From NCBI GenBank assembly GCA_043808325.1, contig JAZDEY010000037.1, positions 19,623 to 83,622 on the forward strand: a stretch of DNA of 64,000 nt, written 5' to 3'. This DNA comes from Candidatus Eiseniibacteriota bacterium (lineage in GTDB: Bacteria > Arandabacterota > Arandabacteria > Arandabacterales > Arandabacteraceae). The position numbers and the translations under genes were made by a program. Numbering within the stretch: the first letter of the stretch is position 1; the number at the start of each line of letters is the position of its first letter. The notes below the pieces were generated by a model. The model was given only the letters and a program-made list of their open reading frames with translations. It was not told the origin of the DNA and made no database searches. This document shows positions 1 to 64,000 of the stretch, piece by piece.

Positions 1-1517
1 CTTGATCGCACCACTTTCAGCTTGTCGAGCCCCGTCCGCTTGCGATCTTCCTCCGACGATTCCTTGCGGAACTCCTTCCTTACGGGCGCTACCAGGAGCA
101 TATAGGGGCTCTCACGATCTATTTCGAAATAGTCGGACACCCTCTCCTGGGTTACCGAAGGGGCGAACGGTCGGAAACTCTCTCGGAACTTTATCTTCAG
201 GTTCATCGTTTCCTGCATCTTAGGCGACCTGGCGTCTCCGATGATGGACCGGCTCCCCAGGGCCCTCGGGCCGAACTCCATCCGTCCTTGAAACCACCCG
301 ACCACGTTCTCGCCGGCGATCAGATCGGCAACTCTGTCGGCGATGTCTTCATCGGGAACCAGGGTATATGGGATCTTGTTGCGCTCCAGGTAGTCCTTGA
401 TGTACGCACTGTCGAATTCCGGCCCGAGATAGGAGCCCTGCTGGAAGTCTTTCCTACCATCAGCGACTCTGCCGTTATTTAGATACTGATACCAAACAAG
501 CAGCGCGGCGCCCACGGCGCCACCAGCATCGCCGGCAGCAGGCTGTATCCAGATATTCTCGAAAGGCCCCTCGCGCAGTATCCGTCCGTTGCCCACGCAA
601 TTCAAGGCCACTCCGCCAGCGAGGCAGAGGTGCTTCTGTCCAGTCTCCTTATGCAGATGCCGTACCATGCGAAGCATGATTTCTTCGGTCACCTCTTGCA
701 TGGACCTGGCCACATCCATGTGCCGCTGGGTCAAAGGCGACTCCGGGCCCCGGGGGGGCCCTCCGAACAGCCGATCGAATTTCGCATTCGTCATGGTGAG
801 TCCCGCACCATAGTCGAAGTACTTCATATTGACCTTGAAGGACCCATCTTCCTTAAGATCAATCAGCTCTCGCAGGATCAAGTCCGTGCACGCGGGCTCG
901 CCGTACGGTGCCAGTCCCATCATTTTGTACTCGCCCGAATTGACCCTGAACCCGGTGTAGTAGGTGAAAGCAGAATAGAGCAGGCCCAAGGAATGCGGAA
1001 AACATATTTCCGCCAGAATGCGGACTTTGTTATCCTTTCCGATGCCGTAAGTCGTGGTCGGCCATTCACCCACCCCGTCTATCGTCAGGAAGGCAGCCTG
1101 CTGAAACGGCGAGGGGAAGAACGCCGACGCCGCATGGGATTCGTGGTGTTCCGGGAAGAGAATCTTACCCTCGTAGCCGAGTTGGGACCTGATCAGTTCC
1201 TTTATCCATAGCTTTTGCTTTATCCACATAGGGATGGCCTTCATGAATGAGCGTATCCCCACGGGTGCATACGCCAGATAGGTTTCCAGTATGCGCTCGA
1301 ACTTGAGGAAGGGCTTATCGTAGAAAGCCACAAAATCCAGATCCTTCCCCTCCAATCCGGAGCTCTGCAAACAGAAGCGAATAGCATTCTCGGGAAATGC
1401 AGAATCATGCTTCTTGCGAGTGAATCGCTCTTCCTGAGCAGCAGACACTATCTTGCCGTCTTGTACCAGGCAGGCTGCACTGTCATGGTAGAACGCTGAG
1501 ATCCCCAGAATGTTCAT
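1..1517 (-). CDS. Carbamoyltransferase, NodU/CmcH family (3'-truncated at window edge)
   Basis: Not in the ORF track because there is no stop in the window. Manual translation from ATG at 1517 gives MNILGISAFYHDSAACLVQDGKIVSAAQEERFTRKKHD, the typical N-terminus; the ESPYMLL motif lies near position 90-110. Confidence 0.93.
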   Translation of the reverse strand, partial: MNILGISAFYHDSAACLVQDGKIVSAAQEERFTRKKHDSAFPENAIRFCLQSSGLEGKDLDFVAFYDKPFLKFERILETYLAYAPVGIRSFMKAIPMWIKQKLWIKELIRSQLGYEGKILFPEHHESHAASAFFPSPFQQAAFLTIDGVGEWPTTTYGIGKDNKVRILAEICFPHSLGLLYSAFTYYTGFRVNSGEYKMMGLAPYGEPACTDLILRELIDLKEDGSFKVNMKYFDYGAGLTMTNAKFDRLFGGPPRGPESPLTQRHMDVARSMQEVTEEIMLRMVRHLHKETGQKHLCLAGGVALNCVGNGRILREGPFENIWIQPAAGDAGGAVGAALLVWYQYLNNGRVADGRKDFQQGSYLGPEFDSAYIKDYLERNKIPYTLVPDEDIADRVADLIAGENVVGWFQGRMEFGPRALGSRSIIGDARSPKMQETMNLKIKFRESFRPFAPSVTQERVSDYFEIDRESPYMLLVAPVRKEFRKESSEEDRKRTGLDKLKVVRS

Positions 1518-1656
1518 ATAACCTCTTCTTCAATGGTGCCTTACCGGCATTATCGGCAGATCGCGGCAGTCTATTGAGATGCCAGTTCCCAGCAATGTCG
1601 CATCGCTCGGCCGCCAATCATCTCGACGGGTGTAACCTGCCAAAAACCTGTCGGCA

Positions 1657-1685
1657 AGCATAATCAAACCTTCGCCCGAAGTCAA
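1657..1685 (-). promoter_or_regulatory. sigma70-type promoter upstream of the carbamoyltransferase
   Basis: Minus strand TTGACT (1685-1680), 17-bp spacer, TATGCT (1662-1657). Confidence 0.55.
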
Positions 1686-1755
1686 ACACGTCTCCATCCG
1701 AGAAGAACGGCTCAGTGATCGACCGCAGCCGGCGCCAACCTAACCCCAACCGGCC

Positions 1756-1793
1756 AAAAAAGAGCGGGAAAGAGCCAATCGCCTCTTCCCGCT
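1756..1793 (-). terminator. Rho-independent terminator
   Basis: Minus strand AGCGGGAAGAG pairs with CTCTTTCCCGCT (11 bp, one bulge), followed by CTTTTTT. Confidence 0.75.
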
Positions 1794-1928
1794 GTATGCT
1801 CTTCTATCGTGGACCATCCGCAATGCCACAGGATACCTGCCCTCAAAAGGCTCCAAAGATGCCCTTGGGATCTTGGCGTTCCCATAGCAATCTTACTCTG
1901 GCGACTGCTCCCTTCTTTTCCATCTACC
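1756..1928 (-). ncRNA. Candidate small RNA of about 170 nt, unknown family
   Basis: Bracketed by a good promoter (1934-1962) and an intrinsic terminator (1756-1793); several internal hairpins; only a 26-codon ORF inside. Confidence 0.4.
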
Positions 1929-1933
1929 CCTGA

Positions 1934-1962
1934 AGTATAGCACACAACTTGTGCTAAGGCAA
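1934..1962 (-). promoter_or_regulatory. sigma70 promoter with extended -10 and an inverted repeat in the spacer
   Basis: TTGCCT (1962-1957), 17 bp, TATACT (1939-1934) preceded by TG-c; TAGCACA-N5-TGTGCTA at 1938-1956. Confidence 0.65.
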
Positions 1963-2037
1963 GCTGTTGCGCCGTTCTAGGATTCGGCTCTTGACCAAGT
2001 CGTCTCGAGGGAAAGCAAGGTGCCACGGGGAGCCCCG

Positions 2038-3561
2038 TCACCCCGACCGGGCGGAATCGCTCCGCGCCACCAACTGCCTCGCTCGGACCAGGATCCGGCG
2101 TGCCTCTCCATAGACTTTGTCCCTCTCCTCGACCGATATGATCCACGTTTTGCGGATGCAGATGTACACGATCAGGCCCACGATCGGAACCGCCAGAAGA
2201 GGCGGCATCAGCAAGACAAAGGCCAGCAGGCACGTGACCACCGTTCGCTTGGTCACGGGGAGCCCGAACCTGTGGCACAAGGCGACAACGATACACCACA
2301 TCAGAAAGTAAGACACCATTGTGGCGACTGCAGCTCCGACCATGCCCAGGCGCGGAATCAGCAGGAGGTTGAGAATGATGGTAGCCGGCATTGCAATTGA
2401 GAACGCTATCGCGGAAACATACGTCTTCTCAATCAGGGGCGGATAGACACCAAACAACCAAACCAGTGTCGTGTAAAGGTAGAAGACTACCAAGAACGGC
2501 AGCACTCTTGCGCCCGGAGCGTAGTCGGCGCCCAGCACCACCGTTATGAACCACTTCCCGAGCACCACCAGAACCAGGCCTATCACAAGCAGGATGATCG
2601 CAGTAACCCTCAGGGCACCGTCCAGATCCTTCAGGGCCTTCTCCCTTTGACCCATCTCCCAGGTTGCGCTCAGGTGGGGGTAAACTACATTGCAGATCGC
2701 GAGTCCGACCGCAGACATGCTCTCGCTCAGGTTGACCGTGGCCGAATAGATCCCCTGATCCGACGTGTTCATCAGATGCTGAAGGCTGAACCTGTCGACA
2801 TACTGAAAGATCTGAGCGAGGATCGGGGTGACCGCAAACCAGACTGTGAACCTCAGCAGACGCCGATAGAATGCGGTCTCTACTATCGCTTCGGGCACCG
2901 GCTCCACGGACCTCGCGTACCGCAGCAGTAGGGGGAGAAAAATCACCACAGCGCCAAAAGCCGAGATCACAAAACCAAGAATCCCCATGGCCGCCGACCG
3001 GGATACCACCACCAACGCAATCCCTGCAACCGCATAGATGGCAACCTGGCCGGATTCGGCCAGGCGGCCGGCTCGAAAGAGCTTCAGTCCCATAAATGTA
3101 CTGGTCAGGTTTCGCAGCAGAAGGAACGCCGGTATACCCATGGCGCTAACGATAATAACGTCAGTGTGTGACGCGTTTCCGTAAATCAGTCTTGAGAAGA
3201 AAGACGGTCTGACCAGTACTACTGCGGTCAGCAGCACCGACAGGGCAATGGTAAGGACGTAGGTCTTCCTAAGGTAGGATCGAAGTCCCCCCCTCATCGC
3301 GTAACGAGGGGCATACCTCATGAACGCTGACGGAACACCGAGGCTCGCGATCATACCCAGCAGGGGGACAAGGAAGAGGCCCAGCGTATAGATTCCGTAC
3401 TCAGTGGTCCCGAGCAGTCGCGCAAAGACTATTCCCCTTGCGAACGAGACCACCCTATCGATAAACACCAGGAAAAGGACCAAACCGATAGAGGCCGCCA
3501 TCCGGTCCTTTGACAGGAACCAGCCTTGGAGTCCCTTGCTTTCCTCTGTGGAGGGCTGCAT
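2038..3561 (-). CDS. wzx: Wzx-type oligosaccharide flippase (MOP superfamily)
   Basis: 507 aa, about 12-14 hydrophobic segments, ARLLGTTEYGIY N-terminal and LIPRLGMVGAAVAT C-terminal patterns, polysaccharide locus context. Confidence 0.85.
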   Translation of the reverse strand: MQPSTEESKGLQGWFLSKDRMAASIGLVLFLVFIDRVVSFARGIVFARLLGTTEYGIYTLGLFLVPLLGMIASLGVPSAFMRYAPRYAMRGGLRSYLRKTYVLTIALSVLLTAVVLVRPSFFSRLIYGNASHTDVIIVSAMGIPAFLLLRNLTSTFMGLKLFRAGRLAESGQVAIYAVAGIALVVVSRSAAMGILGFVISAFGAVVIFLPLLLRYARSVEPVPEAIVETAFYRRLLRFTVWFAVTPILAQIFQYVDRFSLQHLMNTSDQGIYSATVNLSESMSAVGLAICNVVYPHLSATWEMGQREKALKDLDGALRVTAIILLVIGLVLVVLGKWFITVVLGADYAPGARVLPFLVVFYLYTTLVWLFGVYPPLIEKTYVSAIAFSIAMPATIILNLLLIPRLGMVGAAVATMVSYFLMWCIVVALCHRFGLPVTKRTVVTCLLAFVLLMPPLLAVPIVGLIVYICIRKTWIISVEERDKVYGEARRILVRARQLVARSDSARSG

Positions 3562-3570
3562 AGATAGAGG

Positions 3571-3600
3571 ATACTATTGATCGAAGGCGGAGGCTGTCAA
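3571..3600 (-). promoter_or_regulatory. sigma70 promoter for the flippase, nearly leaderless
   Basis: TTGACA (3600-3595), 18 bp, TAGTAT (3576-3571); only 9 nt to the ATG and no SD. Confidence 0.5.
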
Positions 3601-3726
3601 CATCATTCCGGCGCTTCGCGGAAATAGAACGGGGCTGCGGGAACGAGGAGGGCGAGGGTGGTGCCCGCGCCGCAGACCTTACTGCATCGAACTCGGGGCG
3701 CGCTTCGATCCTCGGGATCATCGGGC

Positions 3727-3756
3727 TTTACATCCGTCCCCCCCGTGTGCTACCCT
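3727..3756 (+). promoter_or_regulatory. Possible sigma70 promoter for the GT4-deacetylase-ligase operon
   Basis: TTTACA (3727-3732), 18 bp, TG-c-TACCCT (3751-3756). Confidence 0.4.
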
Positions 3757-3850
3757 TCACCTCTGGCTGGCAAGCGTGCAGTCTGCCGCGGCCCGATCGC
3801 GGCAGCGGCACGAGGCAGCGCTTCCGGGCGGGCTCGCAAGAAGGTATCGG

Positions 3851-5035
3851 ATGGCAAAGCGGCAAATCGAAGCAAGCGGCAGGAAGATCAGAGTCTGCCT
3901 CGTGATTCCCAAACTGGAAATGGGTGGAGCCGAGGTCGAGGTGCTATGCCTTATCAGGCACCTGGATAAGTCCCGCTTCGACGTATCCCTGCTATGCCTT
4001 GCCTCAGGAGACTGTGAAATGGAAAGAGAGGCCCGGCAGCACCTCGAGGCCTTTGCCACGGTTGGATTCCGCTCGAGGTACTTTCCGCTGTCCTTCGCCA
4101 AAATGGTCGCCTGGCTTCGTCGTGGCAGTTATGACGTCGTTCACTGCCATTTGCCTGTCGCCGATGTGATAGGCAGATTTGCAGGCTGGTTTGCGGGGGT
4201 CCCCGTGCTCGTCACGACGGAGCACGGGAAATACATCTGTAAGGCCTGGTACCACCTGCTCTTGGATCGCTTGCTTGATCCCCTGACCGGCATGCGAATA
4301 TGCGTGAGTCAGGACATCCTGGACATTCGCGCCCGGCGCGAGGGCACCCCTCTATCCAAGCTAGTCCGAATCCCCAACGGTATTGAGACCATGAAGTTTA
4401 GAAGCCCCGGGAGAGACCGGGCGTCGGTAATGGCTGAGTTCGGCTGGGCGGCTCCGGATCCTTTGGTTATATCAGTGGGACGGCTCGCGCCTGAAAAGAA
4501 TCATGGAGTGCTCCTCGAAGCGATTGCTCGGATTGGCCCTAGGCACCCTCAGGCGAGATGCTTGCTGGTCGGCAGCGGGCCGTGCAGCGCCGAGATTCTC
4601 GCTGAGGTCGACTCCCTGGGCCTCACGGGCCGGGTGAAGTTGGCCGGCTCCCGCAATGATGTTCCCGATCTGCTCGCGGCCGCAGACATATTTGTTCTTG
4701 CATCACTCAAGGAGGGCCTGCCGGTCTCGTTGCTCGAAGCAATGGCCGCCGGAAAGGCGGTAGTGGTCACATCGGTTGGCGGCATGCCCGAGGTAATCAC
4801 TGATGGCGACAATGGGCTGGTCGTCCCTTGCGGAGACACAGACGCGCTTGCGGATGCGATCGACAGACTCCTGCGGGACGGAGATCTCCGAAAGGCCTTT
4901 GGGGAGGCCGTGAGAGCCAAGGCTGAGAAGGAATTCGACATCCAGCACGTGGCGGATGAGATCGGGCGTGTCTACACCGACCTTTACGGGAGAAAGCGGC
5001 GGGTCAGAGGGCTACGCGACAAGGAGGCCGAATGA
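3851..5035 (+). CDS. Glycosyltransferase family 4
   Basis: GGAEVEV N-terminal motif, SVGRLAPEKNH, SLKEGLPVSLLEAMA. ATG 3851 preferred; the ORF track opens at 3776. Confidence 0.92.
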   Translation: MAKRQIEASGRKIRVCLVIPKLEMGGAEVEVLCLIRHLDKSRFDVSLLCLASGDCEMEREARQHLEAFATVGFRSRYFPLSFAKMVAWLRRGSYDVVHCHLPVADVIGRFAGWFAGVPVLVTTEHGKYICKAWYHLLLDRLLDPLTGMRICVSQDILDIRARREGTPLSKLVRIPNGIETMKFRSPGRDRASVMAEFGWAAPDPLVISVGRLAPEKNHGVLLEAIARIGPRHPQARCLLVGSGPCSAEILAEVDSLGLTGRVKLAGSRNDVPDLLAAADIFVLASLKEGLPVSLLEAMAAGKAVVVTSVGGMPEVITDGDNGLVVPCGDTDALADAIDRLLRDGDLRKAFGEAVRAKAEKEFDIQHVADEIGRVYTDLYGRKRRVRGLRDKEAE

Positions 5036-6225
5036 GCCCTCAAGGAATCCCGGTTGTGATGTACCACAGCGTGGGCAGAGATAGGCCCGATTGGATATGG
5101 AATTACTTGATTACGCCCGCCGACATCTTCGATGGCCAGATGCGGCTCCTCAAGGAGTCGGGGTGGACCGCAATCTCGCTGGATGTTCTCCATTCCCATA
5201 TGTCCAAGGGCACGCCGGTCCCGGAGAGATCGGTGGTCCTGACCTTCGACGACGGATACGTGGATAATTGGGTGTACGCCTTCCCGATTCTCCGGAAATA
5301 CGGCCATCATGCCGTCATCTGGGTCAGCACGGATTTTGTCGATCCTTGCAAGGAGCCCCGGCTGAACCTCGAGGATGTCTGGGCCGGTAAGATCGGCGAG
5401 GATCGGCTGGATCCGCGGGGTTACCTCTCTTGGGCCGAAATGGGAGAGATGGTACGAGGAGGCCTCATAGAGGTACAGAGCCATGCCAAGACACACACCT
5501 GGTACCCCAGCGGTCCTGAGATTATCGACTATCACAGACCCATAGGGATCGACGGCTATCAGTTCCCCCCCTGGCTCGCCTGGAATCGGTTCCCCGAAAG
5601 AAAGTACCAGAGCCTGAGTGTCAGGCTGGATCAGGAGATTCCATATGGGACACCGATCTACAGTCATCAGAAGTCTCTCGTAGTCCGTCGCTACGTCGAG
5701 GATGCGGACCTCACTGCCCACCTCACCCAGGAAGTGAGCACAAACGGCGGGTCGCAGTTCTTCGAGCGGCCTGGCTGGTGGGAAAAGCTGCGCGCGATTA
5801 CGGATACCCCCCGGGCGGACAGATTCGAGACCGACGAAGAACATCAGGCCAGGGTGACGGATGAGTTGACCGAATCACGGAGGCTGATTGAAGACAACCT
5901 CGGAACCGCGGTCAGTTTCCTGTGTTGGCCTGGAGGCGGCTATGACCCTGTGACGCTTAAAATCGCCCGTCAAGCGGGCTATCTGGCGACAACGACCCAT
6001 TACGAGGATCGCAACAGACGAAACGTGCCTGGCCAGAATCCAAGTGAGATCAACCGAATGGGATGCGGGGCGCCTTGTGTATGGCGAGGACGAGTCTTCC
6101 GCCGGACCGACCCGGAGTTCTTTCTGGCGGGGCTGCAATATTTCGCCGGAGACCGAAAATCGTTGTGGAAACTGCGCCGGCTTAAGTTAAAATACCTGGC
6201 ACGGTACACCTTGAGGGGACAGTGA
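5032..6225 (+). CDS. Polysaccharide deacetylase (CE4/NodB, IcaB/PgaB-like) with a large insertion
   Basis: VMYHSV, LTFDDGY, QSHAKTH and LCWPGG motifs; ATGA overlap with the GT4 stop. Confidence 0.88.
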   Translation: MSPQGIPVVMYHSVGRDRPDWIWNYLITPADIFDGQMRLLKESGWTAISLDVLHSHMSKGTPVPERSVVLTFDDGYVDNWVYAFPILRKYGHHAVIWVSTDFVDPCKEPRLNLEDVWAGKIGEDRLDPRGYLSWAEMGEMVRGGLIEVQSHAKTHTWYPSGPEIIDYHRPIGIDGYQFPPWLAWNRFPERKYQSLSVRLDQEIPYGTPIYSHQKSLVVRRYVEDADLTAHLTQEVSTNGGSQFFERPGWWEKLRAITDTPRADRFETDEEHQARVTDELTESRRLIEDNLGTAVSFLCWPGGGYDPVTLKIARQAGYLATTTHYEDRNRRNVPGQNPSEINRMGCGAPCVWRGRVFRRTDPEFFLAGLQYFAGDRKSLWKLRRLKLKYLARYTLRGQ

Positions 6226-6249
6226 TAATCTAGCAAGAGGATCCGAATC

Positions 6250-7971
6250 ATGTTGCCGCCTCTTTCACAGGCTTTGGTCAGGCACTTCATATATCCCATC
6301 TATCGTGGCCTGCGCCACGACCGGCTGACTGAGATCCGACGGGATGCCGAGAAACATCAGTGGCTATCTTCCGAGGATCTCGAGACCCTTCAGTGGCGGC
6401 GGATAGCCGATTTTCTCGCGCAGATCACTACCCACGTACCCCACTACCACAATCTCTTCAAGGAAGCCGGGCTTGATCCTAGAGCGATACGCAGCCCAAA
6501 GGATTTCCTGAGTATCCCATTGCTTACAAAGCAAGACATTCGTCGTGTGGGAAGCCGCATCATCACCCAGGACCCTTCGAGGAGAGGCTTTAAGTCCAAC
6601 ACCAGCGGCTCGACCGGAGAGCCTCTTTTCTTCTACTGTGACGTGTCCGCAGGGCCCTTGAGGCGAGCATTCAGCGCGCTCGGCTATCGGTGGGCCGGAA
6701 TCGACATCGGAGACCGGATTGCTTACATATCAGGTTTCAATCTCGACAAACCCTTGAAAGAGCGTTTGGCGGACGGGGTAAAGAACTACTTCAACAACAG
6801 GGCTTTCCTTTCATCCTTCAACATGTCCGAGGCAAGGATGCAGAAATACGCCGGGATGCTGGGGGCATTCAAGCCTGACGCGATAGACGGCTATCCCTCA
6901 GCGGTTGCATTGTTTGCTGAGTACTGCAAGAGCCATCGGATTGCGGGGATCAAGCCGCGGGCGGTCTTTGCGAGCGGCGAGAAGGGTTATCCCCATCAGA
7001 GTCAGGCCATAAAGGAGATCTTCGATTGTCCTCTGTTCGATAGATACGGGAGTAACGAATTCTCCATAACTGCGCAGGAATGCGAGCAGCACAACGGGCT
7101 GCACCTCCTTAATCAATTCCTCTATGTGGAGGTAATCCACGAGAGCGGCCGCCCGGCCGGGAGCGGTGAGATCGGAGAGATCGTCGTGACTGACCTTTCC
7201 AATCTCTACATGCCGTTCCTGAGATATCGTACCGGCGATCTCGCGGTTCCTACGGTAAGGAAGTGCCCGTGTGGGAGAGGCTCTCCCCTTCTGGATCGAA
7301 TCGAAGGCCGCACGTTCGACGTCGTGGTAACCGCGGACGGCAAGGCCGCAGGTGGTTATTTCTGGACCTATCTGTCGAGGTTCGTCCCCGGCATCAAGCA
7401 GTTCCAGATAGAACAGCGGGATCGGACCGGAGTGACCTTCAGGATAGTCCGTGGACCGGATTGGAAAGACCAGTATACCCGAGATCTTGAGAGAAAAATC
7501 AAGGAGAACCTGGGCGAGGAATTCAAGACCAGCTTCGAGATGGTCGATGACATTCCGCTGACCCCAGCCGGTAAGTTCAGGTTCATCTGGTCCAAGATCG
7601 CCGAGCGGCTCGTGGTTAAGTCCAAGATCCATAAGGCGACCGTCACCGGATCGGCACCGGACGGGATCGATTGCATCGTCGTCGACGAGGAACTCCTCGA
7701 ACTCAGCAATCTCGCGCCTTTCGAGAGGGTCCTGGTTGTCGACAACGTTAACGGCGCACGGGTCGAGACGTTCGTCGCAAAGGGCAAGAGAGGAAGCGGG
7801 GAGGTTGTGATATCGGGAGCCGGCGTACATCATATCGGCATTGGCGATGAGATAATCATCATGGCCTTTGCGTGGTCTGAGGAACCTGACAGCGTCTTTA
7901 AGAACATCCTCGTGGATGATAGGAATCGCTTCGTCCGTTACCTGGTCGAAGTTGCCGGCGAGAGGCTGTAG
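6250..7971 (+). CDS. PaaK/CapK-like adenylate-forming ligase fused to a C-terminal PanD-like domain
   Basis: ANL motifs TSGSTGEP, YGSNE, RYRTGD, EGR, TPAGKF. From about residue 451 (nt about 7600), KSKIHKATVT...DNVNGARVETF...GKRGSG...GDEIIIMAF aligns without gaps to PanD over positions 3-93. Confidence 0.88.
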   Translation: MLPPLSQALVRHFIYPIYRGLRHDRLTEIRRDAEKHQWLSSEDLETLQWRRIADFLAQITTHVPHYHNLFKEAGLDPRAIRSPKDFLSIPLLTKQDIRRVGSRIITQDPSRRGFKSNTSGSTGEPLFFYCDVSAGPLRRAFSALGYRWAGIDIGDRIAYISGFNLDKPLKERLADGVKNYFNNRAFLSSFNMSEARMQKYAGMLGAFKPDAIDGYPSAVALFAEYCKSHRIAGIKPRAVFASGEKGYPHQSQAIKEIFDCPLFDRYGSNEFSITAQECEQHNGLHLLNQFLYVEVIHESGRPAGSGEIGEIVVTDLSNLYMPFLRYRTGDLAVPTVRKCPCGRGSPLLDRIEGRTFDVVVTADGKAAGGYFWTYLSRFVPGIKQFQIEQRDRTGVTFRIVRGPDWKDQYTRDLERKIKENLGEEFKTSFEMVDDIPLTPAGKFRFIWSKIAERLVVKSKIHKATVTGSAPDGIDCIVVDEELLELSNLAPFERVLVVDNVNGARVETFVAKGKRGSGEVVISGAGVHHIGIGDEIIIMAFAWSEEPDSVFKNILVDDRNRFVRYLVEVAGERL

Positions 7972-8009
7972 GCAGTCCCGGATTGTTGTACGCGGAGCGC
8001 CGACTTGTG

Positions 8010-8018
8010 TGATATACT
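8010..8018 (+). promoter_or_regulatory. Extended -10 promoter upstream of the stand-alone panD-like gene
   Basis: TG-a-TATACT at 8010-8018; no well-spaced -35. Confidence 0.45.
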
Positions 8019-8070
8019 GAGTGTCGGAAGAATAGGTGCACCGCGTTCGGATGATCGAAAGTGAGTGGCA

Positions 8071-8430
8071 ATGAAACGACTGCTTCTCAAGTCAATGATC
8101 CTGAAGGCCACGGTAACCCAGGCTGACCTACGTTATGTGGGCAGTATCACCATAGACCAGGATCTGATCGGCAAGAGCAATCTGAGTGAGAACGAGAACG
8201 TCCTGGTGGTCGATCGGACCAACGGAAACAGACTCCAGACCTATGTGATCAAGGGTGAACGCGGAAGCGGTACAATATGCATGAACGGAGCCGCGGCACA
8301 TCTGATCAACCAGGGCGACACGATTGACATAATGGCTTTCACTTGGTCCGGCACCAACCTCCAGCCTCTTTTCATCGCCGTTGACGAGCGCAACCGTTTC
8401 GTGCGCTATGTCGAGCCCGGCAATATCTGA
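8071..8430 (+). CDS. panD: Aspartate 1-decarboxylase-like (PanD family) pyruvoyl proenzyme, atypical
   Basis: Starting at ATG 8071 the numbering matches E. coli PanD: Y22-V-G24-S25, R54, T57, Y58, N72GAAAH. K9, H11 and I86 are replaced by M, L and D. Confidence 0.9.
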   Translation: MKRLLLKSMILKATVTQADLRYVGSITIDQDLIGKSNLSENENVLVVDRTNGNRLQTYVIKGERGSGTICMNGAAAHLINQGDTIDIMAFTWSGTNLQPLFIAVDERNRFVRYVEPGNI

Positions 8431-8437
8431 GCGAGAA

Positions 8438-8594
8438 CTCTCGGGTCCAGCCGGCTTGATCTCCGGCCTGAATGGAATGATTGTTTCGCTGTCCCGTTCC
8501 GATTGGGTCACTCGTCAGAAAACGCTCACCCGTCGTGCCATTGACGCCGCAATTGCAGATCCGGAAGCGGGCTCGAGCCTGGACCCTCGGAGAG
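8438..8594. ncRNA. Candidate rod-shaped structured RNA with 6S-like architecture
   Basis: Nested imperfect inverted repeats close a central bubble: 8438-8450 with 8579-8594, 8461-8473 with 8552-8567, 8500-8508 with 8528-8535. Confidence 0.35.
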
Positions 8595-8599
8595 AAATA

Positions 8600-8674
8600 T
8601 GGAGGCGGCATCCGGATTTGAACCGGAGTATAACGGTTTTGCAGACCGTCGCCTTACCGCTTGGCTATGCCGCC
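8600..8674 (-). tRNA. tRNA-Cys(GCA)
   Basis: GGCGGCA/TGCCGCC acceptor stem, U73, encoded CCA, anticodon GCA at 8640-8642, GGTTCAAATCC T-arm. Confidence 0.97.
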
Positions 8675-8682
8675 CTAACTAA

Positions 8683-8757
8683 TGGAGCGGGAAACGGGAC
8701 TTGAACCCGCGACCATCACCTTGGCAAGGTGGCGCTCTACCACTGAGCTATTCCCGC
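8683..8757 (-). tRNA. tRNA-Gly(GCC)
   Basis: GCGGGAA/TTCCCGC acceptor stem, anticodon GCC at 8723-8725, GGTTCAAGTCC T-arm, encoded CCA. Confidence 0.97.
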
Positions 8758-9477
8758 TCAATTCGTTTTTCTGTAAAATCCTAAAATATCATAAATCTTT
8801 ATTCGAAAGAGGTCAAGTAGCATCTCTGTCGAGTCCACCACCGGATGGACCCTTGACGCTCTGGAGTTTATCCATCTTACGGGCACCTCCTTGACCTTGA
8901 GGCCGATCCGTTTGGCTATCAGAATCATCTCGACGTCAAAACTGAAGGAGTTGATGCGCTGCCGCGCGAATATCCTCCGGGCTGCATCGCCGGTCATCAG
9001 TTTGAAACCGCACTGGGTATCGATCATTCCTCTTACCAAGAGCACCTGAACCACCAGATTGAAAACGCGCCCCATCAACTCACGGTAAAAAGGCTGGTGC
9101 ACGATCACGTCGGATTCTGGCAGACTCCTCGATGCAATAACCAGATCGTGGGTTTCAACCCAGGGCAATAGCTTCTCATATTCTTCGATTGGGGTGGAGA
9201 GATCGGCATCGGAGAACAAAACCACGTCTCCCCCGGAGGCCTTGACGCCACTCCGGACCGCGGCCCCCTTGCCCATGTTCCTCGGGTTCCGAATCAACCT
9301 GATTCGGGGATCCTCTCGCGAGAATTCACCGACCGTCTCGGCCGTCCTGTCCCGGCTGCCGTCATCGGCCACCACCACCTCAAACCCGAAGGCCTTCTCT
9401 TGCATGTACCGTCGGATTTTCCGGAGGGACTCTCCTATTCTTCCCTCCTCATTGTAGGCAGGTATTACGACGGACAC
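8758..9477 (-). CDS. GT2 polyprenol/dolichyl-phosphate glycosyltransferase (ALG5-like)
   Basis: SVVIPAYNE, DDGSRD, NMGKGAAVR, DADLS, DTQCGFKL, FDVE motifs. Confidence 0.92.
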   Translation of the reverse strand: MSVVIPAYNEEGRIGESLRKIRRYMQEKAFGFEVVVADDGSRDRTAETVGEFSREDPRIRLIRNPRNMGKGAAVRSGVKASGGDVVLFSDADLSTPIEEYEKLLPWVETHDLVIASRSLPESDVIVHQPFYRELMGRVFNLVVQVLLVRGMIDTQCGFKLMTGDAARRIFARQRINSFSFDVEMILIAKRIGLKVKEVPVRWINSRASRVHPVVDSTEMLLDLFRIKIYDILGFYRKTN

Positions 9478-9487
9478 GAGGTTCGGC

Positions 9488-10984
9488 TTAACTTGCGCTC
9501 ACCACCCTTTTCCTCGCTAGCGTCGCAGCGTAGACCTCACTGTAAGCGATGGCTGATCGCTGCCACGAAAAATCCTCGGCCATGGCTCTCAGCATAAGCT
9601 TGGTCCACTGATCCTTCTTGACAAAAGCCCTTACCGCCCGCTCCAGGGTGGCGATCAAGGCCCTGGCATGATACTCTCCAAATACAAAACCCGTTGAGTC
9701 TCCGTACTCATCGAAGTCGCGGACGCTATCGGCAAGCCCCCCGGTTTTCCGAACAACTGGGACGGTCCCGTACGCCATGCTGTACATCTGGTTGAGACCG
9801 CAGGGCTCGTACTTTGACGGCATCAGGAACATGTCGCAGCCCGCCTCGATAAGATGGGCCATTTCTTCATCAAAGCCGATCGTGACCGAAATCCGGCCCG
9901 GGAAACGCTTGGCGTACGTGCAGAGAGCCTCATGATACTTCTTATCGCCGGTTCCCAGCACGACAAGGCCCAAGCCCAGGCCCATCATTGCATCCATGGA
10001 TTCCATCACTATATCGAAACCTTTCTGATCGACCATGCGGGAAACGATGCCCGCGAGTGGGGTCCCGGCATCGGCTGCCAGACCCAGGCGTCCGATCAGG
10101 TGCTGCTTACACTTGACCTTTCCATCGAGATCACGGCTCGTATACTGGCATGGAATCAGACTGTCGGCGGCCGGGTTCCACACGCTGTAGTCGGCCCCAT
10201 TGAGAATCCCAATGACGTCAGACGAACGGGACTTGAGGACACCTTCAAGACCGTGGCCGAATTCCGCAGTCTGAATCTCGCGCGCATAGGTGGGGCTTAC
10301 GGTCGTGATGGTATCCGCAAACGTGATGCCCGCTTTCATCATGTTGATGTTGCCATAGAATTCCAGCGGGCCCATCGGCCACATCAGATCTTCCCCCAAG
10401 CCCGCTTTGCGACCGACCTCCGTGGGGTAGACACCTTGATATGCCAGATTATGTATGGTGAACACCGTCCCAAGGTCCCTGAAGGCGCCCCGCTCGGCCA
10501 GCGAAGTTCTGATCCAGACCGGGATAAACCCCGCCTGATAGTCGTGGCAATGGATGACGTCGGGCCTCCACCCTGTTGCATCAACAAGCTCGAGGGCCGC
10601 TCGCGAGAAGAACAGGAAGCGCTCGGCATTGTCGTCGAAGTCTTTGCCGGTGCGAGGATCGGTGTAAATGCCTTCGCGACCAAAGAGCTGATCATTACCG
10701 ATCAAGTATACCGAGACCTTGCTCTGGGGCAGCTGGGTCCGCCGTAGGGTTGCCCTTTGCTTGATGCCGCCAAGTACGACATCCAACTTGTCGAGGCCTC
10801 TGATCTTCTCCACACCGATCTTCTTCTCTTTGATCGATCGATAGTAGGGCATAGCTATCCGGACGTCATGACCCAGATCGCAAAGCGCCTTGGGCAAAGC
10901 GCCGAGGACGTCCGCCAACCCGCCGACCTTCGCCAACGGATGGGCCTCAGCCGCGACCATGAGGATTGAGAGCTTGTTTTCCAT
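9488..10984 (-). CDS. glgA: Glycogen synthase (GT5)
   Basis: KVGGLADV, HCHDYQ, FTIHNLAYQG, MPSKYEPCGLNQM, TGGLADSV. Start set at ATG 10984 (MENKLSILMVAAE). Confidence 0.95.
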   Translation of the reverse strand: MENKLSILMVAAEAHPLAKVGGLADVLGALPKALCDLGHDVRIAMPYYRSIKEKKIGVEKIRGLDKLDVVLGGIKQRATLRRTQLPQSKVSVYLIGNDQLFGREGIYTDPRTGKDFDDNAERFLFFSRAALELVDATGWRPDVIHCHDYQAGFIPVWIRTSLAERGAFRDLGTVFTIHNLAYQGVYPTEVGRKAGLGEDLMWPMGPLEFYGNINMMKAGITFADTITTVSPTYAREIQTAEFGHGLEGVLKSRSSDVIGILNGADYSVWNPAADSLIPCQYTSRDLDGKVKCKQHLIGRLGLAADAGTPLAGIVSRMVDQKGFDIVMESMDAMMGLGLGLVVLGTGDKKYHEALCTYAKRFPGRISVTIGFDEEMAHLIEAGCDMFLMPSKYEPCGLNQMYSMAYGTVPVVRKTGGLADSVRDFDEYGDSTGFVFGEYHARALIATLERAVRAFVKKDQWTKLMLRAMAEDFSWQRSAIAYSEVYAATLARKRVVSAS

Positions 10985-11007
10985 AGGTGGGTTCCTCGTC
11001 TCTGGAA

Positions 11008-12021
11008 TCACCGCTTGAGGCTTGCGATCACGATCTCCCTCAAGTACCGACAAGCCTCCTCGGGAGCGGTGGGATTGATGTAAAAGCCCGAACCCCATTC
11101 AAAGCCTGCGACCTTGGTGAGTTTCGGTATCAATTCGATGTGCCAGTGATACCACGCCCGGTTGTCACCTTGACAGGGCAGCGTATGCAGTATGAAGTTG
11201 TAAGGAGGTCGGTTGAGCGCCGTATCCAGCTTCATCAGGATCTCCTTAAGCACCCTGGCGAGCATCTGAATGCCCGACCTGTCGATTTCCTCGAAGGCAG
11301 ATTCGTGGGACTTGGGCAGGATCCAGGTCTCGAACGGGAATCGCGGCGCAAACGGTTCGATCGCGAGGAAGGTCTCATTGGCGCTTACCACCCTGATGTC
11401 GTCGATAGTCTCCTGCGAGACGATGTCGCAGAAGATGCAACGTTCCTTGAATTCGAAGTACTTCCGGGAGTTATCGATCTCTTCACTGACCCGCTTCGGT
11501 ATGATAGGCATCGCGATCAATTGAGTGTGTGAGTGCTCAAGCGAGGCACCCGCTGCTTCACCGTGATTCTTGAATATCAGGATGTACTTGAATCTTCCGT
11601 CCCGTTTGAGGTCGATCATCCGCTCGCGCCAAGCCACTAACACCTCGACGATCGTGCCCTCATCCAGGTCACCCAGAGATTTCTCATGGTCGGGGGTTTC
11701 GATGATCACCTCGTGGGCTCCGATGCCGTTCATCTTGTCGTAAATCCCCTCACCCTGCCGGTTGAGATCCCCTTCGATCTGGAGTGCGGGGAACTTATTC
11801 GGCACGACTCTCACCCGCCAGCCGGGGGTATCTCGCGAGGTTCCGGGATTCCTAATAGCAAAGACCTCAGGCGGGGTCTTGCTCTCATTTCCGGAACAGA
11901 AAGGACAGAAGGCCGTGGATTTTGCGACGGGGACCGTAACGAAATCCGTCGGCCGTTTACCTCTCTCGGTAGATATGATCACCCACCTGCCGATGATGGG
12001 GTCTCTCCTCAATTCGGGCAT
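11008..12021 (-). CDS. galT: Galactose-1-phosphate uridylyltransferase / GalT-like nucleotidyltransferase
   Basis: MPELRRDP, CPFC, VPNKFPAL, GASLEHSHTQL (HxHxQ), YHWHIE. Confidence 0.93.
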   Translation of the reverse strand: MPELRRDPIIGRWVIISTERGKRPTDFVTVPVAKSTAFCPFCSGNESKTPPEVFAIRNPGTSRDTPGWRVRVVPNKFPALQIEGDLNRQGEGIYDKMNGIGAHEVIIETPDHEKSLGDLDEGTIVEVLVAWRERMIDLKRDGRFKYILIFKNHGEAAGASLEHSHTQLIAMPIIPKRVSEEIDNSRKYFEFKERCIFCDIVSQETIDDIRVVSANETFLAIEPFAPRFPFETWILPKSHESAFEEIDRSGIQMLARVLKEILMKLDTALNRPPYNFILHTLPCQGDNRAWYHWHIELIPKLTKVAGFEWGSGFYINPTAPEEACRYLREIVIASLKR

Positions 12022-12073
12022 CGGACCTTCTCCTCTTACGTGCTAATCTATAACTTCCCCGGTGATTTGGCAA

Positions 12074-12104
12074 ATTCTACACTCGGAATGCGGCCACGTG
12101 TCAA
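12074..12104 (-). promoter_or_regulatory. Possible sigma70 promoter for galT-glgA-GT2-tRNA
   Basis: TTGACA (12104-12099), 19 bp, TAGAAT (12079-12074); the spacer is long. Good SD (AGAGGAG) before galT. Confidence 0.45.
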
Positions 12105-12118
12105 CACCTAAATTGTCG

Positions 12119-13168
12119 CTAGCCAAGATGTTTGTAGAGGACCCTCCCCATGGCCTTGCCGATGAAGTTCGGCGAACGCTTGAGCGCGCTGGTCATCAAG
12201 CGGTACTTGGCCGACTCCTCAACGGTCGAGGCCGTGCCGCGAACCTCGGGATAGTAAAGATAGTTGAGGTCGACCTCAAATGCATTCCATCGTTCCTTGA
12301 AGTAGCGGAGCTCCTTGCTTGCCTTGGGGGTCCTCAAGAAATCGAAAGCCTTGTAGCCCCGGAGACATCCCATCTCAATAGCTTTCCAGAAGAGTATCTG
12401 ATGTACACGGTACGATCTGTAGGCCGCGGCCGAGCCGATGTACGCTGCACACAGGGTAGACCCGACCCCGAGAGTGATCAGGCCCGCCACAGGCTTGCCC
12501 CGGTGAACCGCCACGTGGAGGTGTAGGTTCTGCGGCCAGAGATGTAGCCACAGGTTCCGGAAGAAGCTATAGGGTTGGGGCGGGACACCGTGCTTGAGCC
12601 TGAGGCTCGAGAAGAACGCGTAGAACTGTTTCAGGTCATTGAGGTCGGCCGCGTCCCTGACCTCAATCCCTTTCTTCGCTGCCTGCCTGACCTCGGTCCT
12701 CACGTTTCGGTCCTTGAAGTTCTCCCAGACCTTGGTCGGGTCGCTGTCCAGCTTGACAATCGACGTTATGAAGTAGCTGACCCCGGTGAACCTTGGGTCC
12801 TCGATCGGATTGATATCGGCCTGAGTCCGAATTTCGAGCGCCTTGACCCCGAGCTCGGCCGAGAGATCCAGTGCCCTCCCGAGCAGCCCAGCCACACATT
12901 CGGGCGCCCCAATGGGTCCGCACGTGTTCGCGAAGGGAAGCGATACCAGCCGTCTTCCCGTAAGCCAGCTTCTTACGTGCATCAGCGGAAGCAGGGCTCT
13001 GAGGTCGCCCCCTTCCAGGCAGCCCAGGTACATGGGCTGGTACCCGTAGGTAGAGATGATCGCATCTCTCCATGCAGGCGTGTGATAGATTGTAGCCTGC
13101 CCGCAGCCCCCGACAAAACGTTGGTAAGCTTGCTCGTGCCTGCTATCAAGGACGCTGACGTCTCCCAT
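12119..13168 (-). CDS. FemAB-like GNAT-family protein (PEP-CTERM/EPS-locus type)
   Basis: YHTPAW, RLVSLPFANTCGP, VRTEVRQAAKKG, FDFLRT, FKERW two-domain FemAB-like pattern. Confidence 0.8.
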   Translation of the reverse strand: MGDVSVLDSRHEQAYQRFVGGCGQATIYHTPAWRDAIISTYGYQPMYLGCLEGGDLRALLPLMHVRSWLTGRRLVSLPFANTCGPIGAPECVAGLLGRALDLSAELGVKALEIRTQADINPIEDPRFTGVSYFITSIVKLDSDPTKVWENFKDRNVRTEVRQAAKKGIEVRDAADLNDLKQFYAFFSSLRLKHGVPPQPYSFFRNLWLHLWPQNLHLHVAVHRGKPVAGLITLGVGSTLCAAYIGSAAAYRSYRVHQILFWKAIEMGCLRGYKAFDFLRTPKASKELRYFKERWNAFEVDLNYLYYPEVRGTASTVEESAKYRLMTSALKRSPNFIGKAMGRVLYKHLG

Positions 13169-13173
13169 GGTAG

Positions 13174-14400
13174 TTATGCGCTAAGCTCCTCGTAGACCTG
13201 CATGATGTTGCGGTAGTGGGTCGCGGCGTCAAACTCGGTCTCGATCCGCTTTCTTGCGTTCTCGCCCATCTCCCTCAACAGAGCCCGGTTCTCGGCAAGA
13301 CAAGCCATCTTCTTGGCCAGGTCGGCCGGATCGCCCGGTTCGACCAGTAACCCCGTCCCCCCATTCTCCACCATCTCGGGGAGTCCTCCGATCCTCGATG
13401 CAATCACCGGCTTGCCCACGGCAAATGCCTCGAGTACGGAGTACGGGAAGTTCTCCGGCCAGATCGACGGAATCACCACAAACATCGCCCTGGAAACCAG
13501 ATCCAGGATCTTGTCTCTTGCGACATGCCCTAGGAATTCGGCATTCTTGAGGCCCAGCTTAAGGGCCTGCCCCTCGAGGGCAGTACGGCAGGGGCCGTCG
13601 CCCGCAATCACCAATCTGACATCGGGCAAAGCCGCCGCGGCCTCAAGGAGCACCTCAATGCCTTTCTCGTCAGAGAGCCGGCCAAAGCATATCGCGTAGC
13701 CGTCATTATCATAGACGGGCCGATACCGTGATCCGTCAATGAAGTTGGGCAGCGCGCGTATTCGTGCCGCCGGCCGGCCGCATTCGACCAGCTTGTCCCT
13801 GGCAAACCGGCTAGGTGTAATGATCATGTCGAGCAGATCATCATAGCCCATCACTCTCATGAAATAGCCTTCCAGCGCGATGGCCGCGCTGCCCGCAAAC
13901 GAACCACCCTTGCACCTCGCCATTGCAGCGTTGTAGTAGTTGCGGCCACGACACCGATCACACAAAGCTCCATGAGCGAACAGTACCGAACTCGGACAGA
14001 TTAGGTCATAATCGTGAGCAGTCATCACCACCGGCTTGGCTCTCTTCTTCGGCTCCGGAAGAATCGAAAACGTAAGATGGCGCCGGAAGTTCTGCAGGTG
14101 CACGATGTCGGGGCTGGTTGCGTCCAGGAGCGCAGCAAACTTCCTGCGAGCCTCGGATGAATAGAGACTCCGAGGGAAGGCTTTGACTCTCTCAAACAGA
14201 CCTCCGGTCTCCGAGAGGTCTCGGTAGTCGATGTAGTCCACAAAGTACTTCTCGAACTCAGATGGGAAATTCTTGGGATGTTTCATCGCAAAATGGATCA
14301 CTTGGTGTCCCCGGGACCCAAGCAGCCTGGCAAGCTCAAAAGTGTACGTCGAGTCTCCGCCTCGCCAATGATGGTAGGTGTTCACCAGGCAGATCCGCAT
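13174..14400 (-). CDS. Glycosyltransferase family 4
   Basis: GRLSDEKG, PSIWPENFPYSVLEAFA, SRIGGLPEMV. Confidence 0.92.
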   Translation of the reverse strand: MRICLVNTYHHWRGGDSTYTFELARLLGSRGHQVIHFAMKHPKNFPSEFEKYFVDYIDYRDLSETGGLFERVKAFPRSLYSSEARRKFAALLDATSPDIVHLQNFRRHLTFSILPEPKKRAKPVVMTAHDYDLICPSSVLFAHGALCDRCRGRNYYNAAMARCKGGSFAGSAAIALEGYFMRVMGYDDLLDMIITPSRFARDKLVECGRPAARIRALPNFIDGSRYRPVYDNDGYAICFGRLSDEKGIEVLLEAAAALPDVRLVIAGDGPCRTALEGQALKLGLKNAEFLGHVARDKILDLVSRAMFVVIPSIWPENFPYSVLEAFAVGKPVIASRIGGLPEMVENGGTGLLVEPGDPADLAKKMACLAENRALLREMGENARKRIETEFDAATHYRNIMQVYEELSA

Positions 14401-14404
14401 TGAC

Positions 14405-15658
14405 TCAGTTCTCCTTGAACCGCCTGAGAAAATCCCCGAGCGTCAGGCAGTCGATATCGCCGGTTACCGCCAGAGCCGCCTCAAAGGGAGCCGGCCAAGT
14501 GCTCTGCACGAGGAGCGCATGATCGAGCTCCGCAATCGCCTTGGCCAGGTCGTGGAGGCTGCACCCAGGTTTCGCATAGATTGGATAGGATTTGCTATCC
14601 GCTGTTAGTTCAATGATATAGCCGCGTTCCTTAACCTTTACCCTTAAATCCAAGGGGCTATCGGGATGGAAACCGATCACAGGCCTAAGCGGTGAGACAA
14701 CCTGGGCCGGCAGCGTGATCCTGGCGCTTGTCCCCTTAAGAGGCTCCACCAAGCAAAGGCTGGATTTAAGCGGAGCTGCACTTGTTATGCGGTAGGCACT
14801 CCCACCACCTGAGACTTCCAGCTGGAGCGTCTGCCGCTCTCTCCACCACCTGGAGATCTCGCCCAGGGTTGCTATCCAGACACGCCCGCTGAGGGCAGCG
14901 GCCTTGAGGAGATTCCCGAGGGCCCGGTGAAGTATCAGAAGCCGTTCCGGGTGAAGCTGAACCGTGAAGAGATCTCCCCTTGCGCGACAGCACTCGAGGA
15001 TCTCCTGCCAGACCCTGCCGATTGCCTCCGGCGAGAGCCCCATCCTATCGAGCAGAATCTCGTCATCAGGCAGGGACACAGGGATCTCGACGAGGCGCCC
15101 CGTCAACCTGGGTGTGGATCTCTCCGCGGGATGCCTTGCAGGATTATAAAACGCAAGACCTCGTTCGAGGCCGTCCTTCTCGCGGGAACTGAGACGCTCA
15201 AGAAGGCCCCGAGGCTCCCAGTAGAACGGCATGTTGCTGTCATAATCGAAACCCGCCTTCTCCACGGCCGCGAGAGTCGCTGCATTGTACCTGAGATAAG
15301 GACTCCGGAAGCCCGTGTAAGCTATTCCGTGTTCCCGGAAGATGCGGCAGGCTGCCTCGATCTGCTCGGTCTGGATTTCGGGCCGCAGATTGGAAAGATC
15401 GTTGTGTACGAGCCCGTGCACACATAGTTCGGCACCCAGCGCCACAAGCCTCTTGCCGACATGCGGGTTCCGGGCCAGCACCCGCGCCGTTATGGGAAGT
15501 GAAGGCGCAGCACCATGTGCCGCGACCAGATCGTGATAAGCCACAAGGCGTCTCTCCATTCTGGCCGCGGTCAGGCCGAAGCGGGTACCGACCTGCCAGA
15601 GCCTCTCCAGCGAGTTGCCGATACCACGCGATTCCAGAACGAATTTCAGTCTATTCAA
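14405..15658 (-). CDS. Polysaccharide deacetylase family protein, motif order apparently permuted
   Basis: HGLVH, GFRSPY, YDSN and QLHPE motifs; a motif-1-like AVTGDID occurs only at the C-terminus. TTG start. Confidence 0.78.
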   Translation of the reverse strand: MNRLKFVLESRGIGNSLERLWQVGTRFGLTAARMERRLVAYHDLVAAHGAAPSLPITARVLARNPHVGKRLVALGAELCVHGLVHNDLSNLRPEIQTEQIEAACRIFREHGIAYTGFRSPYLRYNAATLAAVEKAGFDYDSNMPFYWEPRGLLERLSSREKDGLERGLAFYNPARHPAERSTPRLTGRLVEIPVSLPDDEILLDRMGLSPEAIGRVWQEILECCRARGDLFTVQLHPERLLILHRALGNLLKAAALSGRVWIATLGEISRWWRERQTLQLEVSGGGSAYRITSAAPLKSSLCLVEPLKGTSARITLPAQVVSPLRPVIGFHPDSPLDLRVKVKERGYIIELTADSKSYPIYAKPGCSLHDLAKAIAELDHALLVQSTWPAPFEAALAVTGDIDCLTLGDFLRRFKEN

Positions 15659-15678
15659 TCGATCACCAGCCTAAGGCG

Positions 15679-15707
15679 TTGACACCGGGCTCCGACCGCT
15701 TCATAAT
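15679..15707 (+). promoter_or_regulatory. Near-consensus sigma70 promoter, probably leaderless
   Basis: TTGACA (15679-15684), 17 bp, CATAAT (15702-15707); ATG 7 nt downstream at 15715. Confidence 0.7.
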
Positions 15708-15714
15708 GGTCCCG

Positions 15715-16392
15715 ATGCGAATGTCAATAATCATGCCGGTATATAACGAGAGGTCGACCGTCCTCGAAATCATCGATCGGGTCGAGGCACTGCCCCTTGA
15801 GAAGGAAATAATCATAGTCGACGACGGCTCGACTGACGGTACGAGGGATCTCCTCCAGAGACTCGCGCCCGATCGAGCGATAGTGATTCTCCACCAAGGG
15901 AACTTGGGCAAAGGCACTGCCATAAGATCGGGCCTGGCAAGAGCATCGGGTGACGTGATCGTGATCCAGGATGCCGACCTCGAGTACGATCCCCAGGATC
16001 TCTTGAAGCTGCTCCGCCCCATAACTGAGGGCAAAGCCCAAGTGGTGTACGGCTCACGTTTCACCGGCGAGCGCAAGAACATGTTCTTTTGGCACTGGGT
16101 CGGAAATCGCTTCCTGACGTTGGTGACGGACATTCTATTCGACACCACCCTGTCTGACATGGAGACTTGTTACAAGATGTTCACCGCAGAGGTGATCAAA
16201 GGGATCCAGCTCAAGTCCCGCAGGTTCGAGATCGAGGTCGAGATGACCGCCAAGGTTCTGAGGGCCGGCTACAGGATCTATGAGGTGCCAATCTCCTATG
16301 CGGGCCGCGAATTCCACGAAGGCAAGAAGATCACTTGGAGGGACGGCGTCTCCGCGCTTTGGTACCTCTTCAAGTACCGCTTCCGGGATTGA
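15715..16392 (+). CDS. GT2 polyprenol-phosphate glycosyltransferase (DPM1-like)
   Basis: SIIMPVYNE, DDGSTDGT, NLGKGTA, QDADLEYDP, DMETCYK, RFEIEVE. Start moved from 15499 to ATG 15715. Confidence 0.92.
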   Translation: MRMSIIMPVYNERSTVLEIIDRVEALPLEKEIIIVDDGSTDGTRDLLQRLAPDRAIVILHQGNLGKGTAIRSGLARASGDVIVIQDADLEYDPQDLLKLLRPITEGKAQVVYGSRFTGERKNMFFWHWVGNRFLTLVTDILFDTTLSDMETCYKMFTAEVIKGIQLKSRRFEIEVEMTAKVLRAGYRIYEVPISYAGREFHEGKKITWRDGVSALWYLFKYRFRD

Positions 16393-16472
16393 TGCCTCCG
16401 GGCCGGTCATCGTCATGCTTAACACCCTCTCAGGTACCTGATCAAGCCACACAGTCCCACCGATGCTCCGTG

Positions 16473-17558
16473 CTATCTCCTCAGGTAGACGCTCTCGAGG
16501 CCGTCGACCACTCTATTCCATGAGAACTCTTCTCTCACCCGCGCAAGAGCTTTCGCACCCACCGCGACCGTGATATCAGGATGTCCGTCCATTTCAGAGA
16601 TCACACCTGCCAGGTCCTCTCTGTCACCGACCCTAAACCTGATTGCACCATCCTCCACAACGTCGGTGTTTTCGGGGATGTCGCTTACGATCACGCATTT
16701 GCCGTGGGACATCGCCTCCAGCAGCGACAGAGACATCCCCTCGGTGATCGACGGATGAACCACCGCATAGGCCCCGTTCCAGAGCTCCGAAAGAAGGTCC
16801 CCGTAAATCTCTCCAGTGAAGATAACGCGTTCGTTTGCAAGGGCCCTCAGCTTCGACTCATAGTCCGGGCTCAGGTGGGCGCTGCCGACCATAGCAAGCT
16901 TCCTAGCAGTCTTGGCCTTTGTGAACGCCTCCACCAGGGTGTGGCACCCCTTCTCGGGACCCAGGCGGCCCACAAAGAGGTAGTAGTCTCCTCGGGAAAG
17001 GCCGAACCGCCCTATGTTCGCAGGCTCACGATTGTCTCCGAGCCTCACTCCATTGGGAATATACGTGACAGTTCGCTTGTATCTGTCTTGGAAGTACTTC
17101 TTAAGGACATTCGATACCACCACGGTCTCATTGGGGAAGTGGCAGGCGGTATACTCGCATCTCTTGAGAAGCCAGGTGGCAAAGCGTCCCCACTTGCCAC
17201 CGCGCCAGTCAAGACCGTGTACGGTCGCAACGGTCCGCGCACCGGCAATCCTGGGCACGAAAGAGAGCGCCGACGGGCCGAGCGCATGATAGTGGACCAC
17301 ATCCGGTTTCATCGAAAGCACGTGAGCGGTCGCAATAAGCGTGTGGCTGGCAGCATCGAGATGCCGGGTCTTTATGCTCGGGAGTTTAACCAGGTTGACG
17401 CCACGGTAATTGCCCTCCATCACGGTATAGTAGGGGCGGCAGTAGACGAACACGGTGTGCCCGCGCTCGGTCAGCATCACAGCGATCTCCTCGACGTGTT
17501 TCTCTATCCCGCCGTACCTGGCAGGTATTCCCTTTTGACCGATCATTGCGATCCTCAT
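16473..17558 (-). CDS. Glycosyltransferase family 4
   Basis: GIPARYGGIE, VGRLGPEKG, EGMSLSLLEAMS. Confidence 0.92.
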   Translation of the reverse strand: MRIAMIGQKGIPARYGGIEKHVEEIAVMLTERGHTVFVYCRPYYTVMEGNYRGVNLVKLPSIKTRHLDAASHTLIATAHVLSMKPDVVHYHALGPSALSFVPRIAGARTVATVHGLDWRGGKWGRFATWLLKRCEYTACHFPNETVVVSNVLKKYFQDRYKRTVTYIPNGVRLGDNREPANIGRFGLSRGDYYLFVGRLGPEKGCHTLVEAFTKAKTARKLAMVGSAHLSPDYESKLRALANERVIFTGEIYGDLLSELWNGAYAVVHPSITEGMSLSLLEAMSHGKCVIVSDIPENTDVVEDGAIRFRVGDREDLAGVISEMDGHPDITVAVGAKALARVREEFSWNRVVDGLESVYLRR

Positions 17559-18769
17559 CGGGTCACATCCTGGTAGATCGCCATCAGCTTCTGGTAATGG
17601 CTTTCGGGTGAGTACTCCCTGCTCACGATCTCCCTTGCCGTTCGCCCCATCTTGGTCCGGCGGCCGTGGTCCGAACAGATCCGCTCGGCCGCATCGGCAA
17701 GCGAGACCGCGACCCCGCGGTCGAAGAGGTAACCGGTCACTTCGTCCCTCACGAGCTCCGCGATGCCGCCGCTGTCTGCAGCAATCGCGGGCTTGCCTCT
17801 GGCAAACGCCTCCAGAATACTGAGCGGGAGATTCTCATACGAGATCGAGGGCACCACCACACAGCAGGCCCCTTCGAGCAGCCGCTCAAGGGCATCCCCC
17901 TTTACGTATCCCGCAAACCTGACGTTGGTAAGACCCAATCGCCTGGCTTGATACTTGAAACTCTCCAGCTCCGGACCCTCCCCCGCCAACACGAAAGCAA
18001 CCGCTCTGGCAAGACCAGCTGCCTCCAGCAGAGTCCCCACTCCCTTTTCGGTGGAGATCCTACCCGTGAAGAGCACGTAACCATCGGTGCGCCGGCTGTA
18101 ATCGGGACCGAGCGGAACGAAATACGGCAGGTGCACAAGCTTGTCCGCGGTCCACCCCAGAGAGGCAACTCGGGATTTGAGGAAGAGGCTGGGCGCTATG
18201 AAACGCCCGATCTTCTTGTAGAGCCCCAGCCAGGCGTGGAGATAAGACTCCATGCAGCCCAGCAGGCTCGAGCCGCGCGAGCCGTCTATGCACCGCTTGG
18301 GGACCACATGCCAGAAGTCACCGGACGTGCAGGCCTCGCAGGGCTGGCCGTCCACGAAGCAGGAGTGGGCCGGGCACACCAGAAAAAGGTCATGTAGGGT
18401 CTCGACCATAGGAATGCCCCTGCTATGTACCGCATCTACTATAGAGGGTGATAGCTGTCTGGAGATATTGTGAAAGTGCACAATATCGGGCTTCTCGGCG
18501 TCCATCACTTGGGCGATTCTCTTCCTCGCCTCGTATGAGTAAATCACCCTCGCGGCGGCTCTCATCTTTGACCCCGACCCCATAGGAGCATTTAGATCTA
18601 TCGTCGTAACGAAGAACGGCGAATCCTCCGATGGCAGGTTGCGCTCATGCTTCATGGAGAAGTGCGCGACAGCGTGACCGCGCTTCTCCAGAAGCCTGCA
18701 GAGGTCAAAGAAGTAGCGCTCCGAACCCCCGCGAACGTAAAAGAACTTGTTTACCTGAAGTATTCTCAT
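17555..18769 (-). CDS. Glycosyltransferase family 4
   Basis: GGSERY, GRISTEKG, YENLPLSILEAFA; same subfamily as 13174-14400. Confidence 0.92.
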   Translation of the reverse strand: MRILQVNKFFYVRGGSERYFFDLCRLLEKRGHAVAHFSMKHERNLPSEDSPFFVTTIDLNAPMGSGSKMRAAARVIYSYEARKRIAQVMDAEKPDIVHFHNISRQLSPSIVDAVHSRGIPMVETLHDLFLVCPAHSCFVDGQPCEACTSGDFWHVVPKRCIDGSRGSSLLGCMESYLHAWLGLYKKIGRFIAPSLFLKSRVASLGWTADKLVHLPYFVPLGPDYSRRTDGYVLFTGRISTEKGVGTLLEAAGLARAVAFVLAGEGPELESFKYQARRLGLTNVRFAGYVKGDALERLLEGACCVVVPSISYENLPLSILEAFARGKPAIAADSGGIAELVRDEVTGYLFDRGVAVSLADAAERICSDHGRRTKMGRTAREIVSREYSPESHYQKLMAIYQDVTR

Positions 18770-19749
18770 CTTCTCTTAGAGAGCGTCTTGAGGTGGTGCC
18801 GGGCTCTGGCCCACCCCACCCTGACCGCGAACACCGGCAAGCGCCGCCGCATCTCCGGAGCAACCGTGCACGTCATCCAGCACCTGCGTCGGCAGCCCCG
18901 CACCGCCTGAGGCGTGGCGGGGTTTTCGCTCAAGATCTGGTCAAATGACTTCTCACGTATGTTGCCGATCTTCCTGTCCCAGAGGTGGCACGGATATAGG
19001 TTTCCCTCGGCGTCCAGGTAGAAGAAGTCAAGCCCGGCCCGACACCGCAACGGTCTGGGCAGGCCACGTTCCACATCGATCAGCCCTTCGACAAAGTATG
19101 CCTTGAACCAATCCTTAGGATTCCTTGAGGCGAAGAGACGTGATCTCACCTGCTCCATGTCGCGAATTGCGACGTCCGGGGGCGGCTCCTCCTCGTGCTT
19201 GTCTCCGAAGAATACCGGCGAGCTGTGCGTCACGGTGAAACTGAATTGCACTCCCTGCTTCCGGGCCATTCCCTGAATGTCTCCGATGACCCCGGCATTG
19301 TGCCGGGACATCGTGGCACAGATGCCCACATCCCTGATTCCATAGTCTCGAGCGACCTTGAGAGTCTCGATCGCCTTCGCATAGGCGCCCTGTACCCCGC
19401 GGATCCTATCGTGCAACTCGCCCAAACCGTCAATCGACACCCTGAGGGATATTGGGCCCACTAAGGGCAGGACCTTATGCAGTCTCTCGGGAAGAAGGCC
19501 GTTGGTGGAAAGCACGATTCGAACATGAGGGCATCGCCGCTTAAGTGCAAGAATGACTTCGGCAAGGTCCTCCCTGAGGAGAGGCTCGCCCCCCGTCACA
19601 TTAATTTCCCTCAAGGACGATGGGAGTCTCTCGTAGTCCTTGGGCGAGAGTTCAGGGGTTGGCCCTCGCTTCCAGATGTCACACATGCTGCAGCGCGCAT
19701 TGCACCGGTTGGTGACTGCGACAATAGCATGGGTAGGGCCCGCCCGCAC
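18766..19749 (-). CDS. Radical SAM protein with SPASM/twitch C-terminus
   Basis: CNARCSMC, TGGEPLLR, STNG, SIDG; C-terminal CRAG..YPCH..IGNI..CRRRCWMTC. Confidence 0.9.
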   Translation of the reverse strand: MRAGPTHAIVAVTNRCNARCSMCDIWKRGPTPELSPKDYERLPSSLREINVTGGEPLLREDLAEVILALKRRCPHVRIVLSTNGLLPERLHKVLPLVGPISLRVSIDGLGELHDRIRGVQGAYAKAIETLKVARDYGIRDVGICATMSRHNAGVIGDIQGMARKQGVQFSFTVTHSSPVFFGDKHEEEPPPDVAIRDMEQVRSRLFASRNPKDWFKAYFVEGLIDVERGLPRPLRCRAGLDFFYLDAEGNLYPCHLWDRKIGNIREKSFDQILSENPATPQAVRGCRRRCWMTCTVAPEMRRRLPVFAVRVGWARARHHLKTLSKRR

Positions 19750-19764
19750 AGACCGTCCTCCTCT

Positions 19765-20394
19765 TTAGGGCTTGTAAGGCTTATCCGTAAGCCCCGTCGT
19801 GCACGTTAGATCTCTGACGTCTCCCACGATGCGGGCAGGATTGCCATACGCTAGGGAGTACGGCGGTATGTTCTTGGTAACGACGCTACCCCCACCTATC
19901 AGGCTGCCTTCGCCAATCTCCACAAAGGGAAGAATGGTGACGTTGACCCCGATCTGCACGCCGCGCCCTACGTGAGGTCCGCGCATGCACCTGGATGAGA
20001 GCTCGCACCCCGGGTGAATGTCGTTTGCGATAGTTACTCCCGGCGCCATGAACGCGAAATCGTCGATCACTGTGAACTGGGCTACATAGCAGTTGCAGTG
20101 AATCTTGACGCCTCTCCCGATCTTGCAGCCATAATCGATCACCGTATTGTTCCAGACCGAGAAATCGTCGCCAATCTGGTTCTCCTCACGAATCACCACG
20201 TTGTGACCGGTTTGTAGATCGGCGCCGATCACCACCCCGCCATAGATCACCGTCCCCGTCCGTATTCGGGCCCTGTCTCCGATCATCACCGTATCTACGT
20301 TCTTGCCCCTGGCGGCAGGATAGCCCAGGATCGCGCCAGTATCGACCAGACAGCCTTGCCCTATGGTGACCACCGGCCTCGCTTGAGTTGTCAC
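19765..20394 (-). CDS. Hexapeptide-repeat acyltransferase (WbpD-like)
   Basis: Left-handed beta-helix repeats, GVQIGVNVTILP, IGGGSVVTK, YGNPAR. Confidence 0.88.
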   Translation of the reverse strand: MTTQARPVVTIGQGCLVDTGAILGYPAARGKNVDTVMIGDRARIRTGTVIYGGVVIGADLQTGHNVVIREENQIGDDFSVWNNTVIDYGCKIGRGVKIHCNCYVAQFTVIDDFAFMAPGVTIANDIHPGCELSSRCMRGPHVGRGVQIGVNVTILPFVEIGEGSLIGGGSVVTKNIPPYSLAYGNPARIVGDVRDLTCTTGLTDKPYKP

Positions 20395-21455
20395 TTACTG
20401 CCTCCACTCCGTTCAAGCGCAAGCGGTGCCCCTCCCAGCTTGGCCGATTCGCAAGCACGTTCCACAACCTTGACCACTGCAAGCCCGGCCCGGCCATTGC
20501 TCTGCGGGCTGGAGCCATCTCTTATGCATTCGATGAAGTGAGCGCACTCCACCTTCAAGGGTTCCACATCATTGATCTTCGGAACTATTATGTCCCCGAA
20601 CCTGTAGGCCAGCTGGAACTCCCCAAACGTGTCGTAATGCGGTTGGATGGTCACTCCTTTGTCGTAGACCCTGATCTTCTCAAGAGTCGATGTGTCGTCG
20701 TAGACCAGCATCTTCTTGCTCCCAACCAGGGTGGTACGCCTTATTTTACATGGGTCGAGCCAGCTCACATGGATATGTGCCACCACACCCCTGGGGTACT
20801 GAAGCACCACGAAGGCAACGTCCTCGATACCCGGCCTGATATACGACCTGGCAAAGGTGGACACCGTCACGGGTTCGCGCCCGAAGATGTAGTTAAGGAT
20901 CGAGATGTCGTGAGGGGCAAGGTCCCAGATCACGTTTATGTCTTCCTGGAATAGCCCCAGGTTAACCCGAACACTGCTTACATAGAAGATCTCCCCCAGC
21001 TCCCCGGCCTCGACCAGTTCCTTCATCTTCTGGACGGCGGCGTTATATACGAAGGTGTGCCCGGCGAAGAGAATCAGACCCTTGCTCTCCGCGATTCGGT
21101 TCAGGTCCTCGGCTTCAGCTATGCTGCCGGCCAACGGCTTCTCCACCAGAACGTGCTTGCCTCCTTCCAGGCAGGCTTTGGCAATCGGGTAATGCGTGGA
21201 GACCGGTGTCGCAATAGCGACTCCCTGCACTTCCGGGTCCTCAATCAGATCCTGAAACCGTTTGGTCGCCGTTACCTGGGGATAGAGCGCCTTCATGTGA
21301 TTGAGACGCGCGTCCTCCATGTCGCAGCAGTACTTGACCCTGGATATCGGCAACTGACTGAGGTTCCGCAGGAGATTGGGACCCCAGTATCCGCACCCTA
21401 TCACTCCGACCGTAGCTGCGTTGTCCTCTTTGGGTGCCGGGTTGGCTGATGCCAT
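20391..21455 (-). CDS. Gfo/Idh/MocA oxidoreductase (WbpB-like sugar 3-dehydrogenase)
   Basis: GCGYWG, IATPVSTH, VEKP, WDLAPHD, SWLDP. Confidence 0.88.
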   Translation of the reverse strand: MASANPAPKEDNAATVGVIGCGYWGPNLLRNLSQLPISRVKYCCDMEDARLNHMKALYPQVTATKRFQDLIEDPEVQGVAIATPVSTHYPIAKACLEGGKHVLVEKPLAGSIAEAEDLNRIAESKGLILFAGHTFVYNAAVQKMKELVEAGELGEIFYVSSVRVNLGLFQEDINVIWDLAPHDISILNYIFGREPVTVSTFARSYIRPGIEDVAFVVLQYPRGVVAHIHVSWLDPCKIRRTTLVGSKKMLVYDDTSTLEKIRVYDKGVTIQPHYDTFGEFQLAYRFGDIIVPKINDVEPLKVECAHFIECIRDGSSPQSNGRAGLAVVKVVERACESAKLGGAPLALERSGGSK

Positions 21456-22991
21456 CTAGTACGCTCCTTTCCCAGACACTATTATGGGAATAGTCTTAAG
21501 GATTATCTCGACGTCCAGCAGGATGCTCCACCGATTGATGTAATAGAGGTCCAGCAGAACCATATCGTGAAACGGAACACTGGATCTGCCGCTGACCTGC
21601 CACAGCCCAGTGATTCCAGGTTTGGCCCGCAGTCGACGCTTGTGCCACTCCTTGTAAATTGTCAGTTCATAGGCTATGGGGGGCCGCGGCCCGACGAAGC
21701 TCATATCGCCTTTCAAGACATTGAAGATCTGCGGAAGCTCATCCAAGCTGGTCTTCCTCAAGATCTTGCCGATCGAGGTCACACGCGGATCGTCCGGCAT
21801 CTTATAGATTTTCTTATCGCTCTTCTCATCCCTCAAGCGGAGTTCCTTGCCTCCGATGAAACTAGTCGCATATTCGCGGTGCAGAGTATCATCGGTGTCG
21901 TGCCGCATCGTCCGGAACTTGTAGAAGGTAAACGGTCGGCCGTCCCGCCCGGCTCTTATCTGCTTATAAAGGACCGGACCCGGCGAGAGCACCTTGACCA
22001 GCAGCGAGATCATGAGCAACAAGGGTGCAAACACAACGACAATGAATATCGAGATCGCCAGATCGACGCCCCGTTTCACTACCAGGCCCACACCCTTCAG
22101 GGCAGGCTCCCCGAGGCTGCCCTTCGGCACGCCGTCAACCTTCTCCTTCCGTTCCTCGGGCATCAGTATCTGAAACATGTCCGAAACCAGTCGGATCGGA
22201 AGCCCCGTCCTGGAGCATCTGGAAATTACGTCAAATGAGATCCGACTCTCGAGCAAGGCCAACGGGAGGAAGATCTCCTCGATGCAGTAGTCACTGACGA
22301 TGTCATCAAGTGCGTTCACTTTGCCGAGCACGAATTCGGGCCCGAGGTCGGAGGCGATCTCGCCTTCCTGGGTCTCCACGAATCCGACAACCTCGTAACC
22401 ATTGGTGAAGGGCAAGTGCTTGCCGACAAACCGTCTGGCAAACGGAATTGCGCCCACAACCACGGCCCGCCTGTTGGCGGTCGGAGTCTTCGCCCGCCTT
22501 TTGAGGGCGTCACGCACCAATCCTATGCGAACCATCGACAGCGTCATCACCGCAAGGCACCAGCCAAACGCAAGGGTCAACCTGGTCTCTACGAAGTAGT
22601 AGCGTTTGAACACGAATGAAAGGGCCAGCAGCAACAGGAACCCCAGGGTTATGCTCTTAACTATGGACACAAGCTGGCCCAGTCCCGATATGATCTTGGT
22701 ACGCCGGTATAGCCCCTCGAAGCTGAATACTGCGGTCCAGGCGAGGCCGAACGCGACCAGGGCAACCATGTGATCCAGATCGGGCCGAGTGAGGGTGAAA
22801 TCGCTGACACCGCGCACCAAGCCGCGAACCACCGTCCGGAGCCAGGATCCCAGAAAGAGGGAGACCCAGATGCAGCAGAGGTCCAGCAGCCAGAGGATGA
22901 AGCCTCTGGAGAGCATACTGCGCTTACGCAGCCCGGCATTCGCCGGGGATGTGCCGGTCGAGGACTGCTCTCTGGTCTCCAAGATCTTCAT
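21456..22991 (-). CDS. Polyprenyl-phosphate glycosylphosphotransferase (initiating sugar transferase, WcaJ/WbaP family)
   Basis: N-terminal TM helices plus Rossmann-like region, KRGVDL, YKFRTM, RKTSLDELPQ, GDMSFVGPRP, KPGITGLWQV. Confidence 0.93.
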   Translation of the reverse strand: MKILETREQSSTGTSPANAGLRKRSMLSRGFILWLLDLCCIWVSLFLGSWLRTVVRGLVRGVSDFTLTRPDLDHMVALVAFGLAWTAVFSFEGLYRRTKIISGLGQLVSIVKSITLGFLLLLALSFVFKRYYFVETRLTLAFGWCLAVMTLSMVRIGLVRDALKRRAKTPTANRRAVVVGAIPFARRFVGKHLPFTNGYEVVGFVETQEGEIASDLGPEFVLGKVNALDDIVSDYCIEEIFLPLALLESRISFDVISRCSRTGLPIRLVSDMFQILMPEERKEKVDGVPKGSLGEPALKGVGLVVKRGVDLAISIFIVVVFAPLLLMISLLVKVLSPGPVLYKQIRAGRDGRPFTFYKFRTMRHDTDDTLHREYATSFIGGKELRLRDEKSDKKIYKMPDDPRVTSIGKILRKTSLDELPQIFNVLKGDMSFVGPRPPIAYELTIYKEWHKRRLRAKPGITGLWQVSGRSSVPFHDMVLLDLYYINRWSILLDVEIILKTIPIIVSGKGAY

Positions 22992-22994
22992 CTC

Positions 22995-24122
22995 TTAGGC
23001 CTCTCCGACTATCTCCTTGAGGCAATCAGCAACGTACTGCTGCTGCTCAGAGGTGATCTCCGCGTACATTGGCAACGATAGGATTTCGTCGGCAGCAACT
23101 TCGGTGAAGGGATAGCTGCCCCTGGGCAGATTGAGATGCTTATAAGCATCCAACAGGTGAATCGGTATGGGGTAGTGCAAGCCGCAGGACACACCCCTGA
23201 CCTCCAGCGCCTGTTTGACCCTGTCTCGTGATTTGACCCGCACCACGTAGAGATGGTAAATATGCTTTGCTCCCGGCATCTCTATGGGGGTAACCAGGTT
23301 CAGACCCGAGAGCAATTTGTCATAACGTTCGGCGGCTCTATGTCTCATCTGATTCCAATCATCCAGATGAGGCAGCTTGGCACTCAGGACAGCAGCCTGT
23401 ATGCCGTCAAGCCGTTCATTGTAACCTTCAACCGAATGATCGTTGGCGCCCCGCCGGCCGTGGTTCGCAAGCAGTCTCACGCGGTCCGCCACGGCCTTAT
23501 CGTCAGTAACCACAATTCCCGCATCGCCGTAAGCGCCCAGGTTCTTCGCAGGATAGAAGCTGAAACCGGCTGCATGGCCGTAGGAGCCCGCGCGCTTGCC
23601 CATGTACTCGGCTCCCTGCGCCTGGGCGGCGTCCTCGACCACAACTAGGTTGTGCCTCTTGGCCATTTCTGCGATCGCATCCATCTGAGCCATCTGACCG
23701 TATAGGTGCACCGGGATCACCGCTCTGGTCCGATCGGTTATGGCGGCCTCGATCCGCGAGATATCGATCGTGAAATCCTCGGGACGCATGTCCACCAGCC
23801 GGGGCCTTGCTCCGGCATGAGAGATCGCTTCGGTGGTAGCAATAAAAGTGTTTGCCGCAGTGATAACTTCGTCCCCAGCGCCTATGCCCAGAGCGGCCAG
23901 AGCAAGGTGGAGAGCCGATGTTCCTGAGCTCACACCGACGGCGTATTTGGCCCCGCAGAATTCCGCAAACTCCTTCTCGAAAGTCTCGACATACTTGCCG
24001 CCGATGAAGGCCGTGTTCTCAACCACCCCGGACATGGCAGTCTGGACCTCATCCCTGATTGTGTTGTACTGAGCTTTCAGATCGACGAACGGCACCTTCA
24101 CGTCACAAACTCCTTCCTTCAA
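22995..24122 (-). CDS. DegT/DnrJ/EryC1/StrS PLP aminotransferase (WbpE/GnnB-like)
   Basis: VPFVDL, PVHLYGQ, EDAAQA, FSFYPAKNLGAYGDAG, LSLPMY. Confidence 0.93.
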   Translation of the reverse strand: MKEGVCDVKVPFVDLKAQYNTIRDEVQTAMSGVVENTAFIGGKYVETFEKEFAEFCGAKYAVGVSSGTSALHLALAALGIGAGDEVITAANTFIATTEAISHAGARPRLVDMRPEDFTIDISRIEAAITDRTRAVIPVHLYGQMAQMDAIAEMAKRHNLVVVEDAAQAQGAEYMGKRAGSYGHAAGFSFYPAKNLGAYGDAGIVVTDDKAVADRVRLLANHGRRGANDHSVEGYNERLDGIQAAVLSAKLPHLDDWNQMRHRAAERYDKLLSGLNLVTPIEMPGAKHIYHLYVVRVKSRDRVKQALEVRGVSCGLHYPIPIHLLDAYKHLNLPRGSYPFTEVAADEILSLPMYAEITSEQQQYVADCLKEIVGEA

Positions 24123-25606
24123 GTACTCTCGCCCCGCGCCATAGCCATGGCGCGTTTCATAGTTGCCCTCTGATATCCTCCCGCCACTATTCCTGCCATC
24201 ATGTAGGGCAGCGTATTCATAAACTCATAGAATCGTGGTTCGAGAAACAGCGTTTCGGTCAGGTAGGCAAGCATGATCGCAATGACGACGATGACAAACT
24301 CGTAATCATACGCGTCTGCAGGGATCTTGCGAGCCCTGGCAAGCATGCTGAATACGAAATAGTAGAGCAGAACGAATGGCACAAAGCCGGAGAGGCCGAT
24401 TTCCGTAAGCACGCTCAGGAACTGATTATGCTGGTTGGTAGCGGCTGCTACCCAGGCTTCCTTGTAACCGAGGAACGTCGACCGCACTTGGGAGACATAG
24501 GGTCCGGAATTCTCCATGAAACGGGTGAAGCCGACCCCGAAAAGGGGATGGTCCGCAAACATCCGCATTGATGCAGTGGCGAGCACTACTCTTCCCTGGG
24601 CGGTATCGCGCGTCGCAATCCCCCCAGCTTCACGATTGGAGGTCGTTACGTTCGACCAGTTGCCGATCACCGCAAGAAACATCGCGACGATCAGGATCAG
24701 AGCCGGCAGGCGCTGCCTCTTGGAAAACACGAGCATGATCACAAGAGCGACGAGGAAACCCGTATACACCGACCTCGTGTAGGTAAAGAAGATCCCGATC
24801 GGTATAAGAATCGTAATCAGGACTGAGCAAATCCTCGAGAATGCTCCGCCGCGTTTGGACAGTGCGTACATAGCCAATACGTAGGTAGCGGTCATAGCGT
24901 ATCCGGTCGCAGCCGGCTGGACGAATGCTCCCATTGCTCTGCCCGCCCAATCGATTCCAAACTTACCGCCCATTGACTCGCCAATGTATCTCGGGAAAAC
25001 CAGCACCATCACCCGGTAATGTTCAAAGATCGCCGTCAGCGGAAAGTACATGACCAAAGGTACGGCAAACCAGAAGATGAACCTGTCCAAGGTACGTCGA
25101 TCGGTGAAGGTATTCTTGGCGATCGTGTACATAGCGTACGGGATGACGTAGCCGTTCAAGAGCTCCCGGGTGGGCCACCATCCCATGGTCAGCATCGAAA
25201 GCACAAAAGCACCGATCACCAACAACATCGTCGTTCCGATTGCGTCGCTGGGGAGCAAGCGCCTCCGCTCCAGCAGGATCTCCAGCAAGAAGATGATCCA
25301 GACAAAAACAAACATCAGCCGAGGCACGTCAAGATCGGGCCACCTACCGGGTATCACTATCCGCCAGTAGTAGTTCAGAAACACCAATGAGTAAAGATAG
25401 ATAAGCATGCCTGCATATATGTTCCTAATAATCACCATGTAGCCGACAAGCATGACGTTGACCAGAACCAGAAACCTGACCAGGCTGTAGAGGGTCAGGG
25501 TGGTGCGGTACCCGGCAACCACGCCCATGAGGATTGAGACGCATATCAGCGCCAAAAGCGTTCCGTTGGCCCGCAGTCGCCGCAATCTGACTTGAAGAGC
25601 TTCCAT
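24119..25606 (-). CDS. O-antigen ligase/polymerase (Wzy/WaaL) family membrane protein
   Basis: Polytopic; GRAMGAF, TYTRSVY, R...MFADHPLFGVG, HNQFL. Confidence 0.82.
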   Translation of the reverse strand: MEALQVRLRRLRANGTLLALICVSILMGVVAGYRTTLTLYSLVRFLVLVNVMLVGYMVIIRNIYAGMLIYLYSLVFLNYYWRIVIPGRWPDLDVPRLMFVFVWIIFLLEILLERRRLLPSDAIGTTMLLVIGAFVLSMLTMGWWPTRELLNGYVIPYAMYTIAKNTFTDRRTLDRFIFWFAVPLVMYFPLTAIFEHYRVMVLVFPRYIGESMGGKFGIDWAGRAMGAFVQPAATGYAMTATYVLAMYALSKRGGAFSRICSVLITILIPIGIFFTYTRSVYTGFLVALVIMLVFSKRQRLPALILIVAMFLAVIGNWSNVTTSNREAGGIATRDTAQGRVVLATASMRMFADHPLFGVGFTRFMENSGPYVSQVRSTFLGYKEAWVAAATNQHNQFLSVLTEIGLSGFVPFVLLYYFVFSMLARARKIPADAYDYEFVIVVIAIMLAYLTETLFLEPRFYEFMNTLPYMMAGIVAGGYQRATMKRAMAMARGEST

Positions 25607-25609
25607 GTC

Positions 25610-27118
25610 CTATCGGCTCCGTTTCTGGTAGAGGTAGAGCCGAACCCCCGGAACTGCCTCCGAGCCGGCGTTCTCCAGGTTCCGGTCGAACCAAGCCTTG
25701 ATCACCCCCCCGGGGTCGACCATCCATTCACGGCAAAGCACCAACCAGACCCGATCCCCCACCCCGGCCAGCACCCGGCATCTTGCGGTGATCGCTTCTT
25801 CACTCGCCAGATCCCCTGCCTCAAAGAAGCTGACGATCGCGATGCCCTTGAGATAGTGCTCCAGGGCCTCCCCCGTGTAAACGGCCACCACAACATCCCC
25901 CTCGCGGAAGTCGGCTTCGATCACCTGCGCCGCCGATCTCATATCCTCTTTCCCGTAGGCAGGCACAGCGAAGTAGTTATAAATCGCTAGACCCATAACG
26001 GCCGTTACCAGACCGAGATATGGCCAGAATCTGCTCTTTAAAATAGCTGCCAGGCCCTGGCCGAGCAGCATCGCATATGCCGGAACCGAAACCAGGGCAT
26101 ACCGCGCGCTAAAAGCCTTGATTTCAGACGCCGCGAGCATCCACACGGCGATCACCGGGACCAGCAGCCAGGCGAGAAGCAGGACCAGCGAATTCGAGTT
26201 CGTGCGAGCCAGACGCAGGATGCCGACCACAAGAGGCACTCCAAATGTTACGGCGACCAGTCCGATCCACGCGATGTTCTGCGCCAGTGCCTGCGCGCGA
26301 TCCGTTTGGAGTTCACGCGCCGAGGGGCCAAACGTGTATCCGACGCTGTAAGTGAAGAAGGAATACGGGACCGCAAGTGCCGAGTGGCCGCCCCCTCCGA
26401 TCAAGGGCTTCCCGGACGGCCCGACGGCATGTTCGGAGCCGATCCGCACTATCACCTCTCTCACCCAGGGCGAGAAAACCAGCAGAACTGCAAAGACTGT
26501 CACGATCCATCTGCCTAACAGTTTTCGCTTACTTGACGTCCAGATCAGGTAAACGAAGTGGGCCACCGCCACGAACCCCACGCTAAGATTCGAGACCAGT
26601 CCGGCGAACATCACAAGCCCGTAGAAGAAGGCATTCCTGGTTGTCGGCCTTGCAAGCCACTGGATGAAGAAGTAGGTCATGAGCACGGCGAATAGGACCG
26701 CGAAGGCATAGCCTCTGATCTCCTGGGAATACCAGATCAAGATCGGCGACAGCGCCGCTATGAACACGGTACAGAGCGCGGTCCACGAGTCATAAAGCGA
26801 CTTGGCCAGCACATATATAACCCCAATCGTCGCCGCACCCGCGATCGCAAATGGTATTCTCAGGAAGGCGTCGCCGTTGCTAAGGGCACCCCAGAAGTGC
26901 ATTAGGAAAGCAACCAGCGGGCCCTGGAGCATGCTGAAGAAATCCGAGAATACCCCTCCCGATCCTATATGCGAGTTCTTGAGAGTGATGATTTCGTCCA
27001 CCCAGAGACTTTGCCCCGCGAGTTTGACGAACCGAAGAATGAGACCTGCGCCCACCGCCGCCAATAGGAAATATCTAAGAGGTGCCTCGGCCTTCCGTGA
27101 ACCCAAAGGGAATCGCAA
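25610..27118 (-). CDS. GT-C membrane glycosyltransferase (PMT/GT39/ArnT-like)
   Basis: SLWVDE loop after TM1, LRIPFA, YSQEIRGYA, polytopic with a C-terminal soluble tail. Confidence 0.8.
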   Translation of the reverse strand: MRFPLGSRKAEAPLRYFLLAAVGAGLILRFVKLAGQSLWVDEIITLKNSHIGSGGVFSDFFSMLQGPLVAFLMHFWGALSNGDAFLRIPFAIAGAATIGVIYVLAKSLYDSWTALCTVFIAALSPILIWYSQEIRGYAFAVLFAVLMTYFFIQWLARPTTRNAFFYGLVMFAGLVSNLSVGFVAVAHFVYLIWTSSKRKLLGRWIVTVFAVLLVFSPWVREVIVRIGSEHAVGPSGKPLIGGGGHSALAVPYSFFTYSVGYTFGPSARELQTDRAQALAQNIAWIGLVAVTFGVPLVVGILRLARTNSNSLVLLLAWLLVPVIAVWMLAASEIKAFSARYALVSVPAYAMLLGQGLAAILKSRFWPYLGLVTAVMGLAIYNYFAVPAYGKEDMRSAAQVIEADFREGDVVVAVYTGEALEHYLKGIAIVSFFEAGDLASEEAITARCRVLAGVGDRVWLVLCREWMVDPGGVIKAWFDRNLENAGSEAVPGVRLYLYQKRSR

Positions 27119-27147
27119 AGAAAGTCCCCCTCACCTCGGGAGTATCG

Positions 27148-27840
27148 CTACAGTCTTCTGTACAGAAAGCCGGGAATGGGGAACCGTCTCCGGTTCAGCA
27201 CTGCGCCGAGTACTCTGCCACCGGCTCTCACTATGATGTCTTTGGTCCTTCGCACGACCTCACGCCGGGTGCGTCCATGCCTCACCACCAAGACTACACT
27301 GTCAACCTTGTCACATAGAACGGCACAATCCGGGTAGGTTCCCACCGGCGCCGCATCAATTAGTACGAACTCGAAGCGGTTTCTCAAGCCTGCAATCAGA
27401 CCCTGAATCTCTTCCTTGCTGAAGGTGATAAACGAAGTCGCCCGCTTGCCGACCGGCAGAATGTACATGTTAGGCACGATAGTATTCACCAAAGCCCTGT
27501 CCAGGGGTATGTCCCCCGCCAGGAACTCGGATAACCCGATCTCCGGCGTGCCGAACTTGACGTGCAGGTCCGGATGGTAAACGTTGCAATCGACTATCGC
27601 AGTCTTTTTCCCCATCGCTGCCGCCAGCGTCAGCCCCAAGCCGATGACAACATCGGTGGTGCCCTCGCCGGCCACCGAGCTTGATAACATCAACACCTTG
27701 CACCCCAGGGTGGGCAACACAATCTCTATCTGTCCGGCCAAATTCTTGAAGTAATCGATCATATCCCTTGGAAGTAAGGCATCAAGGTCGAAGGCGGGCA
27801 TCTGCTCAAGGCCCGGCTTTGTGTCGTTTGTCGAATTCAT
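27148..27840 (-). CDS. CpsD/CapB (BY-kinase)-like P-loop protein with degenerate Walker A
   Basis: SSSVAGEGTT (no Lys), IVDCN, VLIDAAPV, GAVLN; no Tyr-rich tail. Confidence 0.82.
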   Translation of the reverse strand: MNSTNDTKPGLEQMPAFDLDALLPRDMIDYFKNLAGQIEIVLPTLGCKVLMLSSSVAGEGTTDVVIGLGLTLAAAMGKKTAIVDCNVYHPDLHVKFGTPEIGLSEFLAGDIPLDRALVNTIVPNMYILPVGKRATSFITFSKEEIQGLIAGLRNRFEFVLIDAAPVGTYPDCAVLCDKVDSVVLVVRHGRTRREVVRRTKDIIVRAGGRVLGAVLNRRRFPIPGFLYRRL

Positions 27841-27852
27841 TGGCGCCCCTCG

Positions 27853-29286
27853 CTAGGTACCATGACGAAATTCGCTATTGACCCGGTTTCTGGTCTCAGA
27901 AAGGTGACCGGCCTCAGGTATGGATCCAAGCAACGGCACTCCCACCAGGTTTTCGACATCCGAGGCGGACTTGATGGAATGATCAAGATTCTCCAGAAGA
28001 AAGCCAAAACCTATGCCGAGCGTGACACCCAGCAGAATCGAGAATATCACATAGACACCCTTCATCTGGCCCGCCTTTGTCATCTTGACATCTGCCGGGC
28101 TTAGCACCTTGGCATTCGACATCCTTATGTCCTCAGCCTCGGAGGCTATCGTGTCGAGCATTTTCTCGAGCAGCCGGTCGTAGTGAAGGTAAGTGTAATG
28201 TATCTCCTCACTAAGATGCTCGATCCGGGCAATCACGTCAGGATCCCGGATGTACTCATCAGAGATACGTCTAAGCTCCACCCGGAAAGCGGCCTCGTCC
28301 AACTTGAGATCCTCAATCAGATACTCCTGGTCCTTGATTCGCCTTTGGGTCTCTTCTCGGAACCGCTGCTCCATCCTCGCAATCCGGTCGTCAAGCATCT
28401 TGACCTGCGGATTGGTAGGCGTGTAGCTGGACGCAATGTTGTCCCGCTCCCGAAGAAGGCCAAAGTAGTCACTTTGCATTAAGATCGCTATGTCATCGTC
28501 GTGGTTGACAGCAAAAGGCCAAACCACACCGGGGTCATCCTTGATCCTTTGCTTCATGGCTGCAAGCTTGGTCTCCGCGGAAGCACGGCGGCCACTGGTC
28601 TGATTTACCTGGAGAGCTATCTCCGTCTGCCGGTTCATGATCATCCGCTGCTGCCACTCCCTGTCGTAGACTCCCGCCTGCTTTCTCAACTCCAGCTCAG
28701 TCCTGCTCAGATCGATCAGCTGGTTATTCAACCTGTTAATCTGCTCTTCGAAGTACTGCTCGACACCACCTGTCTTCCTGACCGAGGCACGGTACTCGAC
28801 GTATGCCTGGGCAATCGCATTCGCGGCCTCACGCACAAACTTGGGATCCCTTCCCCTATACTTCACCACGATTATATTCGACATCTCTATAGGTTCAGCT
28901 GATACCCCACCGGCAAGGTCCTCCACCGCAGGAGGTCGGGTGGTCCGGCGCTTCTTGACCGCCTCGGTCAAGGTCACATTCGTCTCGTTTAGAATCTCGA
29001 TCGCCCTGACCAGCACCGGGTCCGATACCACGATCTCCACTTCGGTATTCATTTCCTCCTCGAGGCCGTAGAAGGGTGTCCAGCTGTTGGCCAGCGCAGT
29101 GGCGCCGGTGCGCCTCAAGAGCACTTTGGCCGTGGCATCATACACGGTCTTGGTTCGCGAGGCAGCCGATAAAGCGGCTGCGGCCACGATTAGAGCGCAA
29201 ACGATTATGGGTACCCTCCGTCTGAATATGACAGTAAGCAACTCCCGCGACGAGATCTGAGTATCACCGCTGTCGTTTCCAGTCAT
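27853..29286 (-). CDS. GumC/Wzz-type polysaccharide co-polymerase
   Basis: N-terminal TM, YDATAKVLL, coiled-coil middle, C-terminal TM, ENLDHSIKSASDVENLVGVPLLGSIP. ATG 29286 preferred; the track opens at 29295. Confidence 0.85.
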   Translation of the reverse strand: MTGNDSGDTQISSRELLTVIFRRRVPIIVCALIVAAAALSAASRTKTVYDATAKVLLRRTGATALANSWTPFYGLEEEMNTEVEIVVSDPVLVRAIEILNETNVTLTEAVKKRRTTRPPAVEDLAGGVSAEPIEMSNIIVVKYRGRDPKFVREAANAIAQAYVEYRASVRKTGGVEQYFEEQINRLNNQLIDLSRTELELRKQAGVYDREWQQRMIMNRQTEIALQVNQTSGRRASAETKLAAMKQRIKDDPGVVWPFAVNHDDDIAILMQSDYFGLLRERDNIASSYTPTNPQVKMLDDRIARMEQRFREETQRRIKDQEYLIEDLKLDEAAFRVELRRISDEYIRDPDVIARIEHLSEEIHYTYLHYDRLLEKMLDTIASEAEDIRMSNAKVLSPADVKMTKAGQMKGVYVIFSILLGVTLGIGFGFLLENLDHSIKSASDVENLVGVPLLGSIPEAGHLSETRNRVNSEFRHGT

Positions 29287-29322
29287 TGTCCACACCCCGT
29301 CTCTTACTGCTGACCTCTCAGG

Positions 29323-30048
29323 TTACTGGCCGAAAAGGTACGTGGCCTTAGGGTTTATGACCTCTTTCCCATAAATGTAGAAGTACCACACAGGCAGCAG
29401 CCTTCCAAAGAACTGGTCGACAAACAGGTCGATGTCTGCAATGGTCGACCTGGGAACATAGACCACATCTCTGGCCATCATATAGGCATTTGACCCGTGC
29501 CCATCCAGGATCTTCCCCAGATTTATCTTGGTGCCGGTGAACTCCTCGCCCTTGGATTTCCGTATGAGAACCACGCTGTCTTTCTTGCCAAGACTAGTCA
29601 GACCTCCTGCACTCGCAATCGCATCGAGCACGGTCATCGGACCCCTGAGATCGTAGGCACCCGGCCGAGCGACCTCACCGAAGATGAAGACCTGCTGATA
29701 AGAGGACTTGTCGACGATCACGGCGACCTCCGGTGACGTCAGGATCTCGGCGTAGCGGGACCTGATGATGCTCTCAAGCTCAAGGGGACTCATCCCCTCT
29801 ACGTTGATCTGCCCAACGTAGGGCACCGTTATCATCCCATCGGGCCTCACCGTAAGAGAAACGTTGTAGAGGGGATAGTAGAGAAACCTCACATCCAGCG
29901 CGTCACCAAGACCGATCTTATACGGCTCCCTCTCCGGCAGGCTTATCTGGGGCGTGGCAGTAAGGATAGGCTCAGGTTGAGGTTTCGGGCCTCCGCATCC
30001 AGCCAAGAGGAGTAACAATACCGCGAACCCCAATGCATATTTCTTCAA
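29323..30048 (-). CDS. wza: Polysaccharide export outer-membrane lipoprotein (Wza/Poly_export with SLBB)
   Basis: Lipobox LLLAGC, YKIGLGD, VRPDGMITVP, GEVARPG, DAIASAGG; strong SD AAGGAGG before TTG. Confidence 0.9.
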   Translation of the reverse strand: MKKYALGFAVLLLLLAGCGGPKPQPEPILTATPQISLPEREPYKIGLGDALDVRFLYYPLYNVSLTVRPDGMITVPYVGQINVEGMSPLELESIIRSRYAEILTSPEVAVIVDKSSYQQVFIFGEVARPGAYDLRGPMTVLDAIASAGGLTSLGKKDSVVLIRKSKGEEFTGTKINLGKILDGHGSNAYMMARDVVYVPRSTIADIDLFVDQFFGRLLPVWYFYIYGKEVINPKATYLFGQ

Positions 30049-30069
30049 CGCGGTCCCTCCTTAAAGAAT

Positions 30070-30102
30070 GAGGCGGGAGGCGCCTGCGCACCCTCCCACC
30101 TC
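30070..30102 (-). terminator. GC-rich hairpin in the wza leader (possible attenuator or terminator)
   Basis: Minus strand GAGGTGGGAGG/CCTCCCGCCTC 11-bp stem with one G-U pair, followed by ATTCTTT just before the SD. Confidence 0.45.
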
Positions 30103-30197
30103 TAAGTTCTGTCTTCCTCTGCAAAGCCGACTTGCCACAGGCGCACCACCTAGTCCAGTGTAGTACGGAAATCCCGTTAACCCATTACTCCCTGTAG

Positions 30198-30218
30198 CAA
30201 GTCTACCGCTTCTACCAC
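30198..30218 (-). promoter_or_regulatory. ops/JUMPstart-like element
   Basis: Minus strand TGGTAGAAGCGGTAGACTTG; GCGGTAGnnT matches the RfaH ops consensus GGCGGTAGnnTG at 8 of 10 defined positions. Confidence 0.4.
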
Positions 30219-30243
30219 TCCCTTCTTTCTTAACTGCAGTTAT

Positions 30244-30272
30244 ACTATAGCAGATAACTTCCGCTAAGTCAA
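30244..30272 (-). promoter_or_regulatory. Strong sigma70 promoter of the 13.6-kb polysaccharide operon
   Basis: TTGACT (30272-30267), 17 bp, TG-c-TATAGT (30249-30244). Confidence 0.75.
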
Positions 30273-30443
30273 GTTGCAACACCATTGCACTTTGCACTCC
30301 CCAGTTGCAGCATGCAATCCAGCCGCCGGTGCCCATCTGGAGCCAAAGCCCCTCCGGCCCAGCGCAGTCCTACCGTCACATCGGTGTGATAGGCACTCCT
30401 GTATACAAGACAAGGCATTACGCAACCGGCGTGCCACCCGGGG

Positions 30444-31385
30444 CTAAGTCTTGGACATTATTGAGGCTATGAAGACCGGAAGCAGGATCTCATGGTTACC
30501 GGTGAAATTGTAGGTCGTTGCGCCCAGCAATCTCGGACGCTCCACTATGCTGGTCATCGGCCTATAAAGCTGCAACATATCGAAATTCGCCGTTGTGAAC
30601 TTCCCCAGGTCAGCTCCACGATTGCGTGCGATTGCCAGAGCCTTGAGGAATACCTCGGGCAGGATCACCGCAGAACCGATATTCAGGACCACACCTCCGC
30701 CGAGCCTCATTATTATCGAGGTGAAGGACCGGAAATCCTCCATCGATGCATAGCCGATCGCCCGGCCGTCGGCTTCGGCGTGCTCATGCACCACATCGGT
30801 GCCGATCGCCACATGGACCGTCACCGGGATATCAAGCTCGCAGGCTGTGGCCAGGAGGCTCACCCCCCGGTTGGGAGCGCTTGCGCCCACCAGAGCTCTG
30901 CCCAGGCCTCTACCCAGGCCAATCCCCTCCGCAAGGCAGGCACCTGCAGCGCCATTGAAGAGCTTTGCAGTCTCCTCGGTCGCACCGAACATGCCGCTCT
31001 GGAGCCCATCACCTACGTCCTCGGAAGTCTTTCCCCACATCGCTATCTCGATATCGTGTATGGCGCACGCACCATTGATCGCCAGGGCCGTGATCACCCG
31101 TCTGCGCAGGAGGTCGCATAGGAGGCCCCCCAACCCACACTTGACCACATGGGCCCCCATCATGAAAACCACGGGCCTGTGGTTCTCTCTTGCCTCAGCA
31201 ATCGATTCGCTGAGAGCCTCGAGGTCGCGGCCTCTGAGGATCCTGGGGATCATCTTCCTCATGTTCACAAACCATGAGAAGTCGTTGGGCATGGCGGCGA
31301 AATCGGCCAGCTCGACCTTGCTCTTGCGGACCGCTATCGACTCCTTCCTCTCGGAGAAAGGTCGCGCCGTCTTGTCGTCATCCAT
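30444..31385 (-). CDS. Conserved protein with probable DHS-like NAD/FAD-binding fold, function unknown
   Basis: MMGAHVVKCG, NGACAIHD, TVHVAIGTD, NIGSAVILPEVFLKA, HEILLP resemble deoxyhypusine-synthase-like proteins. Confidence 0.6.
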   Translation of the reverse strand: MDDDKTARPFSERKESIAVRKSKVELADFAAMPNDFSWFVNMRKMIPRILRGRDLEALSESIAEARENHRPVVFMMGAHVVKCGLGGLLCDLLRRRVITALAINGACAIHDIEIAMWGKTSEDVGDGLQSGMFGATEETAKLFNGAAGACLAEGIGLGRGLGRALVGASAPNRGVSLLATACELDIPVTVHVAIGTDVVHEHAEADGRAIGYASMEDFRSFTSIIMRLGGGVVLNIGSAVILPEVFLKALAIARNRGADLGKFTTANFDMLQLYRPMTSIVERPRLLGATTYNFTGNHEILLPVFIASIMSKT

Positions 31386-31400
31386 ATTTTGCCTCCATGA

Positions 31401-32156
31401 TCATTCGCCTGGCTCGATCTCCGAAAGCACCGCACTCACTGAGCCCACAATGATCTTGCCGGTCATCATCACCGGCATAAGCCGGGAGTCCTTGGTCAGC
31501 CAAACCGTCAAGCGCCCCTGGTGCTGGAAGAGCCCCGAGGCCTTAAGAATCGGCTCGACCACAAAGCATTCGAACCTGCCGGCGGGTACCGACACAGTTT
31601 CGCTCCGCAGGATCTTGACCTCAAGAGGATAGTTCTTCTTGTCCGCATGGTTCTCGATCAGGAAGGTCCTGCCTACCTCGAGCGATCTGGTCCTTAAGTA
31701 GTAGAGCGAGGTCAAAACATCCTGGACGTCGGGTGGGACTGGTATTACCGAGCTGTCGGGATAGGTTGCGGTATGGTTCTCCTGGTCGAAGACAATCACC
31801 TCGTTCTTAGTGTAATTGCCCTCTTTCAGACGTTTCTCGTACCTCAGCGTGGAAAGGCTCTCGACATCCATCATCGATATCACCGAGTCCTGAACCTCAA
31901 AGAAGAGCGAAAAGGGCATCGTCGACCTGGCCTCGGATACCACGCGGTAACACTTGCCCTGGCCGCAATCAAGGATATCGGTGACCGCCAGCGTCGCAGT
32001 GCCGGCCCTGGCGAATCCGTACCGTATCGAGTACGTAAGCCTCTCCCCCACCTTGAAAGGAACAAACGCGGGGATCACTTCCTGGGCCGGAGTCTCGACG
32101 GAGATCGTTGCCGCCACGAGATACAACGCCACCACGATAATCAGGGTTTGTCTCAT
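31401..32156 (-). CDS. DUF3108 domain exported protein
   Basis: Signal peptide, FKVGERLTYSI, QDVLTSLYYLR, VPAGRFEC, VWLTKD. Confidence 0.8.
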   Translation of the reverse strand: MRQTLIIVVALYLVAATISVETPAQEVIPAFVPFKVGERLTYSIRYGFARAGTATLAVTDILDCGQGKCYRVVSEARSTMPFSLFFEVQDSVISMMDVESLSTLRYEKRLKEGNYTKNEVIVFDQENHTATYPDSSVIPVPPDVQDVLTSLYYLRTRSLEVGRTFLIENHADKKNYPLEVKILRSETVSVPAGRFECFVVEPILKASGLFQHQGRLTVWLTKDSRLMPVMMTGKIIVGSVSAVLSEIEPGE

Positions 32157-32731
32157 AGGTTGCGAGCATCCTCTCGTATGATCCAGTCGACGGCATCCAC
32201 GACGTTCTCGGCAACGTGAACGTCTCCCAGGCCGTTCCGCCTCAGCTCCCGCTCTTCACCGGCTCCGAAACCAGTCCGCACCAGGCACGGTCTTACTCCG
32301 AGGGATCTGCCGAATCTCAGATCGGTGATTTTGTCTCCGACTGCAAAAGATCTTGTGGCATCGATTCCAAATCCCTCCATAGCGATCTCGCCGAGGCGGG
32401 TACCCGGTTTCCTGCAATTGCATACCTTACGATAGGCTTCGACCGTTGCCTGGGGATGATGAGGGCAATAATAGATCGCATCGAGGGCGGCGCCACCGGA
32501 AGCCAGGATCTCCTGCATCCTTGCGTGGACGCAAGCCAAGTCAGCCTCGGTCAACCAGCCTCTCGCGACTCCCGACTGATTAGTCACCGCGATGAGCCGG
32601 AATCCGCACTGCCTGGCGCGCGCCAAGGCCGCCACGCTTGAGCAGTAGGGCACAACCAGAGATGGGTGGGAAACGTAGCCGATCTCCACAAGCAGCGTCC
32701 CGTCGCGGTCAAAGAAGACTGCCTTGCTCAA
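32153..32731 (-). CDS. gmhB: D-glycero-D-manno-heptose 1,7-bisphosphate phosphatase
   Basis: FFDRDGTL, VTNQSGVARG, CPHHP..CNCRKP, VGDKITD. Confidence 0.93.
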   Translation of the reverse strand: MSKAVFFDRDGTLLVEIGYVSHPSLVVPYCSSVAALARARQCGFRLIAVTNQSGVARGWLTEADLACVHARMQEILASGGAALDAIYYCPHHPQATVEAYRKVCNCRKPGTRLGEIAMEGFGIDATRSFAVGDKITDLRFGRSLGVRPCLVRTGFGAGEERELRRNGLGDVHVAENVVDAVDWIIREDARNL

Positions 32732-33798
32732 CTGCCGCTCCCTAGGACGCGCTGTAGCTCCGTGGTGACGTCCTCAACCGTTATGGTCCGTGTACATAGG
32801 CTTCCGCGGCGGCAATCCCGCTTGAAGCACGGCGAGCACTCCGCTCGCTTGTAGATCACTGCCGAATTCCGAGAGAGCGGCCCGGTCCACTCCGGATCAG
32901 TCGAGAAGAAGAGACCGACCACCGGGACACCCAGAGCAGCCCCCAGATGCATGCCGCCACTGTCATTGGCAACCACCGCAGCGGAAAGGCCCAGAGTGCC
33001 GACAAGCGCCGAGAAATCAAGGGTTCCACACAGGTTCACATTGGTCTTGGTCATTCCCTCTGCCACGGCCTCACAGCTTTGGCGATCCTCTCGGCCGCCC
33101 AGGATGACGACATCAAAGCCGAACTTAGCAGTCGCAGTGTCCCCAAGCAAGGCAAATCGTGAACTCTCCCATCGCTTGGAAGGACCGTATCTGGCCCCGG
33201 GGAACAGGCAGATGAACCTACCTTGAGACAGCCCCTGCCTGCGGAGGACATCTTCCCCATTGGCACGGTCCTCCGCCGAGGGCTGGATCGAAGGGGTCCT
33301 GGTCTCGACAGCAAGGCCGACACTCTCTACCAGCCGGCAATAAGTATCCACAAGGTGTTCTTTACTGGAGCCGGGTTCGCTCACCCTATCGGTATAAAGC
33401 CAGGCACCGGCGGCTCTTCTAAAGCCGACCCTGCGAGGGACGCGGCCCAGAAAGCAAAGGACCGCAGAGCTGAGCGAGCGGGTGAGGCTGAACACCATGA
33501 CAGGCGCCAGGCGCCGCAGCACCGCCGAGCCGTCGATCAGCGATCTCGCCGAGCCCGCGAGGCCGCTCCCCGGGGTCTTGATGTTGAAGGTAAGGGTACC
33601 GGGTATCCGCGAGAAGACCTGCGCCGAAGATGCAGAGGCCAGGACCACCACACGCCCGCGTCTGGACTCTCCGGTCAGGGCTTTGACGGCGGGAATCGCA
33701 AGAACCGCATCTCCAAGCCAGTTGGGAGCTCTGACCGCGAAACTGACTTGTTTAGGCTCGGTGGCGCTAGGCGCCGGCCCCGGTAAGCTCGTCGACAA
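32728..33798 (-). CDS. waaF: LPS heptosyltransferase II (GT9)
   Basis: RAPNWLGDAV, PGARYGPSKRW, NDSGGMHLGAALGVP. Start uncertain: TTG 33798 chosen; the track opens at 33894. Confidence 0.88.
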   Translation of the reverse strand: MSTSLPGPAPSATEPKQVSFAVRAPNWLGDAVLAIPAVKALTGESRRGRVVVLASASSAQVFSRIPGTLTFNIKTPGSGLAGSARSLIDGSAVLRRLAPVMVFSLTRSLSSAVLCFLGRVPRRVGFRRAAGAWLYTDRVSEPGSSKEHLVDTYCRLVESVGLAVETRTPSIQPSAEDRANGEDVLRRQGLSQGRFICLFPGARYGPSKRWESSRFALLGDTATAKFGFDVVILGGREDRQSCEAVAEGMTKTNVNLCGTLDFSALVGTLGLSAAVVANDSGGMHLGAALGVPVVGLFFSTDPEWTGPLSRNSAVIYKRAECSPCFKRDCRRGSLCTRTITVEDVTTELQRVLGSGS

Positions 33799-34786
33799 TT
33801 GTAGCGACCTCGGACGGTTCAATGTCTTCCATGCAATGCCTCCGCTCATAGCGGCAGGCTCGATTGCCGTGATAGCTGCAAGGACTGCACGCAAGCCCTC
33901 TGGTCACCACGACGCTGCCGGGTGCCAGAGGCGCGAAGCCCAGGATCGGCGAAGTCGGCCCGAAGATCGCAACCACCTTTGAGCCGACCCCTGCCGCAAG
34001 GTGCATCAATCCCGAATCATTGCTTACCGTAACCTTGCAGAGCGAGAGCGCCCCCGCAATCTTTGCGACATCATTTCCCACCACAACCCGAACGGCGGCG
34101 TCGCCGAGGCCCGAGACAACGGCGCTGACTTGATCGGCATCACTCTGGGAACCGATCGCGAGTACCCGGTGGCCGCCCGAGCGCAGGCGGCCCACCAGGT
34201 CGATGAAGCGCCGCTCGCCCCACATCTTATGCGGGCTGCTGCCCCCGGGACATATGCCGACGAATGGGCCTTGTCCCAACTCCCTCGTGAGAGCCGCGAC
34301 CGCATCGGGCGGGACAGCAAGGCGCGGCGGCGAGGGCGCCGTATCGGCCCCCAGAGGCCCGATCGCATCCAGGTAGAGCTCTACCGTATGCTTGAGGTTC
34401 CCCCTCCAGATCCGGGGCCAGTAGACGCATAGCAACCGCCGGAAGTACTGTCTCCGGTATCTCAAGACCCGGCGCGCCCTGGCCCTGCGGACTATGCTCG
34501 CGGACCGGAGGTTACGCTGCAGATCGATCACGGCATCGAAGGTGATGGTCTCGATGTCCCGATCCGGCTGAGCCCGCTTGCCGGCTCGCGAGTATGACAC
34601 CGCGGTATCGACCGAGGCGAAAAGCGCCGGGATACCTGCGTACTGCGCGTAGGTAGCAAACCAGATGGTGGATTGCGGGAAGGCCTCTTTGAGCCGTCTT
34701 GTTACCGGCTCGGCAAGCACTATGTCGCCGAAAGAGCTCAACCTCACTACTAGGAAGTTGGACGACTCAGCTGGGCGGTCGGGCAT
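33767..34786 (-). CDS. GT9 heptosyltransferase family
   Basis: RLSSFGDIVL, IDLQ, NDSGLMHLAAGVG, FGPT. Confidence 0.9.
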   Translation of the reverse strand: MPDRPAESSNFLVVRLSSFGDIVLAEPVTRRLKEAFPQSTIWFATYAQYAGIPALFASVDTAVSYSRAGKRAQPDRDIETITFDAVIDLQRNLRSASIVRRARARRVLRYRRQYFRRLLCVYWPRIWRGNLKHTVELYLDAIGPLGADTAPSPPRLAVPPDAVAALTRELGQGPFVGICPGGSSPHKMWGERRFIDLVGRLRSGGHRVLAIGSQSDADQVSAVVSGLGDAAVRVVVGNDVAKIAGALSLCKVTVSNDSGLMHLAAGVGSKVVAIFGPTSPILGFAPLAPGSVVVTRGLACSPCSYHGNRACRYERRHCMEDIEPSEVATIVDELTGAGA

Positions 34787-34794
34787 ACAGGATC

Positions 34795-36675
34795 TTAGCC
34801 TTCCTGAATAACCTGAGGAAGATCTCTGAACTGCAAATCGTATAACCGCCTGTAGACTCTGCCGGCGGCGACCAGCTGGTCGTGCCTGCCGGCTTCCACT
34901 ATCCGCCCATCCTCTATCACCAAGATCACGTCCGCCTTGGTCACCGTCGATAGCCTGTGGGCTATGACGAAGGTGGTGCGGTTGGACACCAACCTCTGGA
35001 TGGCGTCCTGGACAAGTTTCTCGGCCTCCGAATCAAGCGACGACGTGGCCTCGTCGAAAATCAGAACCTGAGGATCCTTGAGGATCGCCCTCGCAATTGC
35101 TATGCGCTGGCGCTCCCCTCCGGAGAGCCTCACTCCCCGATCTCCGATCATGGTGTCATAGCCCTGGGGAAGCGCTTCAATGAACTCGCGGGCATTGGCC
35201 GCCTGGGCGGCTTCGGCGATCTTCGAGAAGGCCACATCCTTCAGACCATAGGCAATGTTGTTCCTCACCGTATCGTTAAAGAGGATCACTTCCTGGGTTA
35301 CTATCCCCATCAGGTCTCGCAGCGACCTGGTGGTTATCCGCCGGATGTCCTTGCCGTCGATCGTCACACTCCCCTCGGTAGGATCGTAGAATCGGGGAAT
35401 CAGATCGACCAGCGTGGATTTGCCCGCGCCGCTCGGCCCCACAAGCGCTACCACCTGCCCCTTCTTGACTTTGAAATCGATGTCCTCGAGGACGGGATCG
35501 GTGCCGCCGTATCTGAAACTAACGTGGTTGAAGGCGATCTCCTCACCGATCGCCCTGATATCGACCGCATCGGGAGCATCCACGATGTCGGGTTTAGTGT
35601 CGAGCAACGCGAAGATCCGTTTGGCGGCGGCAAGCCCTTCCTGAATCTTGGTGCTGGCATAGCTGATGTTCTTAACCGGATGCAGGGTCGAAAGCATCGC
35701 TGCAAGGAAGATAAGAAACTTGCCGGGAGTAAGGAGCGTGCCCCCAAGTACCTGCCTGCCCCCGTACCACAGCACGACCAGCATGCCGCAGACACCCAGA
35801 AACTCGGTAATCGGGGGCGCCAGCGACGCTGCTTTCTGCTGCTTGACGAAGAGGCGATAGAAGTCCTGGGTAAACCCCTCGAACTTGGCTCTCTCGAATC
35901 CCTCCATGCCGAAGGCCTTGACCACTCGGATCCCGGATATGGTTTCCTGGAGAACACCGGTGATGTCCGCCAGCTTCTCCTGGGCTCGCGTGGTGTATCT
36001 GCGAAGCTTCTTGCCGATCCTGGTCACTATGTAGGTGATGGGAGGAATTACGACAAATGCAACCAGCGCCAGCCGCCAGCTGATCACCACCACGATGGCC
36101 GCATACACCAGCGTCAGGATAAGATCCCGTAGAAAACCGAGGAAACCGGCCGAGATCGCCATCCTGAGAAGGCTCACGTCATTTGTGATTCGCGATATGA
36201 CGCTCCCGGTCTTGCTCTTGTGAAAGTACGACAGCGAGAGCTTATGAAGATGCGTGTAGAGTTGATTTCTAACGTCACGAATCACCCGCTGTTCGATCGC
36301 CGCGCTTGTGACAGCGAGGAGGTAGGTAAAGAGTCCCTTGAGCAAATATATGGCAAGAATCGAGACACAGATGCGCTCCAGTGCCACCATCGGAGACGTC
36401 GGAGAATAGTAACTGAGAATCTTCTCTCGCGCGGCCTCGAGAAATGCCGTGAGGGATTGGGGCGCGCTTCTCAAGAGTTCGTTGCCGGCTCCGCCCCCGG
36501 CGGCCGCATTTAGCGTGCTGCCCGAGAAGATCAGTTTCATGAAAGGCAGGATCATGCCGATCGAGCAGCCGCTGAAGATCGCGCACAGAACCATAAGGAC
36601 GAAAGCGACAATCATCTGCCGCCAGTAGGGCTTGAGGAAGGAGAGCGCCCTGAAGTAGAATCCCATGTTGATCAT
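34795..36675 (-). CDS. msbA: MsbA-like lipid A-core ABC exporter
   Basis: TMD plus NBD; GPSGAGKST, LSGGERQRIAIAR, FDEATS; LPS context. Confidence 0.88.
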   Translation of the reverse strand: MINMGFYFRALSFLKPYWRQMIVAFVLMVLCAIFSGCSIGMILPFMKLIFSGSTLNAAAGGGAGNELLRSAPQSLTAFLEAAREKILSYYSPTSPMVALERICVSILAIYLLKGLFTYLLAVTSAAIEQRVIRDVRNQLYTHLHKLSLSYFHKSKTGSVISRITNDVSLLRMAISAGFLGFLRDLILTLVYAAIVVVISWRLALVAFVVIPPITYIVTRIGKKLRRYTTRAQEKLADITGVLQETISGIRVVKAFGMEGFERAKFEGFTQDFYRLFVKQQKAASLAPPITEFLGVCGMLVVLWYGGRQVLGGTLLTPGKFLIFLAAMLSTLHPVKNISYASTKIQEGLAAAKRIFALLDTKPDIVDAPDAVDIRAIGEEIAFNHVSFRYGGTDPVLEDIDFKVKKGQVVALVGPSGAGKSTLVDLIPRFYDPTEGSVTIDGKDIRRITTRSLRDLMGIVTQEVILFNDTVRNNIAYGLKDVAFSKIAEAAQAANAREFIEALPQGYDTMIGDRGVRLSGGERQRIAIARAILKDPQVLIFDEATSSLDSEAEKLVQDAIQRLVSNRTTFVIAHRLSTVTKADVILVIEDGRIVEAGRHDQLVAAGRVYRRLYDLQFRDLPQVIQEG

Positions 36676-36677
36676 GC

Positions 36678-37754
36678 TCAGACCCGCACAAGCGAGGCCA
36701 GGAAATCACGGGTCTGCATGGCCACCTTCGCGGGCGATACGCTGGTCCATTCGCTCTCTTGCATCAGACGGAAGTTGCCGGGACCCGGGATCCATCTTCT
36801 GTCTTCCTTGTCGGAGAAGAGCACCAAACAGGGCACTCCCATCGTGACCGCAAAGTGCAACAGGTCCGTATTGGCGGTTATTAGAAGATCGCATTGGGAG
36901 AGTATCCCCAGTGTGTCCCGGAAGCTCTTTCTAGGAATGTCGAGCCAATCATAGACGCCCAGCCGCCGAATGTCTTCATCCTTTATTGCGGGATTGGGAT
37001 CGGACAGGAGAGCGATGCCGCTGGATTTCAAGGCCTGGAGACTCTTGGCTATTCTGATCTCCACGTCAAATGGCGGCTTATCCCCGGTCTTGGTATAGCT
37101 GAGGTCTACGCCTATCATCAGGTCAGAAGGGTTCTTCTTCCTTAGCTTCACCACTTCTCGGGCGATCTTGACCTCTTTGTCTGGGATCTGCCACCGAGAG
37201 ACCTCACCTCCGCCTGGCGCGAGAAAGCGCACCAGGCAGAGATTAAGGTCAAGGAAGTACTTCGCATCGCTCGCCGGGACCACCTCTACATTGAACAGCG
37301 GATAGCCGACGTCTCCCTTGAGCCTTAACCTGAGTCTCGCGCCCAGAAGAGTTGGAAGGATCACCTTATAGAAATCGTATCGGAAATCGAAGCAGAAGAC
37401 CGCCTCGATCATTCGCTCCCGCATATCCGACACAAAGGCACGGTAGTTCCAGATGCCGCGGGTGCCGCGGATCTTGGGAAACTCCACCAGATCATCCACA
37501 ATACCGCTGCCACGAAGGATGTCAGCCTGGCCGTTTCCTACCAGACAGATTATCCTGGATTCAGGCAGAGCCCCCCTGAGCATCGAGATCGCCGGATACG
37601 CCAGCAGCATTTCAGCAAGTCCTTCGGGCGGCACCACCAGCACTCTCCTCGCGCTGGACGCAAGTCTACCCAGGGAAAACGGCTCATGAGCGCCCTTACC
37701 GCTGAAAAGCCTGATTACGGCACTGGTCAACACTTTCTTGGTCCATGCAGCCAA
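36678..37754 (-). CDS. Divergent GT9-family glycosyltransferase
   Basis: GLAEMLLAYPAI (GDxxL-like), CDLLITANTDLLHFAVTMGVP (NDSG..H-like). Confidence 0.65.
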   Translation of the reverse strand: MAAWTKKVLTSAVIRLFSGKGAHEPFSLGRLASSARRVLVVPPEGLAEMLLAYPAISMLRGALPESRIICLVGNGQADILRGSGIVDDLVEFPKIRGTRGIWNYRAFVSDMRERMIEAVFCFDFRYDFYKVILPTLLGARLRLRLKGDVGYPLFNVEVVPASDAKYFLDLNLCLVRFLAPGGGEVSRWQIPDKEVKIAREVVKLRKKNPSDLMIGVDLSYTKTGDKPPFDVEIRIAKSLQALKSSGIALLSDPNPAIKDEDIRRLGVYDWLDIPRKSFRDTLGILSQCDLLITANTDLLHFAVTMGVPCLVLFSDKEDRRWIPGPGNFRLMQESEWTSVSPAKVAMQTRDFLASLVRV

Positions 37755-37862
37755 GTCTTAACCTCGTTCCACTGAGATGATTCTTTCTCGCTGTGACGAC
37801 CTTCTCACACCCTTGGTAATATTTCTGAGGGCGACATCCATTCGTATCCCAATCTCCTTCGG

Positions 37863-38246
37863 CTAGGTGACGCCCTTGATCTTCCAGTCGTATTCCTTTT
37901 CAAAAACCTCGCGGAAGTCATAGACGTTCCTGAAATCACCCCTGGAGTCTTGCTCGGTTCTCCCAAGAATCCCTGCTGCGACCAGGTTAAACACGATCTC
38001 TCCGAAATCGTCGGTCTTCCTGACACCCCAGTGCTCAAACACCATCCTGGCCGTCAGCCCGAATCGTTCCTTGGCGAACTCCTTGATGCCGTCTAAGAGC
38101 TCCCCGCCCGAGACATGACCTCTGCGCCCCAGTTTGGAGAGCGTGTACTCCAGGGAACCCATCACGAAAACGTAGGCCTCGAGCTTATACCGAGAATCGC
38201 TCGCGGCCACACGCTCAAGTTCGGTTACCACATTGTTATCTTCCAT
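37863..38246 (-). CDS. Minf_1886 / TIGR04138-like conserved small protein
   Basis: RYKLEAYVFV, HVSGGELLDGI, WGVRKTDDFGEIVFNLV, DSRGDF pattern recognised from memory. Confidence 0.72.
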   Translation of the reverse strand: MEDNNVVTELERVAASDSRYKLEAYVFVMGSLEYTLSKLGRRGHVSGGELLDGIKEFAKERFGLTARMVFEHWGVRKTDDFGEIVFNLVAAGILGRTEQDSRGDFRNVYDFREVFEKEYDWKIKGVT

Positions 38247-38332
38247 AATTTTCTCTCGAATAGCGCCCAGCGTTCAATTACCATTCTAAGTTATGATAGC
38301 ATGCTTTCCAAATCAAGGAAGATAATTCCGCC

Positions 38333-40606
38333 ATGCCCTCGAGAATCCGACTGATCTTGCCGGCCTTTGCCATCGGGCTCGTCGGCACCACCGCCCAGGT
38401 TATAATCATAAGAGAGCTGCTGGTCGCCTTGACCGGCAACGAATTGACCATCGCAGTAACCCTCGCTGCATGGCTCTCGGCGGCGGCCGGCGGCAGCGCG
38501 ATATACCGAAGACTGGGCCGGGCCGGCGAGGGATCCACCGCAGAACTCCTGATTATCGCAGGACTGCTTCTGCCGTTTCAAGTGATTTCCGTGCGCTTGC
38601 TTCACCCCCTGGTCTCTTCATTCGGCGAGATTCTGGGTCCGGGGATGATACTCGCTCTCTCAGCTCTTGGGGTCCTACCCGGCGCCATGGTCCTCGGAGC
38701 GCTATTTGTGGCAATCGTCGCGGATGCCGGGGATCGAACCTCCGGGCGCCCCATTGCGCTGGTATACGGTATCGAAGCTCTGGGCTCGGGGGTAGCGGGC
38801 CTTCTTCTCAGCACATACCTTCTGGAAGCTCTGAACCCGCTTGCAGTGATTGGGCTGGCCGCGTTGGTGGGGTTGGCCGGGGGTTGGTACCTCCATTTGT
38901 CAAAGGGAGACCGACCGCGTGGGGCCTTTTCGGCGCTTGCAGCAGTGTCCCTTGCCGGGCTGGCGGTAGCGGTCGCAACCAGCGGTCGGATGGACCTTGC
39001 GAGTCGGGCGCTCCAGTGGAGACCCCTTAGAGTTGCGGAGACCAGCGATTCCAGATACGGCAATTTGGTTGTCACGAGCCGCGACAGCACCTACGACTTC
39101 TTCGAGAGCGGCACCCTTGCCTTCACGATACCCGACGCGCCATACGCCGAAGAGTGCGCCCACATTCCGTTGCTCCATCATCCCGAACCACGGCAAATAC
39201 TGGTCCTGGGTGGCGCCGGGTCGGGTGTTATCCGGGAGATACTCAAGCATGGATCGGTCAGGACGATCGACTATATAGAAATCGATCCTGCTTCCATGGC
39301 CGTCATGGAAAGGTTCTCTCCCCCCGGATCGTTGTACGGCAACAGCAGAGCCTTGGTCAATGCCCTCTACGGCGATGCCAGGGAATATGTGGCCAAGACC
39401 AGTAGCATGTATGACATCGTCATAGTCAATGTGGGCACGCCCACGACCCTCCAGCTAAACCGATACTATACGGTTGAATTCTTCCGCAGCGCCGAGAAGA
39501 TCCTCAACAGGAACGGAATCCTGTCCCTGAAGATAGCGTCGCCCGGAGCCTATGTCGGGCCCGAGCTCGGTCGCCTGGTGGCAAGCGTCACCAGCGCCTG
39601 CAAAGCGGTGCTACCCAACGTAATCGTGCTTCCCGGCGAATACATACACATCCTGGCCTCACCCGGCCTGGATCTCCGAAGCCAGACTCCGCTTGTGCTT
39701 GAACGTCTCCGCAGGCGGGCAGTTGAGGCATCCTACGTCAATGGCTTCGTACTCTGGGACAGATTCTCTCAACTGAGGATCGCTCAGCTTGACAGCGCCA
39801 TTGGCGCATACGATGACGGCCGCCCGAACTCGGACATGAAGCCTGTAACCTTCCGGCTGGCGATATCCATCTGGGAGAAGCATACCCGAGTCGGGCGAGC
39901 GGTCTCAGATCTGACATCCTGGCTCAAGCCTGAAAGGTGCCTGCTTCTGATGCTCGCCGCCTGCGTGATCACGGTCATGGTCTTCGCGCTGGTATCACGA
40001 TCAAGGCTGAATGTTGTCGCAGATCTCGCCATCCTTTACGCAATGGGTCTCACCACGATGTTTACGCTGCTCCTGGCGGTGTTGGGGTTACAGATCGTCA
40101 GCGGGTACCTTTACGGCCGGATCGCGGCCCTGATCGCGGCCTTCATGGGAGGCATGGGAACCACGTCCATGATGGCAGGCTTGAAGAGCTCTCGGCCCGG
40201 GATTAGGCGGCCGACGCCAGCCCTTATCGCGGGTCTGGCGGTCCCGCCTATTGCGGTCATACTGGCCGCGAGCCTGCTTGGGCGCGACCCGCGGGCCTTA
40301 CCTTCTCAGGCTGCCGACATCACCTTTGCGGCAGTTGCTTTCGCCACCGGGGCGCTTGGAGGATCTATCTTCGCAAGTGCCTCAACGTCCCTGGTCCGGG
40401 CCGGCAAGAGTGATGTTGCGGCGGCATCCCTTGCCTATTCGCTCGATCTCGCAGGCGCTGCCACGGCGGGTCTGGCGACGGGTTTCCTCATGATCCCTGC
40501 AATAGGCATTGCAGAATCTGCCTATGTTGTATCGATCTTCAGCCTTGTGGTTCTTGCCGGCGTCGTCATTTTGAGGAAGGTTTCTTCAGGACCTCTGCCT
40601 CATTGA
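38333..40606 (+). CDS. Membrane-embedded spermidine-synthase-like SAM-binding protein
   Basis: TM blocks flank a core with DSRYG, LVLGGAGSG, YIEIDP, GDAREY, YYTVEFF. Confidence 0.8.
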   Translation: MPSRIRLILPAFAIGLVGTTAQVIIIRELLVALTGNELTIAVTLAAWLSAAAGGSAIYRRLGRAGEGSTAELLIIAGLLLPFQVISVRLLHPLVSSFGEILGPGMILALSALGVLPGAMVLGALFVAIVADAGDRTSGRPIALVYGIEALGSGVAGLLLSTYLLEALNPLAVIGLAALVGLAGGWYLHLSKGDRPRGAFSALAAVSLAGLAVAVATSGRMDLASRALQWRPLRVAETSDSRYGNLVVTSRDSTYDFFESGTLAFTIPDAPYAEECAHIPLLHHPEPRQILVLGGAGSGVIREILKHGSVRTIDYIEIDPASMAVMERFSPPGSLYGNSRALVNALYGDAREYVAKTSSMYDIVIVNVGTPTTLQLNRYYTVEFFRSAEKILNRNGILSLKIASPGAYVGPELGRLVASVTSACKAVLPNVIVLPGEYIHILASPGLDLRSQTPLVLERLRRRAVEASYVNGFVLWDRFSQLRIAQLDSAIGAYDDGRPNSDMKPVTFRLAISIWEKHTRVGRAVSDLTSWLKPERCLLLMLAACVITVMVFALVSRSRLNVVADLAILYAMGLTTMFTLLLAVLGLQIVSGYLYGRIAALIAAFMGGMGTTSMMAGLKSSRPGIRRPTPALIAGLAVPPIAVILAASLLGRDPRALPSQAADITFAAVAFATGALGGSIFASASTSLVRAGKSDVAAASLAYSLDLAGAATAGLATGFLMIPAIGIAESAYVVSIFSLVVLAGVVILRKVSSGPLPH

Positions 40607-42095
40607 AGACTTGGGCGGAGAAGATCTGGATGGTCGCCCCCTCTCGCCAGCAACCCCTCGGCAGCCCCGCCTTGAGGCAAGTGTTGTCGAGAAACTGGTA
40701 GCGATCCCAACCGTATTCGGTCGCCACCTGAGGTAGAAGCAACCCGTGATAGAAGCCCTTCTCAAGGTAGATACCGTCCCGTCCGACCTCGATCTCTTCA
40801 GGATTGGTGATCTTCCTCAAGGGTGTCAGCACGGAAATCTCGATCTCTATTTCCTTCAGTTCCTCTATGGTCACGGCGGGAAACCTTGGGTCCTCGGTGG
40901 CCGCCGCTATCGCCATGTTCGAGATTGTCTTAACCAGAGGCTCTACGCCTACTATGTTGCCGATGCAGCCGCGCAGATCACCTCGCTCGGTCAGCGTCAC
41001 GAAGGCTCCCATCTTTTCACGCAGCAGCGGGGAGGTCGCTTTGAGCTCCGGCGCGTGCTTATCCAGGAGCGTGGCCTCAATCGCCTGCCGCGCGATACTC
41101 AGCAGCTCGGCCTTCTCACTGTGCTTGAGCCCGAGGTCGACACCCACAGCGTCCTCGGCAACAAGCGCCGCCGCGAGGTAACCGACGACGCTTGATTTGT
41201 CGCCGGTAACATCGCCCGAATTGGCGTACTTGAATACCACGCCTCTGGACGCACCAATCTCGCGAGCTGCGAGCATCACTGTCACCACCGGACCGCCTCC
41301 ACAGGCCTCGCACTGTTCAAGGTCGAGGTCACGCGCCAGACCCTCGGGGTCATAATTCCTTATGTGATCGATCACGATCTGGTCGAGACGTACTGCCTCA
41401 TTGTAGTCGTGAAAGTGCGAGAGATCGGTGCTCGCAACCAGCAGCACGTTCTTGCCTTTGACTGCGCCAGCGATCGCTTTGGCAAGCCGCCGCGCGGTTG
41501 TGATCGATTGATCTCCCATCACGATGGGCACGATTCTCAAGCCGGGCACGGTGATCTGAAGGAAGGGCAGCTGGACCTCGAGCGAGTGCTCCTGTGCTTG
41601 GGCGTCGTCCCGGAACTGGACTGAGGAATCAGCCTTCGCGATGGCGTCGGCAATGTCCCCGGCTATCTCTATTAAGCCCAATGGCGTCTTGAACCGCCCT
41701 TCGCGATAGATCGAACTTCCCTGGAAACGCATGCGATGGCTGGGAGCCACAATCACCACGGCATCGAACTGCTTGCCCTGGATCGTACGATAGCCATCGG
41801 CGGCAATCTGGCCGGAGTACATATACCCCGCGTGAGGGGAAATCAGGGCAACTATCCTGCCCCGGATTTTAGGAGGCTGCGCCTTCTCCAGCATCGATGA
41901 GACCGCCTCGCGAAGCTCCTCCGGAGTTCCTGGGTAGAACTGGCCGGCGACGGCCGGCTGTCTGATCTTGGATGATCCCATCTCAATATTCCCCCCTTCG
42001 CGGGAACCGGTCCCGCATGCGGCGCCGACAACGAGAACTGCGACCAAGACGGATGATATGCCCAGACTTCGCATGCCATGCTGCAAGGTTTTCAA
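40566..42095 (-). CDS. amrB-amrA: MEMO1 (AmrB) - AMMECR1 (AmrA) fusion with N-terminal signal-like peptide
   Basis: PAVAGQFYP, PHAGYMYSG, EHSLEVQLPF, STDLSHF, ACGGGP; then GAFVTL..LRGCIG, EDPRF, LLLPQVA. TTG 42095 follows SD AGGAGGAGG. Confidence 0.9.
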   Translation of the reverse strand: MKTLQHGMRSLGISSVLVAVLVVGAACGTGSREGGNIEMGSSKIRQPAVAGQFYPGTPEELREAVSSMLEKAQPPKIRGRIVALISPHAGYMYSGQIAADGYRTIQGKQFDAVVIVAPSHRMRFQGSSIYREGRFKTPLGLIEIAGDIADAIAKADSSVQFRDDAQAQEHSLEVQLPFLQITVPGLRIVPIVMGDQSITTARRLAKAIAGAVKGKNVLLVASTDLSHFHDYNEAVRLDQIVIDHIRNYDPEGLARDLDLEQCEACGGGPVVTVMLAAREIGASRGVVFKYANSGDVTGDKSSVVGYLAAALVAEDAVGVDLGLKHSEKAELLSIARQAIEATLLDKHAPELKATSPLLREKMGAFVTLTERGDLRGCIGNIVGVEPLVKTISNMAIAAATEDPRFPAVTIEELKEIEIEISVLTPLRKITNPEEIEVGRDGIYLEKGFYHGLLLPQVATEYGWDRYQFLDNTCLKAGLPRGCWREGATIQIFSAQVFNEAEVLKKPSSK

Positions 42096-42184
42096 TCTGA
42101 CCACCTCCTCCTACTCGCCCAGCCGGGAGGCGCCATAATCTCCTGTTCAGGACGAACTCTATCGGCCTAAGTACTTTCCCCGGC

Positions 42185-43783
42185 TCAGATGAGCGTGTCT
42201 CTCCGCCAGTTGACATCGTCGGTACCGGGACAGTCTATGTTGTAATGAAGTCCTCTGCTCTCCCGCCTGGTGAGAGCGCATCTCACTATGAGGTCGGCGA
42301 CAAGAGCGATGTTCCTCAGCTCAATCAGATCTGCGTTCAGGCGGTATCTGCGGTAGTAGGCATCGATCTGTTCGCGCAGCAGTCCTATTCTGCGCCGGGC
42401 GGTTGTCAGCCGGTCGTCCGATCTCACAATGCCCACGTAATCCCACATCAGGCTTCTGACCTCGTCCCAGTCGTGATCGAATACCACGACCTCAGCAGGC
42501 TCGGCGGTACCCTCGTCGTGCCAGGGCTCGATCGGCGGAATTCTAACCCCGTGCTCGCCGGCAACGCGGCTTGCTGCCACGGCTGCCACGTGCGCATAGA
42601 CCACCGCTTCAAGCAGTGAATTCGATGCCAAGCGGTTGGCCCCATGCAGGCCCGTTAGGGCCACCTCCCCGGCGCACAGCAGGCCGTCGATACTGGTCCG
42701 GCCATCCCGATCAGTCACCACACCTCCACACATGTAATGGGCTGCCGGCACCACCGGGATAGCTTGCTTTGTGATGTCGATGCCCACATCGAGGCATCTG
42801 GCGTAGATGCTGGGAAACCTTCGCTTGATCCTGGCCTTACCTATCGGGCTCAAGTCAAGAAAGACGAATTTGTCACCCCGTCGTTTCATTTCGAAATCCA
42901 CCGCCCTTGCTACCACATCCCTAGGGGCCAGCTCGGCCTCGGGATGATATCTAGGCATGAATCTCTCCCCGTCGAGCGTTCTCAAGACGGCGCCCTCGCC
43001 CCGGACTGCCTCGGACACAAGAAAGCTCTTGGCAAGCGGATGATAGAGGCAGGTTGGGTGGAACTGTACGAACTCCAGATTGCCCACTCGGGCTCCCGCC
43101 CGGTAAGCCATCGCGAGTCCATCCCCCGTTGCTATGTCGGGGTTCGAAGTATAAAGGTAGACTTTGCCGGTGCCTCCGGTGGCGACAACCGTTGCCTTCG
43201 CTGTGAAGGGATCGATGGTTCTGGCAACAGCATCCATAACGTAAGCCCCCCAGCATCGGTCGGGCTTAAGAGGTTCGCCTCTGCGTTTGGACTCAAGGAT
43301 AAGATCCACTCCGATGTGGTTCTCGAAGAAAGCGATGTTTGTGAGCGATTTTGCTCTTTCCAGCAGGACCGTTTCAATCTCGCGCCCGGTGTAATCCATC
43401 GCGTGAACGATCCGTTTCGCGGAGTGCCCTCCCTCCCGGCCCAACGCCAGCCTCGGTCCGCTGCCCGTCTCGTCGCCGGTGAAAGCCACCCCCATTGCGA
43501 TCAGCTCTTCAAGGCGGGCCCTGCCGTTACCCACCACAAAGTTGACGACGTCGGGGTGACAGAGCCCACTGCCTGCCTTCAAGGTATCCTGAATATGAAG
43601 CTCCGGTGAATCGCCAGGGTCCAGGGCGACAGCGATCCCGCCCTGGGCGTAGTTGGTATTGGATTCACTCCTCAGCTTCTTTGTGACGATATTGACCCTT
43701 CCCATGGGCGCGAGCTTTATTGCCGCAAGAAGCCCTGCTATGCCGCTTCCGATCACCAGGAATTCCGATTCTGTGGGCCTCAT
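42185..43783 (-). CDS. nadB: L-aspartate oxidase
   Basis: GSGIAG, SNTNYAQGGI, EGGHSAKRIVHA, QFHPT, PAAHYMCGG, LHGANRLASNSLLE, ESRGLHY. Confidence 0.96.
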   Translation of the reverse strand: MRPTESEFLVIGSGIAGLLAAIKLAPMGRVNIVTKKLRSESNTNYAQGGIAVALDPGDSPELHIQDTLKAGSGLCHPDVVNFVVGNGRARLEELIAMGVAFTGDETGSGPRLALGREGGHSAKRIVHAMDYTGREIETVLLERAKSLTNIAFFENHIGVDLILESKRRGEPLKPDRCWGAYVMDAVARTIDPFTAKATVVATGGTGKVYLYTSNPDIATGDGLAMAYRAGARVGNLEFVQFHPTCLYHPLAKSFLVSEAVRGEGAVLRTLDGERFMPRYHPEAELAPRDVVARAVDFEMKRRGDKFVFLDLSPIGKARIKRRFPSIYARCLDVGIDITKQAIPVVPAAHYMCGGVVTDRDGRTSIDGLLCAGEVALTGLHGANRLASNSLLEAVVYAHVAAVAASRVAGEHGVRIPPIEPWHDEGTAEPAEVVVFDHDWDEVRSLMWDYVGIVRSDDRLTTARRRIGLLREQIDAYYRRYRLNADLIELRNIALVADLIVRCALTRRESRGLHYNIDCPGTDDVNWRRDTLI

Positions 43784-44847
43784 CAGCCTCCTATGCCTCC
43801 TTGCAGTACGGCTTCAAATGCCTGCGGGTTGTCGATCGTGATATCCGCACGCACCGCGAGCGCCGCATCTCTGAGACTCTGAGGCAGTTTACCGAAGTCC
43901 TTCTCTGTCGTGACCAGCCTCTTGCATCCGTGGCGATGCATCAGAGCCGAGACCCTCACCGCGTCACCTTCGTCATACCAGTGATGATCGCCGAACCTGA
44001 TGCTGACCAAGGGTTGAACGCCCGCCCTGATACAGGTTCGCTCGAATCTCGCGGGTTGCGCAATGCCGCTCAGGACAAGAACCGGAAGTCCCTTGACGGA
44101 GTCCGCGGATTGCGCGCAGCCGTCCGCATCCATGAGCACCGGGTCCTGCAGTGCGGCAAAGAACACCGTCCTCGGAAGGCGGCCGCGAGCTCTATCTGAG
44201 GGCTTGGGCTCTCCGGGCTCAAGCACTACGACCGCCACGTGCTCAGGCCTTATCGCGTCCCAGGGCTCCCGCAGCCGGCCGAGCGGCAACAGCGCTTGCC
44301 GCGACCGCAGAGATGCCCCATCGAGAGTAACCACGTCAAGGCACTTGGCGATACCTCTGGCCTGAAAACCATCGTCGAGGACAAAGACGTTGGGCTTGAA
44401 GGCAGAGATGGCCGCACGGGCAGCCGCAACTCTGTCTTTGCCGACCACCACCGAGATACCCTGCAGGCGTCTCGCGATCAGATAAGGCTCATCGCCTGCC
44501 TCGGCGACCGACACCAGAAGGCCATGACCGTTACTCACCTTGAGAGGTGATTGCTTCCCCTTGCGCATGTAGCCCCGTGAGATCACGCATACCCGGCGGC
44601 CCGACCGGGCAAGCATCCGGGCAGTGAGCATGCACAGGGGGGTCTTACCGGTACCGCCCACCAGGATGCTGCCGATGCTCACTACCGGGATTCCTACATC
44701 GACCGCCTTGCCGGGCAGCCGTCTCCATAGTCCGACCAGTGCTCCGTAGAGAATCGAGAGCGGCGCCAGTGCGGGGAAGAGTAACGTCCGCGGTACGCGG
44801 CCCATCTGGTCTCGGGGCTTTAGATTTCTCAGATCTACCACGATCAT
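43783..44847 (-). CDS. lpxK: Tetraacyldisaccharide 4'-kinase
   Basis: SIGSILVGGTGKTP, SRGY, GDEP, LDDGFQ, LLPLGRLRE, TTEKD. ATG 44847 preferred. Confidence 0.93.
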   Translation of the reverse strand: MIVVDLRNLKPRDQMGRVPRTLLFPALAPLSILYGALVGLWRRLPGKAVDVGIPVVSIGSILVGGTGKTPLCMLTARMLARSGRRVCVISRGYMRKGKQSPLKVSNGHGLLVSVAEAGDEPYLIARRLQGISVVVGKDRVAAARAAISAFKPNVFVLDDGFQARGIAKCLDVVTLDGASLRSRQALLPLGRLREPWDAIRPEHVAVVVLEPGEPKPSDRARGRLPRTVFFAALQDPVLMDADGCAQSADSVKGLPVLVLSGIAQPARFERTCIRAGVQPLVSIRFGDHHWYDEGDAVRVSALMHRHGCKRLVTTEKDFGKLPQSLRDAALAVRADITIDNPQAFEAVLQGGIGG

Positions 44848-44852
44848 CCCGA

Positions 44853-46175
44853 CTACGCTCCGGGCAGAAGATGCCTTCTTAGCATTGCCTCGACACACTT
44901 CTTTGCTATGCCCTTCTTCTCCTCGACCGCGCGGATCGCTGCCCGTCCGATGTCGTTGCGCTGGTCATCCCTGGATAGGATGCGGGCAACCGTCTCGCCG
45001 AGGTCGGCCTCAGTCACAACGAAGGCACAGGAGCGAGACGTCAGATACCGGATATCGTCTTTGATGTTCTGGATGTGCGGCCCGACCATGGTCACACAGC
45101 CCTGTGATGCCGGTTCCAGGGGATTATGCCCGCCAAACGGCCTGAATGTGCCCCCCACAATGGCAATGTCGGATATCGCATAGGTCTCCAGCAGGCGCCC
45201 CATTTGAGCCAATATCAGGACCTCAGGTACCGCCCCCGTGCTTGGGGGCAACCTCAGCTCGGCTAGGGTTATCGAGCTCAGGCCTACGCTGCGGCAGACC
45301 TGCTCGACCTGAGGCACAAGCTCCAGATGCCGCGGCGCGATCACTAGCCGCGCCAGGGATCCGATCCGGGAATCCGCGAGCGCCTTGAGAACAATCTCGC
45401 ACTCTCCCTCTCGCGCCGAGCCGAAGGTCACGACTCTGGTGGCCTCCCCGATGTTGAGAGCTCGGCGGATAGCCATGCGGGCCTCGCAGTCAAGGGGCGC
45501 CGGCAGGATGTCGTATTTGGTGTTGCCCGCAACCTCTACTCTTTCGGGCTCAGCCCCCAGAGAGATCATCCGGGTTGCATCGATCTCGGTGCGCATAAGA
45601 AACAGGTCGAAGCTCGCGAGCACCCCTTTCATAAACGGCCGAATCAGTCTGTACCGCGGATAGGACCTCTCCGAGATTCTGCCGTTCACGAGTACCACCG
45701 GAATGCCCTGCCTTTTCGCTTCGGCCACCAGATTGGGCCATATCTCGGTCTCACCGATCACCAGACATGACGGCTCCAGCGCCGATACGAACCTTCTGAC
45801 CGAAGGCAGGAAGTCGTAAGGAACAAGGGCTACTTCAGCATACTTGAGCGTGGCGCCGGCCCTGCGGGCCCCGCTGCGAGTCATTGTGGTCACCACGATC
45901 GGGGTCCCCGAGCTCAGAGCCCTTACCTCGGCCACCACGGGCGCAATCGTGGAGATCTCACCGACTGATGCGGCATGAAACCATATGGCCCTGCGTCCTC
46001 GCAGCGGCAGTGATTTCATTGCCAGGCGAGGCTCAAGGCTCCTCCGTGCAAGCGGGAGCAGCCAGTAGCCCAGCCAAAGGCAGGCGTACAAGGGCAACGG
46101 AAGATACCTATAGATAGCCAGCAGCACACGCGGGAGAATCGCTAAGGCCTGCCTGCGGTCGTTTGTCCGATTCAT
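44853..46175 (-). CDS. waaA: Kdo transferase
   Basis: WFHAASVGE, ETEIWPN, NGRIS, GNTKYD, APRH, GGHNPLEP. Confidence 0.95.
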   Translation of the reverse strand: MNRTNDRRQALAILPRVLLAIYRYLPLPLYACLWLGYWLLPLARRSLEPRLAMKSLPLRGRRAIWFHAASVGEISTIAPVVAEVRALSSGTPIVVTTMTRSGARRAGATLKYAEVALVPYDFLPSVRRFVSALEPSCLVIGETEIWPNLVAEAKRQGIPVVLVNGRISERSYPRYRLIRPFMKGVLASFDLFLMRTEIDATRMISLGAEPERVEVAGNTKYDILPAPLDCEARMAIRRALNIGEATRVVTFGSAREGECEIVLKALADSRIGSLARLVIAPRHLELVPQVEQVCRSVGLSSITLAELRLPPSTGAVPEVLILAQMGRLLETYAISDIAIVGGTFRPFGGHNPLEPASQGCVTMVGPHIQNIKDDIRYLTSRSCAFVVTEADLGETVARILSRDDQRNDIGRAAIRAVEEKKGIAKKCVEAMLRRHLLPGA

Positions 46176-47305
46176 TTCGCCATGAGCAACAGAGCCACTT
46201 CTGCAGCTTTCCTCGTAGCGCCCCCCGGACCGAGCTTGGACCTCACCTGGCCAAGCCGCTCGATGATGCCGCTGCGTCTCGCATCGTCACCAAGTATACT
46301 TGCTGCCTCGGCGGCAAGGGCTTGGGGATTGACCTCAGCCTGGATGAACTCCGGCACTATCTCGTCTCGGGCCACAAGGTTCACAAGCGAAATATAGGGG
46401 ACCTTCACTATAACCCTCCCCAGAGCCCAAGAGAAGAGCGCCAATCTGTAGATCACGATCATCGGGGTGCCAAGCAGCGCGGCCTCGAGGGTGACGGTGC
46501 CTGAGCAGGTTATGGCGAGGTCGCTGTAAGCGATCGCCTCGTATCTGAGATCGGTCGTAATCCCTATGTCAGCACCCGCCCTGCTTATCTCTTGAGTAAT
46601 CATGGCTTCGAAACCAGGCAACGTAACCATGACAAAGTCGACGTCACTCAATTTGCTGCCGAGGTCGGCAGCTGCACTTATCAGCGGCCTGAGGTGCTGC
46701 CTTATCTCCTGATGGCGACTTCCGGGCAAGAGGGCAACAAGCCGCCTGGTCGGATCGTGCCCGAGGCGTTTGAAGGATTCCGCCCGATCCAGTCGGGTCT
46801 TTACGATATCAATCAGGGGGTGTCCCACGTAGGTCGCATCGACGCCTTCCCTGCGGTAGAGCTCCTCCTCAAAGGGTAGGATCACCACCATCTTGTCAAC
46901 GCTCCGGCGTATCAGCTTTATCCGATTCCTGCCCCACGCCCAGACCTGTGGTGAGACGTAATACATAACCTTTATGCCCAGCTCTTTGGCGAAGCGTGCG
47001 AGCCGCAGGTTCATTCCGGGATAATCCACCAGCACAAGCAGATCGGGGTTTTGGCTTGCGATCTCGGCTTTCACGCGATTGAAGGCCCTACGCAGTCTCC
47101 TGAGGTGCACGATCGCCTCCCAGATACCGACCACCGAGATCTCACTTGAGTCGAGGAAAACCTCTACTCCGGCCTTCATCATCGCCTCCCCCCCAACACC
47201 GGTCAGGGTGATGGCAGGAGCAAGACGCTTGATTTCGCTAGCAAGAAGCGAACCGTAGATCTCGCCCGAAGCCTCGCCGGTGACGACGATCACTCGCTCG
47301 GACAT
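46172..47305 (-). CDS. lpxB: Lipid-A-disaccharide synthase
   Basis: GEASG, DYPGMN, YVSPQVWAW, ILPFE, LPGSR, SGTVTLE. Confidence 0.96.
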   Translation of the reverse strand: MSERVIVVTGEASGEIYGSLLASEIKRLAPAITLTGVGGEAMMKAGVEVFLDSSEISVVGIWEAIVHLRRLRRAFNRVKAEIASQNPDLLVLVDYPGMNLRLARFAKELGIKVMYYVSPQVWAWGRNRIKLIRRSVDKMVVILPFEEELYRREGVDATYVGHPLIDIVKTRLDRAESFKRLGHDPTRRLVALLPGSRHQEIRQHLRPLISAAADLGSKLSDVDFVMVTLPGFEAMITQEISRAGADIGITTDLRYEAIAYSDLAITCSGTVTLEAALLGTPMIVIYRLALFSWALGRVIVKVPYISLVNLVARDEIVPEFIQAEVNPQALAAEAASILGDDARRSGIIERLGQVRSKLGPGGATRKAAEVALLLMAK

Positions 47306-48289
47306 CTAGTCTCTCCACAATGACAGACGGGTCTCGATGTCCGCTACTATTTGAGATGCAATCGCCAGCGCCCGCACGCCTGCCTCACCCGAAACCTCAG
47401 GCGTTTTCTTACCTTCGGCACTCAGGACGAAATCCTGAATCTCCAACATCAGCGGTTCTTCATCACCGACGGGGGGCATCAGGACTTCAACCAGATCCTG
47501 CATATCAAGGCCACCGGGCGCAGAGGCAAGCACATCATCCAGGTCGTTCTTTCTGCGGTATATCTTCACATCCCGCTTCAGGAAATCCACCGAAATATAG
47601 GCGTCAGCCTGAAAGAATCTCATCTTCCGCAGACGTTCGGTGGATACCCGACTCGCGGTCAACGACACTATGGTGCCGTCGCTAAAGCAGATGCGTGCAT
47701 TCGCTATGTCAACGTTGGGCGTGAACACGGGCACCCCCACAGCCTCGACCCTTTCGGCCTCAGAGCCGACAATCGAGAGCACAAGGTCGATGTCATGGAT
47801 CATCAGGTCATGTATCACCGAAACATCGGTGCCCCTCAGGCCGAACCCTGCCATTCGCAAAGCCTCAATGAACCGGGGCTTGCGTACCCATTTCAGAGCA
47901 CTGCGGATTGAGGGCGAGAATCTCTCGGTGTGTCCCGTGCAGAGCACAGCCCTTCTCTCGCCGGCAATCCGGACGAGCTCTCTGCCCTCCTCAACCGTGG
48001 AGGCGATCGGCTTTTCTATCAGAACGTGCCGTCCCTGCTCGAGGATGCTTCGACCTACTTCGAAGTGAGAGGTGGTCGGGACAGCCAGGCTCACCGCGTC
48101 CACATCCTCAATAAGGCTGTCGAGCGATTGATAGGCCTTGGTGCAGTACGATCTGGCAATCTCATCCATCCGTGAACGATTGGTATCGTAAATACCCACA
48201 AGTTCAACGCCGGGCAATTCCCTGTATATCCGGACATGATGCTGGCCGAGCTGCCCTACGCCTACGACACCGCACTTGAGCTTCGCCAT
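47306..48289 (-). CDS. Gfo/Idh/MocA oxidoreductase, GnnA-like (UDP-GlcNAc 3-dehydrogenase candidate)
   Basis: GVGQLGQHH, IEKP, GHTERF, DLMIHDID, TASRVS; lies between lpxA and lpxB. ATG 48289 has an SD. Confidence 0.8.
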   Translation of the reverse strand: MAKLKCGVVGVGQLGQHHVRIYRELPGVELVGIYDTNRSRMDEIARSYCTKAYQSLDSLIEDVDAVSLAVPTTSHFEVGRSILEQGRHVLIEKPIASTVEEGRELVRIAGERRAVLCTGHTERFSPSIRSALKWVRKPRFIEALRMAGFGLRGTDVSVIHDLMIHDIDLVLSIVGSEAERVEAVGVPVFTPNVDIANARICFSDGTIVSLTASRVSTERLRKMRFFQADAYISVDFLKRDVKIYRRKNDLDDVLASAPGGLDMQDLVEVLMPPVGDEEPLMLEIQDFVLSAEGKKTPEVSGEAGVRALAIASQIVADIETRLSLWRD

Positions 48290-48353
48290 TGGTCCCCCCT
48301 TGATCAAAGAGCCGCCTCCGGTTTAGGCGGCCCTATCCATGTTCGTCCGGAAC

Positions 48354-49187
48354 CTAGAGCGTAATTCCCCGCTCGGACCTCTCAATGAACTCGATAAGGT
48401 ACAAGACCTCTGGAAGCAGCTCGACTTCCTGCCGTATGCGCTCGACAGCCTGTGAGACATTCAGATTCGACCGGAATATCAGTCCGTAAGCTTCTTTCAG
48501 GGCCTGCCTGGTCCCCGCAGAGAAACCGTGTCGTTTGAGCCCGACCGCATTCAGGCCATTGACCCGGGCCGGATAGCCCGCCACCATGACGTAAGGCGCT
48601 ATGTCCATGGGTATGCGGACGCCGCCTCCGATGTAAGAGTACTTGCCGATGCGGACGAACTGATGGATCACAGTGCCACCGCTCACATTCGCAAAGTCTT
48701 CGATGGTGACATGGCCGGCCATATTGACCGTGTTGGCGATCACCGTCCCGTTGCCCACAGTGCAGTTGTGGGCAACGTGAGCGTGGGCCATTATGAAGTT
48801 CCTGTCTCCAATTCGGGTCTCTTTCCCCTCACCGGTGGCACGGTGTACGGTCGCGAACTCCCGAATTATGTTACCGTCTCCTATGCGGACAAAGGCCCGC
48901 TCGCCTCCATACTTCACGTCCTGCGGCTCTACGCCTAGAACCGCCGAATGGAAGATGCGGCACTGCTTGCCTATGGAGGTCCAGCCTTCAATCAAGCAGT
49001 TGGCGCCAATGCGGGTGCCTTCAGAAACAACAACATCCGGGCCTATGATCGTGTTGGGGCCCACCTCCACCCCAGATGCAATCTGTGCCCCCGGGTCCAC
49101 CATCGCCCGCGGGTGTATCGCTGACGCTCGCCTTAGACCGGCTTCGCATCGGTCGGCATTGGGAGTTCCTTCCGGGGCCGGGATCAA
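48354..49187 (-). CDS. lpxA: UDP-N-acetylglucosamine O-acyltransferase
   Basis: IHPRA, PQDVKY, REFATVHR, AHVAHNC, HQFVRIG, GLNAVGLKRHGF; about 20-aa N-terminal extension, start uncertain. Confidence 0.95.
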   Translation of the reverse strand: MIPAPEGTPNADRCEAGLRRASAIHPRAMVDPGAQIASGVEVGPNTIIGPDVVVSEGTRIGANCLIEGWTSIGKQCRIFHSAVLGVEPQDVKYGGERAFVRIGDGNIIREFATVHRATGEGKETRIGDRNFIMAHAHVAHNCTVGNGTVIANTVNMAGHVTIEDFANVSGGTVIHQFVRIGKYSYIGGGVRIPMDIAPYVMVAGYPARVNGLNAVGLKRHGFSAGTRQALKEAYGLIFRSNLNVSQAVERIRQEVELLPEVLYLIEFIERSERGITL

Positions 49188-50533
49188 AGGATCCCGCCTT
49201 TCTCGGGAGGATTCTGCCTGTCGACAAGCATCGACAGAAGCTCGGCCTCGGCGACCAGATCGTTGCCGACGTAAGCCTTGCCCTTCATCTTACAGGTATT
49301 CATCTTCAGTTTCACCATCTCCAGATCGAATTTTACCTGATCCCCGGGAAACACCGGTTTTCTGAACTTGGCCTTATCGATTGCCATGAAGTACACGAGC
49401 TTGGTCTTGGGATTCTCCACCATAGACAGGAGCAGTACCCCGCCTACCTGCGCCATCGCTTCTATTATCAGCACCGCAGGCATTATGGGATGCCCCGGGA
49501 AATGCCCCGCAAAGAAGGGTTCGTTTATCGTAACGTTCTTCAGTCCCACAACCCGTTTGCCCTCCTCCAGGAGGAGTATCCGATCAACAAGCAGGAACGG
49601 GTACCGATGCGGCATTATCTCTTCGATCTCTTCTATCGAAAGGCTGGAAGGAACCTCCCTGACCCGTTTCCCCACAAGACCGCGCGGCTGCTCACCGAAT
49701 TGGCTCTTGAGCAGTCTCACCAGCTTTATGTTGGTGGTGTGCCCTGACCGCACTGCTATCACGTGTGCCTTTATCGGTCCTCCGACCAGGCACAGGTCCC
49801 CAAGCAAGTCCAGTATTTTGTGTCTGACGAATTCATCCGGGAACCTCAGGGGTTCCTCGTTACGGATGCCGTCGTCACTCACAACTATCGAATTCTTGAG
49901 GCTTCCACCCTTGATCAATCCTCGTTTTCTCAGCTCCTCAACTTCCTTCAGCAGTGAGAATGTCCGTGCCGGAGCAATCTCCTTCTCGAAGACGTCTTCC
50001 GAAATATCAAACGAGGCGTATTGGGTTCCGATCTGGGGGTGGTCGTAATGGACCGTGAAGGTTATCCTGAGCCCGTCGAACGGAAGGGCCATGATCTCCA
50101 CCCCGTTTTCGGAGAACCCCACCGGCGACTTGACCTCGAGGTAGCGCTTGGGATCAGGCTGGTCAACCAGACCTGCGCGTTTGAGGATTTCAACGTAAGG
50201 CGCGCTTGATCCATCGGGTTCGGCAGGCTCCGGCCGATTGAGCTCTATGGTCAGGTTGTCAATCGCGAGGCCGTGCACCGCCGCAAGAACGTGCTCCACG
50301 GTACTAATGGTCACATCGCCCTTCCGCAGGACCGTTCTCCGCGAATGATCGCTCTCGGACGCGTTGGCCACATCAGCTCTAATCTCAGGACGCTCAGGAA
50401 CGTCGGTCCTAATGAACTTTATACCGGAATTCGGCGGGGCGGGCTTGAAAACCACCGTAGTCTGCTCTCCCCCATGTAGCCCCACACCCGAAAAGGTAAC
50501 CTCAGATCCGATCGTTCTCTGGTTGGCGATCAT
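49184..50533 (-). CDS. lpxC-fabZ: Bifunctional LpxC-FabZ
   Basis: QRTI, GVGLHGG, TVEHVLAA, HKILDLLGD; then PHRYPFLLVD, GHFPGHP, EAMAQ. Confidence 0.96.
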   Translation of the reverse strand: MIANQRTIGSEVTFSGVGLHGGEQTTVVFKPAPPNSGIKFIRTDVPERPEIRADVANASESDHSRRTVLRKGDVTISTVEHVLAAVHGLAIDNLTIELNRPEPAEPDGSSAPYVEILKRAGLVDQPDPKRYLEVKSPVGFSENGVEIMALPFDGLRITFTVHYDHPQIGTQYASFDISEDVFEKEIAPARTFSLLKEVEELRKRGLIKGGSLKNSIVVSDDGIRNEEPLRFPDEFVRHKILDLLGDLCLVGGPIKAHVIAVRSGHTTNIKLVRLLKSQFGEQPRGLVGKRVREVPSSLSIEEIEEIMPHRYPFLLVDRILLLEEGKRVVGLKNVTINEPFFAGHFPGHPIMPAVLIIEAMAQVGGVLLLSMVENPKTKLVYFMAIDKAKFRKPVFPGDQVKFDLEMVKLKMNTCKMKGKAYVGNDLVAEAELLSMLVDRQNPPEKGGIL

Positions 50534-51564
50534 GGCTTGAGTCTTTCCTCCAGATTCTTGATACGCTCCCCAAGATCCGCGACCTTCTTGAAAAGATCAG
50601 GAAGCTTCTGCAGGCTGGCGTAGATCTTGTTAGCCTGGCTGTGCTCTCGAGCGGGATAGCCCGACACCGTCATGCCGGCCGCTATGGACTGGGCCACGCC
50701 CGCCTGCGCGGCCACCACTGCCCCATCCCCGATCTTTAAGTGCCCTCCCACCCCAGCCTGGCCCGCCACGGTCACACCATTTCCTAACTCGGTGCTACCC
50801 CCGATCCCCACCTGGGCTATGAGAATGCAATTCTCGCCGACCGCCACATTATGTCCTATCTGCACAAGGTTGTCAATCTTGGTGCCCCTGCCTACCAGCG
50901 TGGTTCCTGTGGTTGCCCGATCTATCGCGACGTTCGCACCGACCTCCACGTCATCCTCGATCACCACGTTGCCTATTTGCGGGATCTTCCTGTAGATCTG
51001 ACCGTCCCTGGCAAAGCCGAAACCGTCGCTTCCGATCACGGCTCCACTGTGCATTATGACCCCGTTTCCGATTCTTATCTCCTCACGGATCGTAACGTTG
51101 GGATAGATGATACAGTCTTTCCCCAGGCGGGTATCCCGACCGATATAGGTGCCGGCCAGCACGGCCGTCCCGTCTCCTATCACCACCCCGGCCTCGATCA
51201 CCACATGGGCGCCCACGTGAACGCTAGAGCCGATCGACGCGCTGCGGGCGACGACGGCAGTCGGATGGATCCCGGGGGAATTCCGGTTCTTACTGGGGAA
51301 AAAGAACTCTACAGCCTTTATGAAGGTCAGATAAGGATTGTCACTGAGAATCAGAGCCTTCGACCCACAGGTGCTGCCCCGGGGCACAATCACGGCCGAG
51401 GCCCTGGTGGTACGGAGGAACTCCTCGTACCTGGGATTGGCCAGAAAAGTGATCATGCCCGGGCCGGCTTCCCGTATGCCGGCTACCCCAGCAATCACGG
51501 TCGATCCATCGCCGGACACGTCACCGCCGATGATGCTTGCTAACTCCCGGAGCGCAATTTCCAT
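50530..51564 (-). CDS. lpxD: UDP-3-O-acylglucosamine N-acyltransferase
   Basis: ITFLANPRY, GSDGFGF, KIPQIG, IDRAT, KIDNLVQIGHN. Confidence 0.96.
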   Translation of the reverse strand: MEIALRELASIIGGDVSGDGSTVIAGVAGIREAGPGMITFLANPRYEEFLRTTRASAVIVPRGSTCGSKALILSDNPYLTFIKAVEFFFPSKNRNSPGIHPTAVVARSASIGSSVHVGAHVVIEAGVVIGDGTAVLAGTYIGRDTRLGKDCIIYPNVTIREEIRIGNGVIMHSGAVIGSDGFGFARDGQIYRKIPQIGNVVIEDDVEVGANVAIDRATTGTTLVGRGTKIDNLVQIGHNVAVGENCILIAQVGIGGSTELGNGVTVAGQAGVGGHLKIGDGAVVAAQAGVAQSIAAGMTVSGYPAREHSQANKIYASLQKLPDLFKKVADLGERIKNLEERLKP

Positions 51565-51569
51565 CCCGT

Positions 51570-52109
51570 CTACTGTCCACCGGTGGATTGGCCCGCCTGC
51601 TTGGTCTCCTCCAGTACCTGCAGCACCCGGTCAGTGAGATCAAGCTCCGGCTGCGAGTAAACCACAATGCCGGCTGCCGAGTCCAGAACTAAGTCAAACC
51701 CTTCCTTGCCGGCGACGATCTTTGCTGCCGCTTCTATGGCGGCAACTATCGGTTTGGTCAGATCCTCGTTTCTTTTCGCCGCCTTGAGTTCGGCATCCTG
51801 GCGGAACTTGAGATAATCCTGCTGCTTCTTCTCGAATTCGACTCTCTGTTCTCTGAGCCGCTCCTCGCTGAACAGGTACTTCCTGGCCTCCAGCGTATCC
51901 GAGAATGCCTGGAGATCCTTCTCCATGGTGGTCACCTGCTTATTGAGGTCATCCATCTCCTTCTCATACGCGCCCTGAGCCTCCTTGGCGCCGGAATACT
52001 GCTCAAAGATCAAGGTGGCATTCACAAAACCGATCTTGCCCTCCGCGCCATAAGCGCACAGAGGAACCAGGATCGTGGCGGCCACTAACGCGCCCAACAA
52101 CCTCTGCAT
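51570..52109 (-). CDS. skp: Skp/OmpH periplasmic chaperone
   Basis: Signal peptide, KIGFVN, coiled coil, GFDLVLD, DLTDRVL. Confidence 0.9.
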   Translation of the reverse strand: MQRLLGALVAATILVPLCAYGAEGKIGFVNATLIFEQYSGAKEAQGAYEKEMDDLNKQVTTMEKDLQAFSDTLEARKYLFSEERLREQRVEFEKKQQDYLKFRQDAELKAAKRNEDLTKPIVAAIEAAAKIVAGKEGFDLVLDSAAGIVVYSQPELDLTDRVLQVLEETKQAGQSTGGQ

Positions 52110-52141
52110 TTCTTCCGTCCTCCTTCTGACGATCCAACGCT

Positions 52142-54535
52142 CTACAACCCGCTCATCCCGAACTGGAAGTGGGTCTTCCAGCCCGGCCCTCCGAAGGACT
52201 GATCCCGATCGAAGCCATATCCCACGTCAAGACCTATCTGGCCGACCATCGGTATCTCAATCATGAATCCGAAGCCCGCCGACCTCTTAAGCAACCCCGG
52301 CCGTGACGCCCTGACGCTGTTCCAGGTATCACCGGCGTCCAGGAATCCTCTCACAAAGGCCTGGTTCTTGATCACCGGGACTCTGTACTCCAGGGAACCT
52401 ATCAGCATGAACCTTCCACCCTGGTCGCTGGCATTGCCCTCCGGCACAAGCTCTCTATCATCATAACCTCTGACACCCTCCGTGGTGGTTCCTCCGAGCC
52501 GAAAGCGCTCGTAGACAGGCATATAACCCTTGCTGCCCAGGCCATCAAGCAGCCCGGTCTTGACCCTGAATATCAGAACCGAATTGAGCAGGGGCACAGC
52601 CATGAAGTTGGAGGTCTCAACGGTGTAGATCTGATAGGCCGTTGTCCCTCCGAGCCAACCACCGGCCCACTCGGCATCGAAGTTGGTGCGGGAGCCTGCC
52701 CTTGGAAAGAAGGGATTGTCGACGCTGTTCCGCACCAGGGTAACGTTGGTGCTGGAGGTTGTGCGCTTCCCGGCCTGGCTCTTAACGAATTCGCTGGCCT
52801 TGGTTGCGTCGGGCACGAGCTCTCGCCGTTCCAGGCTATACCTCACGTAAACCTTGGAGTAGTCGATGAGCGAGAATCTGCGGCCGGTCACCAGGCCGAA
52901 TCCACCGCGCTTGTCGGCATAGGTCTCGTATTCCCTGCGGGTATCGTAGATGTCGATGCCTACCAGGGTGGGCCGATCGCGGAACCAAGGATTCCGGTAC
53001 CCCAGCTCAATCTGGGTCAGCCTCCCGAATTCCCACCTCAGGTTCAGCGATTCACCCTTGCCCAGACCCAAGTAGGGCGGCTTCCTGAACCACCCCATGT
53101 TGTTGTGCGAGAATTCAATGAAACCGGTCAGACCAAACTCCTCGCTGTAGCCTGCTCCCACGTTGGCAATGCCGGTCTGGCGTTCCTTGACCTTAAGTAT
53201 CAGGTCGATGTCACCCTGCTCATTGGCCACGCGGGAATTGACCTGGACATCATCGAAATAACCAAGATTGAAGAGGTCCCGGTGGCTCCTTTCCACAACC
53301 GATCGCCTGAGGATGTCCCCGGGCCTGATCAGAAGCTCCCGCCTTATGACCTTCTCCAATGTCGTCTCATTGCCCTCGATCACTATTTTCCCAACGTGGA
53401 CGGCACGGCCCGCCTTGACTGAGAGGGTGAGGTTCACGCTGTCCGCCTGGACGCTCTCGACCGGCTCAATCTCGCCATAGACATAACCCTGATCGCCCAG
53501 GGTCGAATACATGGCCTCCAAAGTCTTATCGAGATTGGCCGCACTGTACGGCTTATTCAGTTCAAGCCGGACCGACTTTTCGAGTGCCTCCTCGGATATC
53601 TTGCCTTCAGAGTCCTCGTCCTCGACCAGGTCAATCTTCACACCCTTGAGATAGACCCTCCGGCCTTCGTCCACGGTCACAGTGAGATCTGCAAGGCCTT
53701 TGGCCTGGTTCACGTTGACCTCGTGAGCTGTGACCCTGGCATTGATGAACCCCTGATCTCGGTAAAGCCGCACTATCTTGTCCACATCTGAGTCGTACTT
53801 CTCGGGTTTAAAATCCTGTTTTCCCCGAAGTATCCTCTTCTCCTTGGTCTCCATCACTTTCTTTATGGCGCCACTCGCGATCGACTTGTTGCCCTGGACC
53901 GCAATCTTGTGGACTTTTAGTTTGATCCCTTCCGCAATCTTAAAGGTTATGGCCACGGTTCCGGAGCTTGCCGGTGTCACCTCCGGTGTCACATCGACAA
54001 GGTAAAAGCCATTCTCTTTGTAAAGAGCCTTGATGGCGCCCACGCTCTCATGAACCAGCCGCTGGTCCAGCGAGGACCCGATCGCAACCGCGACCTTTGC
54101 TGTCACGTCCTGTTTCTTGATCTTGGAGTGCCCGGTGACCTTTATTGATGATACTACCGGTCTCTCCACTACCTCGATCGTAAGCTGTTGGCCGGTCGGG
54201 ACGGTCTCAAGGTAGAGCCGCACATCATCGAAGAAACCCATTCTAAAGATGCGCTCCAGCGCCGTTCTTACCTCTTCATAGGGATAGACCTTCCCGGGGT
54301 CCAAAGCGAAGGTATTGAGAATCGCAGCCTCGTCCGTCCTCAGATTGCCGGCAACTCGAACACCTGCGACCGCCACCTCTTCAGGCGCGGCATGGGAAGG
54401 CTTCGCAGCCACCAGTAGCATGCAGACCAGGACGAGGCCTAAGAGGGCAGCCCACGGCCTCGCAGGGGCAAATCTCCATGAACCAGAGCATCTAGTCAGC
54501 CATAGATCACTCGAGCTCCTTCTCCTCAAGCTCAT
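52142..54535 (-). CDS. bamA: Outer membrane protein assembly factor BamA
   Basis: Signal peptide, POTRA repeats (GNLRT, GNETTLEKVIRRE), FRLGG..VRGY loop 6; start uncertain. Confidence 0.93.
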   Translation of the reverse strand: MSLRRRSSSDLWLTRCSGSWRFAPARPWAALLGLVLVCMLLVAAKPSHAAPEEVAVAGVRVAGNLRTDEAAILNTFALDPGKVYPYEEVRTALERIFRMGFFDDVRLYLETVPTGQQLTIEVVERPVVSSIKVTGHSKIKKQDVTAKVAVAIGSSLDQRLVHESVGAIKALYKENGFYLVDVTPEVTPASSGTVAITFKIAEGIKLKVHKIAVQGNKSIASGAIKKVMETKEKRILRGKQDFKPEKYDSDVDKIVRLYRDQGFINARVTAHEVNVNQAKGLADLTVTVDEGRRVYLKGVKIDLVEDEDSEGKISEEALEKSVRLELNKPYSAANLDKTLEAMYSTLGDQGYVYGEIEPVESVQADSVNLTLSVKAGRAVHVGKIVIEGNETTLEKVIRRELLIRPGDILRRSVVERSHRDLFNLGYFDDVQVNSRVANEQGDIDLILKVKERQTGIANVGAGYSEEFGLTGFIEFSHNNMGWFRKPPYLGLGKGESLNLRWEFGRLTQIELGYRNPWFRDRPTLVGIDIYDTRREYETYADKRGGFGLVTGRRFSLIDYSKVYVRYSLERRELVPDATKASEFVKSQAGKRTTSSTNVTLVRNSVDNPFFPRAGSRTNFDAEWAGGWLGGTTAYQIYTVETSNFMAVPLLNSVLIFRVKTGLLDGLGSKGYMPVYERFRLGGTTTEGVRGYDDRELVPEGNASDQGGRFMLIGSLEYRVPVIKNQAFVRGFLDAGDTWNSVRASRPGLLKRSAGFGFMIEIPMVGQIGLDVGYGFDRDQSFGGPGWKTHFQFGMSGL

Positions 54536-57002
54536 TCTCCTTGGTCCTTGTACAGCCTATCTTTTCCTTCTTAGGCTTGGGTTTGCACTCGAAGCTCAGG
54601 ACATCCTTCTTCCTACAAACCTTGATGTTCGAGCCGGGTTTGAACGTGCCTCTCAGAACTTCCTCGGCAAGCGGATCTTCAAGTAATCTCTGGATTGTTC
54701 GCCTCAAGGGCCTGGCACCCATGGAAGGATCATAGCCCTTCTCGATCAAGAGCTGCCTGGCCTCGGGACTCATAGCCAGAGATAGGCCGTAGATCGCGAC
54801 CCTTTCCTCAACCTCGGCGAGCAGAATATCGACAATCTGTTCGATCTCAGTAAGACCGAGTGAACGGAACACGATGATCTCATCGATACGGTTCAAGAAC
54901 TCAGGATTGAAGGTCCGCTTGAGCTCTGCCAAGACCTTTTCCTTCATCCGGTCATAGGTATCCTCGGCGTCGTCGCGCTGGAACCCCATGGAAACACCAC
55001 CCCTGATCGCCCTGGTGCCGACGTTGGACGTCATGATCACTACGCAGTTCTTGAAGTCAACCGCTCTGCCGAAACTGTCGGTCAACCGGCCGTCTTCCAG
55101 CACCTGAAGTAGTATGTTGAAGACGTCGGGATGGGCTTTCTCGATCTCATCCAACAGCACTACAGAATACGGGCGTCTCCGCACCCGCTCCGTGAGCTGA
55201 CCGCCCTCCTCGTAGCCCACGTAGCCGGGCGGCGCTCCCATCAGGCGGGAGACCGCAAACTTCTCCATGTACTCGGACATATCTATCCTGACCATCGAGT
55301 TCTCATCGCCGAACATGAACTCCGCAAGCGCTCGCGCAAGCTCGGTCTTCCCCACGCCGGTCGGCCCGAGGAAGAAGAAAGACCCGATCGGCCGCCTTGG
55401 GTCCTTCAGACCCGCCCGGCCTCTGCGGATCGCCTTGGAAACCGCTGCAAGCGCCTCCTCCTGCCCGACCACCCGCTTCCTGAGCTCGTCCTCCATCCTC
55501 AGGAGCCTCTTGGATTCCTCTTCCTCCAACTTGACTATGGGCACCCCGGTCATCCGCGAGATGATGTAGGCAACGTCCTCGGCGTCCACCTTGGCGTCGG
55601 TCCCGTCGGCGGCCTGCTTCCAGTTCTTCCTTATCTCTTCCAGCTTGGTCCGGAGTTCTCTCTCCCGGTCTCTCACCCGGGCGGCATTCTCGAAGTCCTG
55701 TTTCCTTATGAAGCTCTCCTTGTCCACTATCAGTTTATCAAGCTTGGCCTCGAGCTCCCTGATATCGGGAGGCACTGATGTGACCGAAAGCCGTGCCCTG
55801 GCGCCGGCCTCATCGACAACGTCGATCGCCTTGTCGGGCAGGTATCTGTCCTTGATATACCTCTCCGACAGCCTGGAGGCTGCAACCACGGCCTCATCGG
55901 TTATTCTCACCCTGTGGTGGGCCTCATACTTATCGCGCAGTCCTCTTATTATCTCGATGGTCTCCTCAACGGTCGGAGGAGAGACCATTATGGGCTGAAA
56001 CCGCCTTTCCAGAGCTCCGTCCTTCTCGATGTACTTGCGGTACTCGTCCAACGTGGTGGCCCCGATACACTGGAGCTCTCCCCGCGACAGCGCAGGCTTG
56101 AGCATGTTGGATGCGTCAATCGCTCCTTCGGCGCCGCCGGCGCCCACGATGGTGTGCAATTCATCGATGAAAACTATGATGCTATGAGCCTCGCGGATCT
56201 CGTTTATTATCGACTTGAGCCTCTCCTCGAACTGACCTCGATACTTCGTGCCGGCAACAATCGCCGCCAGGTCGATCGCCACCACCCGCATGCTTCTCAA
56301 GATCTCAGGAACCTTGTTCTCCACGATCTTGGTGGCCAGGCTCTCGACGATCGCGGTCTTGCCCACACCGGGCTCGCCTATCAGGACCGGATTGTTCTTC
56401 TTCCTGCGGCACAGCACCTGGATCACGCGCTCGATCTCAGCCTCCCGGCCGATCACCGGGTCCAGCTTCCCCTGCCTGGCAAGCTCGGTGAGATCACGTC
56501 CAAACTGGTCCAGGGCCGGCGTCTCGGTCTTGGCTTCGTGCTTGGCGCCCTTGTGGGAGCGCGGCGAGCCCCCGAGGAGCCTCAGCGTCTCATCCCTGAC
56601 CTTCTTCTTGTCCGCCCCGAGCTCCAGCAGCACTCTCGCAGCTATCCCATCCCCTTCCCGGATCAGCCCCAGCAGCAGGTGCTCCGTGCCGACGTAGTTA
56701 TGGCCAAGCAACTTGGCCTCGTCGACCGAAAGCTCCAACACGTGCTTGGCCCTGGGAGTAAAGGGAATCTCCCCCATCGTGACCGACCCGCTCGAGGCGG
56801 GCACCATGCTCTCGATTGTGCGCCGAATCACGTCCAGGTCCAGCCCGAGATTGGTAAGAATCGCCGCAGCCAGACCCTCGCCCTCTCTTACTACACCGAG
56901 CAACAGGTGCTCGGTCCCTATGTAATCATGATGCAATCTCGCGGCCTCTTCGCGCGCAAGAAACATCACCCTTCTCACTCTGTCCGTGAACTTGTCATGC
57001 AT
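54507..57002 (-). CDS. clpC: ATP-dependent Clp protease ATPase ClpC
   Basis: Clp-N repeats, [11 protein letters not shown] middle domain, [22 protein letters not shown]. Confidence 0.97.
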
Positions 57003-57028
57003 CAGAATTCCTCCATCAGCAAGGTGGC

Positions 57029-58102
57029 CTATCCGGCGCTGGTTCTGGCTTCTTCCTCTGCCAGGATTTTGCGCACCATGTCCGCCCTGACAATATCCCG
57101 CTCGGCGGCATCCATCTCCCTCGAAAAACGCTTCTGAAGATGCGCCGGCTGGCTAGCCAGGAGCAGGTTGTTGAGTCCAGCCACCGAAATGCTGTCAATC
57201 ACTCCCAGCGCCTTGCCCAAGCGCACGGCCGAGCCAAGCGACATCACCTCTTGTGAAGTCACCTTCCGGCAGTACTTCAGAATGCCGTAAGCCCTCCATA
57301 CCTTATCTTCGATCTGGGAGTGGGCATCCCTTAACAAAATCTGCCTTGCCTGGGCTTCATAATCGAGTACCTGCCTCACCACCTTCTCGAGGCTCTGAAT
57401 GATATCCAGCTCGGTCACACCCAGTGCGGTGCGGTTGGACACCTGGAAAAGATTGCCCATCACGTCACTGCCCTCACCGTAGAAACCACGCACCGCAAGC
57501 CCCATCTGGCTTATACCGTGCAACACCTTGTTTATCTGTCCGGTCAGAACCAGTGCCGGAAGATGAACCAGCATTGAGGCCCTGAGCCCGGTCCCCGTGT
57601 TGGTCGGGCACGCCGACAGATAGCCCCATTCGCACGAGAACGCGTATTTCACATTGCCGTCAAGCTCCGCATCAATCTTTTCCAGGAGGCGCCAAGCATC
57701 CATCACCTGGAAGCCCGATTGCATCGCCTGAAGTCTAAGATGGTCCTCCTCATTTATCATCACGCTCGCCGACTCACTGTTGCCCATGACCAACGCCCGC
57801 GTGGGCGATTTCTCGGCGTGTTCCTGGCTAATCAGGTGCCGCTCCACAAGGAACTGCCTCTCAAGATTATCGAGATCGCTCATCAACATCAATGTGCCTG
57901 TCTTGAACATAGCGGTCCCCTCAAGGGCCTGCTTCGCAATCCCGAGGGAGTACTCAAGGTCCTTGGCGGTGGCGCGGTGCGTAAAAGGTATTCCGGCCAG
58001 GTTCCGGGCAAGCCGCACTCTGCTTGAGACCACGGCATCACTGTGAGTGCCGTTGGCGTCAAGCCAGGGACTCGGGACCTTTGCCATATCCTTGATGGTC
58101 AC
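57029..58102 (-). CDS. mcsB: Protein arginine kinase McsB
   Basis: SSRVRLARN, LVERHLIS, NEEDHLR, CPTNTGTGLRAS, FQVSN. Confidence 0.95.
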   Translation of the reverse strand: MTIKDMAKVPSPWLDANGTHSDAVVSSRVRLARNLAGIPFTHRATAKDLEYSLGIAKQALEGTAMFKTGTLMLMSDLDNLERQFLVERHLISQEHAEKSPTRALVMGNSESASVMINEEDHLRLQAMQSGFQVMDAWRLLEKIDAELDGNVKYAFSCEWGYLSACPTNTGTGLRASMLVHLPALVLTGQINKVLHGISQMGLAVRGFYGEGSDVMGNLFQVSNRTALGVTELDIIQSLEKVVRQVLDYEAQARQILLRDAHSQIEDKVWRAYGILKYCRKVTSQEVMSLGSAVRLGKALGVIDSISVAGLNNLLLASQPAHLQKRFSREMDAAERDIVRADMVRKILAEEEARTSAG

Positions 58103-58593
58103 GGCTTCGAATCCTCCCTGGTCTCGAGGCTCTTGATCCGATCGCGTATCTCGGCGGCATTCTCAAAGTCTTCCTTTTCTATCGCGACCCTTAGCGCCAC
58201 CTTGAGGTCTTCGATCTCCCGTATCTTTTCGATCATTCCCTCACTCGACTGGGGACTCTTGCCTATATGAACGTTGGACCCGTGTATTCTCCTCAGGAGA
58301 GGTTTGAGTTGCTCCTTGAAGGCGCCGTAACACTCCGAACAGCCCAGCCGGCCTGTCTCACGGAATTCGGCGTAGCTCAGCCCACAGCCCTGGCACCTTG
58401 CAGTAGAGGAGCCGACCTCCTCCGCCATTCCGGCAAGGATATTGGAAATCGAGAAGGCTTGCTTCTTGGGCGACACATGAAGCCCTTTTTCAACAGCACA
58501 TTTCTCGCAAAGATTGAACTCGACCGTCTTGTCGTCCTTGATCTCTTTGTAGTGGACCTTTGCGATCTCCTTGCCACAATTGTCACAAAGCAT
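58099..58593 (-). CDS. mcsA: McsA (four CxxC, UVR domain)
   Basis: CDNC, CEKC, CQGC, GRLGCSECY, HIGKSP, EDFENAAEIRD. Confidence 0.93.
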   Translation of the reverse strand: MLCDNCGKEIAKVHYKEIKDDKTVEFNLCEKCAVEKGLHVSPKKQAFSISNILAGMAEEVGSSTARCQGCGLSYAEFRETGRLGCSECYGAFKEQLKPLLRRIHGSNVHIGKSPQSSEGMIEKIREIEDLKVALRVAIEKEDFENAAEIRDRIKSLETREDSKP

Positions 58594-58617
58594 GCAAGTG
58601 CCTCCTGATTTCCACAG

Positions 58618-59319
58618 CTATATCTTAATCTCTTCCAGAGCGCCGTCAAATAGTTTTAATGCTCGGTCGGCCCGCGCAGCAAGTTCCATATTGTGCGTCA
58701 CTAAGACGAAACTCTGGCAATGTCGGTCTCTCAAGTCCCACAACAGTCTTTGCAGGGCCTGGCTGCTTTCAGGATCGAGGTTGCCTGAGGGCTCATCGGC
58801 CAGCACCACCGCAGGTCTCATGACAAGTGCGCGTGCCACAGCGACCCGCTGTTGTTCCCCCCCCGAAAGCTCCCTGGGCCTGTGATCCAGCCTTCCCAAA
58901 AGCCCCGTCTCATCCACAAGCATCCGGCGAGCTCTCTCCGTGCTCTGGCAGATATCCAGACCGGAGATCAGGCACGGCATCATCACGTTCTCCAGGGCAG
59001 TCAGCTCCGGAAGCAGATGATGAAACTGAAACACAAACCCGAACCTAAGGTTCCTCAGCCGCGTGACATCCCCATCCCCACGTGAGAAGACATCCACACC
59101 CTCTACAATCACGCTGCCCTCGTCGGGCCGGTCCAGGGCTCCGAGAATGTGCAGCAGGGTACTCTTGCCAACCCCCGAGGGACCTACGATGGCGACAATC
59201 TCGCCCCTGCGGAGCGCGAGATCGGCGCCTCTCAGCACCCTTATGGTATCCGAACCCGACCGGTAGGTCTTTACCAACCCCCGGCATGCCAGTACGATAT
59301 CGCCGCTATCATCATTCAT
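58618..59319 (-). CDS. lolD: Lipoprotein-releasing ABC ATPase LolD
   Basis: GPSGVGKST, FVFQFHHLLPE, LSGGEQQR, DEPSGNLD. Start set at ATG 59319. Confidence 0.9.
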   Translation of the reverse strand: MNDDSGDIVLACRGLVKTYRSGSDTIRVLRGADLALRRGEIVAIVGPSGVGKSTLLHILGALDRPDEGSVIVEGVDVFSRGDGDVTRLRNLRFGFVFQFHHLLPELTALENVMMPCLISGLDICQSTERARRMLVDETGLLGRLDHRPRELSGGEQQRVAVARALVMRPAVVLADEPSGNLDPESSQALQRLLWDLRDRHCQSFVLVTHNMELAARADRALKLFDGALEEIKI

Positions 59320-60535
59320 ATCTGATCGCTTCCACCGGCACCAGTCTGGACGCCTGCCAGGCAGGATAGAAAGTGGTGGCGAAGCATATCGCAAGCGCAA
59401 CCAGGGCGACTGCAGCTATATCACCGGCCTGGAGTTGGACCGGAACCGTCTCTATGAAATAGACGTCGCCCGGCAGCTGGATTAGCTTGTACTTATCGAC
59501 TATCAAGGAGAGGACGATCCCCCCGACGGTGCCGATCGCCGTTCCTATCACCCCGATAATCAGGCCCTGGAACATGAAGATGCGCATCACCGCGCCGCGG
59601 GAGGCGCCGATCGACCGCAAGATGCCGATGTCTTTGGTTCTCTCCATCACAATCATGATCAGCGTGCTTGCGATATTGAACGCCGCCACGATAATGATCA
59701 GAGTCAGGATTATGAACATCACTCGTTTCTCGGTTTTCATCCAGGTGAAGAGATTCCGGTTCATGTGAATCCAGTCGCTCACGACAAAGCCGTCGTCCAG
59801 CATAAGCGACAGCGCACTGCTTAGCATCGGGGCCTTGTACATGTCATCCAGCTTGACGCTCAGGCCGGTCACAGCGGCCCCGAGGGAATTAAAGGCCTGG
59901 GCCTCCTTGAGGCTTATGAAGGCTAGCGATGCGTCATATTCATACATCCCGGAGTCGAAGAACCCCCCGACGACAAAGCGCTTGAAGGCGGGTGCGATCC
60001 CAAAAGGCGATCCCGGGGACGCCTCACCCCTGGCCAGCAACACCGTATCTCCCTCGGAGATCTTGAGAGTGTAGGATACCTCCTTGCCGATCACGATAAG
60101 GGCGAGACCCGAATCACCGGGGGCAAAGCTGAAATCCGAGGGCCTTATGTATTCGGTAATGCTGGTCACCCCCGCCTCTTTGTCAAGGTCTATTCCCTTC
60201 ACGAAGAGCGCGTCGGTTCCACGCGCAGACATCACCATTGCCTTGGAGAAGACGAAAGGTGAAACCCCGATCACGTGAGGCATACCGCCGATCTTATCGA
60301 CCAGCTTCCCGTAATCCCCGATCCCGTCGTCCTTGCGCACAATCACGTGGGCATTGGTGCCCACTATCCGCTTTATGACCTCGTTCTCAAACCCGTTCAT
60401 CACCGCAAGCACGACTATCAGAGCCAACACCCCGACCGCCACGCCGCCAACCGAGATCACCGTGATCGCCGTGATGAAGCCGCTCCGCCTCCCGGCGCCT
60501 ATGTACTTCTTTGCGATGAAGAGACTATAGCCCAT
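59312..60535 (-). CDS. lolC: Lipoprotein-releasing ABC permease LolC/E
   Basis: AVMNGFE, SGMYEYD, VAAFNI, KDIGILRSIG, YPAWQAS. Confidence 0.92.
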   Translation of the reverse strand: MGYSLFIAKKYIGAGRRSGFITAITVISVGGVAVGVLALIVVLAVMNGFENEVIKRIVGTNAHVIVRKDDGIGDYGKLVDKIGGMPHVIGVSPFVFSKAMVMSARGTDALFVKGIDLDKEAGVTSITEYIRPSDFSFAPGDSGLALIVIGKEVSYTLKISEGDTVLLARGEASPGSPFGIAPAFKRFVVGGFFDSGMYEYDASLAFISLKEAQAFNSLGAAVTGLSVKLDDMYKAPMLSSALSLMLDDGFVVSDWIHMNRNLFTWMKTEKRVMFIILTLIIIVAAFNIASTLIMIVMERTKDIGILRSIGASRGAVMRIFMFQGLIIGVIGTAIGTVGGIVLSLIVDKYKLIQLPGDVYFIETVPVQLQAGDIAAVALVALAICFATTFYPAWQASRLVPVEAIRYE

Positions 60536-61997
60536 AGAGGTCTTCCTCGATCTCCGCCTCCGCCCTCATCGGCGGAAACAGGATCACGTCCCTTATGGAG
60601 TAGCTGTCGGTGAGAATCATTACAAGCCTATCGATGCCTACTCCCAACCCCCCGGCCGGCGGCATGCCGTACTCAAGTGCCCGGATGAAGTCAAGGTCGA
60701 CCGGCTCGGCACTGCTCCGGCGCTGACACTCCAGGCGCTCACGCTGCTGGATCGGATCGTTGAGCTCGGAGAAGGCATTGCCCAGTTCGATTCCCATGGC
60801 AAAGGGCTCGAAGCGCTCGGCAAAGCGCTCATCGTGTCTCGAGATCTTCGCAAGCGGCGAAATCTCAACGGGGTAGTCATAGAGCAGCGTGGGCTCCACC
60901 AGCTTGGGCTGCACGAAATGATCTATGATCTCGTCGATCAGAAGTGCTCGGGGTGCATTCGCCCAGTCCGCCCCGGCGATTCCCTCGCACTCCGCGCAGA
61001 CCCGCCGAAGCCGGTCGTCGGTGTCCTTGGCAAGATCGACGCCGGCGTATTCCCTGACGGCGTCCTCCACCCTCTGCCGCCTCCAGGGACGCTTGAAGCT
61101 CAGCTCTTGCCCCTGGTAGGTCAGCTCGTTTGCGCCCACCACCGCACGGCAGGTGGTCTCGACCATCTCCTCGAAGAGGTCCATCATGTCCTCGTAATCC
61201 GCGTAGGCCTGATAGAGCTCCAGCTGCGTGAACTCGGGATTGTGCGTTCGGTCCATACCCTCGTTCCGAAAATCCTTGGATATCTCGTAGACTCTCTCGA
61301 GCCCGCCCACCAGCAACCGCTTGAGGTAAAGCTCGTCGGCGATCCTCAGGTACAGGTCCATGTCCAGCGCATTATGGCGGGTAGTAAAAGGGCTGGCGTC
61401 CGCGCCGCCGTAAATCGGCTGGAGGATCGGCGTCTCGACTTCTATGAATCCCCGCGCATTAAGGAATTCTCGAATACAGGCGATCGCCCGGGCGCGCCTC
61501 AGGAAGACCTCGCGCACGTCCAGGTTGGCGAAGAGATCCACGTACCTCTGGCGGTATCTTGTCTCCTTGTCCTTGAGCCCATGCCACTTCTCAGGCAGGG
61601 GCCTTATGGATTTAGCGAGCAACGTGAGATCGGCGGCATGGATAGTGATCTCGCCGGTCCTGGTCTTGAAGACCGTACCCGTCACGCCCAGGATGTCTCC
61701 GATGTCGACCGCCTCAAGCAGTCCGAACTTGGCTGCTCCCAGGTCATCAAGCTTGAAATAGATCTGGATGTCACCGGCCAGGTCCCTGATGTGCCCAAAT
61801 GCGGCCTTGCCGTGCGGCCGCTTTGACATCAGCCTGCCTGCCACGGAAACCGCACCCCCACCCGCCGACAGGGCCTCGAAGCTCTCCTTTATGCTGTGCG
61901 AGGGATGCGAGACCTTGAACTTATAGGGGTAGGGGTCTATGCCCGCCTCTCGAATGGCTTTAAGTTTGGCAATGCGCTGTTCGATTATTGGTCTCAT
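60525..61997 (-). CDS. lysS: Lysine--tRNA ligase (class II)
   Basis: RYRQRYVDL, EVETP, FRNEGMDRTHNPEF, YGMPPAGGLGVGIDRL. Confidence 0.97.
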   Translation of the reverse strand: MRPIIEQRIAKLKAIREAGIDPYPYKFKVSHPSHSIKESFEALSAGGGAVSVAGRLMSKRPHGKAAFGHIRDLAGDIQIYFKLDDLGAAKFGLLEAVDIGDILGVTGTVFKTRTGEITIHAADLTLLAKSIRPLPEKWHGLKDKETRYRQRYVDLFANLDVREVFLRRARAIACIREFLNARGFIEVETPILQPIYGGADASPFTTRHNALDMDLYLRIADELYLKRLLVGGLERVYEISKDFRNEGMDRTHNPEFTQLELYQAYADYEDMMDLFEEMVETTCRAVVGANELTYQGQELSFKRPWRRQRVEDAVREYAGVDLAKDTDDRLRRVCAECEGIAGADWANAPRALLIDEIIDHFVQPKLVEPTLLYDYPVEISPLAKISRHDERFAERFEPFAMGIELGNAFSELNDPIQQRERLECQRRSSAEPVDLDFIRALEYGMPPAGGLGVGIDRLVMILTDSYSIRDVILFPPMRAEAEIEEDLYGL

Positions 61998-62002
61998 CCC
62001 GC

Positions 62003-63113
62003 TTACCCCTTCCTGGTTGCACTTGTGGATCTAAGGAAGGCCTCGATGAAATCGTCCAGGCTCCCGTCCAGGACGTCGTCGACGCTGCCGGTCTCAAGCC
62101 CGGTGCGGTGATCCTTTACCAGCGTATAGGGCTGAAGAACATATGATCGTATCTGACTTCCCCAGGCAATGTCCATCTTGGACTTCTCCAGCTCCTGCAC
62201 CTTCTTGCGTTCCTCCTCAAGGTAGTGGGCATGCAGCCGCGCCTTAAGAATCTTCATGGCGTTGTCACGGTTGCGATGCTGGGATCGCTCACTCTGGCAC
62301 TGGACTACGATCTTGGTGGGGATGTGGGTGATCCTTACGGCCGAATCGGTCTTATTGACGTGCTGCCCGCCGGCCCCGCTTGCTCTGAAAGTGTCGACTC
62401 TCAAGTCGCCTTCCTTGATCTCGATCTCGAGGTTCTCTTCGGCTTCGGACCAGACGAACACCGAGGCAAACGAGGTATGCCGCCGGTGATTGGCGTCGAA
62501 AGGCGAGATCCTGACAAGTCGGTGCACCCCGCTTTCGGCCTTGAGGTAGCCGTAGGCATATCGTCCCCTGACCTCAAGCGTAGCGCTCTTTATTCCCGCC
62601 TCCTCGGCGGGCAGGACGTCCATCACATCGACCTCGAAACCCCGGCGCTCGGCCCAGCGGACGTACATCCGCATCAGCATCTGAGCCCAGTCCTGGCTCT
62701 CGATCCCCCCCGCGCCCGGGTGAATGGTAAGGATGGCGTCCTTCTCATCGTCCTCATCCTTCATCAGGGCCTCGAGCTCCATCGCCTCCAGGTCATGCGC
62801 GATCGTCCTGATCGAGGCCACCAAGTCCCGCTGGACTTCCTGGTCGCCGTCCTCTTCACACATCGCAATCAGACCTTCGATGTCGCCCAGGTCCTTTGAG
62901 AACTTCTCCCACTGTTCGATCAGGTTCCTCTGTGAGGCCGACTCACGCATTACCTCCTTGGCCTGGCAGGCGTCCTGCCAGAACTCGGATTTCGCCATCT
63001 CACTCTCAAGTTCCTGAAGCCGCTTGCGTCTCCCCGCGATGTCAAAGATGGTCCCCTAGCCTCAATATCTTTTCTCTAAGCTCCCGAATCCCGTCCCGCT
63101 CCTCGTTCAACAT
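62003..63113 (-). CDS. prfB: Peptide chain release factor 2 with programmed +1 frameshift (369 aa)
   Basis: ATG 63113 gives 23 codons ending CTT TGA C (63047-63041) after AGGGG; the +1 frame DIAGRRKR joins the 331-aa ORF carrying SPF and GGQ motifs. Confidence 0.96.
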
Positions 63114-63131
63114 TCTTATCGCTCCTTTCGG

Positions 63132-63755
63132 CTAGGCGCCGCTCGTTTCCATATTCCGTATTGTCCAGAAAATTGCTCTTGCTCTCGCCCTGAGATCCTC
63201 CAGCGATCCGTAGTTGGGGAGCACTATGTCCGCACAACTGGTCTTCTTGGCCCTCGAGAACTGGTGTTCCATCCGCGAGCGAATGCCGGGCAGATCAAAC
63301 CGTGATGCGGCGGCTAGTCGCTCAACTGAGCGGTTCACCTCGGAGTCCACCACTATGAGAACGTCCAGCCATGCCTTGGCATTCCATTCGGGCAGGAGAG
63401 CCGCATCAATCACTATAACCTCCGAAGAGGCTCGCAGTTCCTCTATCCTGGCTTTGATCTTCGCAATCAGGGGATCCCGTATGATCTCATCCAGCTTTCG
63501 CGCGTTCTCAGGGTTGGCGAAAGCCAGCCTGCCGAGCGCGGCGGTGTCGATTGCGCCCTCGCGGTCGCGGACACCGTCGCCAAAGGCGCTAACAACTGCA
63601 TCCCGAATTGCCGGCTCCTTGAGCATATCCTTGCCCATTGCGTCCGCGTCGACGAGCCTCGCGCCAAGATCCTCGAAGACTCTGGCCACGGTCGACTTTC
63701 CTGCACCCATGATACCGGCAACTCCTACCACCAGCGGTACCTTAGCCGGCTTCAT
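63132..63755 (-). CDS. coaE: Dephospho-CoA kinase
   Basis: GIMGAGKSTV, DADAMG, IDAALL, ADIVLPNYG. Confidence 0.9.
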   Translation of the reverse strand: MKPAKVPLVVGVAGIMGAGKSTVARVFEDLGARLVDADAMGKDMLKEPAIRDAVVSAFGDGVRDREGAIDTAALGRLAFANPENARKLDEIIRDPLIAKIKARIEELRASSEVIVIDAALLPEWNAKAWLDVLIVVDSEVNRSVERLAAASRFDLPGIRSRMEHQFSRAKKTSCADIVLPNYGSLEDLRARARAIFWTIRNMETSGA

Positions 63756-63756
63756 A

Positions 63757-64000
63757 TCAATGGGCCTCGTACCAGTTCCGTCCGCTTCTCATCTCCACCT
63801 TCAGGGGAACTGCGAGACTATAAGCCTTGGTCATTTGGTTGTAAAGGATTGCTTCCATTTCGGGCTTCTCGCCCAAGGGGCACTCTGCCAGGATCTCGTC
63901 GTGCACCTGTATGAGGATCCCGCCCCGAAGCTTCCTCGCCTTCACCTGGCGGTCAATGCCCAGCATCGCGATTTTCACGATATCGGCCGCAGAGCCCTGT
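63757..64000 (-). CDS. polA: DNA polymerase I, C-terminal end (5' part outside the window)
   Basis: GSAADIVKIAM..LIQVHDEIL..VPLKVE..G.NWYEAH. Confidence 0.93.
   Translation of the reverse strand, partial: QGSAADIVKIAMLGIDRQVKARKLRGGILIQVHDEILAECPLGEKPEMEAILYNQMTKAYSLAVPLKVEMRSGRNWYEAH

Follow-up and report, generated by a model that had tools for sequence, protein, structure and literature searches.

An apparently divided decarboxylase active site, with one half on a small catalytic protein and the other on an inactive copy fused to an adenylating ligase

The pyruvoyl-dependent aspartate decarboxylase PanD (PF02261/TIGR00223; PDB 2c45, 1uhe, 1aw8) is canonically a homotetramer, each chain of which gives both halves of an active site; Arg54 accounts for substrate specificity and Tyr58 is the proton donor. 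In PanD structures, Lys9* and Arg54* come from the neighbouring subunit and Pyr25, Thr57, and Tyr58 sit on the catalytic subunit (PMC3314653; PMC6969166), Lys9 and His11 being strictly conserved in PanD (PMC3314653). Concerning the attachment of amino acids to glycans, VpsH of Vibrio cholerae, a PaaK/CapK-like, adenylate-forming enzyme, is required to add glycine to a lipid-linked VPS disaccharide, i.e., it is needed for coupling an amino acid through an amide bond to a glycan that is still lipid-linked and has yet to be flipped (PMC13463779). VpsH joins the glycine amine to a sugar carboxylate and possesses neither a PanD domain nor a partner decarboxylase or CE4 deacetylase.

In the trypanosomatid AdoMetDC-prozyme, a pyruvoyl decarboxylase of unrelated fold and lineage is activated by a catalytically dead paralogue, which acts allosterically. 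Deacetylate-then-reacylate pathways are represented by NodB/NodA, LpxC/LpxD, BshA-BshB-BshC, and MshA-MshB-MshC; a glycosyltransferase places GlcNAc, a deacetylase (LmbE-type in Bsh and Msh) frees its amine, which then receives another acyl or an aminoacyl group. Among the PaaK-family ligases (PDB 6tm4, 6wuq, 9s3l, 2y4o, 4r1l), NatL2, AjiA1, ClxA, and PaaK have aromatic acids as their substrates and serve either catabolism or secondary metabolism, the first three in CoA-independent condensations. Furthermore, XrtA/PEP-CTERM polysaccharide loci contain an adenylating enzyme, the acyl-CoA ligase TIGR03098, together with a PLP-dependent amino acid decarboxylase (TIGR03099); a literature search found no papers on TIGR03098/TIGR03099.

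The gene cassette described here is situated in a stretch of 64,000 bp from Candidatus Eiseniibacteriota bacterium (contig JAZDEY010000037.1), the whole of which is called the window and provides the coordinates used below:

2038..3561, minus strand: Wzx-type flippase, a context gene (Polysacc_synt, E=1.5e-16)
3776..5035, plus strand: glycosyltransferase of family GT4 (GT-B), with which the cassette opens (Glycos_transf_1, E=4e-44)
5032..6225, plus strand: CE4 N-deacetylase, cytoplasmic, similar to the N-domain of PgaB/BpsB (Polysacc_deac_1, E=7e-20)
6250..7971, plus strand: ligase-PanD' fusion, whole gene (adenylating N-domain and Asp_decarbox)
6250..7593, plus strand: PaaK/CapK-type ANL ligase part of the fusion, residues 1-448
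7594..7971, plus strand: PanD' domain of the fusion, the putative pseudo-subunit, residues 449-573 (Asp_decarbox, E=1e-24)
8071..8430, plus strand: standalone PanD, S-type (TIGR00223, 115.5 bits, cutoff 106)

All four cassette genes lie where the preliminary description had placed them, co-oriented and divergent from the Wzx flippase gene, and the cassette adjoins a large Wzx/Wzy-type locus. The CE4 gene begins before the GT4 gene has ended, the two having 4 nt at the GT4 stop in common; the open reading frame of the standalone PanD spans 8065-8430, with the ATG at 8071 as its probable start. A promoter and terminator scan of 3400-8800 gave signals no better than shuffles, and operon boundaries are not defined by it. 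The reported absence of panB and panC is confirmed among window ORFs of at least 150 aa, panE is equally missing from the window, and coaE (63132-63755) is its only CoA-pathway gene.

Concerning the first two enzymes, the best NCBIfam match of the GT4 is the stp2-like TIGR03088 (214 bits, below the cutoff of 409); sub-threshold matches also include the models for BshA (116 bits, cutoff 274), MshA (92.5 bits, cutoff 462.5), and GlcNAc-phosphatidylglycerol synthase. The CE4 enzyme belongs to Pfam Polysacc_deac_1 (71.8 bits, cutoff 23.1) and matches PDB 5bu6 (BpsB) at 6e-19; it carries MYHSV, TFDDGY, and SHAKTH, its PgaB-type metal triad (Asp-His-His) and catalytic His/Asp motifs being intact, and no signal peptide was found. 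Its score with the PgaB equivalog TIGR03938 (109 bits) lies under the cutoff of 322. The cassette would follow the same logic as the deacetylate-then-reacylate pathways, whereas the family of the acylating enzyme differs, being an ANL ligase in the window. Membership in the bacillithiol or mycothiol pathway was rejected, as the BshA and MshA models stay below cutoff, the deacetylase is CE4 and not LmbE-type, and the ligase is ANL; the likeness lies in pathway logic only.

In the fusion, residues 35-360 match a PaaK/DVU_1553-type adenylating N-domain, and the C-domain, putatively of CapK_C type, bears the A10 residue Lys442. All ANL motifs, including the terminal Lys of TPAGKF, are present, as first described, and an alignment of 19 sequences shows their conservation: the P-loop (A3) residues T118/G120/G123, the residues Y266-G267, Y326/G329/D330, and G353-R354 of the A5, A7, and A8 (hinge) motifs, and G441-K442 of TPAGKF either do not vary at all or reach at least 90% conservation, and P436 is conserved with them. 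A Pfam scan of the window fusion itself returned Asp_decarbox only; CapK_C (PF27533) is found in precomputed matches of fusion homologues at 45-92% identity. The AF2 model (pLDDT 84.4) aligns over about 440 columns with PaaK, BT_0428, NatL2, AjiA1, and ClxA (TMt 0.59-0.69), Foldseek yielding E values of about 1e-28 and TMt of 0.66-0.69 against PaaK2 (2y4o) and BT_0428 (4r1l), such that the modelled ligase has the full PaaK-type two-domain fold. This fold and the ANL motifs are common to the window ligase and the PaaK-family structures listed above; 4r1l is matched at 3e-28, and a CxC motif is shared with BT_0428. Despite these similarities, identity to NatL2, AjiA1, ClxA, and PaaK is just 19-24%, their action on aromatic acids is unlike the role proposed here, and the best NCBIfam matches, all to equivalog models, remain below cutoff: DVU_1553 (NF045666) with 148.6 bits against 300, FlxY (NF053551) with 124.7 against 520, and PaaK with 74.4 against 646 (TIGR02155) and 94.6 against 700 (NF041878).

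The preliminary description regarded the ligase and decarboxylase as a non-orthologous version of the XrtA pair TIGR03098/TIGR03099, which can be maintained as an analogy only: the ligase has no TIGR03098 match at E<=0.01, the decarboxylase depends on a pyruvoyl group rather than on PLP, the scanned ORFs of the window yielded no exosortase, and the XrtA-type matches of neighbouring genes (stp2, FemAB, Wza, chain-length) are all below cutoff.

Both decarboxylase copies contain the PanD domain and together hold every canonical Asp-binding residue, but, unlike in the canonical homotetramer, the two halves of the site appear to lie on separate genes. The standalone PanD (Pfam 130.5 bits, cutoff 25) passes the TIGR00223 equivalog cutoff and aligns gap-free to PanD of M. 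tuberculosis (2c45). It possesses the pyruvoyl site Gly24-Ser25 (nt 8140-8145) and retains Tyr22, Arg54, Thr57, Tyr58, and Asn72, whereas Lys9, His11, and Ile86 are replaced by Met, Leu, and Asp, respectively. The fused copy (Asp_decarbox at residues 454-560, E=1e-24; Pfam 86.9 bits, cutoff 25) reaches 71.1 bits with TIGR00223, below 106, and is therefore a member of the domain family and not of the equivalog. Here, Lys459 (=K9), His461 (=H11), Arg504 (=R54), and Thr507 (=T57) are retained, whereas Gly24-Ser25 is replaced by Asp474-Cys475, which would leave this copy incapable of pyruvoyl formation, Tyr58 by Phe508, and Asn72 by Ser522. The same residues were tabulated in 41 distinct standalone orthologues and in two sets of fused sequences, one of 48-49 and one of 111 that covers 45-92% identity:

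Lys9: standalone 0/41; fused 48/48 and 111/111
His11: standalone 0/41; fused 48/48 and 111/111
Tyr22: standalone 41/41; fused 0/48 and 1/111
Gly24: standalone 41/41; fused 0/111
Arg54: standalone 41/41; fused 111/111
Tyr58: standalone 41/41; fused 4/111
Asn72: standalone 41/41; fused 13/111

The Gly24-Ser25 site and Thr57 are always kept in the standalone orthologues (n=41), in all of which position 9 is Met or Ala and position 11 is Leu, Met, or Ile; position 24 is Asp/Glu in all 111 fused sequences. Lys9 and His11 occur together in 143 of the best 150 PanD representatives, and the K9-less (S-type) PanD forms a tiny clade of about three clusters among 1.84e9 representatives. The retention of Arg54 in every standalone orthologue is more than a split site needs and counts against such a model.

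The reciprocal loss of residues, together with the provenance of Lys9 and Arg54 from the neighbouring subunit in PanD structures, leads us to predict that the standalone and the fused PanD form an obligate heteromer, which would make beta-alanine beside the ligase. Judged from the sequences, one half of the active site seems to lie on the small catalytic protein and the other on the dead copy fused to the ligase. The fused PanD', whose role the preliminary description had missed, is predicted to be a conserved pseudo-subunit that complements the defective standalone PanD. As in AdoMetDC-prozyme, a pyruvoyl decarboxylase here has an inactive paralogue as its partner, without which it would not be fully active, whereas PanD' is predicted to contribute residues of its own to the active site and is joined to the enzyme of the following step. 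The enzyme kinds themselves are already known, and the unreported feature appears to be the split active site; literature searches found no relevant report of PanD pseudo-subunits, fusions, or heteromers.

The fusion family comprises 585 matches, with more than 100 clusters of the same 573-aa architecture, mainly from Krumholzibacteriota MAGs. The standalone PanD follows the fusion in 41 of the 45 evaluable loci; it does not adjoin it in L014, L017, L029, and L033, and the MAG with L014 also holds a complete cassette including PanD (L010). An orthologous CE4 gene is present within the locus in 32/45 (28 directly upstream of the fusion, 4 elsewhere) and an orthologous GT4 (at least 200 bits) in 22 fusion loci, and one MAG (L010/L087) possesses a GT4::CE4 fusion in a single gene. 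The fusion and PanD stand alone, with neither CE4 nor GT4 in the available flanks, in 13/45 loci. Unfused ligase relatives (37-41% identity) exhibit the order GT4-CE4-ligase without PanD (L052, L053, L057, L076). This arrangement is far from chance, its order recurring in dozens of independent MAGs, and it bears out the earlier suggestion that the four genes constitute a functional unit.

Locus context was determined by phmmer with single window proteins and, for 12 contexts, checked against precomputed Pfam tables. Wzx orthologues (250-760 bits) adjoin the cassette or lie close to it in L004, L009, L003, L042, and L043, and in the window clade and the Nitrospirae loci the cassette adjoins an orthologous Wzx gene. 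Most Krumholzibacteriota cassettes lie outside Wzx/Wzy/Wza loci, a count that is approximate because single-protein phmmer is of limited sensitivity. In most MAGs of this phylum, the cassette occupies one syntenic site, flanked by PAP2 and Band_7 genes on one side and by peptidase M50-CBS, aldo-keto reductase, and tricorn-like peptidase genes on the other; neither Wzx nor Wzy, Wza, or PGT genes were found at this site. L014 and L029 contain a second fusion paralogue, which is surrounded there by a full EPS locus. The preliminary description had tied its reading to homologous fusions not lying mainly outside polysaccharide loci. For the window clade and the Nitrospirae loci, beside their orthologous Wzx, this stands, whereas most fusions with at least 15 kb of context lie at the conserved non-EPS site or consist of a bare fusion+PanD pair, which in part contradicts that reading. 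With the majority of homologous cassettes situated away from classical polysaccharide loci, a surface polysaccharide as the target is only partly supported.

The most likely function of the cassette is to couple beta-alanine to an amino sugar. We infer L-aspartate as the substrate of the decarboxylase, beta-alanine as that of the ligase, N-acylation of the deacetylated amine as the reaction, and a lipid-linked glycan as the target. The cassette would then be a cytoplasmic add-deacetylate-reacylate unit acting on a lipid-linked sugar, with a split decarboxylase feeding a beta-alanine ligase: the GT4 would add an N-acetyl-hexosamine to the lipid-linked sugar, and the PgaB-like CE4 would strip the acetyl group, leaving a free amine. 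The heteromeric, two-gene pyruvoyl decarboxylase would convert L-aspartate to beta-alanine, the standalone PanD contributing the pyruvoyl group (from Ser25), Thr57, Tyr58, and Asn72 and the dead PanD' domain Lys9*, His11*, and Arg54* across the subunit interface. The PaaK/CapK-type ligase would adenylate beta-alanine and pass it to the freed amine, such that an N-(beta-alanyl)-amino sugar is formed before Wzx flips the unit. To this model as a whole we would give slightly less than an even chance.

The PanD' domain is joined to the ligase just 9 residues past its catalytic Lys442, and with the halves of the site on the standalone PanD and the ligase-joined PanD', beta-alanine would be made only on the ligase-bound complex. 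We tentatively propose that the obligate heteromer thereby channels beta-alanine into an undescribed cationic N-beta-alanyl amino-sugar decoration of the envelope glycans in Krumholzibacteriota and relatives; no report of beta-alanyl-substituted bacterial glycans was found in literature searches. The glycan-amidating role suggested earlier would fit VpsH, the sole experimentally linked relative, which can be likened to the window ligase by family description. In VpsH, it is the sugar carboxylate rather than the amino acid that is activated, an observation that counts against our best explanation.

With the same enzymes and the same split decarboxylase, the chemistry might also be reversed, such that the ligase adenylates the uronic-acid carboxylate of a lipid-linked glycan, a uronamide forms through attack by the beta-alanine amine, and the CE4 step is a separate modification. 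VpsH, which according to genetic and LC-MS evidence is needed to amidate the GulNAcA carboxyl with glycine, provides a precedent, as do CapK-like ligases in many polysaccharide loci without CE4 (L074, L077, L078, L090). However, CE4 is tightly coupled to the ligase subfamily to which the fusion belongs (adjacent in 28/45 loci; triad order in unfused relatives), which is simplest if the freed amine is the nucleophile of the ligase, and the conserved cassette possesses neither a UDP-sugar dehydrogenase nor any other uronic-acid gene; we regard this reversal as unlikely.

Equally unlikely in our view, the same chemistry might serve a small glycoside or a membrane glycolipid and not a surface polysaccharide, through a self-contained GT4-deacetylase-ligase route whose logic would be that of bacillithiol or mycothiol synthesis. 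The Krumholzibacteriota syntenic site without Wzx, Wzy, Wza, and PGT would fit such a product, and so would the cassette's own single GT4 with its sub-threshold matches to BshA, MshA, and GlcNAc-phosphatidylglycerol synthase, but the first two models are far below cutoff. Furthermore, the window cassette is divergent from Wzx and lies beside a large Wzx/Wzy-type locus, the five loci named above possess an orthologous Wzx, and the fusion paralogue occurs within full EPS loci.

A role in CoA or pantothenate synthesis, with the ligase as a non-orthologous pantoate-beta-alanine ligase and the glycan genes as mere neighbours, might be read from the 13/45 bare fusion+PanD pairs and from the NCBI name of the fusions ('aspartate 1-decarboxylase'); it is very unlikely, given that panB, panC, and panE are absent beside all 12 annotated contexts and from the window, that CE4 and GT4 are linked in 32/45 loci and fused to each other in one MAG, and that the nearest unfused ligases lie by Wzx or in GT4-CE4-ligase triads. 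Least credible of all is an ordinary homotetramer of the standalone PanD with PanD' as a decaying remnant or a scaffold or binding domain: the standalone copy does pass the NCBIfam panD equivalog cutoff and retain Arg54, and four fusion loci have no adjacent PanD, but one of these MAGs (with L014) has the complete cassette L010 too, Lys9, His11, and Arg54 in all 111 fused sequences are unexpected of a decaying remnant, and the standalone copy is without exactly the two residues, Lys9 and His11, that 143 of the best 150 PanD representatives keep.

If the preferred reading, a split decarboxylase feeding a ligase that acylates an amino sugar, is true, the cassette would constitute a clean natural case of a homo-oligomer that became an obligate heteromer as each of two copies lost the opposite half of the active site, and in which the pseudo-subunit doubles as a physical tether to the next pathway enzyme. 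It would correct the automatic annotation of the fusion as 'aspartate 1-decarboxylase' or 'phenylacetate-CoA ligase', and metabolic reconstructions of the carrier MAGs would probably mistake the standalone gene for a housekeeping panD. It would also offer a first point of entry to the function of the CapK-type ligases of polysaccharide loci, a large uncharacterised family, and beta-alanine would be predicted as a new glycan substituent in poorly known phyla.

The plus-strand cassette comprises three co-oriented genes within the coordinates of the preliminary description, coding for a CE4 deacetylase, a ligase fusion and a standalone PanD, and a fourth, coding for a GT4 glycosyltransferase, immediately upstream:

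3776-5035, plus strand: GT4, a GT-B glycosyltransferase (Glycos_transf_1, E=4e-44)
5032-6225, plus strand: CE4, a deacetylase of 397 aa (4-nt overlap of its start with the GT4 stop)
6250-7971, plus strand: fusion of 573 aa, an adenylating ligase joined to a PanD-like domain without pyruvoyl site (PanD')
8065-8430, plus strand: standalone PanD ORF, probable ATG at 8071 (119 aa from there; panD equivalog with 115.5 bits, cutoff 106)

These gene and domain identities are practically certain. The cassette is bounded by tRNA-Cys and tRNA-Gly genes on the minus strand, and the gene of the Wzx flippase (2038-3561) runs divergently from it; this arrangement had been described before, together with the lack of panB and panC in the window, and both are borne out by the gene and domain matches, for panB and panC among window ORFs of at least 150 aa. 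The top NCBIfam match of GT4 is the stp2-like TIGR03088 (214 bits, below the cutoff of 409). CE4 is similar to the deacetylase domain at the N-terminus of PgaB/BpsB (PDB 5bu6 at 6e-19) and retains all of the catalytic and metal motifs MYHSV, TFDDGY and SHAKTH; since a search for a signal peptide in CE4 gave none, the protein is expected to be a cytoplasmic N-deacetylase.

Both PanD copies were aligned to M. tuberculosis PanD, using 41 distinct standalone proteins and 111 metagenomic fused sequences (residues in canonical numbering). All 41 standalone proteins keep Tyr22, Gly24, Ser25, Arg54, Thr57, Tyr58 and Asn72, whereas none possesses Lys9 (Met in 38, Ala in 3) or His11 (replaced by Leu, Met, Ile, Val or Phe), and Ile86 is changed to Asp in 38 of them. 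The fused domain exhibits the opposite pattern:

Canonical PanD residues in the fused domain (111 metagenomic sequences)
Lys9: 111/111
His11: 111/111
Arg54: 111/111
Gly24: 0/111 (Asp 108, Glu 3)
Tyr22: 1/111
Tyr58: 4/111 (Phe 93)
Asn72: 13/111

The active site of PanD is situated at the subunit interface, with Pyr25, Thr57 and Tyr58 from one chain, and with Lys9* (ion pair with the substrate alpha-carboxylate) and Arg54* (binding the beta-carboxylate) from the neighbouring chain (PMC3314653; PMC6969166); for Thr57 and Asn72, a role in self-processing is described (PMC3975893). Taken together with these interface assignments, the residue counts indicate that each gene keeps exactly one half of the canonical site. 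The simplest reading of the sequences and published structures is that the standalone PanD and the fused pseudo-subunit form an obligate heteromer, which we consider probable: the pyruvoyl half would come from the standalone chain, and Lys459*, His461* and Arg504* from the fused pseudo-subunit. Because the composite site would contain every canonical Asp-binding residue, conversion of L-aspartate is the most likely reaction, and beta-alanine a fairly likely product. All fused sequences retain Lys9, His11 and Arg54, which contradicts the reading of PanD' as a decaying domain that is adjacent by coincidence. Arg54 is also invariant in the standalone proteins, although the split site would need only that of the fused domain.

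When 1.84 billion representatives were searched exhaustively, the pair Lys9-His11 was present in 143 of the top 150 PanD matches, and the type with Asp86 and without Lys9 was found in only about three clusters (P0121-P0123). One of these, P0122, combines Met9 and Asp86 with a retained His11; it appears to be intermediate and could mark the path from canonical PanD to the standalone type.

Concerning the ligase part, residues 35-360 match adenylating N-domains of the PaaK/DVU_1553/FlxY type, all below the equivalog cutoffs, and residues 454-560 match Asp_decarbox (E=1e-24); the NCBIfam search gave no equivalog covering the fusion. An AlphaFold2 model (pLDDT 84.4) aligns over around 440 columns with PaaK2, BT_0428, NatL2, AjiA1 and ClxA (TMt 0.59-0.69), such that the ligase is predicted to be a complete two-domain PaaK-type enzyme, and Pfam CapK_C is present in homologues of the fusion. 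All ANL motifs are conserved, including, as the preliminary description had stated, the terminal Lys (Lys442 in TPAGKF). The junction is tight: the equivalent of PanD' position 1 (residue 451) follows only 9 residues after the A10 Lys442, which would place the mobile C-domain of the ligase directly on the decarboxylase. The ligase residues C278, H281, H285, C339 and C341 are invariant and may constitute a structural zinc site; BT_0428 (4r1l) has the CxC motif as well.

A protein search with the fusion yielded 585 relatives, and more than 100 clusters with 45-92% identity share its 573-aa architecture; in databases, they are named 'phenylacetate-CoA ligase' or 'aspartate 1-decarboxylase'. Among species-representative genomes, 49 fusion loci were found, mostly in Krumholzibacteriota MAGs, some in Latescibacterota or Nitrospirae. 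Gene order was counted by ORF and phmmer analysis in the 45 loci with downstream sequence, with CE4 taken as orthologous at a minimum of 200 bits. The standalone PanD lies directly 3' of the fusion in 41/45 loci, and CE4 immediately upstream in 28/45 and elsewhere in the locus in four more; a GT4 orthologue was found in 22 fusion loci, and only fusion and PanD are visible in 13/45. In one MAG (L010/L087, 7590-9983), GT4 and CE4 form a single protein of 797 aa directly upstream of fusion and PanD. Ligase relatives without PanD' (37-41% identity) still occur in the order GT4-CE4-ligase (L052, L053, L057, L076), which suggests from sequence comparison that the coupling of CE4 and ligase is older than the PanD' fusion. 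An adjacent PanD is lacking in four fusion loci. One of the respective MAGs, JAGLYV01, carries two fusion paralogues, L010 in a complete cassette with PanD and L014 in a full EPS locus without it, suggesting that a single catalytic PanD may serve both. Tandem arrays of 2-4 CapK-like ligase genes exist in L074, L077 and L078, and also in L059, L067, L075 and L090, the hosts being Ignavibacteria, Zixibacteria, Dehalococcoidales and other MAGs.

In the proposed pathway, GT4 would put an N-acetyl-hexosamine on a lipid-linked acceptor, CE4 would take off the acetyl group, and the heteromeric decarboxylase would make beta-alanine, which the ligase would adenylate and move to the freed amine prior to flipping by Wzx. 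That a deacetylated sugar of a lipid-linked glycan is N-beta-alanylated in this way is proposed tentatively, at slightly less than even chances. An amide-forming step is supported by the conserved gene order, by the fold neighbours NatL2, AjiA1 and ClxA, which belong to the PaaK fold and carry out condensations independently of CoA, and by VpsH. The latter, a PaaK/CapK-like protein, is required for adding glycine to the lipid-linked VPS disaccharide (PMC13463779). As VpsH links the amine of an amino acid to the carboxylate of a sugar, the chemistry might, by analogy, be reversed in the cassette; N-acylation of the amine freed by deacetylation is favoured over this, CE4 being the most constant neighbour of the ligase. 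A pantothenate-synthetase-like role of the ligase/decarboxylase pair is argued against by the linkage of the cassette to glycan genes and by the absence of pan genes from each of the 12 annotated contexts.

The XrtA pair TIGR03098/TIGR03099, to which the module had been likened, can serve as an analogy only: the ligase has no HMM match to it, the decarboxylases differ in their cofactor, and no exosortase was found among the window ORFs scanned. All parts of the cassette are known kinds of enzymes, and a literature search revealed nothing on pseudo-subunits of PanD, fusions of PanD with a ligase or bacterial glycans carrying beta-alanine. What appears to be new is that the active site is split and joined to a CapK-type ligase; this would make the cassette a novel variant, not a category of its own.

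The remaining genes of the window concern envelope biogenesis: a Wzx/Wzy-type polysaccharide locus (PGT, Wzy_C, tyrosine kinase, chain-length determinant, Wza), LPS genes (heptosyltransferases, msbA), lipid A genes (lpxK, waaA, lpxB, lpxA, lpxC-fabZ, lpxD) and the outer-membrane genes bamA and lolCDE. Within the lipid A run, lpxC-fabZ is bifunctional (49184-50533, minus strand; NF009667 with 529 bits, cutoff 465). Between a GT2 and a FemAB-like gene of the polysaccharide region lie glgA and a galT-like gene (9488-12021, minus strand); the glgA ORF overlaps the galT end by 91 nt, so that the real start of glgA probably lies farther downstream. Genes of the GSU2086 family (ArgZ-like) and DUF3108 adjoin the heptosyltransferases both here (30444-32156, minus strand) and in the Krumholzibacteria MAG of L001 (16732-18565); the window probably belongs to this phylum. 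The window, otherwise that of a diderm envelope, also contains the protein-arginine kinase pair mcsA and mcsB with a ClpB/ClpC-like AAA+ ATPase (54507-58593, minus strand), AmmeMemoRadiSam system proteins B and A combined in a single ORF (40566-42104, minus strand) and, as its sole CoA-pathway gene, coaE (dephospho-CoA kinase; 63132-63755, minus strand), 55 kb from the cassette.

The surface polysaccharide proposed as target agrees with the divergent Wzx in the window. In L004 and L009, a Wzx orthologue is likewise adjacent to the cassette, and in the Nitrospirae loci L003, L042 and L043, it shares the EPS locus with the cassette. L014 and L029 have fusion paralogues inside complete EPS loci. 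The proposal does not extend to most Krumholzibacteriota MAGs, where the cassette is located at one and the same syntenic site outside EPS loci, flanked by PAP2 and Band_7 on one side and by peptidase M50-CBS, aldo-keto reductase and tricorn-like peptidase on the other, with GT4, CE4 and a SAM methyltransferase variably present. This site and the 13 loci with fusion and PanD only suggest that, outside loci of the window type, LPS, a glycolipid or a small glycoside could serve as acceptor. Considering the EPS settings, the syntenic site and these bare loci together, the cassette is a portable, largely self-contained glycoconjugate module.

Follow-up and report, generated by a model that had tools for sequence, protein, structure and literature searches.

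A CapK/PaaK-type ligase fused to a PanD-like domain and its stand-alone PanD neighbour: a candidate split-site aspartate decarboxylase

PanD has long been regarded as a textbook homotetramer. In the window, the 64,000-nucleotide stretch of DNA analysed here, two neighbouring genes each encode a unit of the PanD fold, one as a stand-alone protein and the other as the C-terminal domain of an adenylate-forming ligase, and each lacks a different part of the canonical active site. This raises the question of whether the two proteins act separately or make up a single enzyme between them. An earlier note on this DNA had proposed the latter, namely that neither protein works alone and that alternating subunits rebuild a complete site. 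Below, we consider the two genes, their relatives and the structural literature on PanD with this question in mind.

Two PanD units and an intact ligase

The first gene (6250-7971, + strand) encodes a 573-aa fusion of a CapK/PaaK-type ligase with a PanD-like domain, here termed PanD*, at its C-terminus. The CapK/PaaK-family adenylate-forming ligase part (6250..7599, + strand; fusion residues 1-450) comprises both subdomains, and PanD* (7609..7929, + strand) has the PanD fold and the trans-acting residues without the processing site, with fusion residues 454-560 matching the Pfam family Asp_decarbox (PF02261) at E 1e-24. The second gene (8071..8430, + strand) encodes a stand-alone PanD of 119 aa, which retains the processing site and the cis catalytic residues without K9 and H11, matches PF02261 at 3e-38 and is 52% identical to the Mtb PanD. 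On the TIGR00223 model it scores 115.5 bits, above the equivalog cut-off of 106, whereas the fused domain falls below it with 71.1 bits; searches with both the stand-alone copy and the fused domain found the PanDs of the PDB. We place the start of the stand-alone gene at the ATG at 8071, in place of the GTG at 8065 given in the open reading frame list, and the resulting MKR start is found in all homologues. Translation of the region shows that the two genes share a frame, with two stop codons between them, and neither a promoter-like nor a terminator-like site was seen in the 99-nt intergenic spacer that leads from the fusion to the stand-alone panD (7972..8070, + strand). As the genes are co-directional, 99 nt apart and have no terminator-like site between them, the arrangement fits co-transcription.

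The ligase of the fusion is intact. A profile search of the PDB recovered PaaK-family structures, with 4R1L at 4e-47 and 2Y4O aligned over residues 37-447, and the AF2 model of the ligase (pLDDT 85) has 4R1M and 2Y4O as its best Foldseek matches (TM ~0.67 on target). It has the fold of PaaK/CapK-type ANL ligases, with two subdomains, as well as their P-loop and C-terminal catalytic lysine: the TSGSTGEP motif of the former is conserved, as is the C-terminal GK (G441, K442), G120 and G441 being invariant and T118, S121, T122 and K442 nearly so. The ligase misses all the NCBIfam equivalog cut-offs (PaaK, F390 synthetase, FlxY and the DVU_1553 family), scoring 74 against 646 for PaaK and 149 against 300 for the DVU_1553 family; the precomputed Pfam family is PF27533, named CapK_C. 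In the AF2 model, PanD* reaches a pLDDT of ~90, and the linker between the two parts (residues 451-453) is of low confidence.

Reciprocal losses conserved across the family

With the sequence identical to PDB 1PPY as the E. coli reference for numbering, a MAFFT alignment reproduced every residue state that the earlier note had listed for the two PanD copies. The stand-alone copy retains Y22, G24-S25 (8140-8145), R54, T57-Y58 (8239-8244), I60, N72 (8284-8286) and A75, and is changed by K9M (8095-8097), H11L (8101-8103) and I86D (8326-8328). The fused domain retains K9 (K459, 7624-7626), H11 (H461, 7630-7632), R54 (R504, 7759-7761), T57 and I86, and is changed by Y22G, G24D and S25C (D474-C475, 7669-7674), Y58F (F508), I60A, N72S (S522) and A75G. 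Hence, neither window protein unites K9, H11, Y22, G24, S25, R54, T57, Y58, N72 and I86 in one polypeptide, as the canonical PanDs compared here do. The two copies are about half identical, as had been estimated by eye, the same residue being encoded at 45 of 90 gap-free codons (50%). W92, F114 and a deletion at 98-100 are common to both and absent from canonical PanDs, and are shared derived traits of the two window copies. A neighbour-joining tree resolves three clean clades; with midpoint rooting only and a long branch under the fused domains, it does not tell whether these are sister to the stand-alone domains.

The reciprocal loss is a property of the whole family and not of the window alone. 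Our comparison drew on 118 fusions, 153 stand-alone relatives and 78-80 canonical PanDs from many phyla; the matches listed in the profile search with the stand-alone copy were swamped by canonical PanDs, and that search served as the canonical control. The canonical proteins keep K9, H11, Y22, G24, S25, R54, T57, Y58 and N72 with no exception. PanD* keeps K9 and H11 in all 118 fusions and R54 in 117, while its position 24 is D (115) or E (3) and never G, position 25 is C (78), G (20) or S (20), position 58 is F in 99, and Y58 and N72 are lost. The stand-alone relatives mirror this, keeping all the canonical residues except K9 (M), H11 (L/M) and I86 (D), with G24 in 153/153 and S25 in 152/153. 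In the 120 closest homologues of the stand-alone copy, K is never seen at position 9 (M in 115), nor H at position 11; D86 is found in all 120, as are G24, R54, T57, Y58, I60, N72, G73, A74, H77 and D83, with S25 in 119. Measured against 80 canonical PanDs, the stand-alone copy deviates at the strictly conserved positions 9, 11 and 86, and at 12, which is merely variable, whereas the departures of the fused domain lie in the processing loop (18-27) and at residues 55, 58, 60, 64, 72, 75, 78 and 103. Every homologous locus examined displays the reciprocal pattern, the absence of which the earlier note had named as grounds for refutation. One element of the proposed pattern holds only locally: the window copy of PanD* does keep I86, but across the family isoleucine occupies this position in only 47-58%, the remainder having S or G.

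These data bear directly on the simplest alternative, that at least one copy is a duplicate in decay, that the two share no function and that their reciprocal pattern is a coincidence. Each copy does lack residues from which canonical PanDs never depart. However, the same substitutions recur throughout the 118 fusions and 153 stand-alone relatives, over ligase identities of 45-92%; 39 species-level loci have their reading frames intact; and the stand-alone copy and PanD* show dN/dS values of 0.04-0.05 (~0.045) and ~0.07, against 0.14 for the ligase. Decay is contradicted by this conservation, and we consider it extremely improbable. That both copies are under purifying selection had been argued earlier from their shared RNRFVRY tail, which indeed differs at six of seven codons, all synonymously (AGG AAT CGC TTC GTC CGT TAC in the fusion; CGC AAC CGT TTC GTG CGC TAT in the stand-alone gene). 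The conclusion stands, selection on both being strong, but the tail lends it less weight than the family-wide conservation does, because its D-x-x-N-R portion is also present in ordinary PanDs, for example in a Thermus sequence.

The two genes are also retained together. The stand-alone gene lies within the fetched stretch in 32 of 39 fusion loci, directly downstream of the fusion in each except that of Nitrospira japonica (3.7 kb away); six of the remaining seven have a D86-type PanD elsewhere in the genome, and the last ends at a contig edge. Accordingly, ligase::PanD* and its reciprocal PanD partner occur together in every genome that could be judged, with the pair non-adjacent in some (L012/L185, L021/L163, L032). 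Among 185,579 species genomes, a D86-specific DNA pattern is found in 31 stretches only, all from Krumholzibacteriota, Latescibacterota or unclassified MAGs. Around CapK-like ligases without a PanD domain (L042-L080), no PanD was found within 6 kb. Of two candidates for unfused intermediates, P0098 turned out to be just one ligase of a tandem pair of CapK paralogues, and P0283, a free-standing PanD*, lies on a 2.3-kb contig on which no partner is visible. What emerges from the family is the combination of reciprocal conserved losses in two paralogues with the co-retention of both genes.

A proposed composite active site and its alternatives

Whether the two sets of losses could complement each other depends on which subunit donates each residue. 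In canonical PanD, the residues Pyr25, Thr57 and Tyr58 of one subunit are joined at the active site by Lys9 and Arg54 of its neighbour (PMC3314653), and Arg54 is likewise marked as acting in trans elsewhere (PMC6969166). Thus, of the four residues that had been assigned to the neighbouring subunit in the earlier note (K9, H11, R54 and I86), the first and third are borne out. The literature consulted makes this statement for K9 and R54 only, and none was found on His11 or Ile86, for which we infer a trans origin from strand geometry and the co-segregation of residues in the tandem family described below. No source consulted describes either K9 or H11 as essential to catalysis; Lys9 is reported to pair with the departing carboxylate (PMC3314653). 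As to maturation, processing needed only Thr57 among the residues tested (PMC3975893). The PDB holds the E. coli H11A (1PT1) and G24S (1PQF) variants as uncleaved chains and the alpha chain of S25C (1PYU) as cleaved. The uncleaved state of G24S argues that PanD*, with D24, is not cleaved, and that of H11A hints that the stand-alone copy, with L11, may need His11 in trans for its maturation.

Given that reciprocal active-site halves are conserved in more than 100 uncultured bacteria, the pair is most likely functional only as a mixed complex. The reading that we favour, with reasonable though far from complete confidence, is that the window pair is a pyruvoyl-dependent aspartate 1-decarboxylase that works only as a hetero-oligomer, has composite active sites and is tethered to the ligase. 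The stand-alone subunit would supply the cis half of each site, that is, the pyruvoyl group generated by self-cleavage at G24-S25, Thr57, Tyr58, Asn72 and the backbone of residues 73-75, while PanD* at the C-terminus of the ligase would supply Lys9, His11 and Arg54 in trans. The most economical arrangement would be an alternating A2B2 pseudo-tetramer. It would contain two complete sites, and its two non-catalytic interfaces may be where D/E24 of PanD* and D86/R54 of the stand-alone subunit lock the heteromer; maturation of the stand-alone subunit would then probably depend on its PanD* partner. A linked PanD construct modelled by single-sequence AF2 reached a pLDDT of 34, too low to be of use.

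A second family of proteins lends this proposal independent support. In 14 clusters (P0265, P0389-P0401), two PanD units occur in tandem within one chain, and the partition is the same. Domain 1 has Y22, G24, S25, T57, Y58 and N72 intact and carries E9, V11 and T86, with no R54; domain 2 has K9, H11 and R12 together with E24, A25 and C58. As in the window pair, the cis and trans residues are divided between two PanD-fold units, the dead one of which has an acidic residue 24 and W92. Unlike in the window, the units are covalently joined, the leading one being catalytic and lacking R54 as well, no ligase is present, and the gene stands alone with no EPS-type neighbours; neither pan genes nor a ligase were found near it. 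Identity to the window domains is ~34%.

Some observations sit less easily with complementation. The trans residue Arg54 shows 100% conservation among stand-alone copies; this is unexpected if the trans face of that subunit is merely dead and fits a homomeric site that uses R54. Two residues have moreover been gained without exception, D86 by the stand-alone copy and D/E24 by PanD*; the second interface is thus likely to serve some purpose in its own right, and the "losses" may reflect a new function rather than complementation. The passage of the stand-alone protein over the PanD equivalog cut-off, the inconstancy of I86 in PanD* and the occasional separation of the two genes also count against a composite site. 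On such grounds, the stand-alone protein could suffice by itself as a homotetrameric pyruvoyl decarboxylase whose pocket has been remodelled (M9, L11 and D86, but R54 retained), perhaps for another substrate, its R54 serving a homomeric carboxylate-binding site; PanD* would then be a non-catalytic part of the ligase, binding aspartate or beta-alanine in a functional pocket of its own, as the constancy of D/E24 suggests, or driving oligomerisation. We regard this as unlikely, since it leaves unexplained both the strict co-occurrence of the genes and the fact that the residues lost by one protein are those held invariant in its pyruvoyl-less partner. Moreover, Lys9 is the residue that pairs with the leaving carboxylate (PMC3314653), and in the tandem family the catalytic half has lost R54 too, yet the other half keeps K9 and H11.

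PanD* might alternatively be a regulatory or maturation partner in the manner of PanZ or prozyme, acting allosterically on the stand-alone zymogen and donating no catalytic residues. There are precedents in PanD/PanZ (PMC4410942, PMC3473359) and AdoMetDC/prozyme (PMC5201418); the co-occurrence of the genes and the strong constraint on PanD* are in keeping with such a role, and the uncleaved H11A deposit also fits a partner that acts in maturation. Against this, a purely allosteric partner need not hold exactly K9, H11 and R54 invariant, and the loss of K9 and H11 throughout the catalytic subunits would go unexplained. We judge an exclusively regulatory role to be improbable, though it overlaps with the composite-site reading, in which His11 provided in trans would amount to both maturation and complementation. 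On balance, the earlier claim that neither protein works alone and that alternating subunits rebuild the site is supported in part: the reciprocal pattern, co-occurrence, selection, the trans origin of K9 and R54 and the tandem family speak for it, and it is weakest on the invariant Arg54 of the stand-alone copy and the gains of D86 and D/E24.

A putative beta-alanine glycan module and its counterparts

The usual gene order across the family is GT4 - deacetylase-like - ligase::PanD* - PanD. In the window, the first gene of this conserved four-gene module encodes a GT4 glycosyltransferase (3776..5035, + strand; Pfam Glycos_transf_1 4e-44), whose best NCBIfam match, to the PEP-CTERM/XrtA GT4 family TIGR03088, stays under the cut-off, and which has homologues on the upstream side of the fusion in many of the related loci, that of Nitrospira japonica among them. 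Directly upstream of the fusion is a CE4-type polysaccharide-deacetylase-like protein (5032..6225, + strand; Pfam Polysacc_deac_1 7e-20) similar to the N-terminal part of PgaB; in most loci a homologue of 52-69% identity directly precedes the fusion or the stand-alone PanD. The module is uncharacterised and probably installs beta-alanine on a sugar. The linker that joins PanD* to the ligase is short and flexible, so that beta-alanine would be produced adjacent to the adenylating enzyme, to which it may be channelled. Together with its GT4 and deacetylase-like neighbours, the ligase, with beta-alanine as its predicted substrate, would build a beta-alanine-bearing glycan or glycoconjugate.

More broadly, we tentatively propose that at least two natural PanD lineages, one ligase-fused and one tandem, have split the inter-subunit site between a pyruvoyl unit and a donor of Lys9/His11. 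In this wider picture, which we hold to be slightly less likely than not, the pyruvoyl unit would need the donor both to mature and to turn over. Assembly would then gate the supply of beta-alanine and couple it to a hitherto unknown pathway of beta-alanine-dependent glycan modification, present in Krumholzibacteriota, Latescibacterota and some Nitrospira. There is a practical corollary: more than 250 protein clusters are automatically named "aspartate 1-decarboxylase" or "phenylacetate-CoA ligase", and consequently metabolic reconstructions would wrongly credit these uncultured phyla with an ordinary panD and paaK. A literature search for a CapK-PanD fusion or a PanD heteromer turned up nothing relevant, and a split-site pair of the kind predicted here appears to be unreported for PanD. 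The proposal is directly testable with two small recombinant proteins.

The known systems that come closest each share a part of this picture. Canonical PanD (E. coli 1AW8/1PPY, M. tuberculosis 2C45) belongs to the same PF02261 fold family as both window copies and has, like the stand-alone copy, the G24-S25 processing site, T57, Y58 and N72, its site lying between adjacent subunits with K9 and R54 from the neighbour. However, it is a homotetramer in which every subunit has both halves of the site, whereas no window polypeptide has both and one of the copies is a ligase domain without a processing site. The CapK/PaaK ligases (4R1L, 2Y4O and the amide- or ester-forming NatL2, 6TM4, and AjiA1, 6WUQ) share the fold, P-loop and catalytic lysine with the window ligase, which likewise sits in a polysaccharide-type gene cluster but differs in its additional C-terminal PanD-like domain and in missing the curated equivalog cut-offs.

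Partner-dependent enzymes offer further parallels. In enterobacteria, PanD requires a second protein, PanZ (PanM), for its maturation and regulation, with which it forms a hetero-octamer (PMC4410942, PMC3473359); PanZ, in contrast to PanD*, has a GNAT fold, is no PanD paralogue and gives no catalytic residues. The AdoMetDC of T. brucei is a pyruvoyl-dependent decarboxylase activated by heterodimerisation with a dead paralogue, prozyme (PMC5201418); unlike what we propose for PanD*, prozyme relieves autoinhibition and donates no active-site residues to an active subunit that is itself complete, and the fold differs. The trypanosomatid deoxyhypusine synthase comprises two paralogues, one impaired and one dead, which are active only as a heteromer and whose genes are both retained (PMC3663545). 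It is eukaryotic, unrelated in fold and chemistry and not fused to a downstream enzyme, and its mutual dependence was shown experimentally, whereas that of the window pair is predicted from sequence. Were the PanD heteromer real, it would be nature's version of the classical "shared active site" complementation experiment and, in a small and structurally well-understood enzyme, a clean bacterial case of paralogues that have become mutually dependent through complementary degeneration.

Paired PanD copies and the ligase that carries one of them

The two PanD-like copies in the window, as we read the distribution of their active-site residues and with moderate confidence, form a hetero-oligomeric pyruvoyl decarboxylase with a composite active site. 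The fusion (6250-7971, plus strand, 573 aa) joins a PaaK/CapK-family adenylate-forming ligase (residues 1-450) to PanD*, a PanD-like domain lacking the processing site (residues 454-560; Pfam Asp_decarbox PF02261, E-value 1e-24), and is separated by a 99-nt spacer from the stand-alone PanD gene (8071-8430, plus strand, 119 aa; PF02261 at 3e-38). The mechanical ORF list opens the latter at GTG 8065; all homologues start with MKR, corresponding to ATG 8071. Both genes use a common reading frame with two stop codons in between, and a scan of the spacer found no promoter-like or terminator-like sites. AF2 predicts the full-length fusion with confidence (mean pLDDT 85, pTM 0.71); PanD* reaches a pLDDT of about 90, and a low-confidence linker spans residues 451-453. 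The best structural and profile matches of the ligase are PaaK-family enzymes, including the direct amide/ester formers NatL2 and AjiA1; its P-loop and C-terminal Gly-Lys are conserved, it reaches none of the curated equivalog cut-offs, and the precomputed Pfam family on these fusion proteins is CapK_C.

A MAFFT alignment with E. coli PanD (our ruler, identical to PDB 1PPY) and M. tuberculosis PanD reproduced every residue call of the earlier note. In E. coli numbering, the stand-alone copy carries K9M, H11L, and I86D and keeps Y22, G24, S25, R54, T57, Y58, I60, N72, and A75; the fused domain carries Y22G, G24D, S25C, Y58F, I60A, N72S, and A75G and keeps K9, H11, R54, T57, and I86. The domains are indeed about half identical (49-50%; 45 of 90 residues over 90 gap-free codons), and their common RNRFVRY motif differs, as reported, at 6 of 7 codons, every change being synonymous.

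Residue patterns, co-occurrence, and selection across relatives

Searching with the fusion retrieved 585 proteins; nearly all of the top 120 are 560-580-aa fusions (45-92% identity) from metagenome bins of Krumholzibacteriota, Latescibacterota, Eisenbacteria, and Nitrospirota. In 118 of these best 120 matches, PanD* has K9 and H11 throughout (118/118 each) and R54 in 117/118; position 24 is D (115) or E (3) and never G, position 25 is C (78), G (20), or S (20), F stands at position 58 in 99, and position 72 varies among C, S, G, T, and N. Among the 120 proteins closest to the stand-alone copy (71-88% identity), position 9 is M in 115 and never K, position 11 is L, M, I, V, F, or, once, Q, and never H, and D86 is as invariant (120/120) as G24, R54, T57, Y58, I60, N72, G73, A74, H77, and D83; S25 is found in 119 and Y22 in 118. 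As a control, the 78 canonical PanDs listed, from many phyla, all have K9, H11, Y22, G24, S25, R54, T57, Y58, and N72, with I86 in 77. Compared position by position with 80 canonical PanDs, the stand-alone type departs from strict conservation only at 9, 11, and 86, besides position 12, which is flagged but simply variable; departures of the fused type fall within the processing loop (18, 20, 22-25, 27) and at 55, 58, 60, 64, 72, 75, 78, and 103. W92, F114, and a deletion of 98-100 are derived features common to both types and absent from the 80 canonical PanDs. The reciprocal pattern is thus, on the aligned sequences, a property of the whole family.

Other non-canonical PanDs occur among the database representatives: P0283 (L193, 1772-2137), a free-standing PanD*-like protein with K9, H11, D24, and A25 that adjoins ilvC; P0249, of the stand-alone type (M9, D86) yet with H11 present; and P0308, with K9, Q11, G24, C25, and D86.

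The invariant Arg54 and the gained, invariant Asp86 of the stand-alone copy, together with its score on the NCBI PanD equivalog TIGR00223 (115.5 bits, over the cut-off of 106; the fusion stays under it at 71 bits), speak against the heteromer and would fit a homotetramer that is self-sufficient and has its pocket remodelled, the dead domain being a ligand-binding one; we consider this alternative unlikely. The two genes travel together. One genome per GTDB species yields 39 fusion loci, 32 of which have the stand-alone gene within the fetched stretch, immediately downstream of the fusion except in Nitrospira japonica, where it is 3.7 kb distant and preceded by GT4 and deacetylase-like genes of its own. 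Three of the remaining seven end at a contig edge, and six of the seven have a D86-type PanD elsewhere in the same genome or contig (locus pairs L021/L163, L012/L185, L024/L175, L007/L170, L029/L186, and L009 with L005). A DNA pattern for G-D-x-[IV]-D-I-M-A-F-x-W, run against the whole collection, hits only 31 stretches, all from this group of uncultured bacteria, and the fusion is visibly adjacent in 22 of them. The related ligases of L042-L080 lack a PanD domain, and none is accompanied by a PanD within 6 kb. No counter-example turned up among these loci, so the outcome that the earlier note named as refuting, homologous loci without the reciprocal pattern, was not seen.

Estimated by the Nei-Gojobori method in comparison with the L168 and L187 orthologues, dN/dS is 0.04-0.05 in the stand-alone gene, 0.07 in PanD*, and 0.14 in the ligase part. 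The values are rough, as dS is saturated, but bear out the purifying selection claimed for both copies; despite the roughness, the direction is clear, and PanD* is more constrained than the ligase carrying it. Decay of the copies is excluded by conservation.

Origin of the active-site residues and a proposed composite site

Strictly conserved in PanD are K9, H11, Y22, G24, Pyr25, R54, T57, Y58, G73, A74, A75, and I86, of which Lys9, the partner of the substrate alpha-carboxylate, and Arg54 are donated by the other subunit (PMC3314653); a second paper also places Arg54 in trans and assigns the Ala74/Ala75 backbone to the side of the pyruvoyl group (PMC6969166). The assignment of K9, H11, R54, and I86 to the neighboring subunit therefore holds for K9 and R54. 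For His11 and Ile86, a full-text literature search found no published cis/trans statement; we infer that both belong to the trans set, because the tandem family described below loses 9, 11, 54, and 86 together and, for His11, because K9 and H11 stand at i and i+2 of one strand with side chains pointing in the same direction.

Cleavage requires only Thr57 among the residues tested, and Asn72 hydrogen-bonds to Ser25 in the zymogen (PMC3975893). PDB deposits of E. coli PanD show uncleaved chains for H11A (1PT1) and G24S (1PQF) and a cleaved alpha chain beginning with Cys for S25C (1PYU); these are hints only, because the wild-type protein has also crystallised uncleaved. The uncleaved G24S versus the cleaved S25C suggests that Asp24 argues against cleavage of PanD* even with Cys25, and, by analogy, a stand-alone zymogen with Leu11 may require His in trans for maturation.

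When the fused domain was used to scan 1.84 billion representatives, it recovered a 263-aa protein built of two PanD-fold units, which has 13 relatives at 62-71% identity, 14 clusters in all. Unit 1 has E9 (14/14), V11 (13/14), and T86 (14/14), lacks Arg54, and keeps Y22, G24, S25, T57, Y58, N72, and G73 (14/14 each); unit 2 keeps K9, H11, and R12 (14/14 each) and has E24 (14/14), A25 (12/14), C58, and W92 (14/14). As judged from these residues, the cis/trans split recurs where both units are covalently linked and necessarily in one complex, and R54 segregates with K9 and H11, in agreement with the structures. The dead unit of both the fusion and tandem families has an acidic residue at 24 and W92. 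The tandem PanD-PanD* family (about 265 aa; P0265 and P0389-P0401; loci L191 2276-3067, L194 8001-8813, L196 6001-6744) is encoded by a solitary gene; a partial member carries the label Patescibacteria.

In the composite site that we propose, the pyruvoyl group and cis residues would come from the stand-alone subunit, and Lys9, His11, and Arg54 would reach over from PanD* of the ligase. In an alternating A2B2 ring, two sites would be complete and two interfaces non-catalytic; at the latter, speculatively, D/E24 of PanD* and D86/R54 of the stand-alone subunit might form a lock. A purely regulatory dead domain, PanZ-like or prozyme-like, overlaps in part with this composite-site reading and strikes us as quite improbable.

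Gene neighborhood and precedents

Upstream GT4 glycosyltransferase and polysaccharide-deacetylase-like genes are conserved with the PanD pair, as a four-gene module (GT4, polysaccharide-deacetylase-like, ligase::PanD*, PanD; window 3776-8430; also L001-L038, L032, and L185), which in some genomes is split, with GT4-deacetylase-PanD apart from a fusion elsewhere. The module is flanked by a MOP-family flippase (2038-3561, minus strand) and a PEP-CTERM/XrtA-associated FemAB-like protein (12119-13168, minus strand; TIGR03019, under cut-off), and more GT4/GT2 genes lie nearby; the flippase and the FemAB-like protein suggest that the locus serves an exopolysaccharide, perhaps one with amino-acid decorations. 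In the close relatives L168 (736-3311) and L187 (1-1215), a second CapK-like ligase, 33% identical and without a PanD domain, follows the stand-alone PanD, in L168 with a second deacetylase-like gene behind it. In the window this extra pair is missing, and the stand-alone PanD gene is followed directly by tRNA-Cys(GCA) and tRNA-Gly(GCC) genes that converge on it (8600-8674 and 8683-8757, minus strand); the window's tRNA-GT2-GlgA synteny is also seen in L168. The glycogen-synthase-like (9488-11098, minus strand) and galactose-1-phosphate-uridylyltransferase-like (11008-12021, minus strand) ORFs overlap by 91 nt as listed, and the downstream gene probably starts at a later codon.

Beta-alanine might be made beside the ligase and then joined to a sugar-based acceptor from the GT4 and deacetylase-like enzymes, a proposal far less certain than the heteromer. 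The order of the module's chemistry resembles a route in which a sugar is transferred and deacetylated before an amino acid is ligated at the expense of ATP. Mycothiol and bacillithiol synthesis proceeds by GlcNAc transfer, deacetylation, and ATP-dependent amino-acid ligation, and by analogy the putative module pathway would follow a like step logic.

In full-text literature searches, neither a heteromeric PanD nor a PanD pseudo-domain nor a fusion of CapK with PanD turned up, and public annotation calls these proteins 'aspartate 1-decarboxylase' or 'phenylacetate-CoA ligase'. They should interest enzymologists and annotators of these phyla. The concept has precedents in other enzymes, namely trypanosomatid deoxyhypusine synthase (PMC3663545) and AdoMetDC with its prozyme (PMC5201418).
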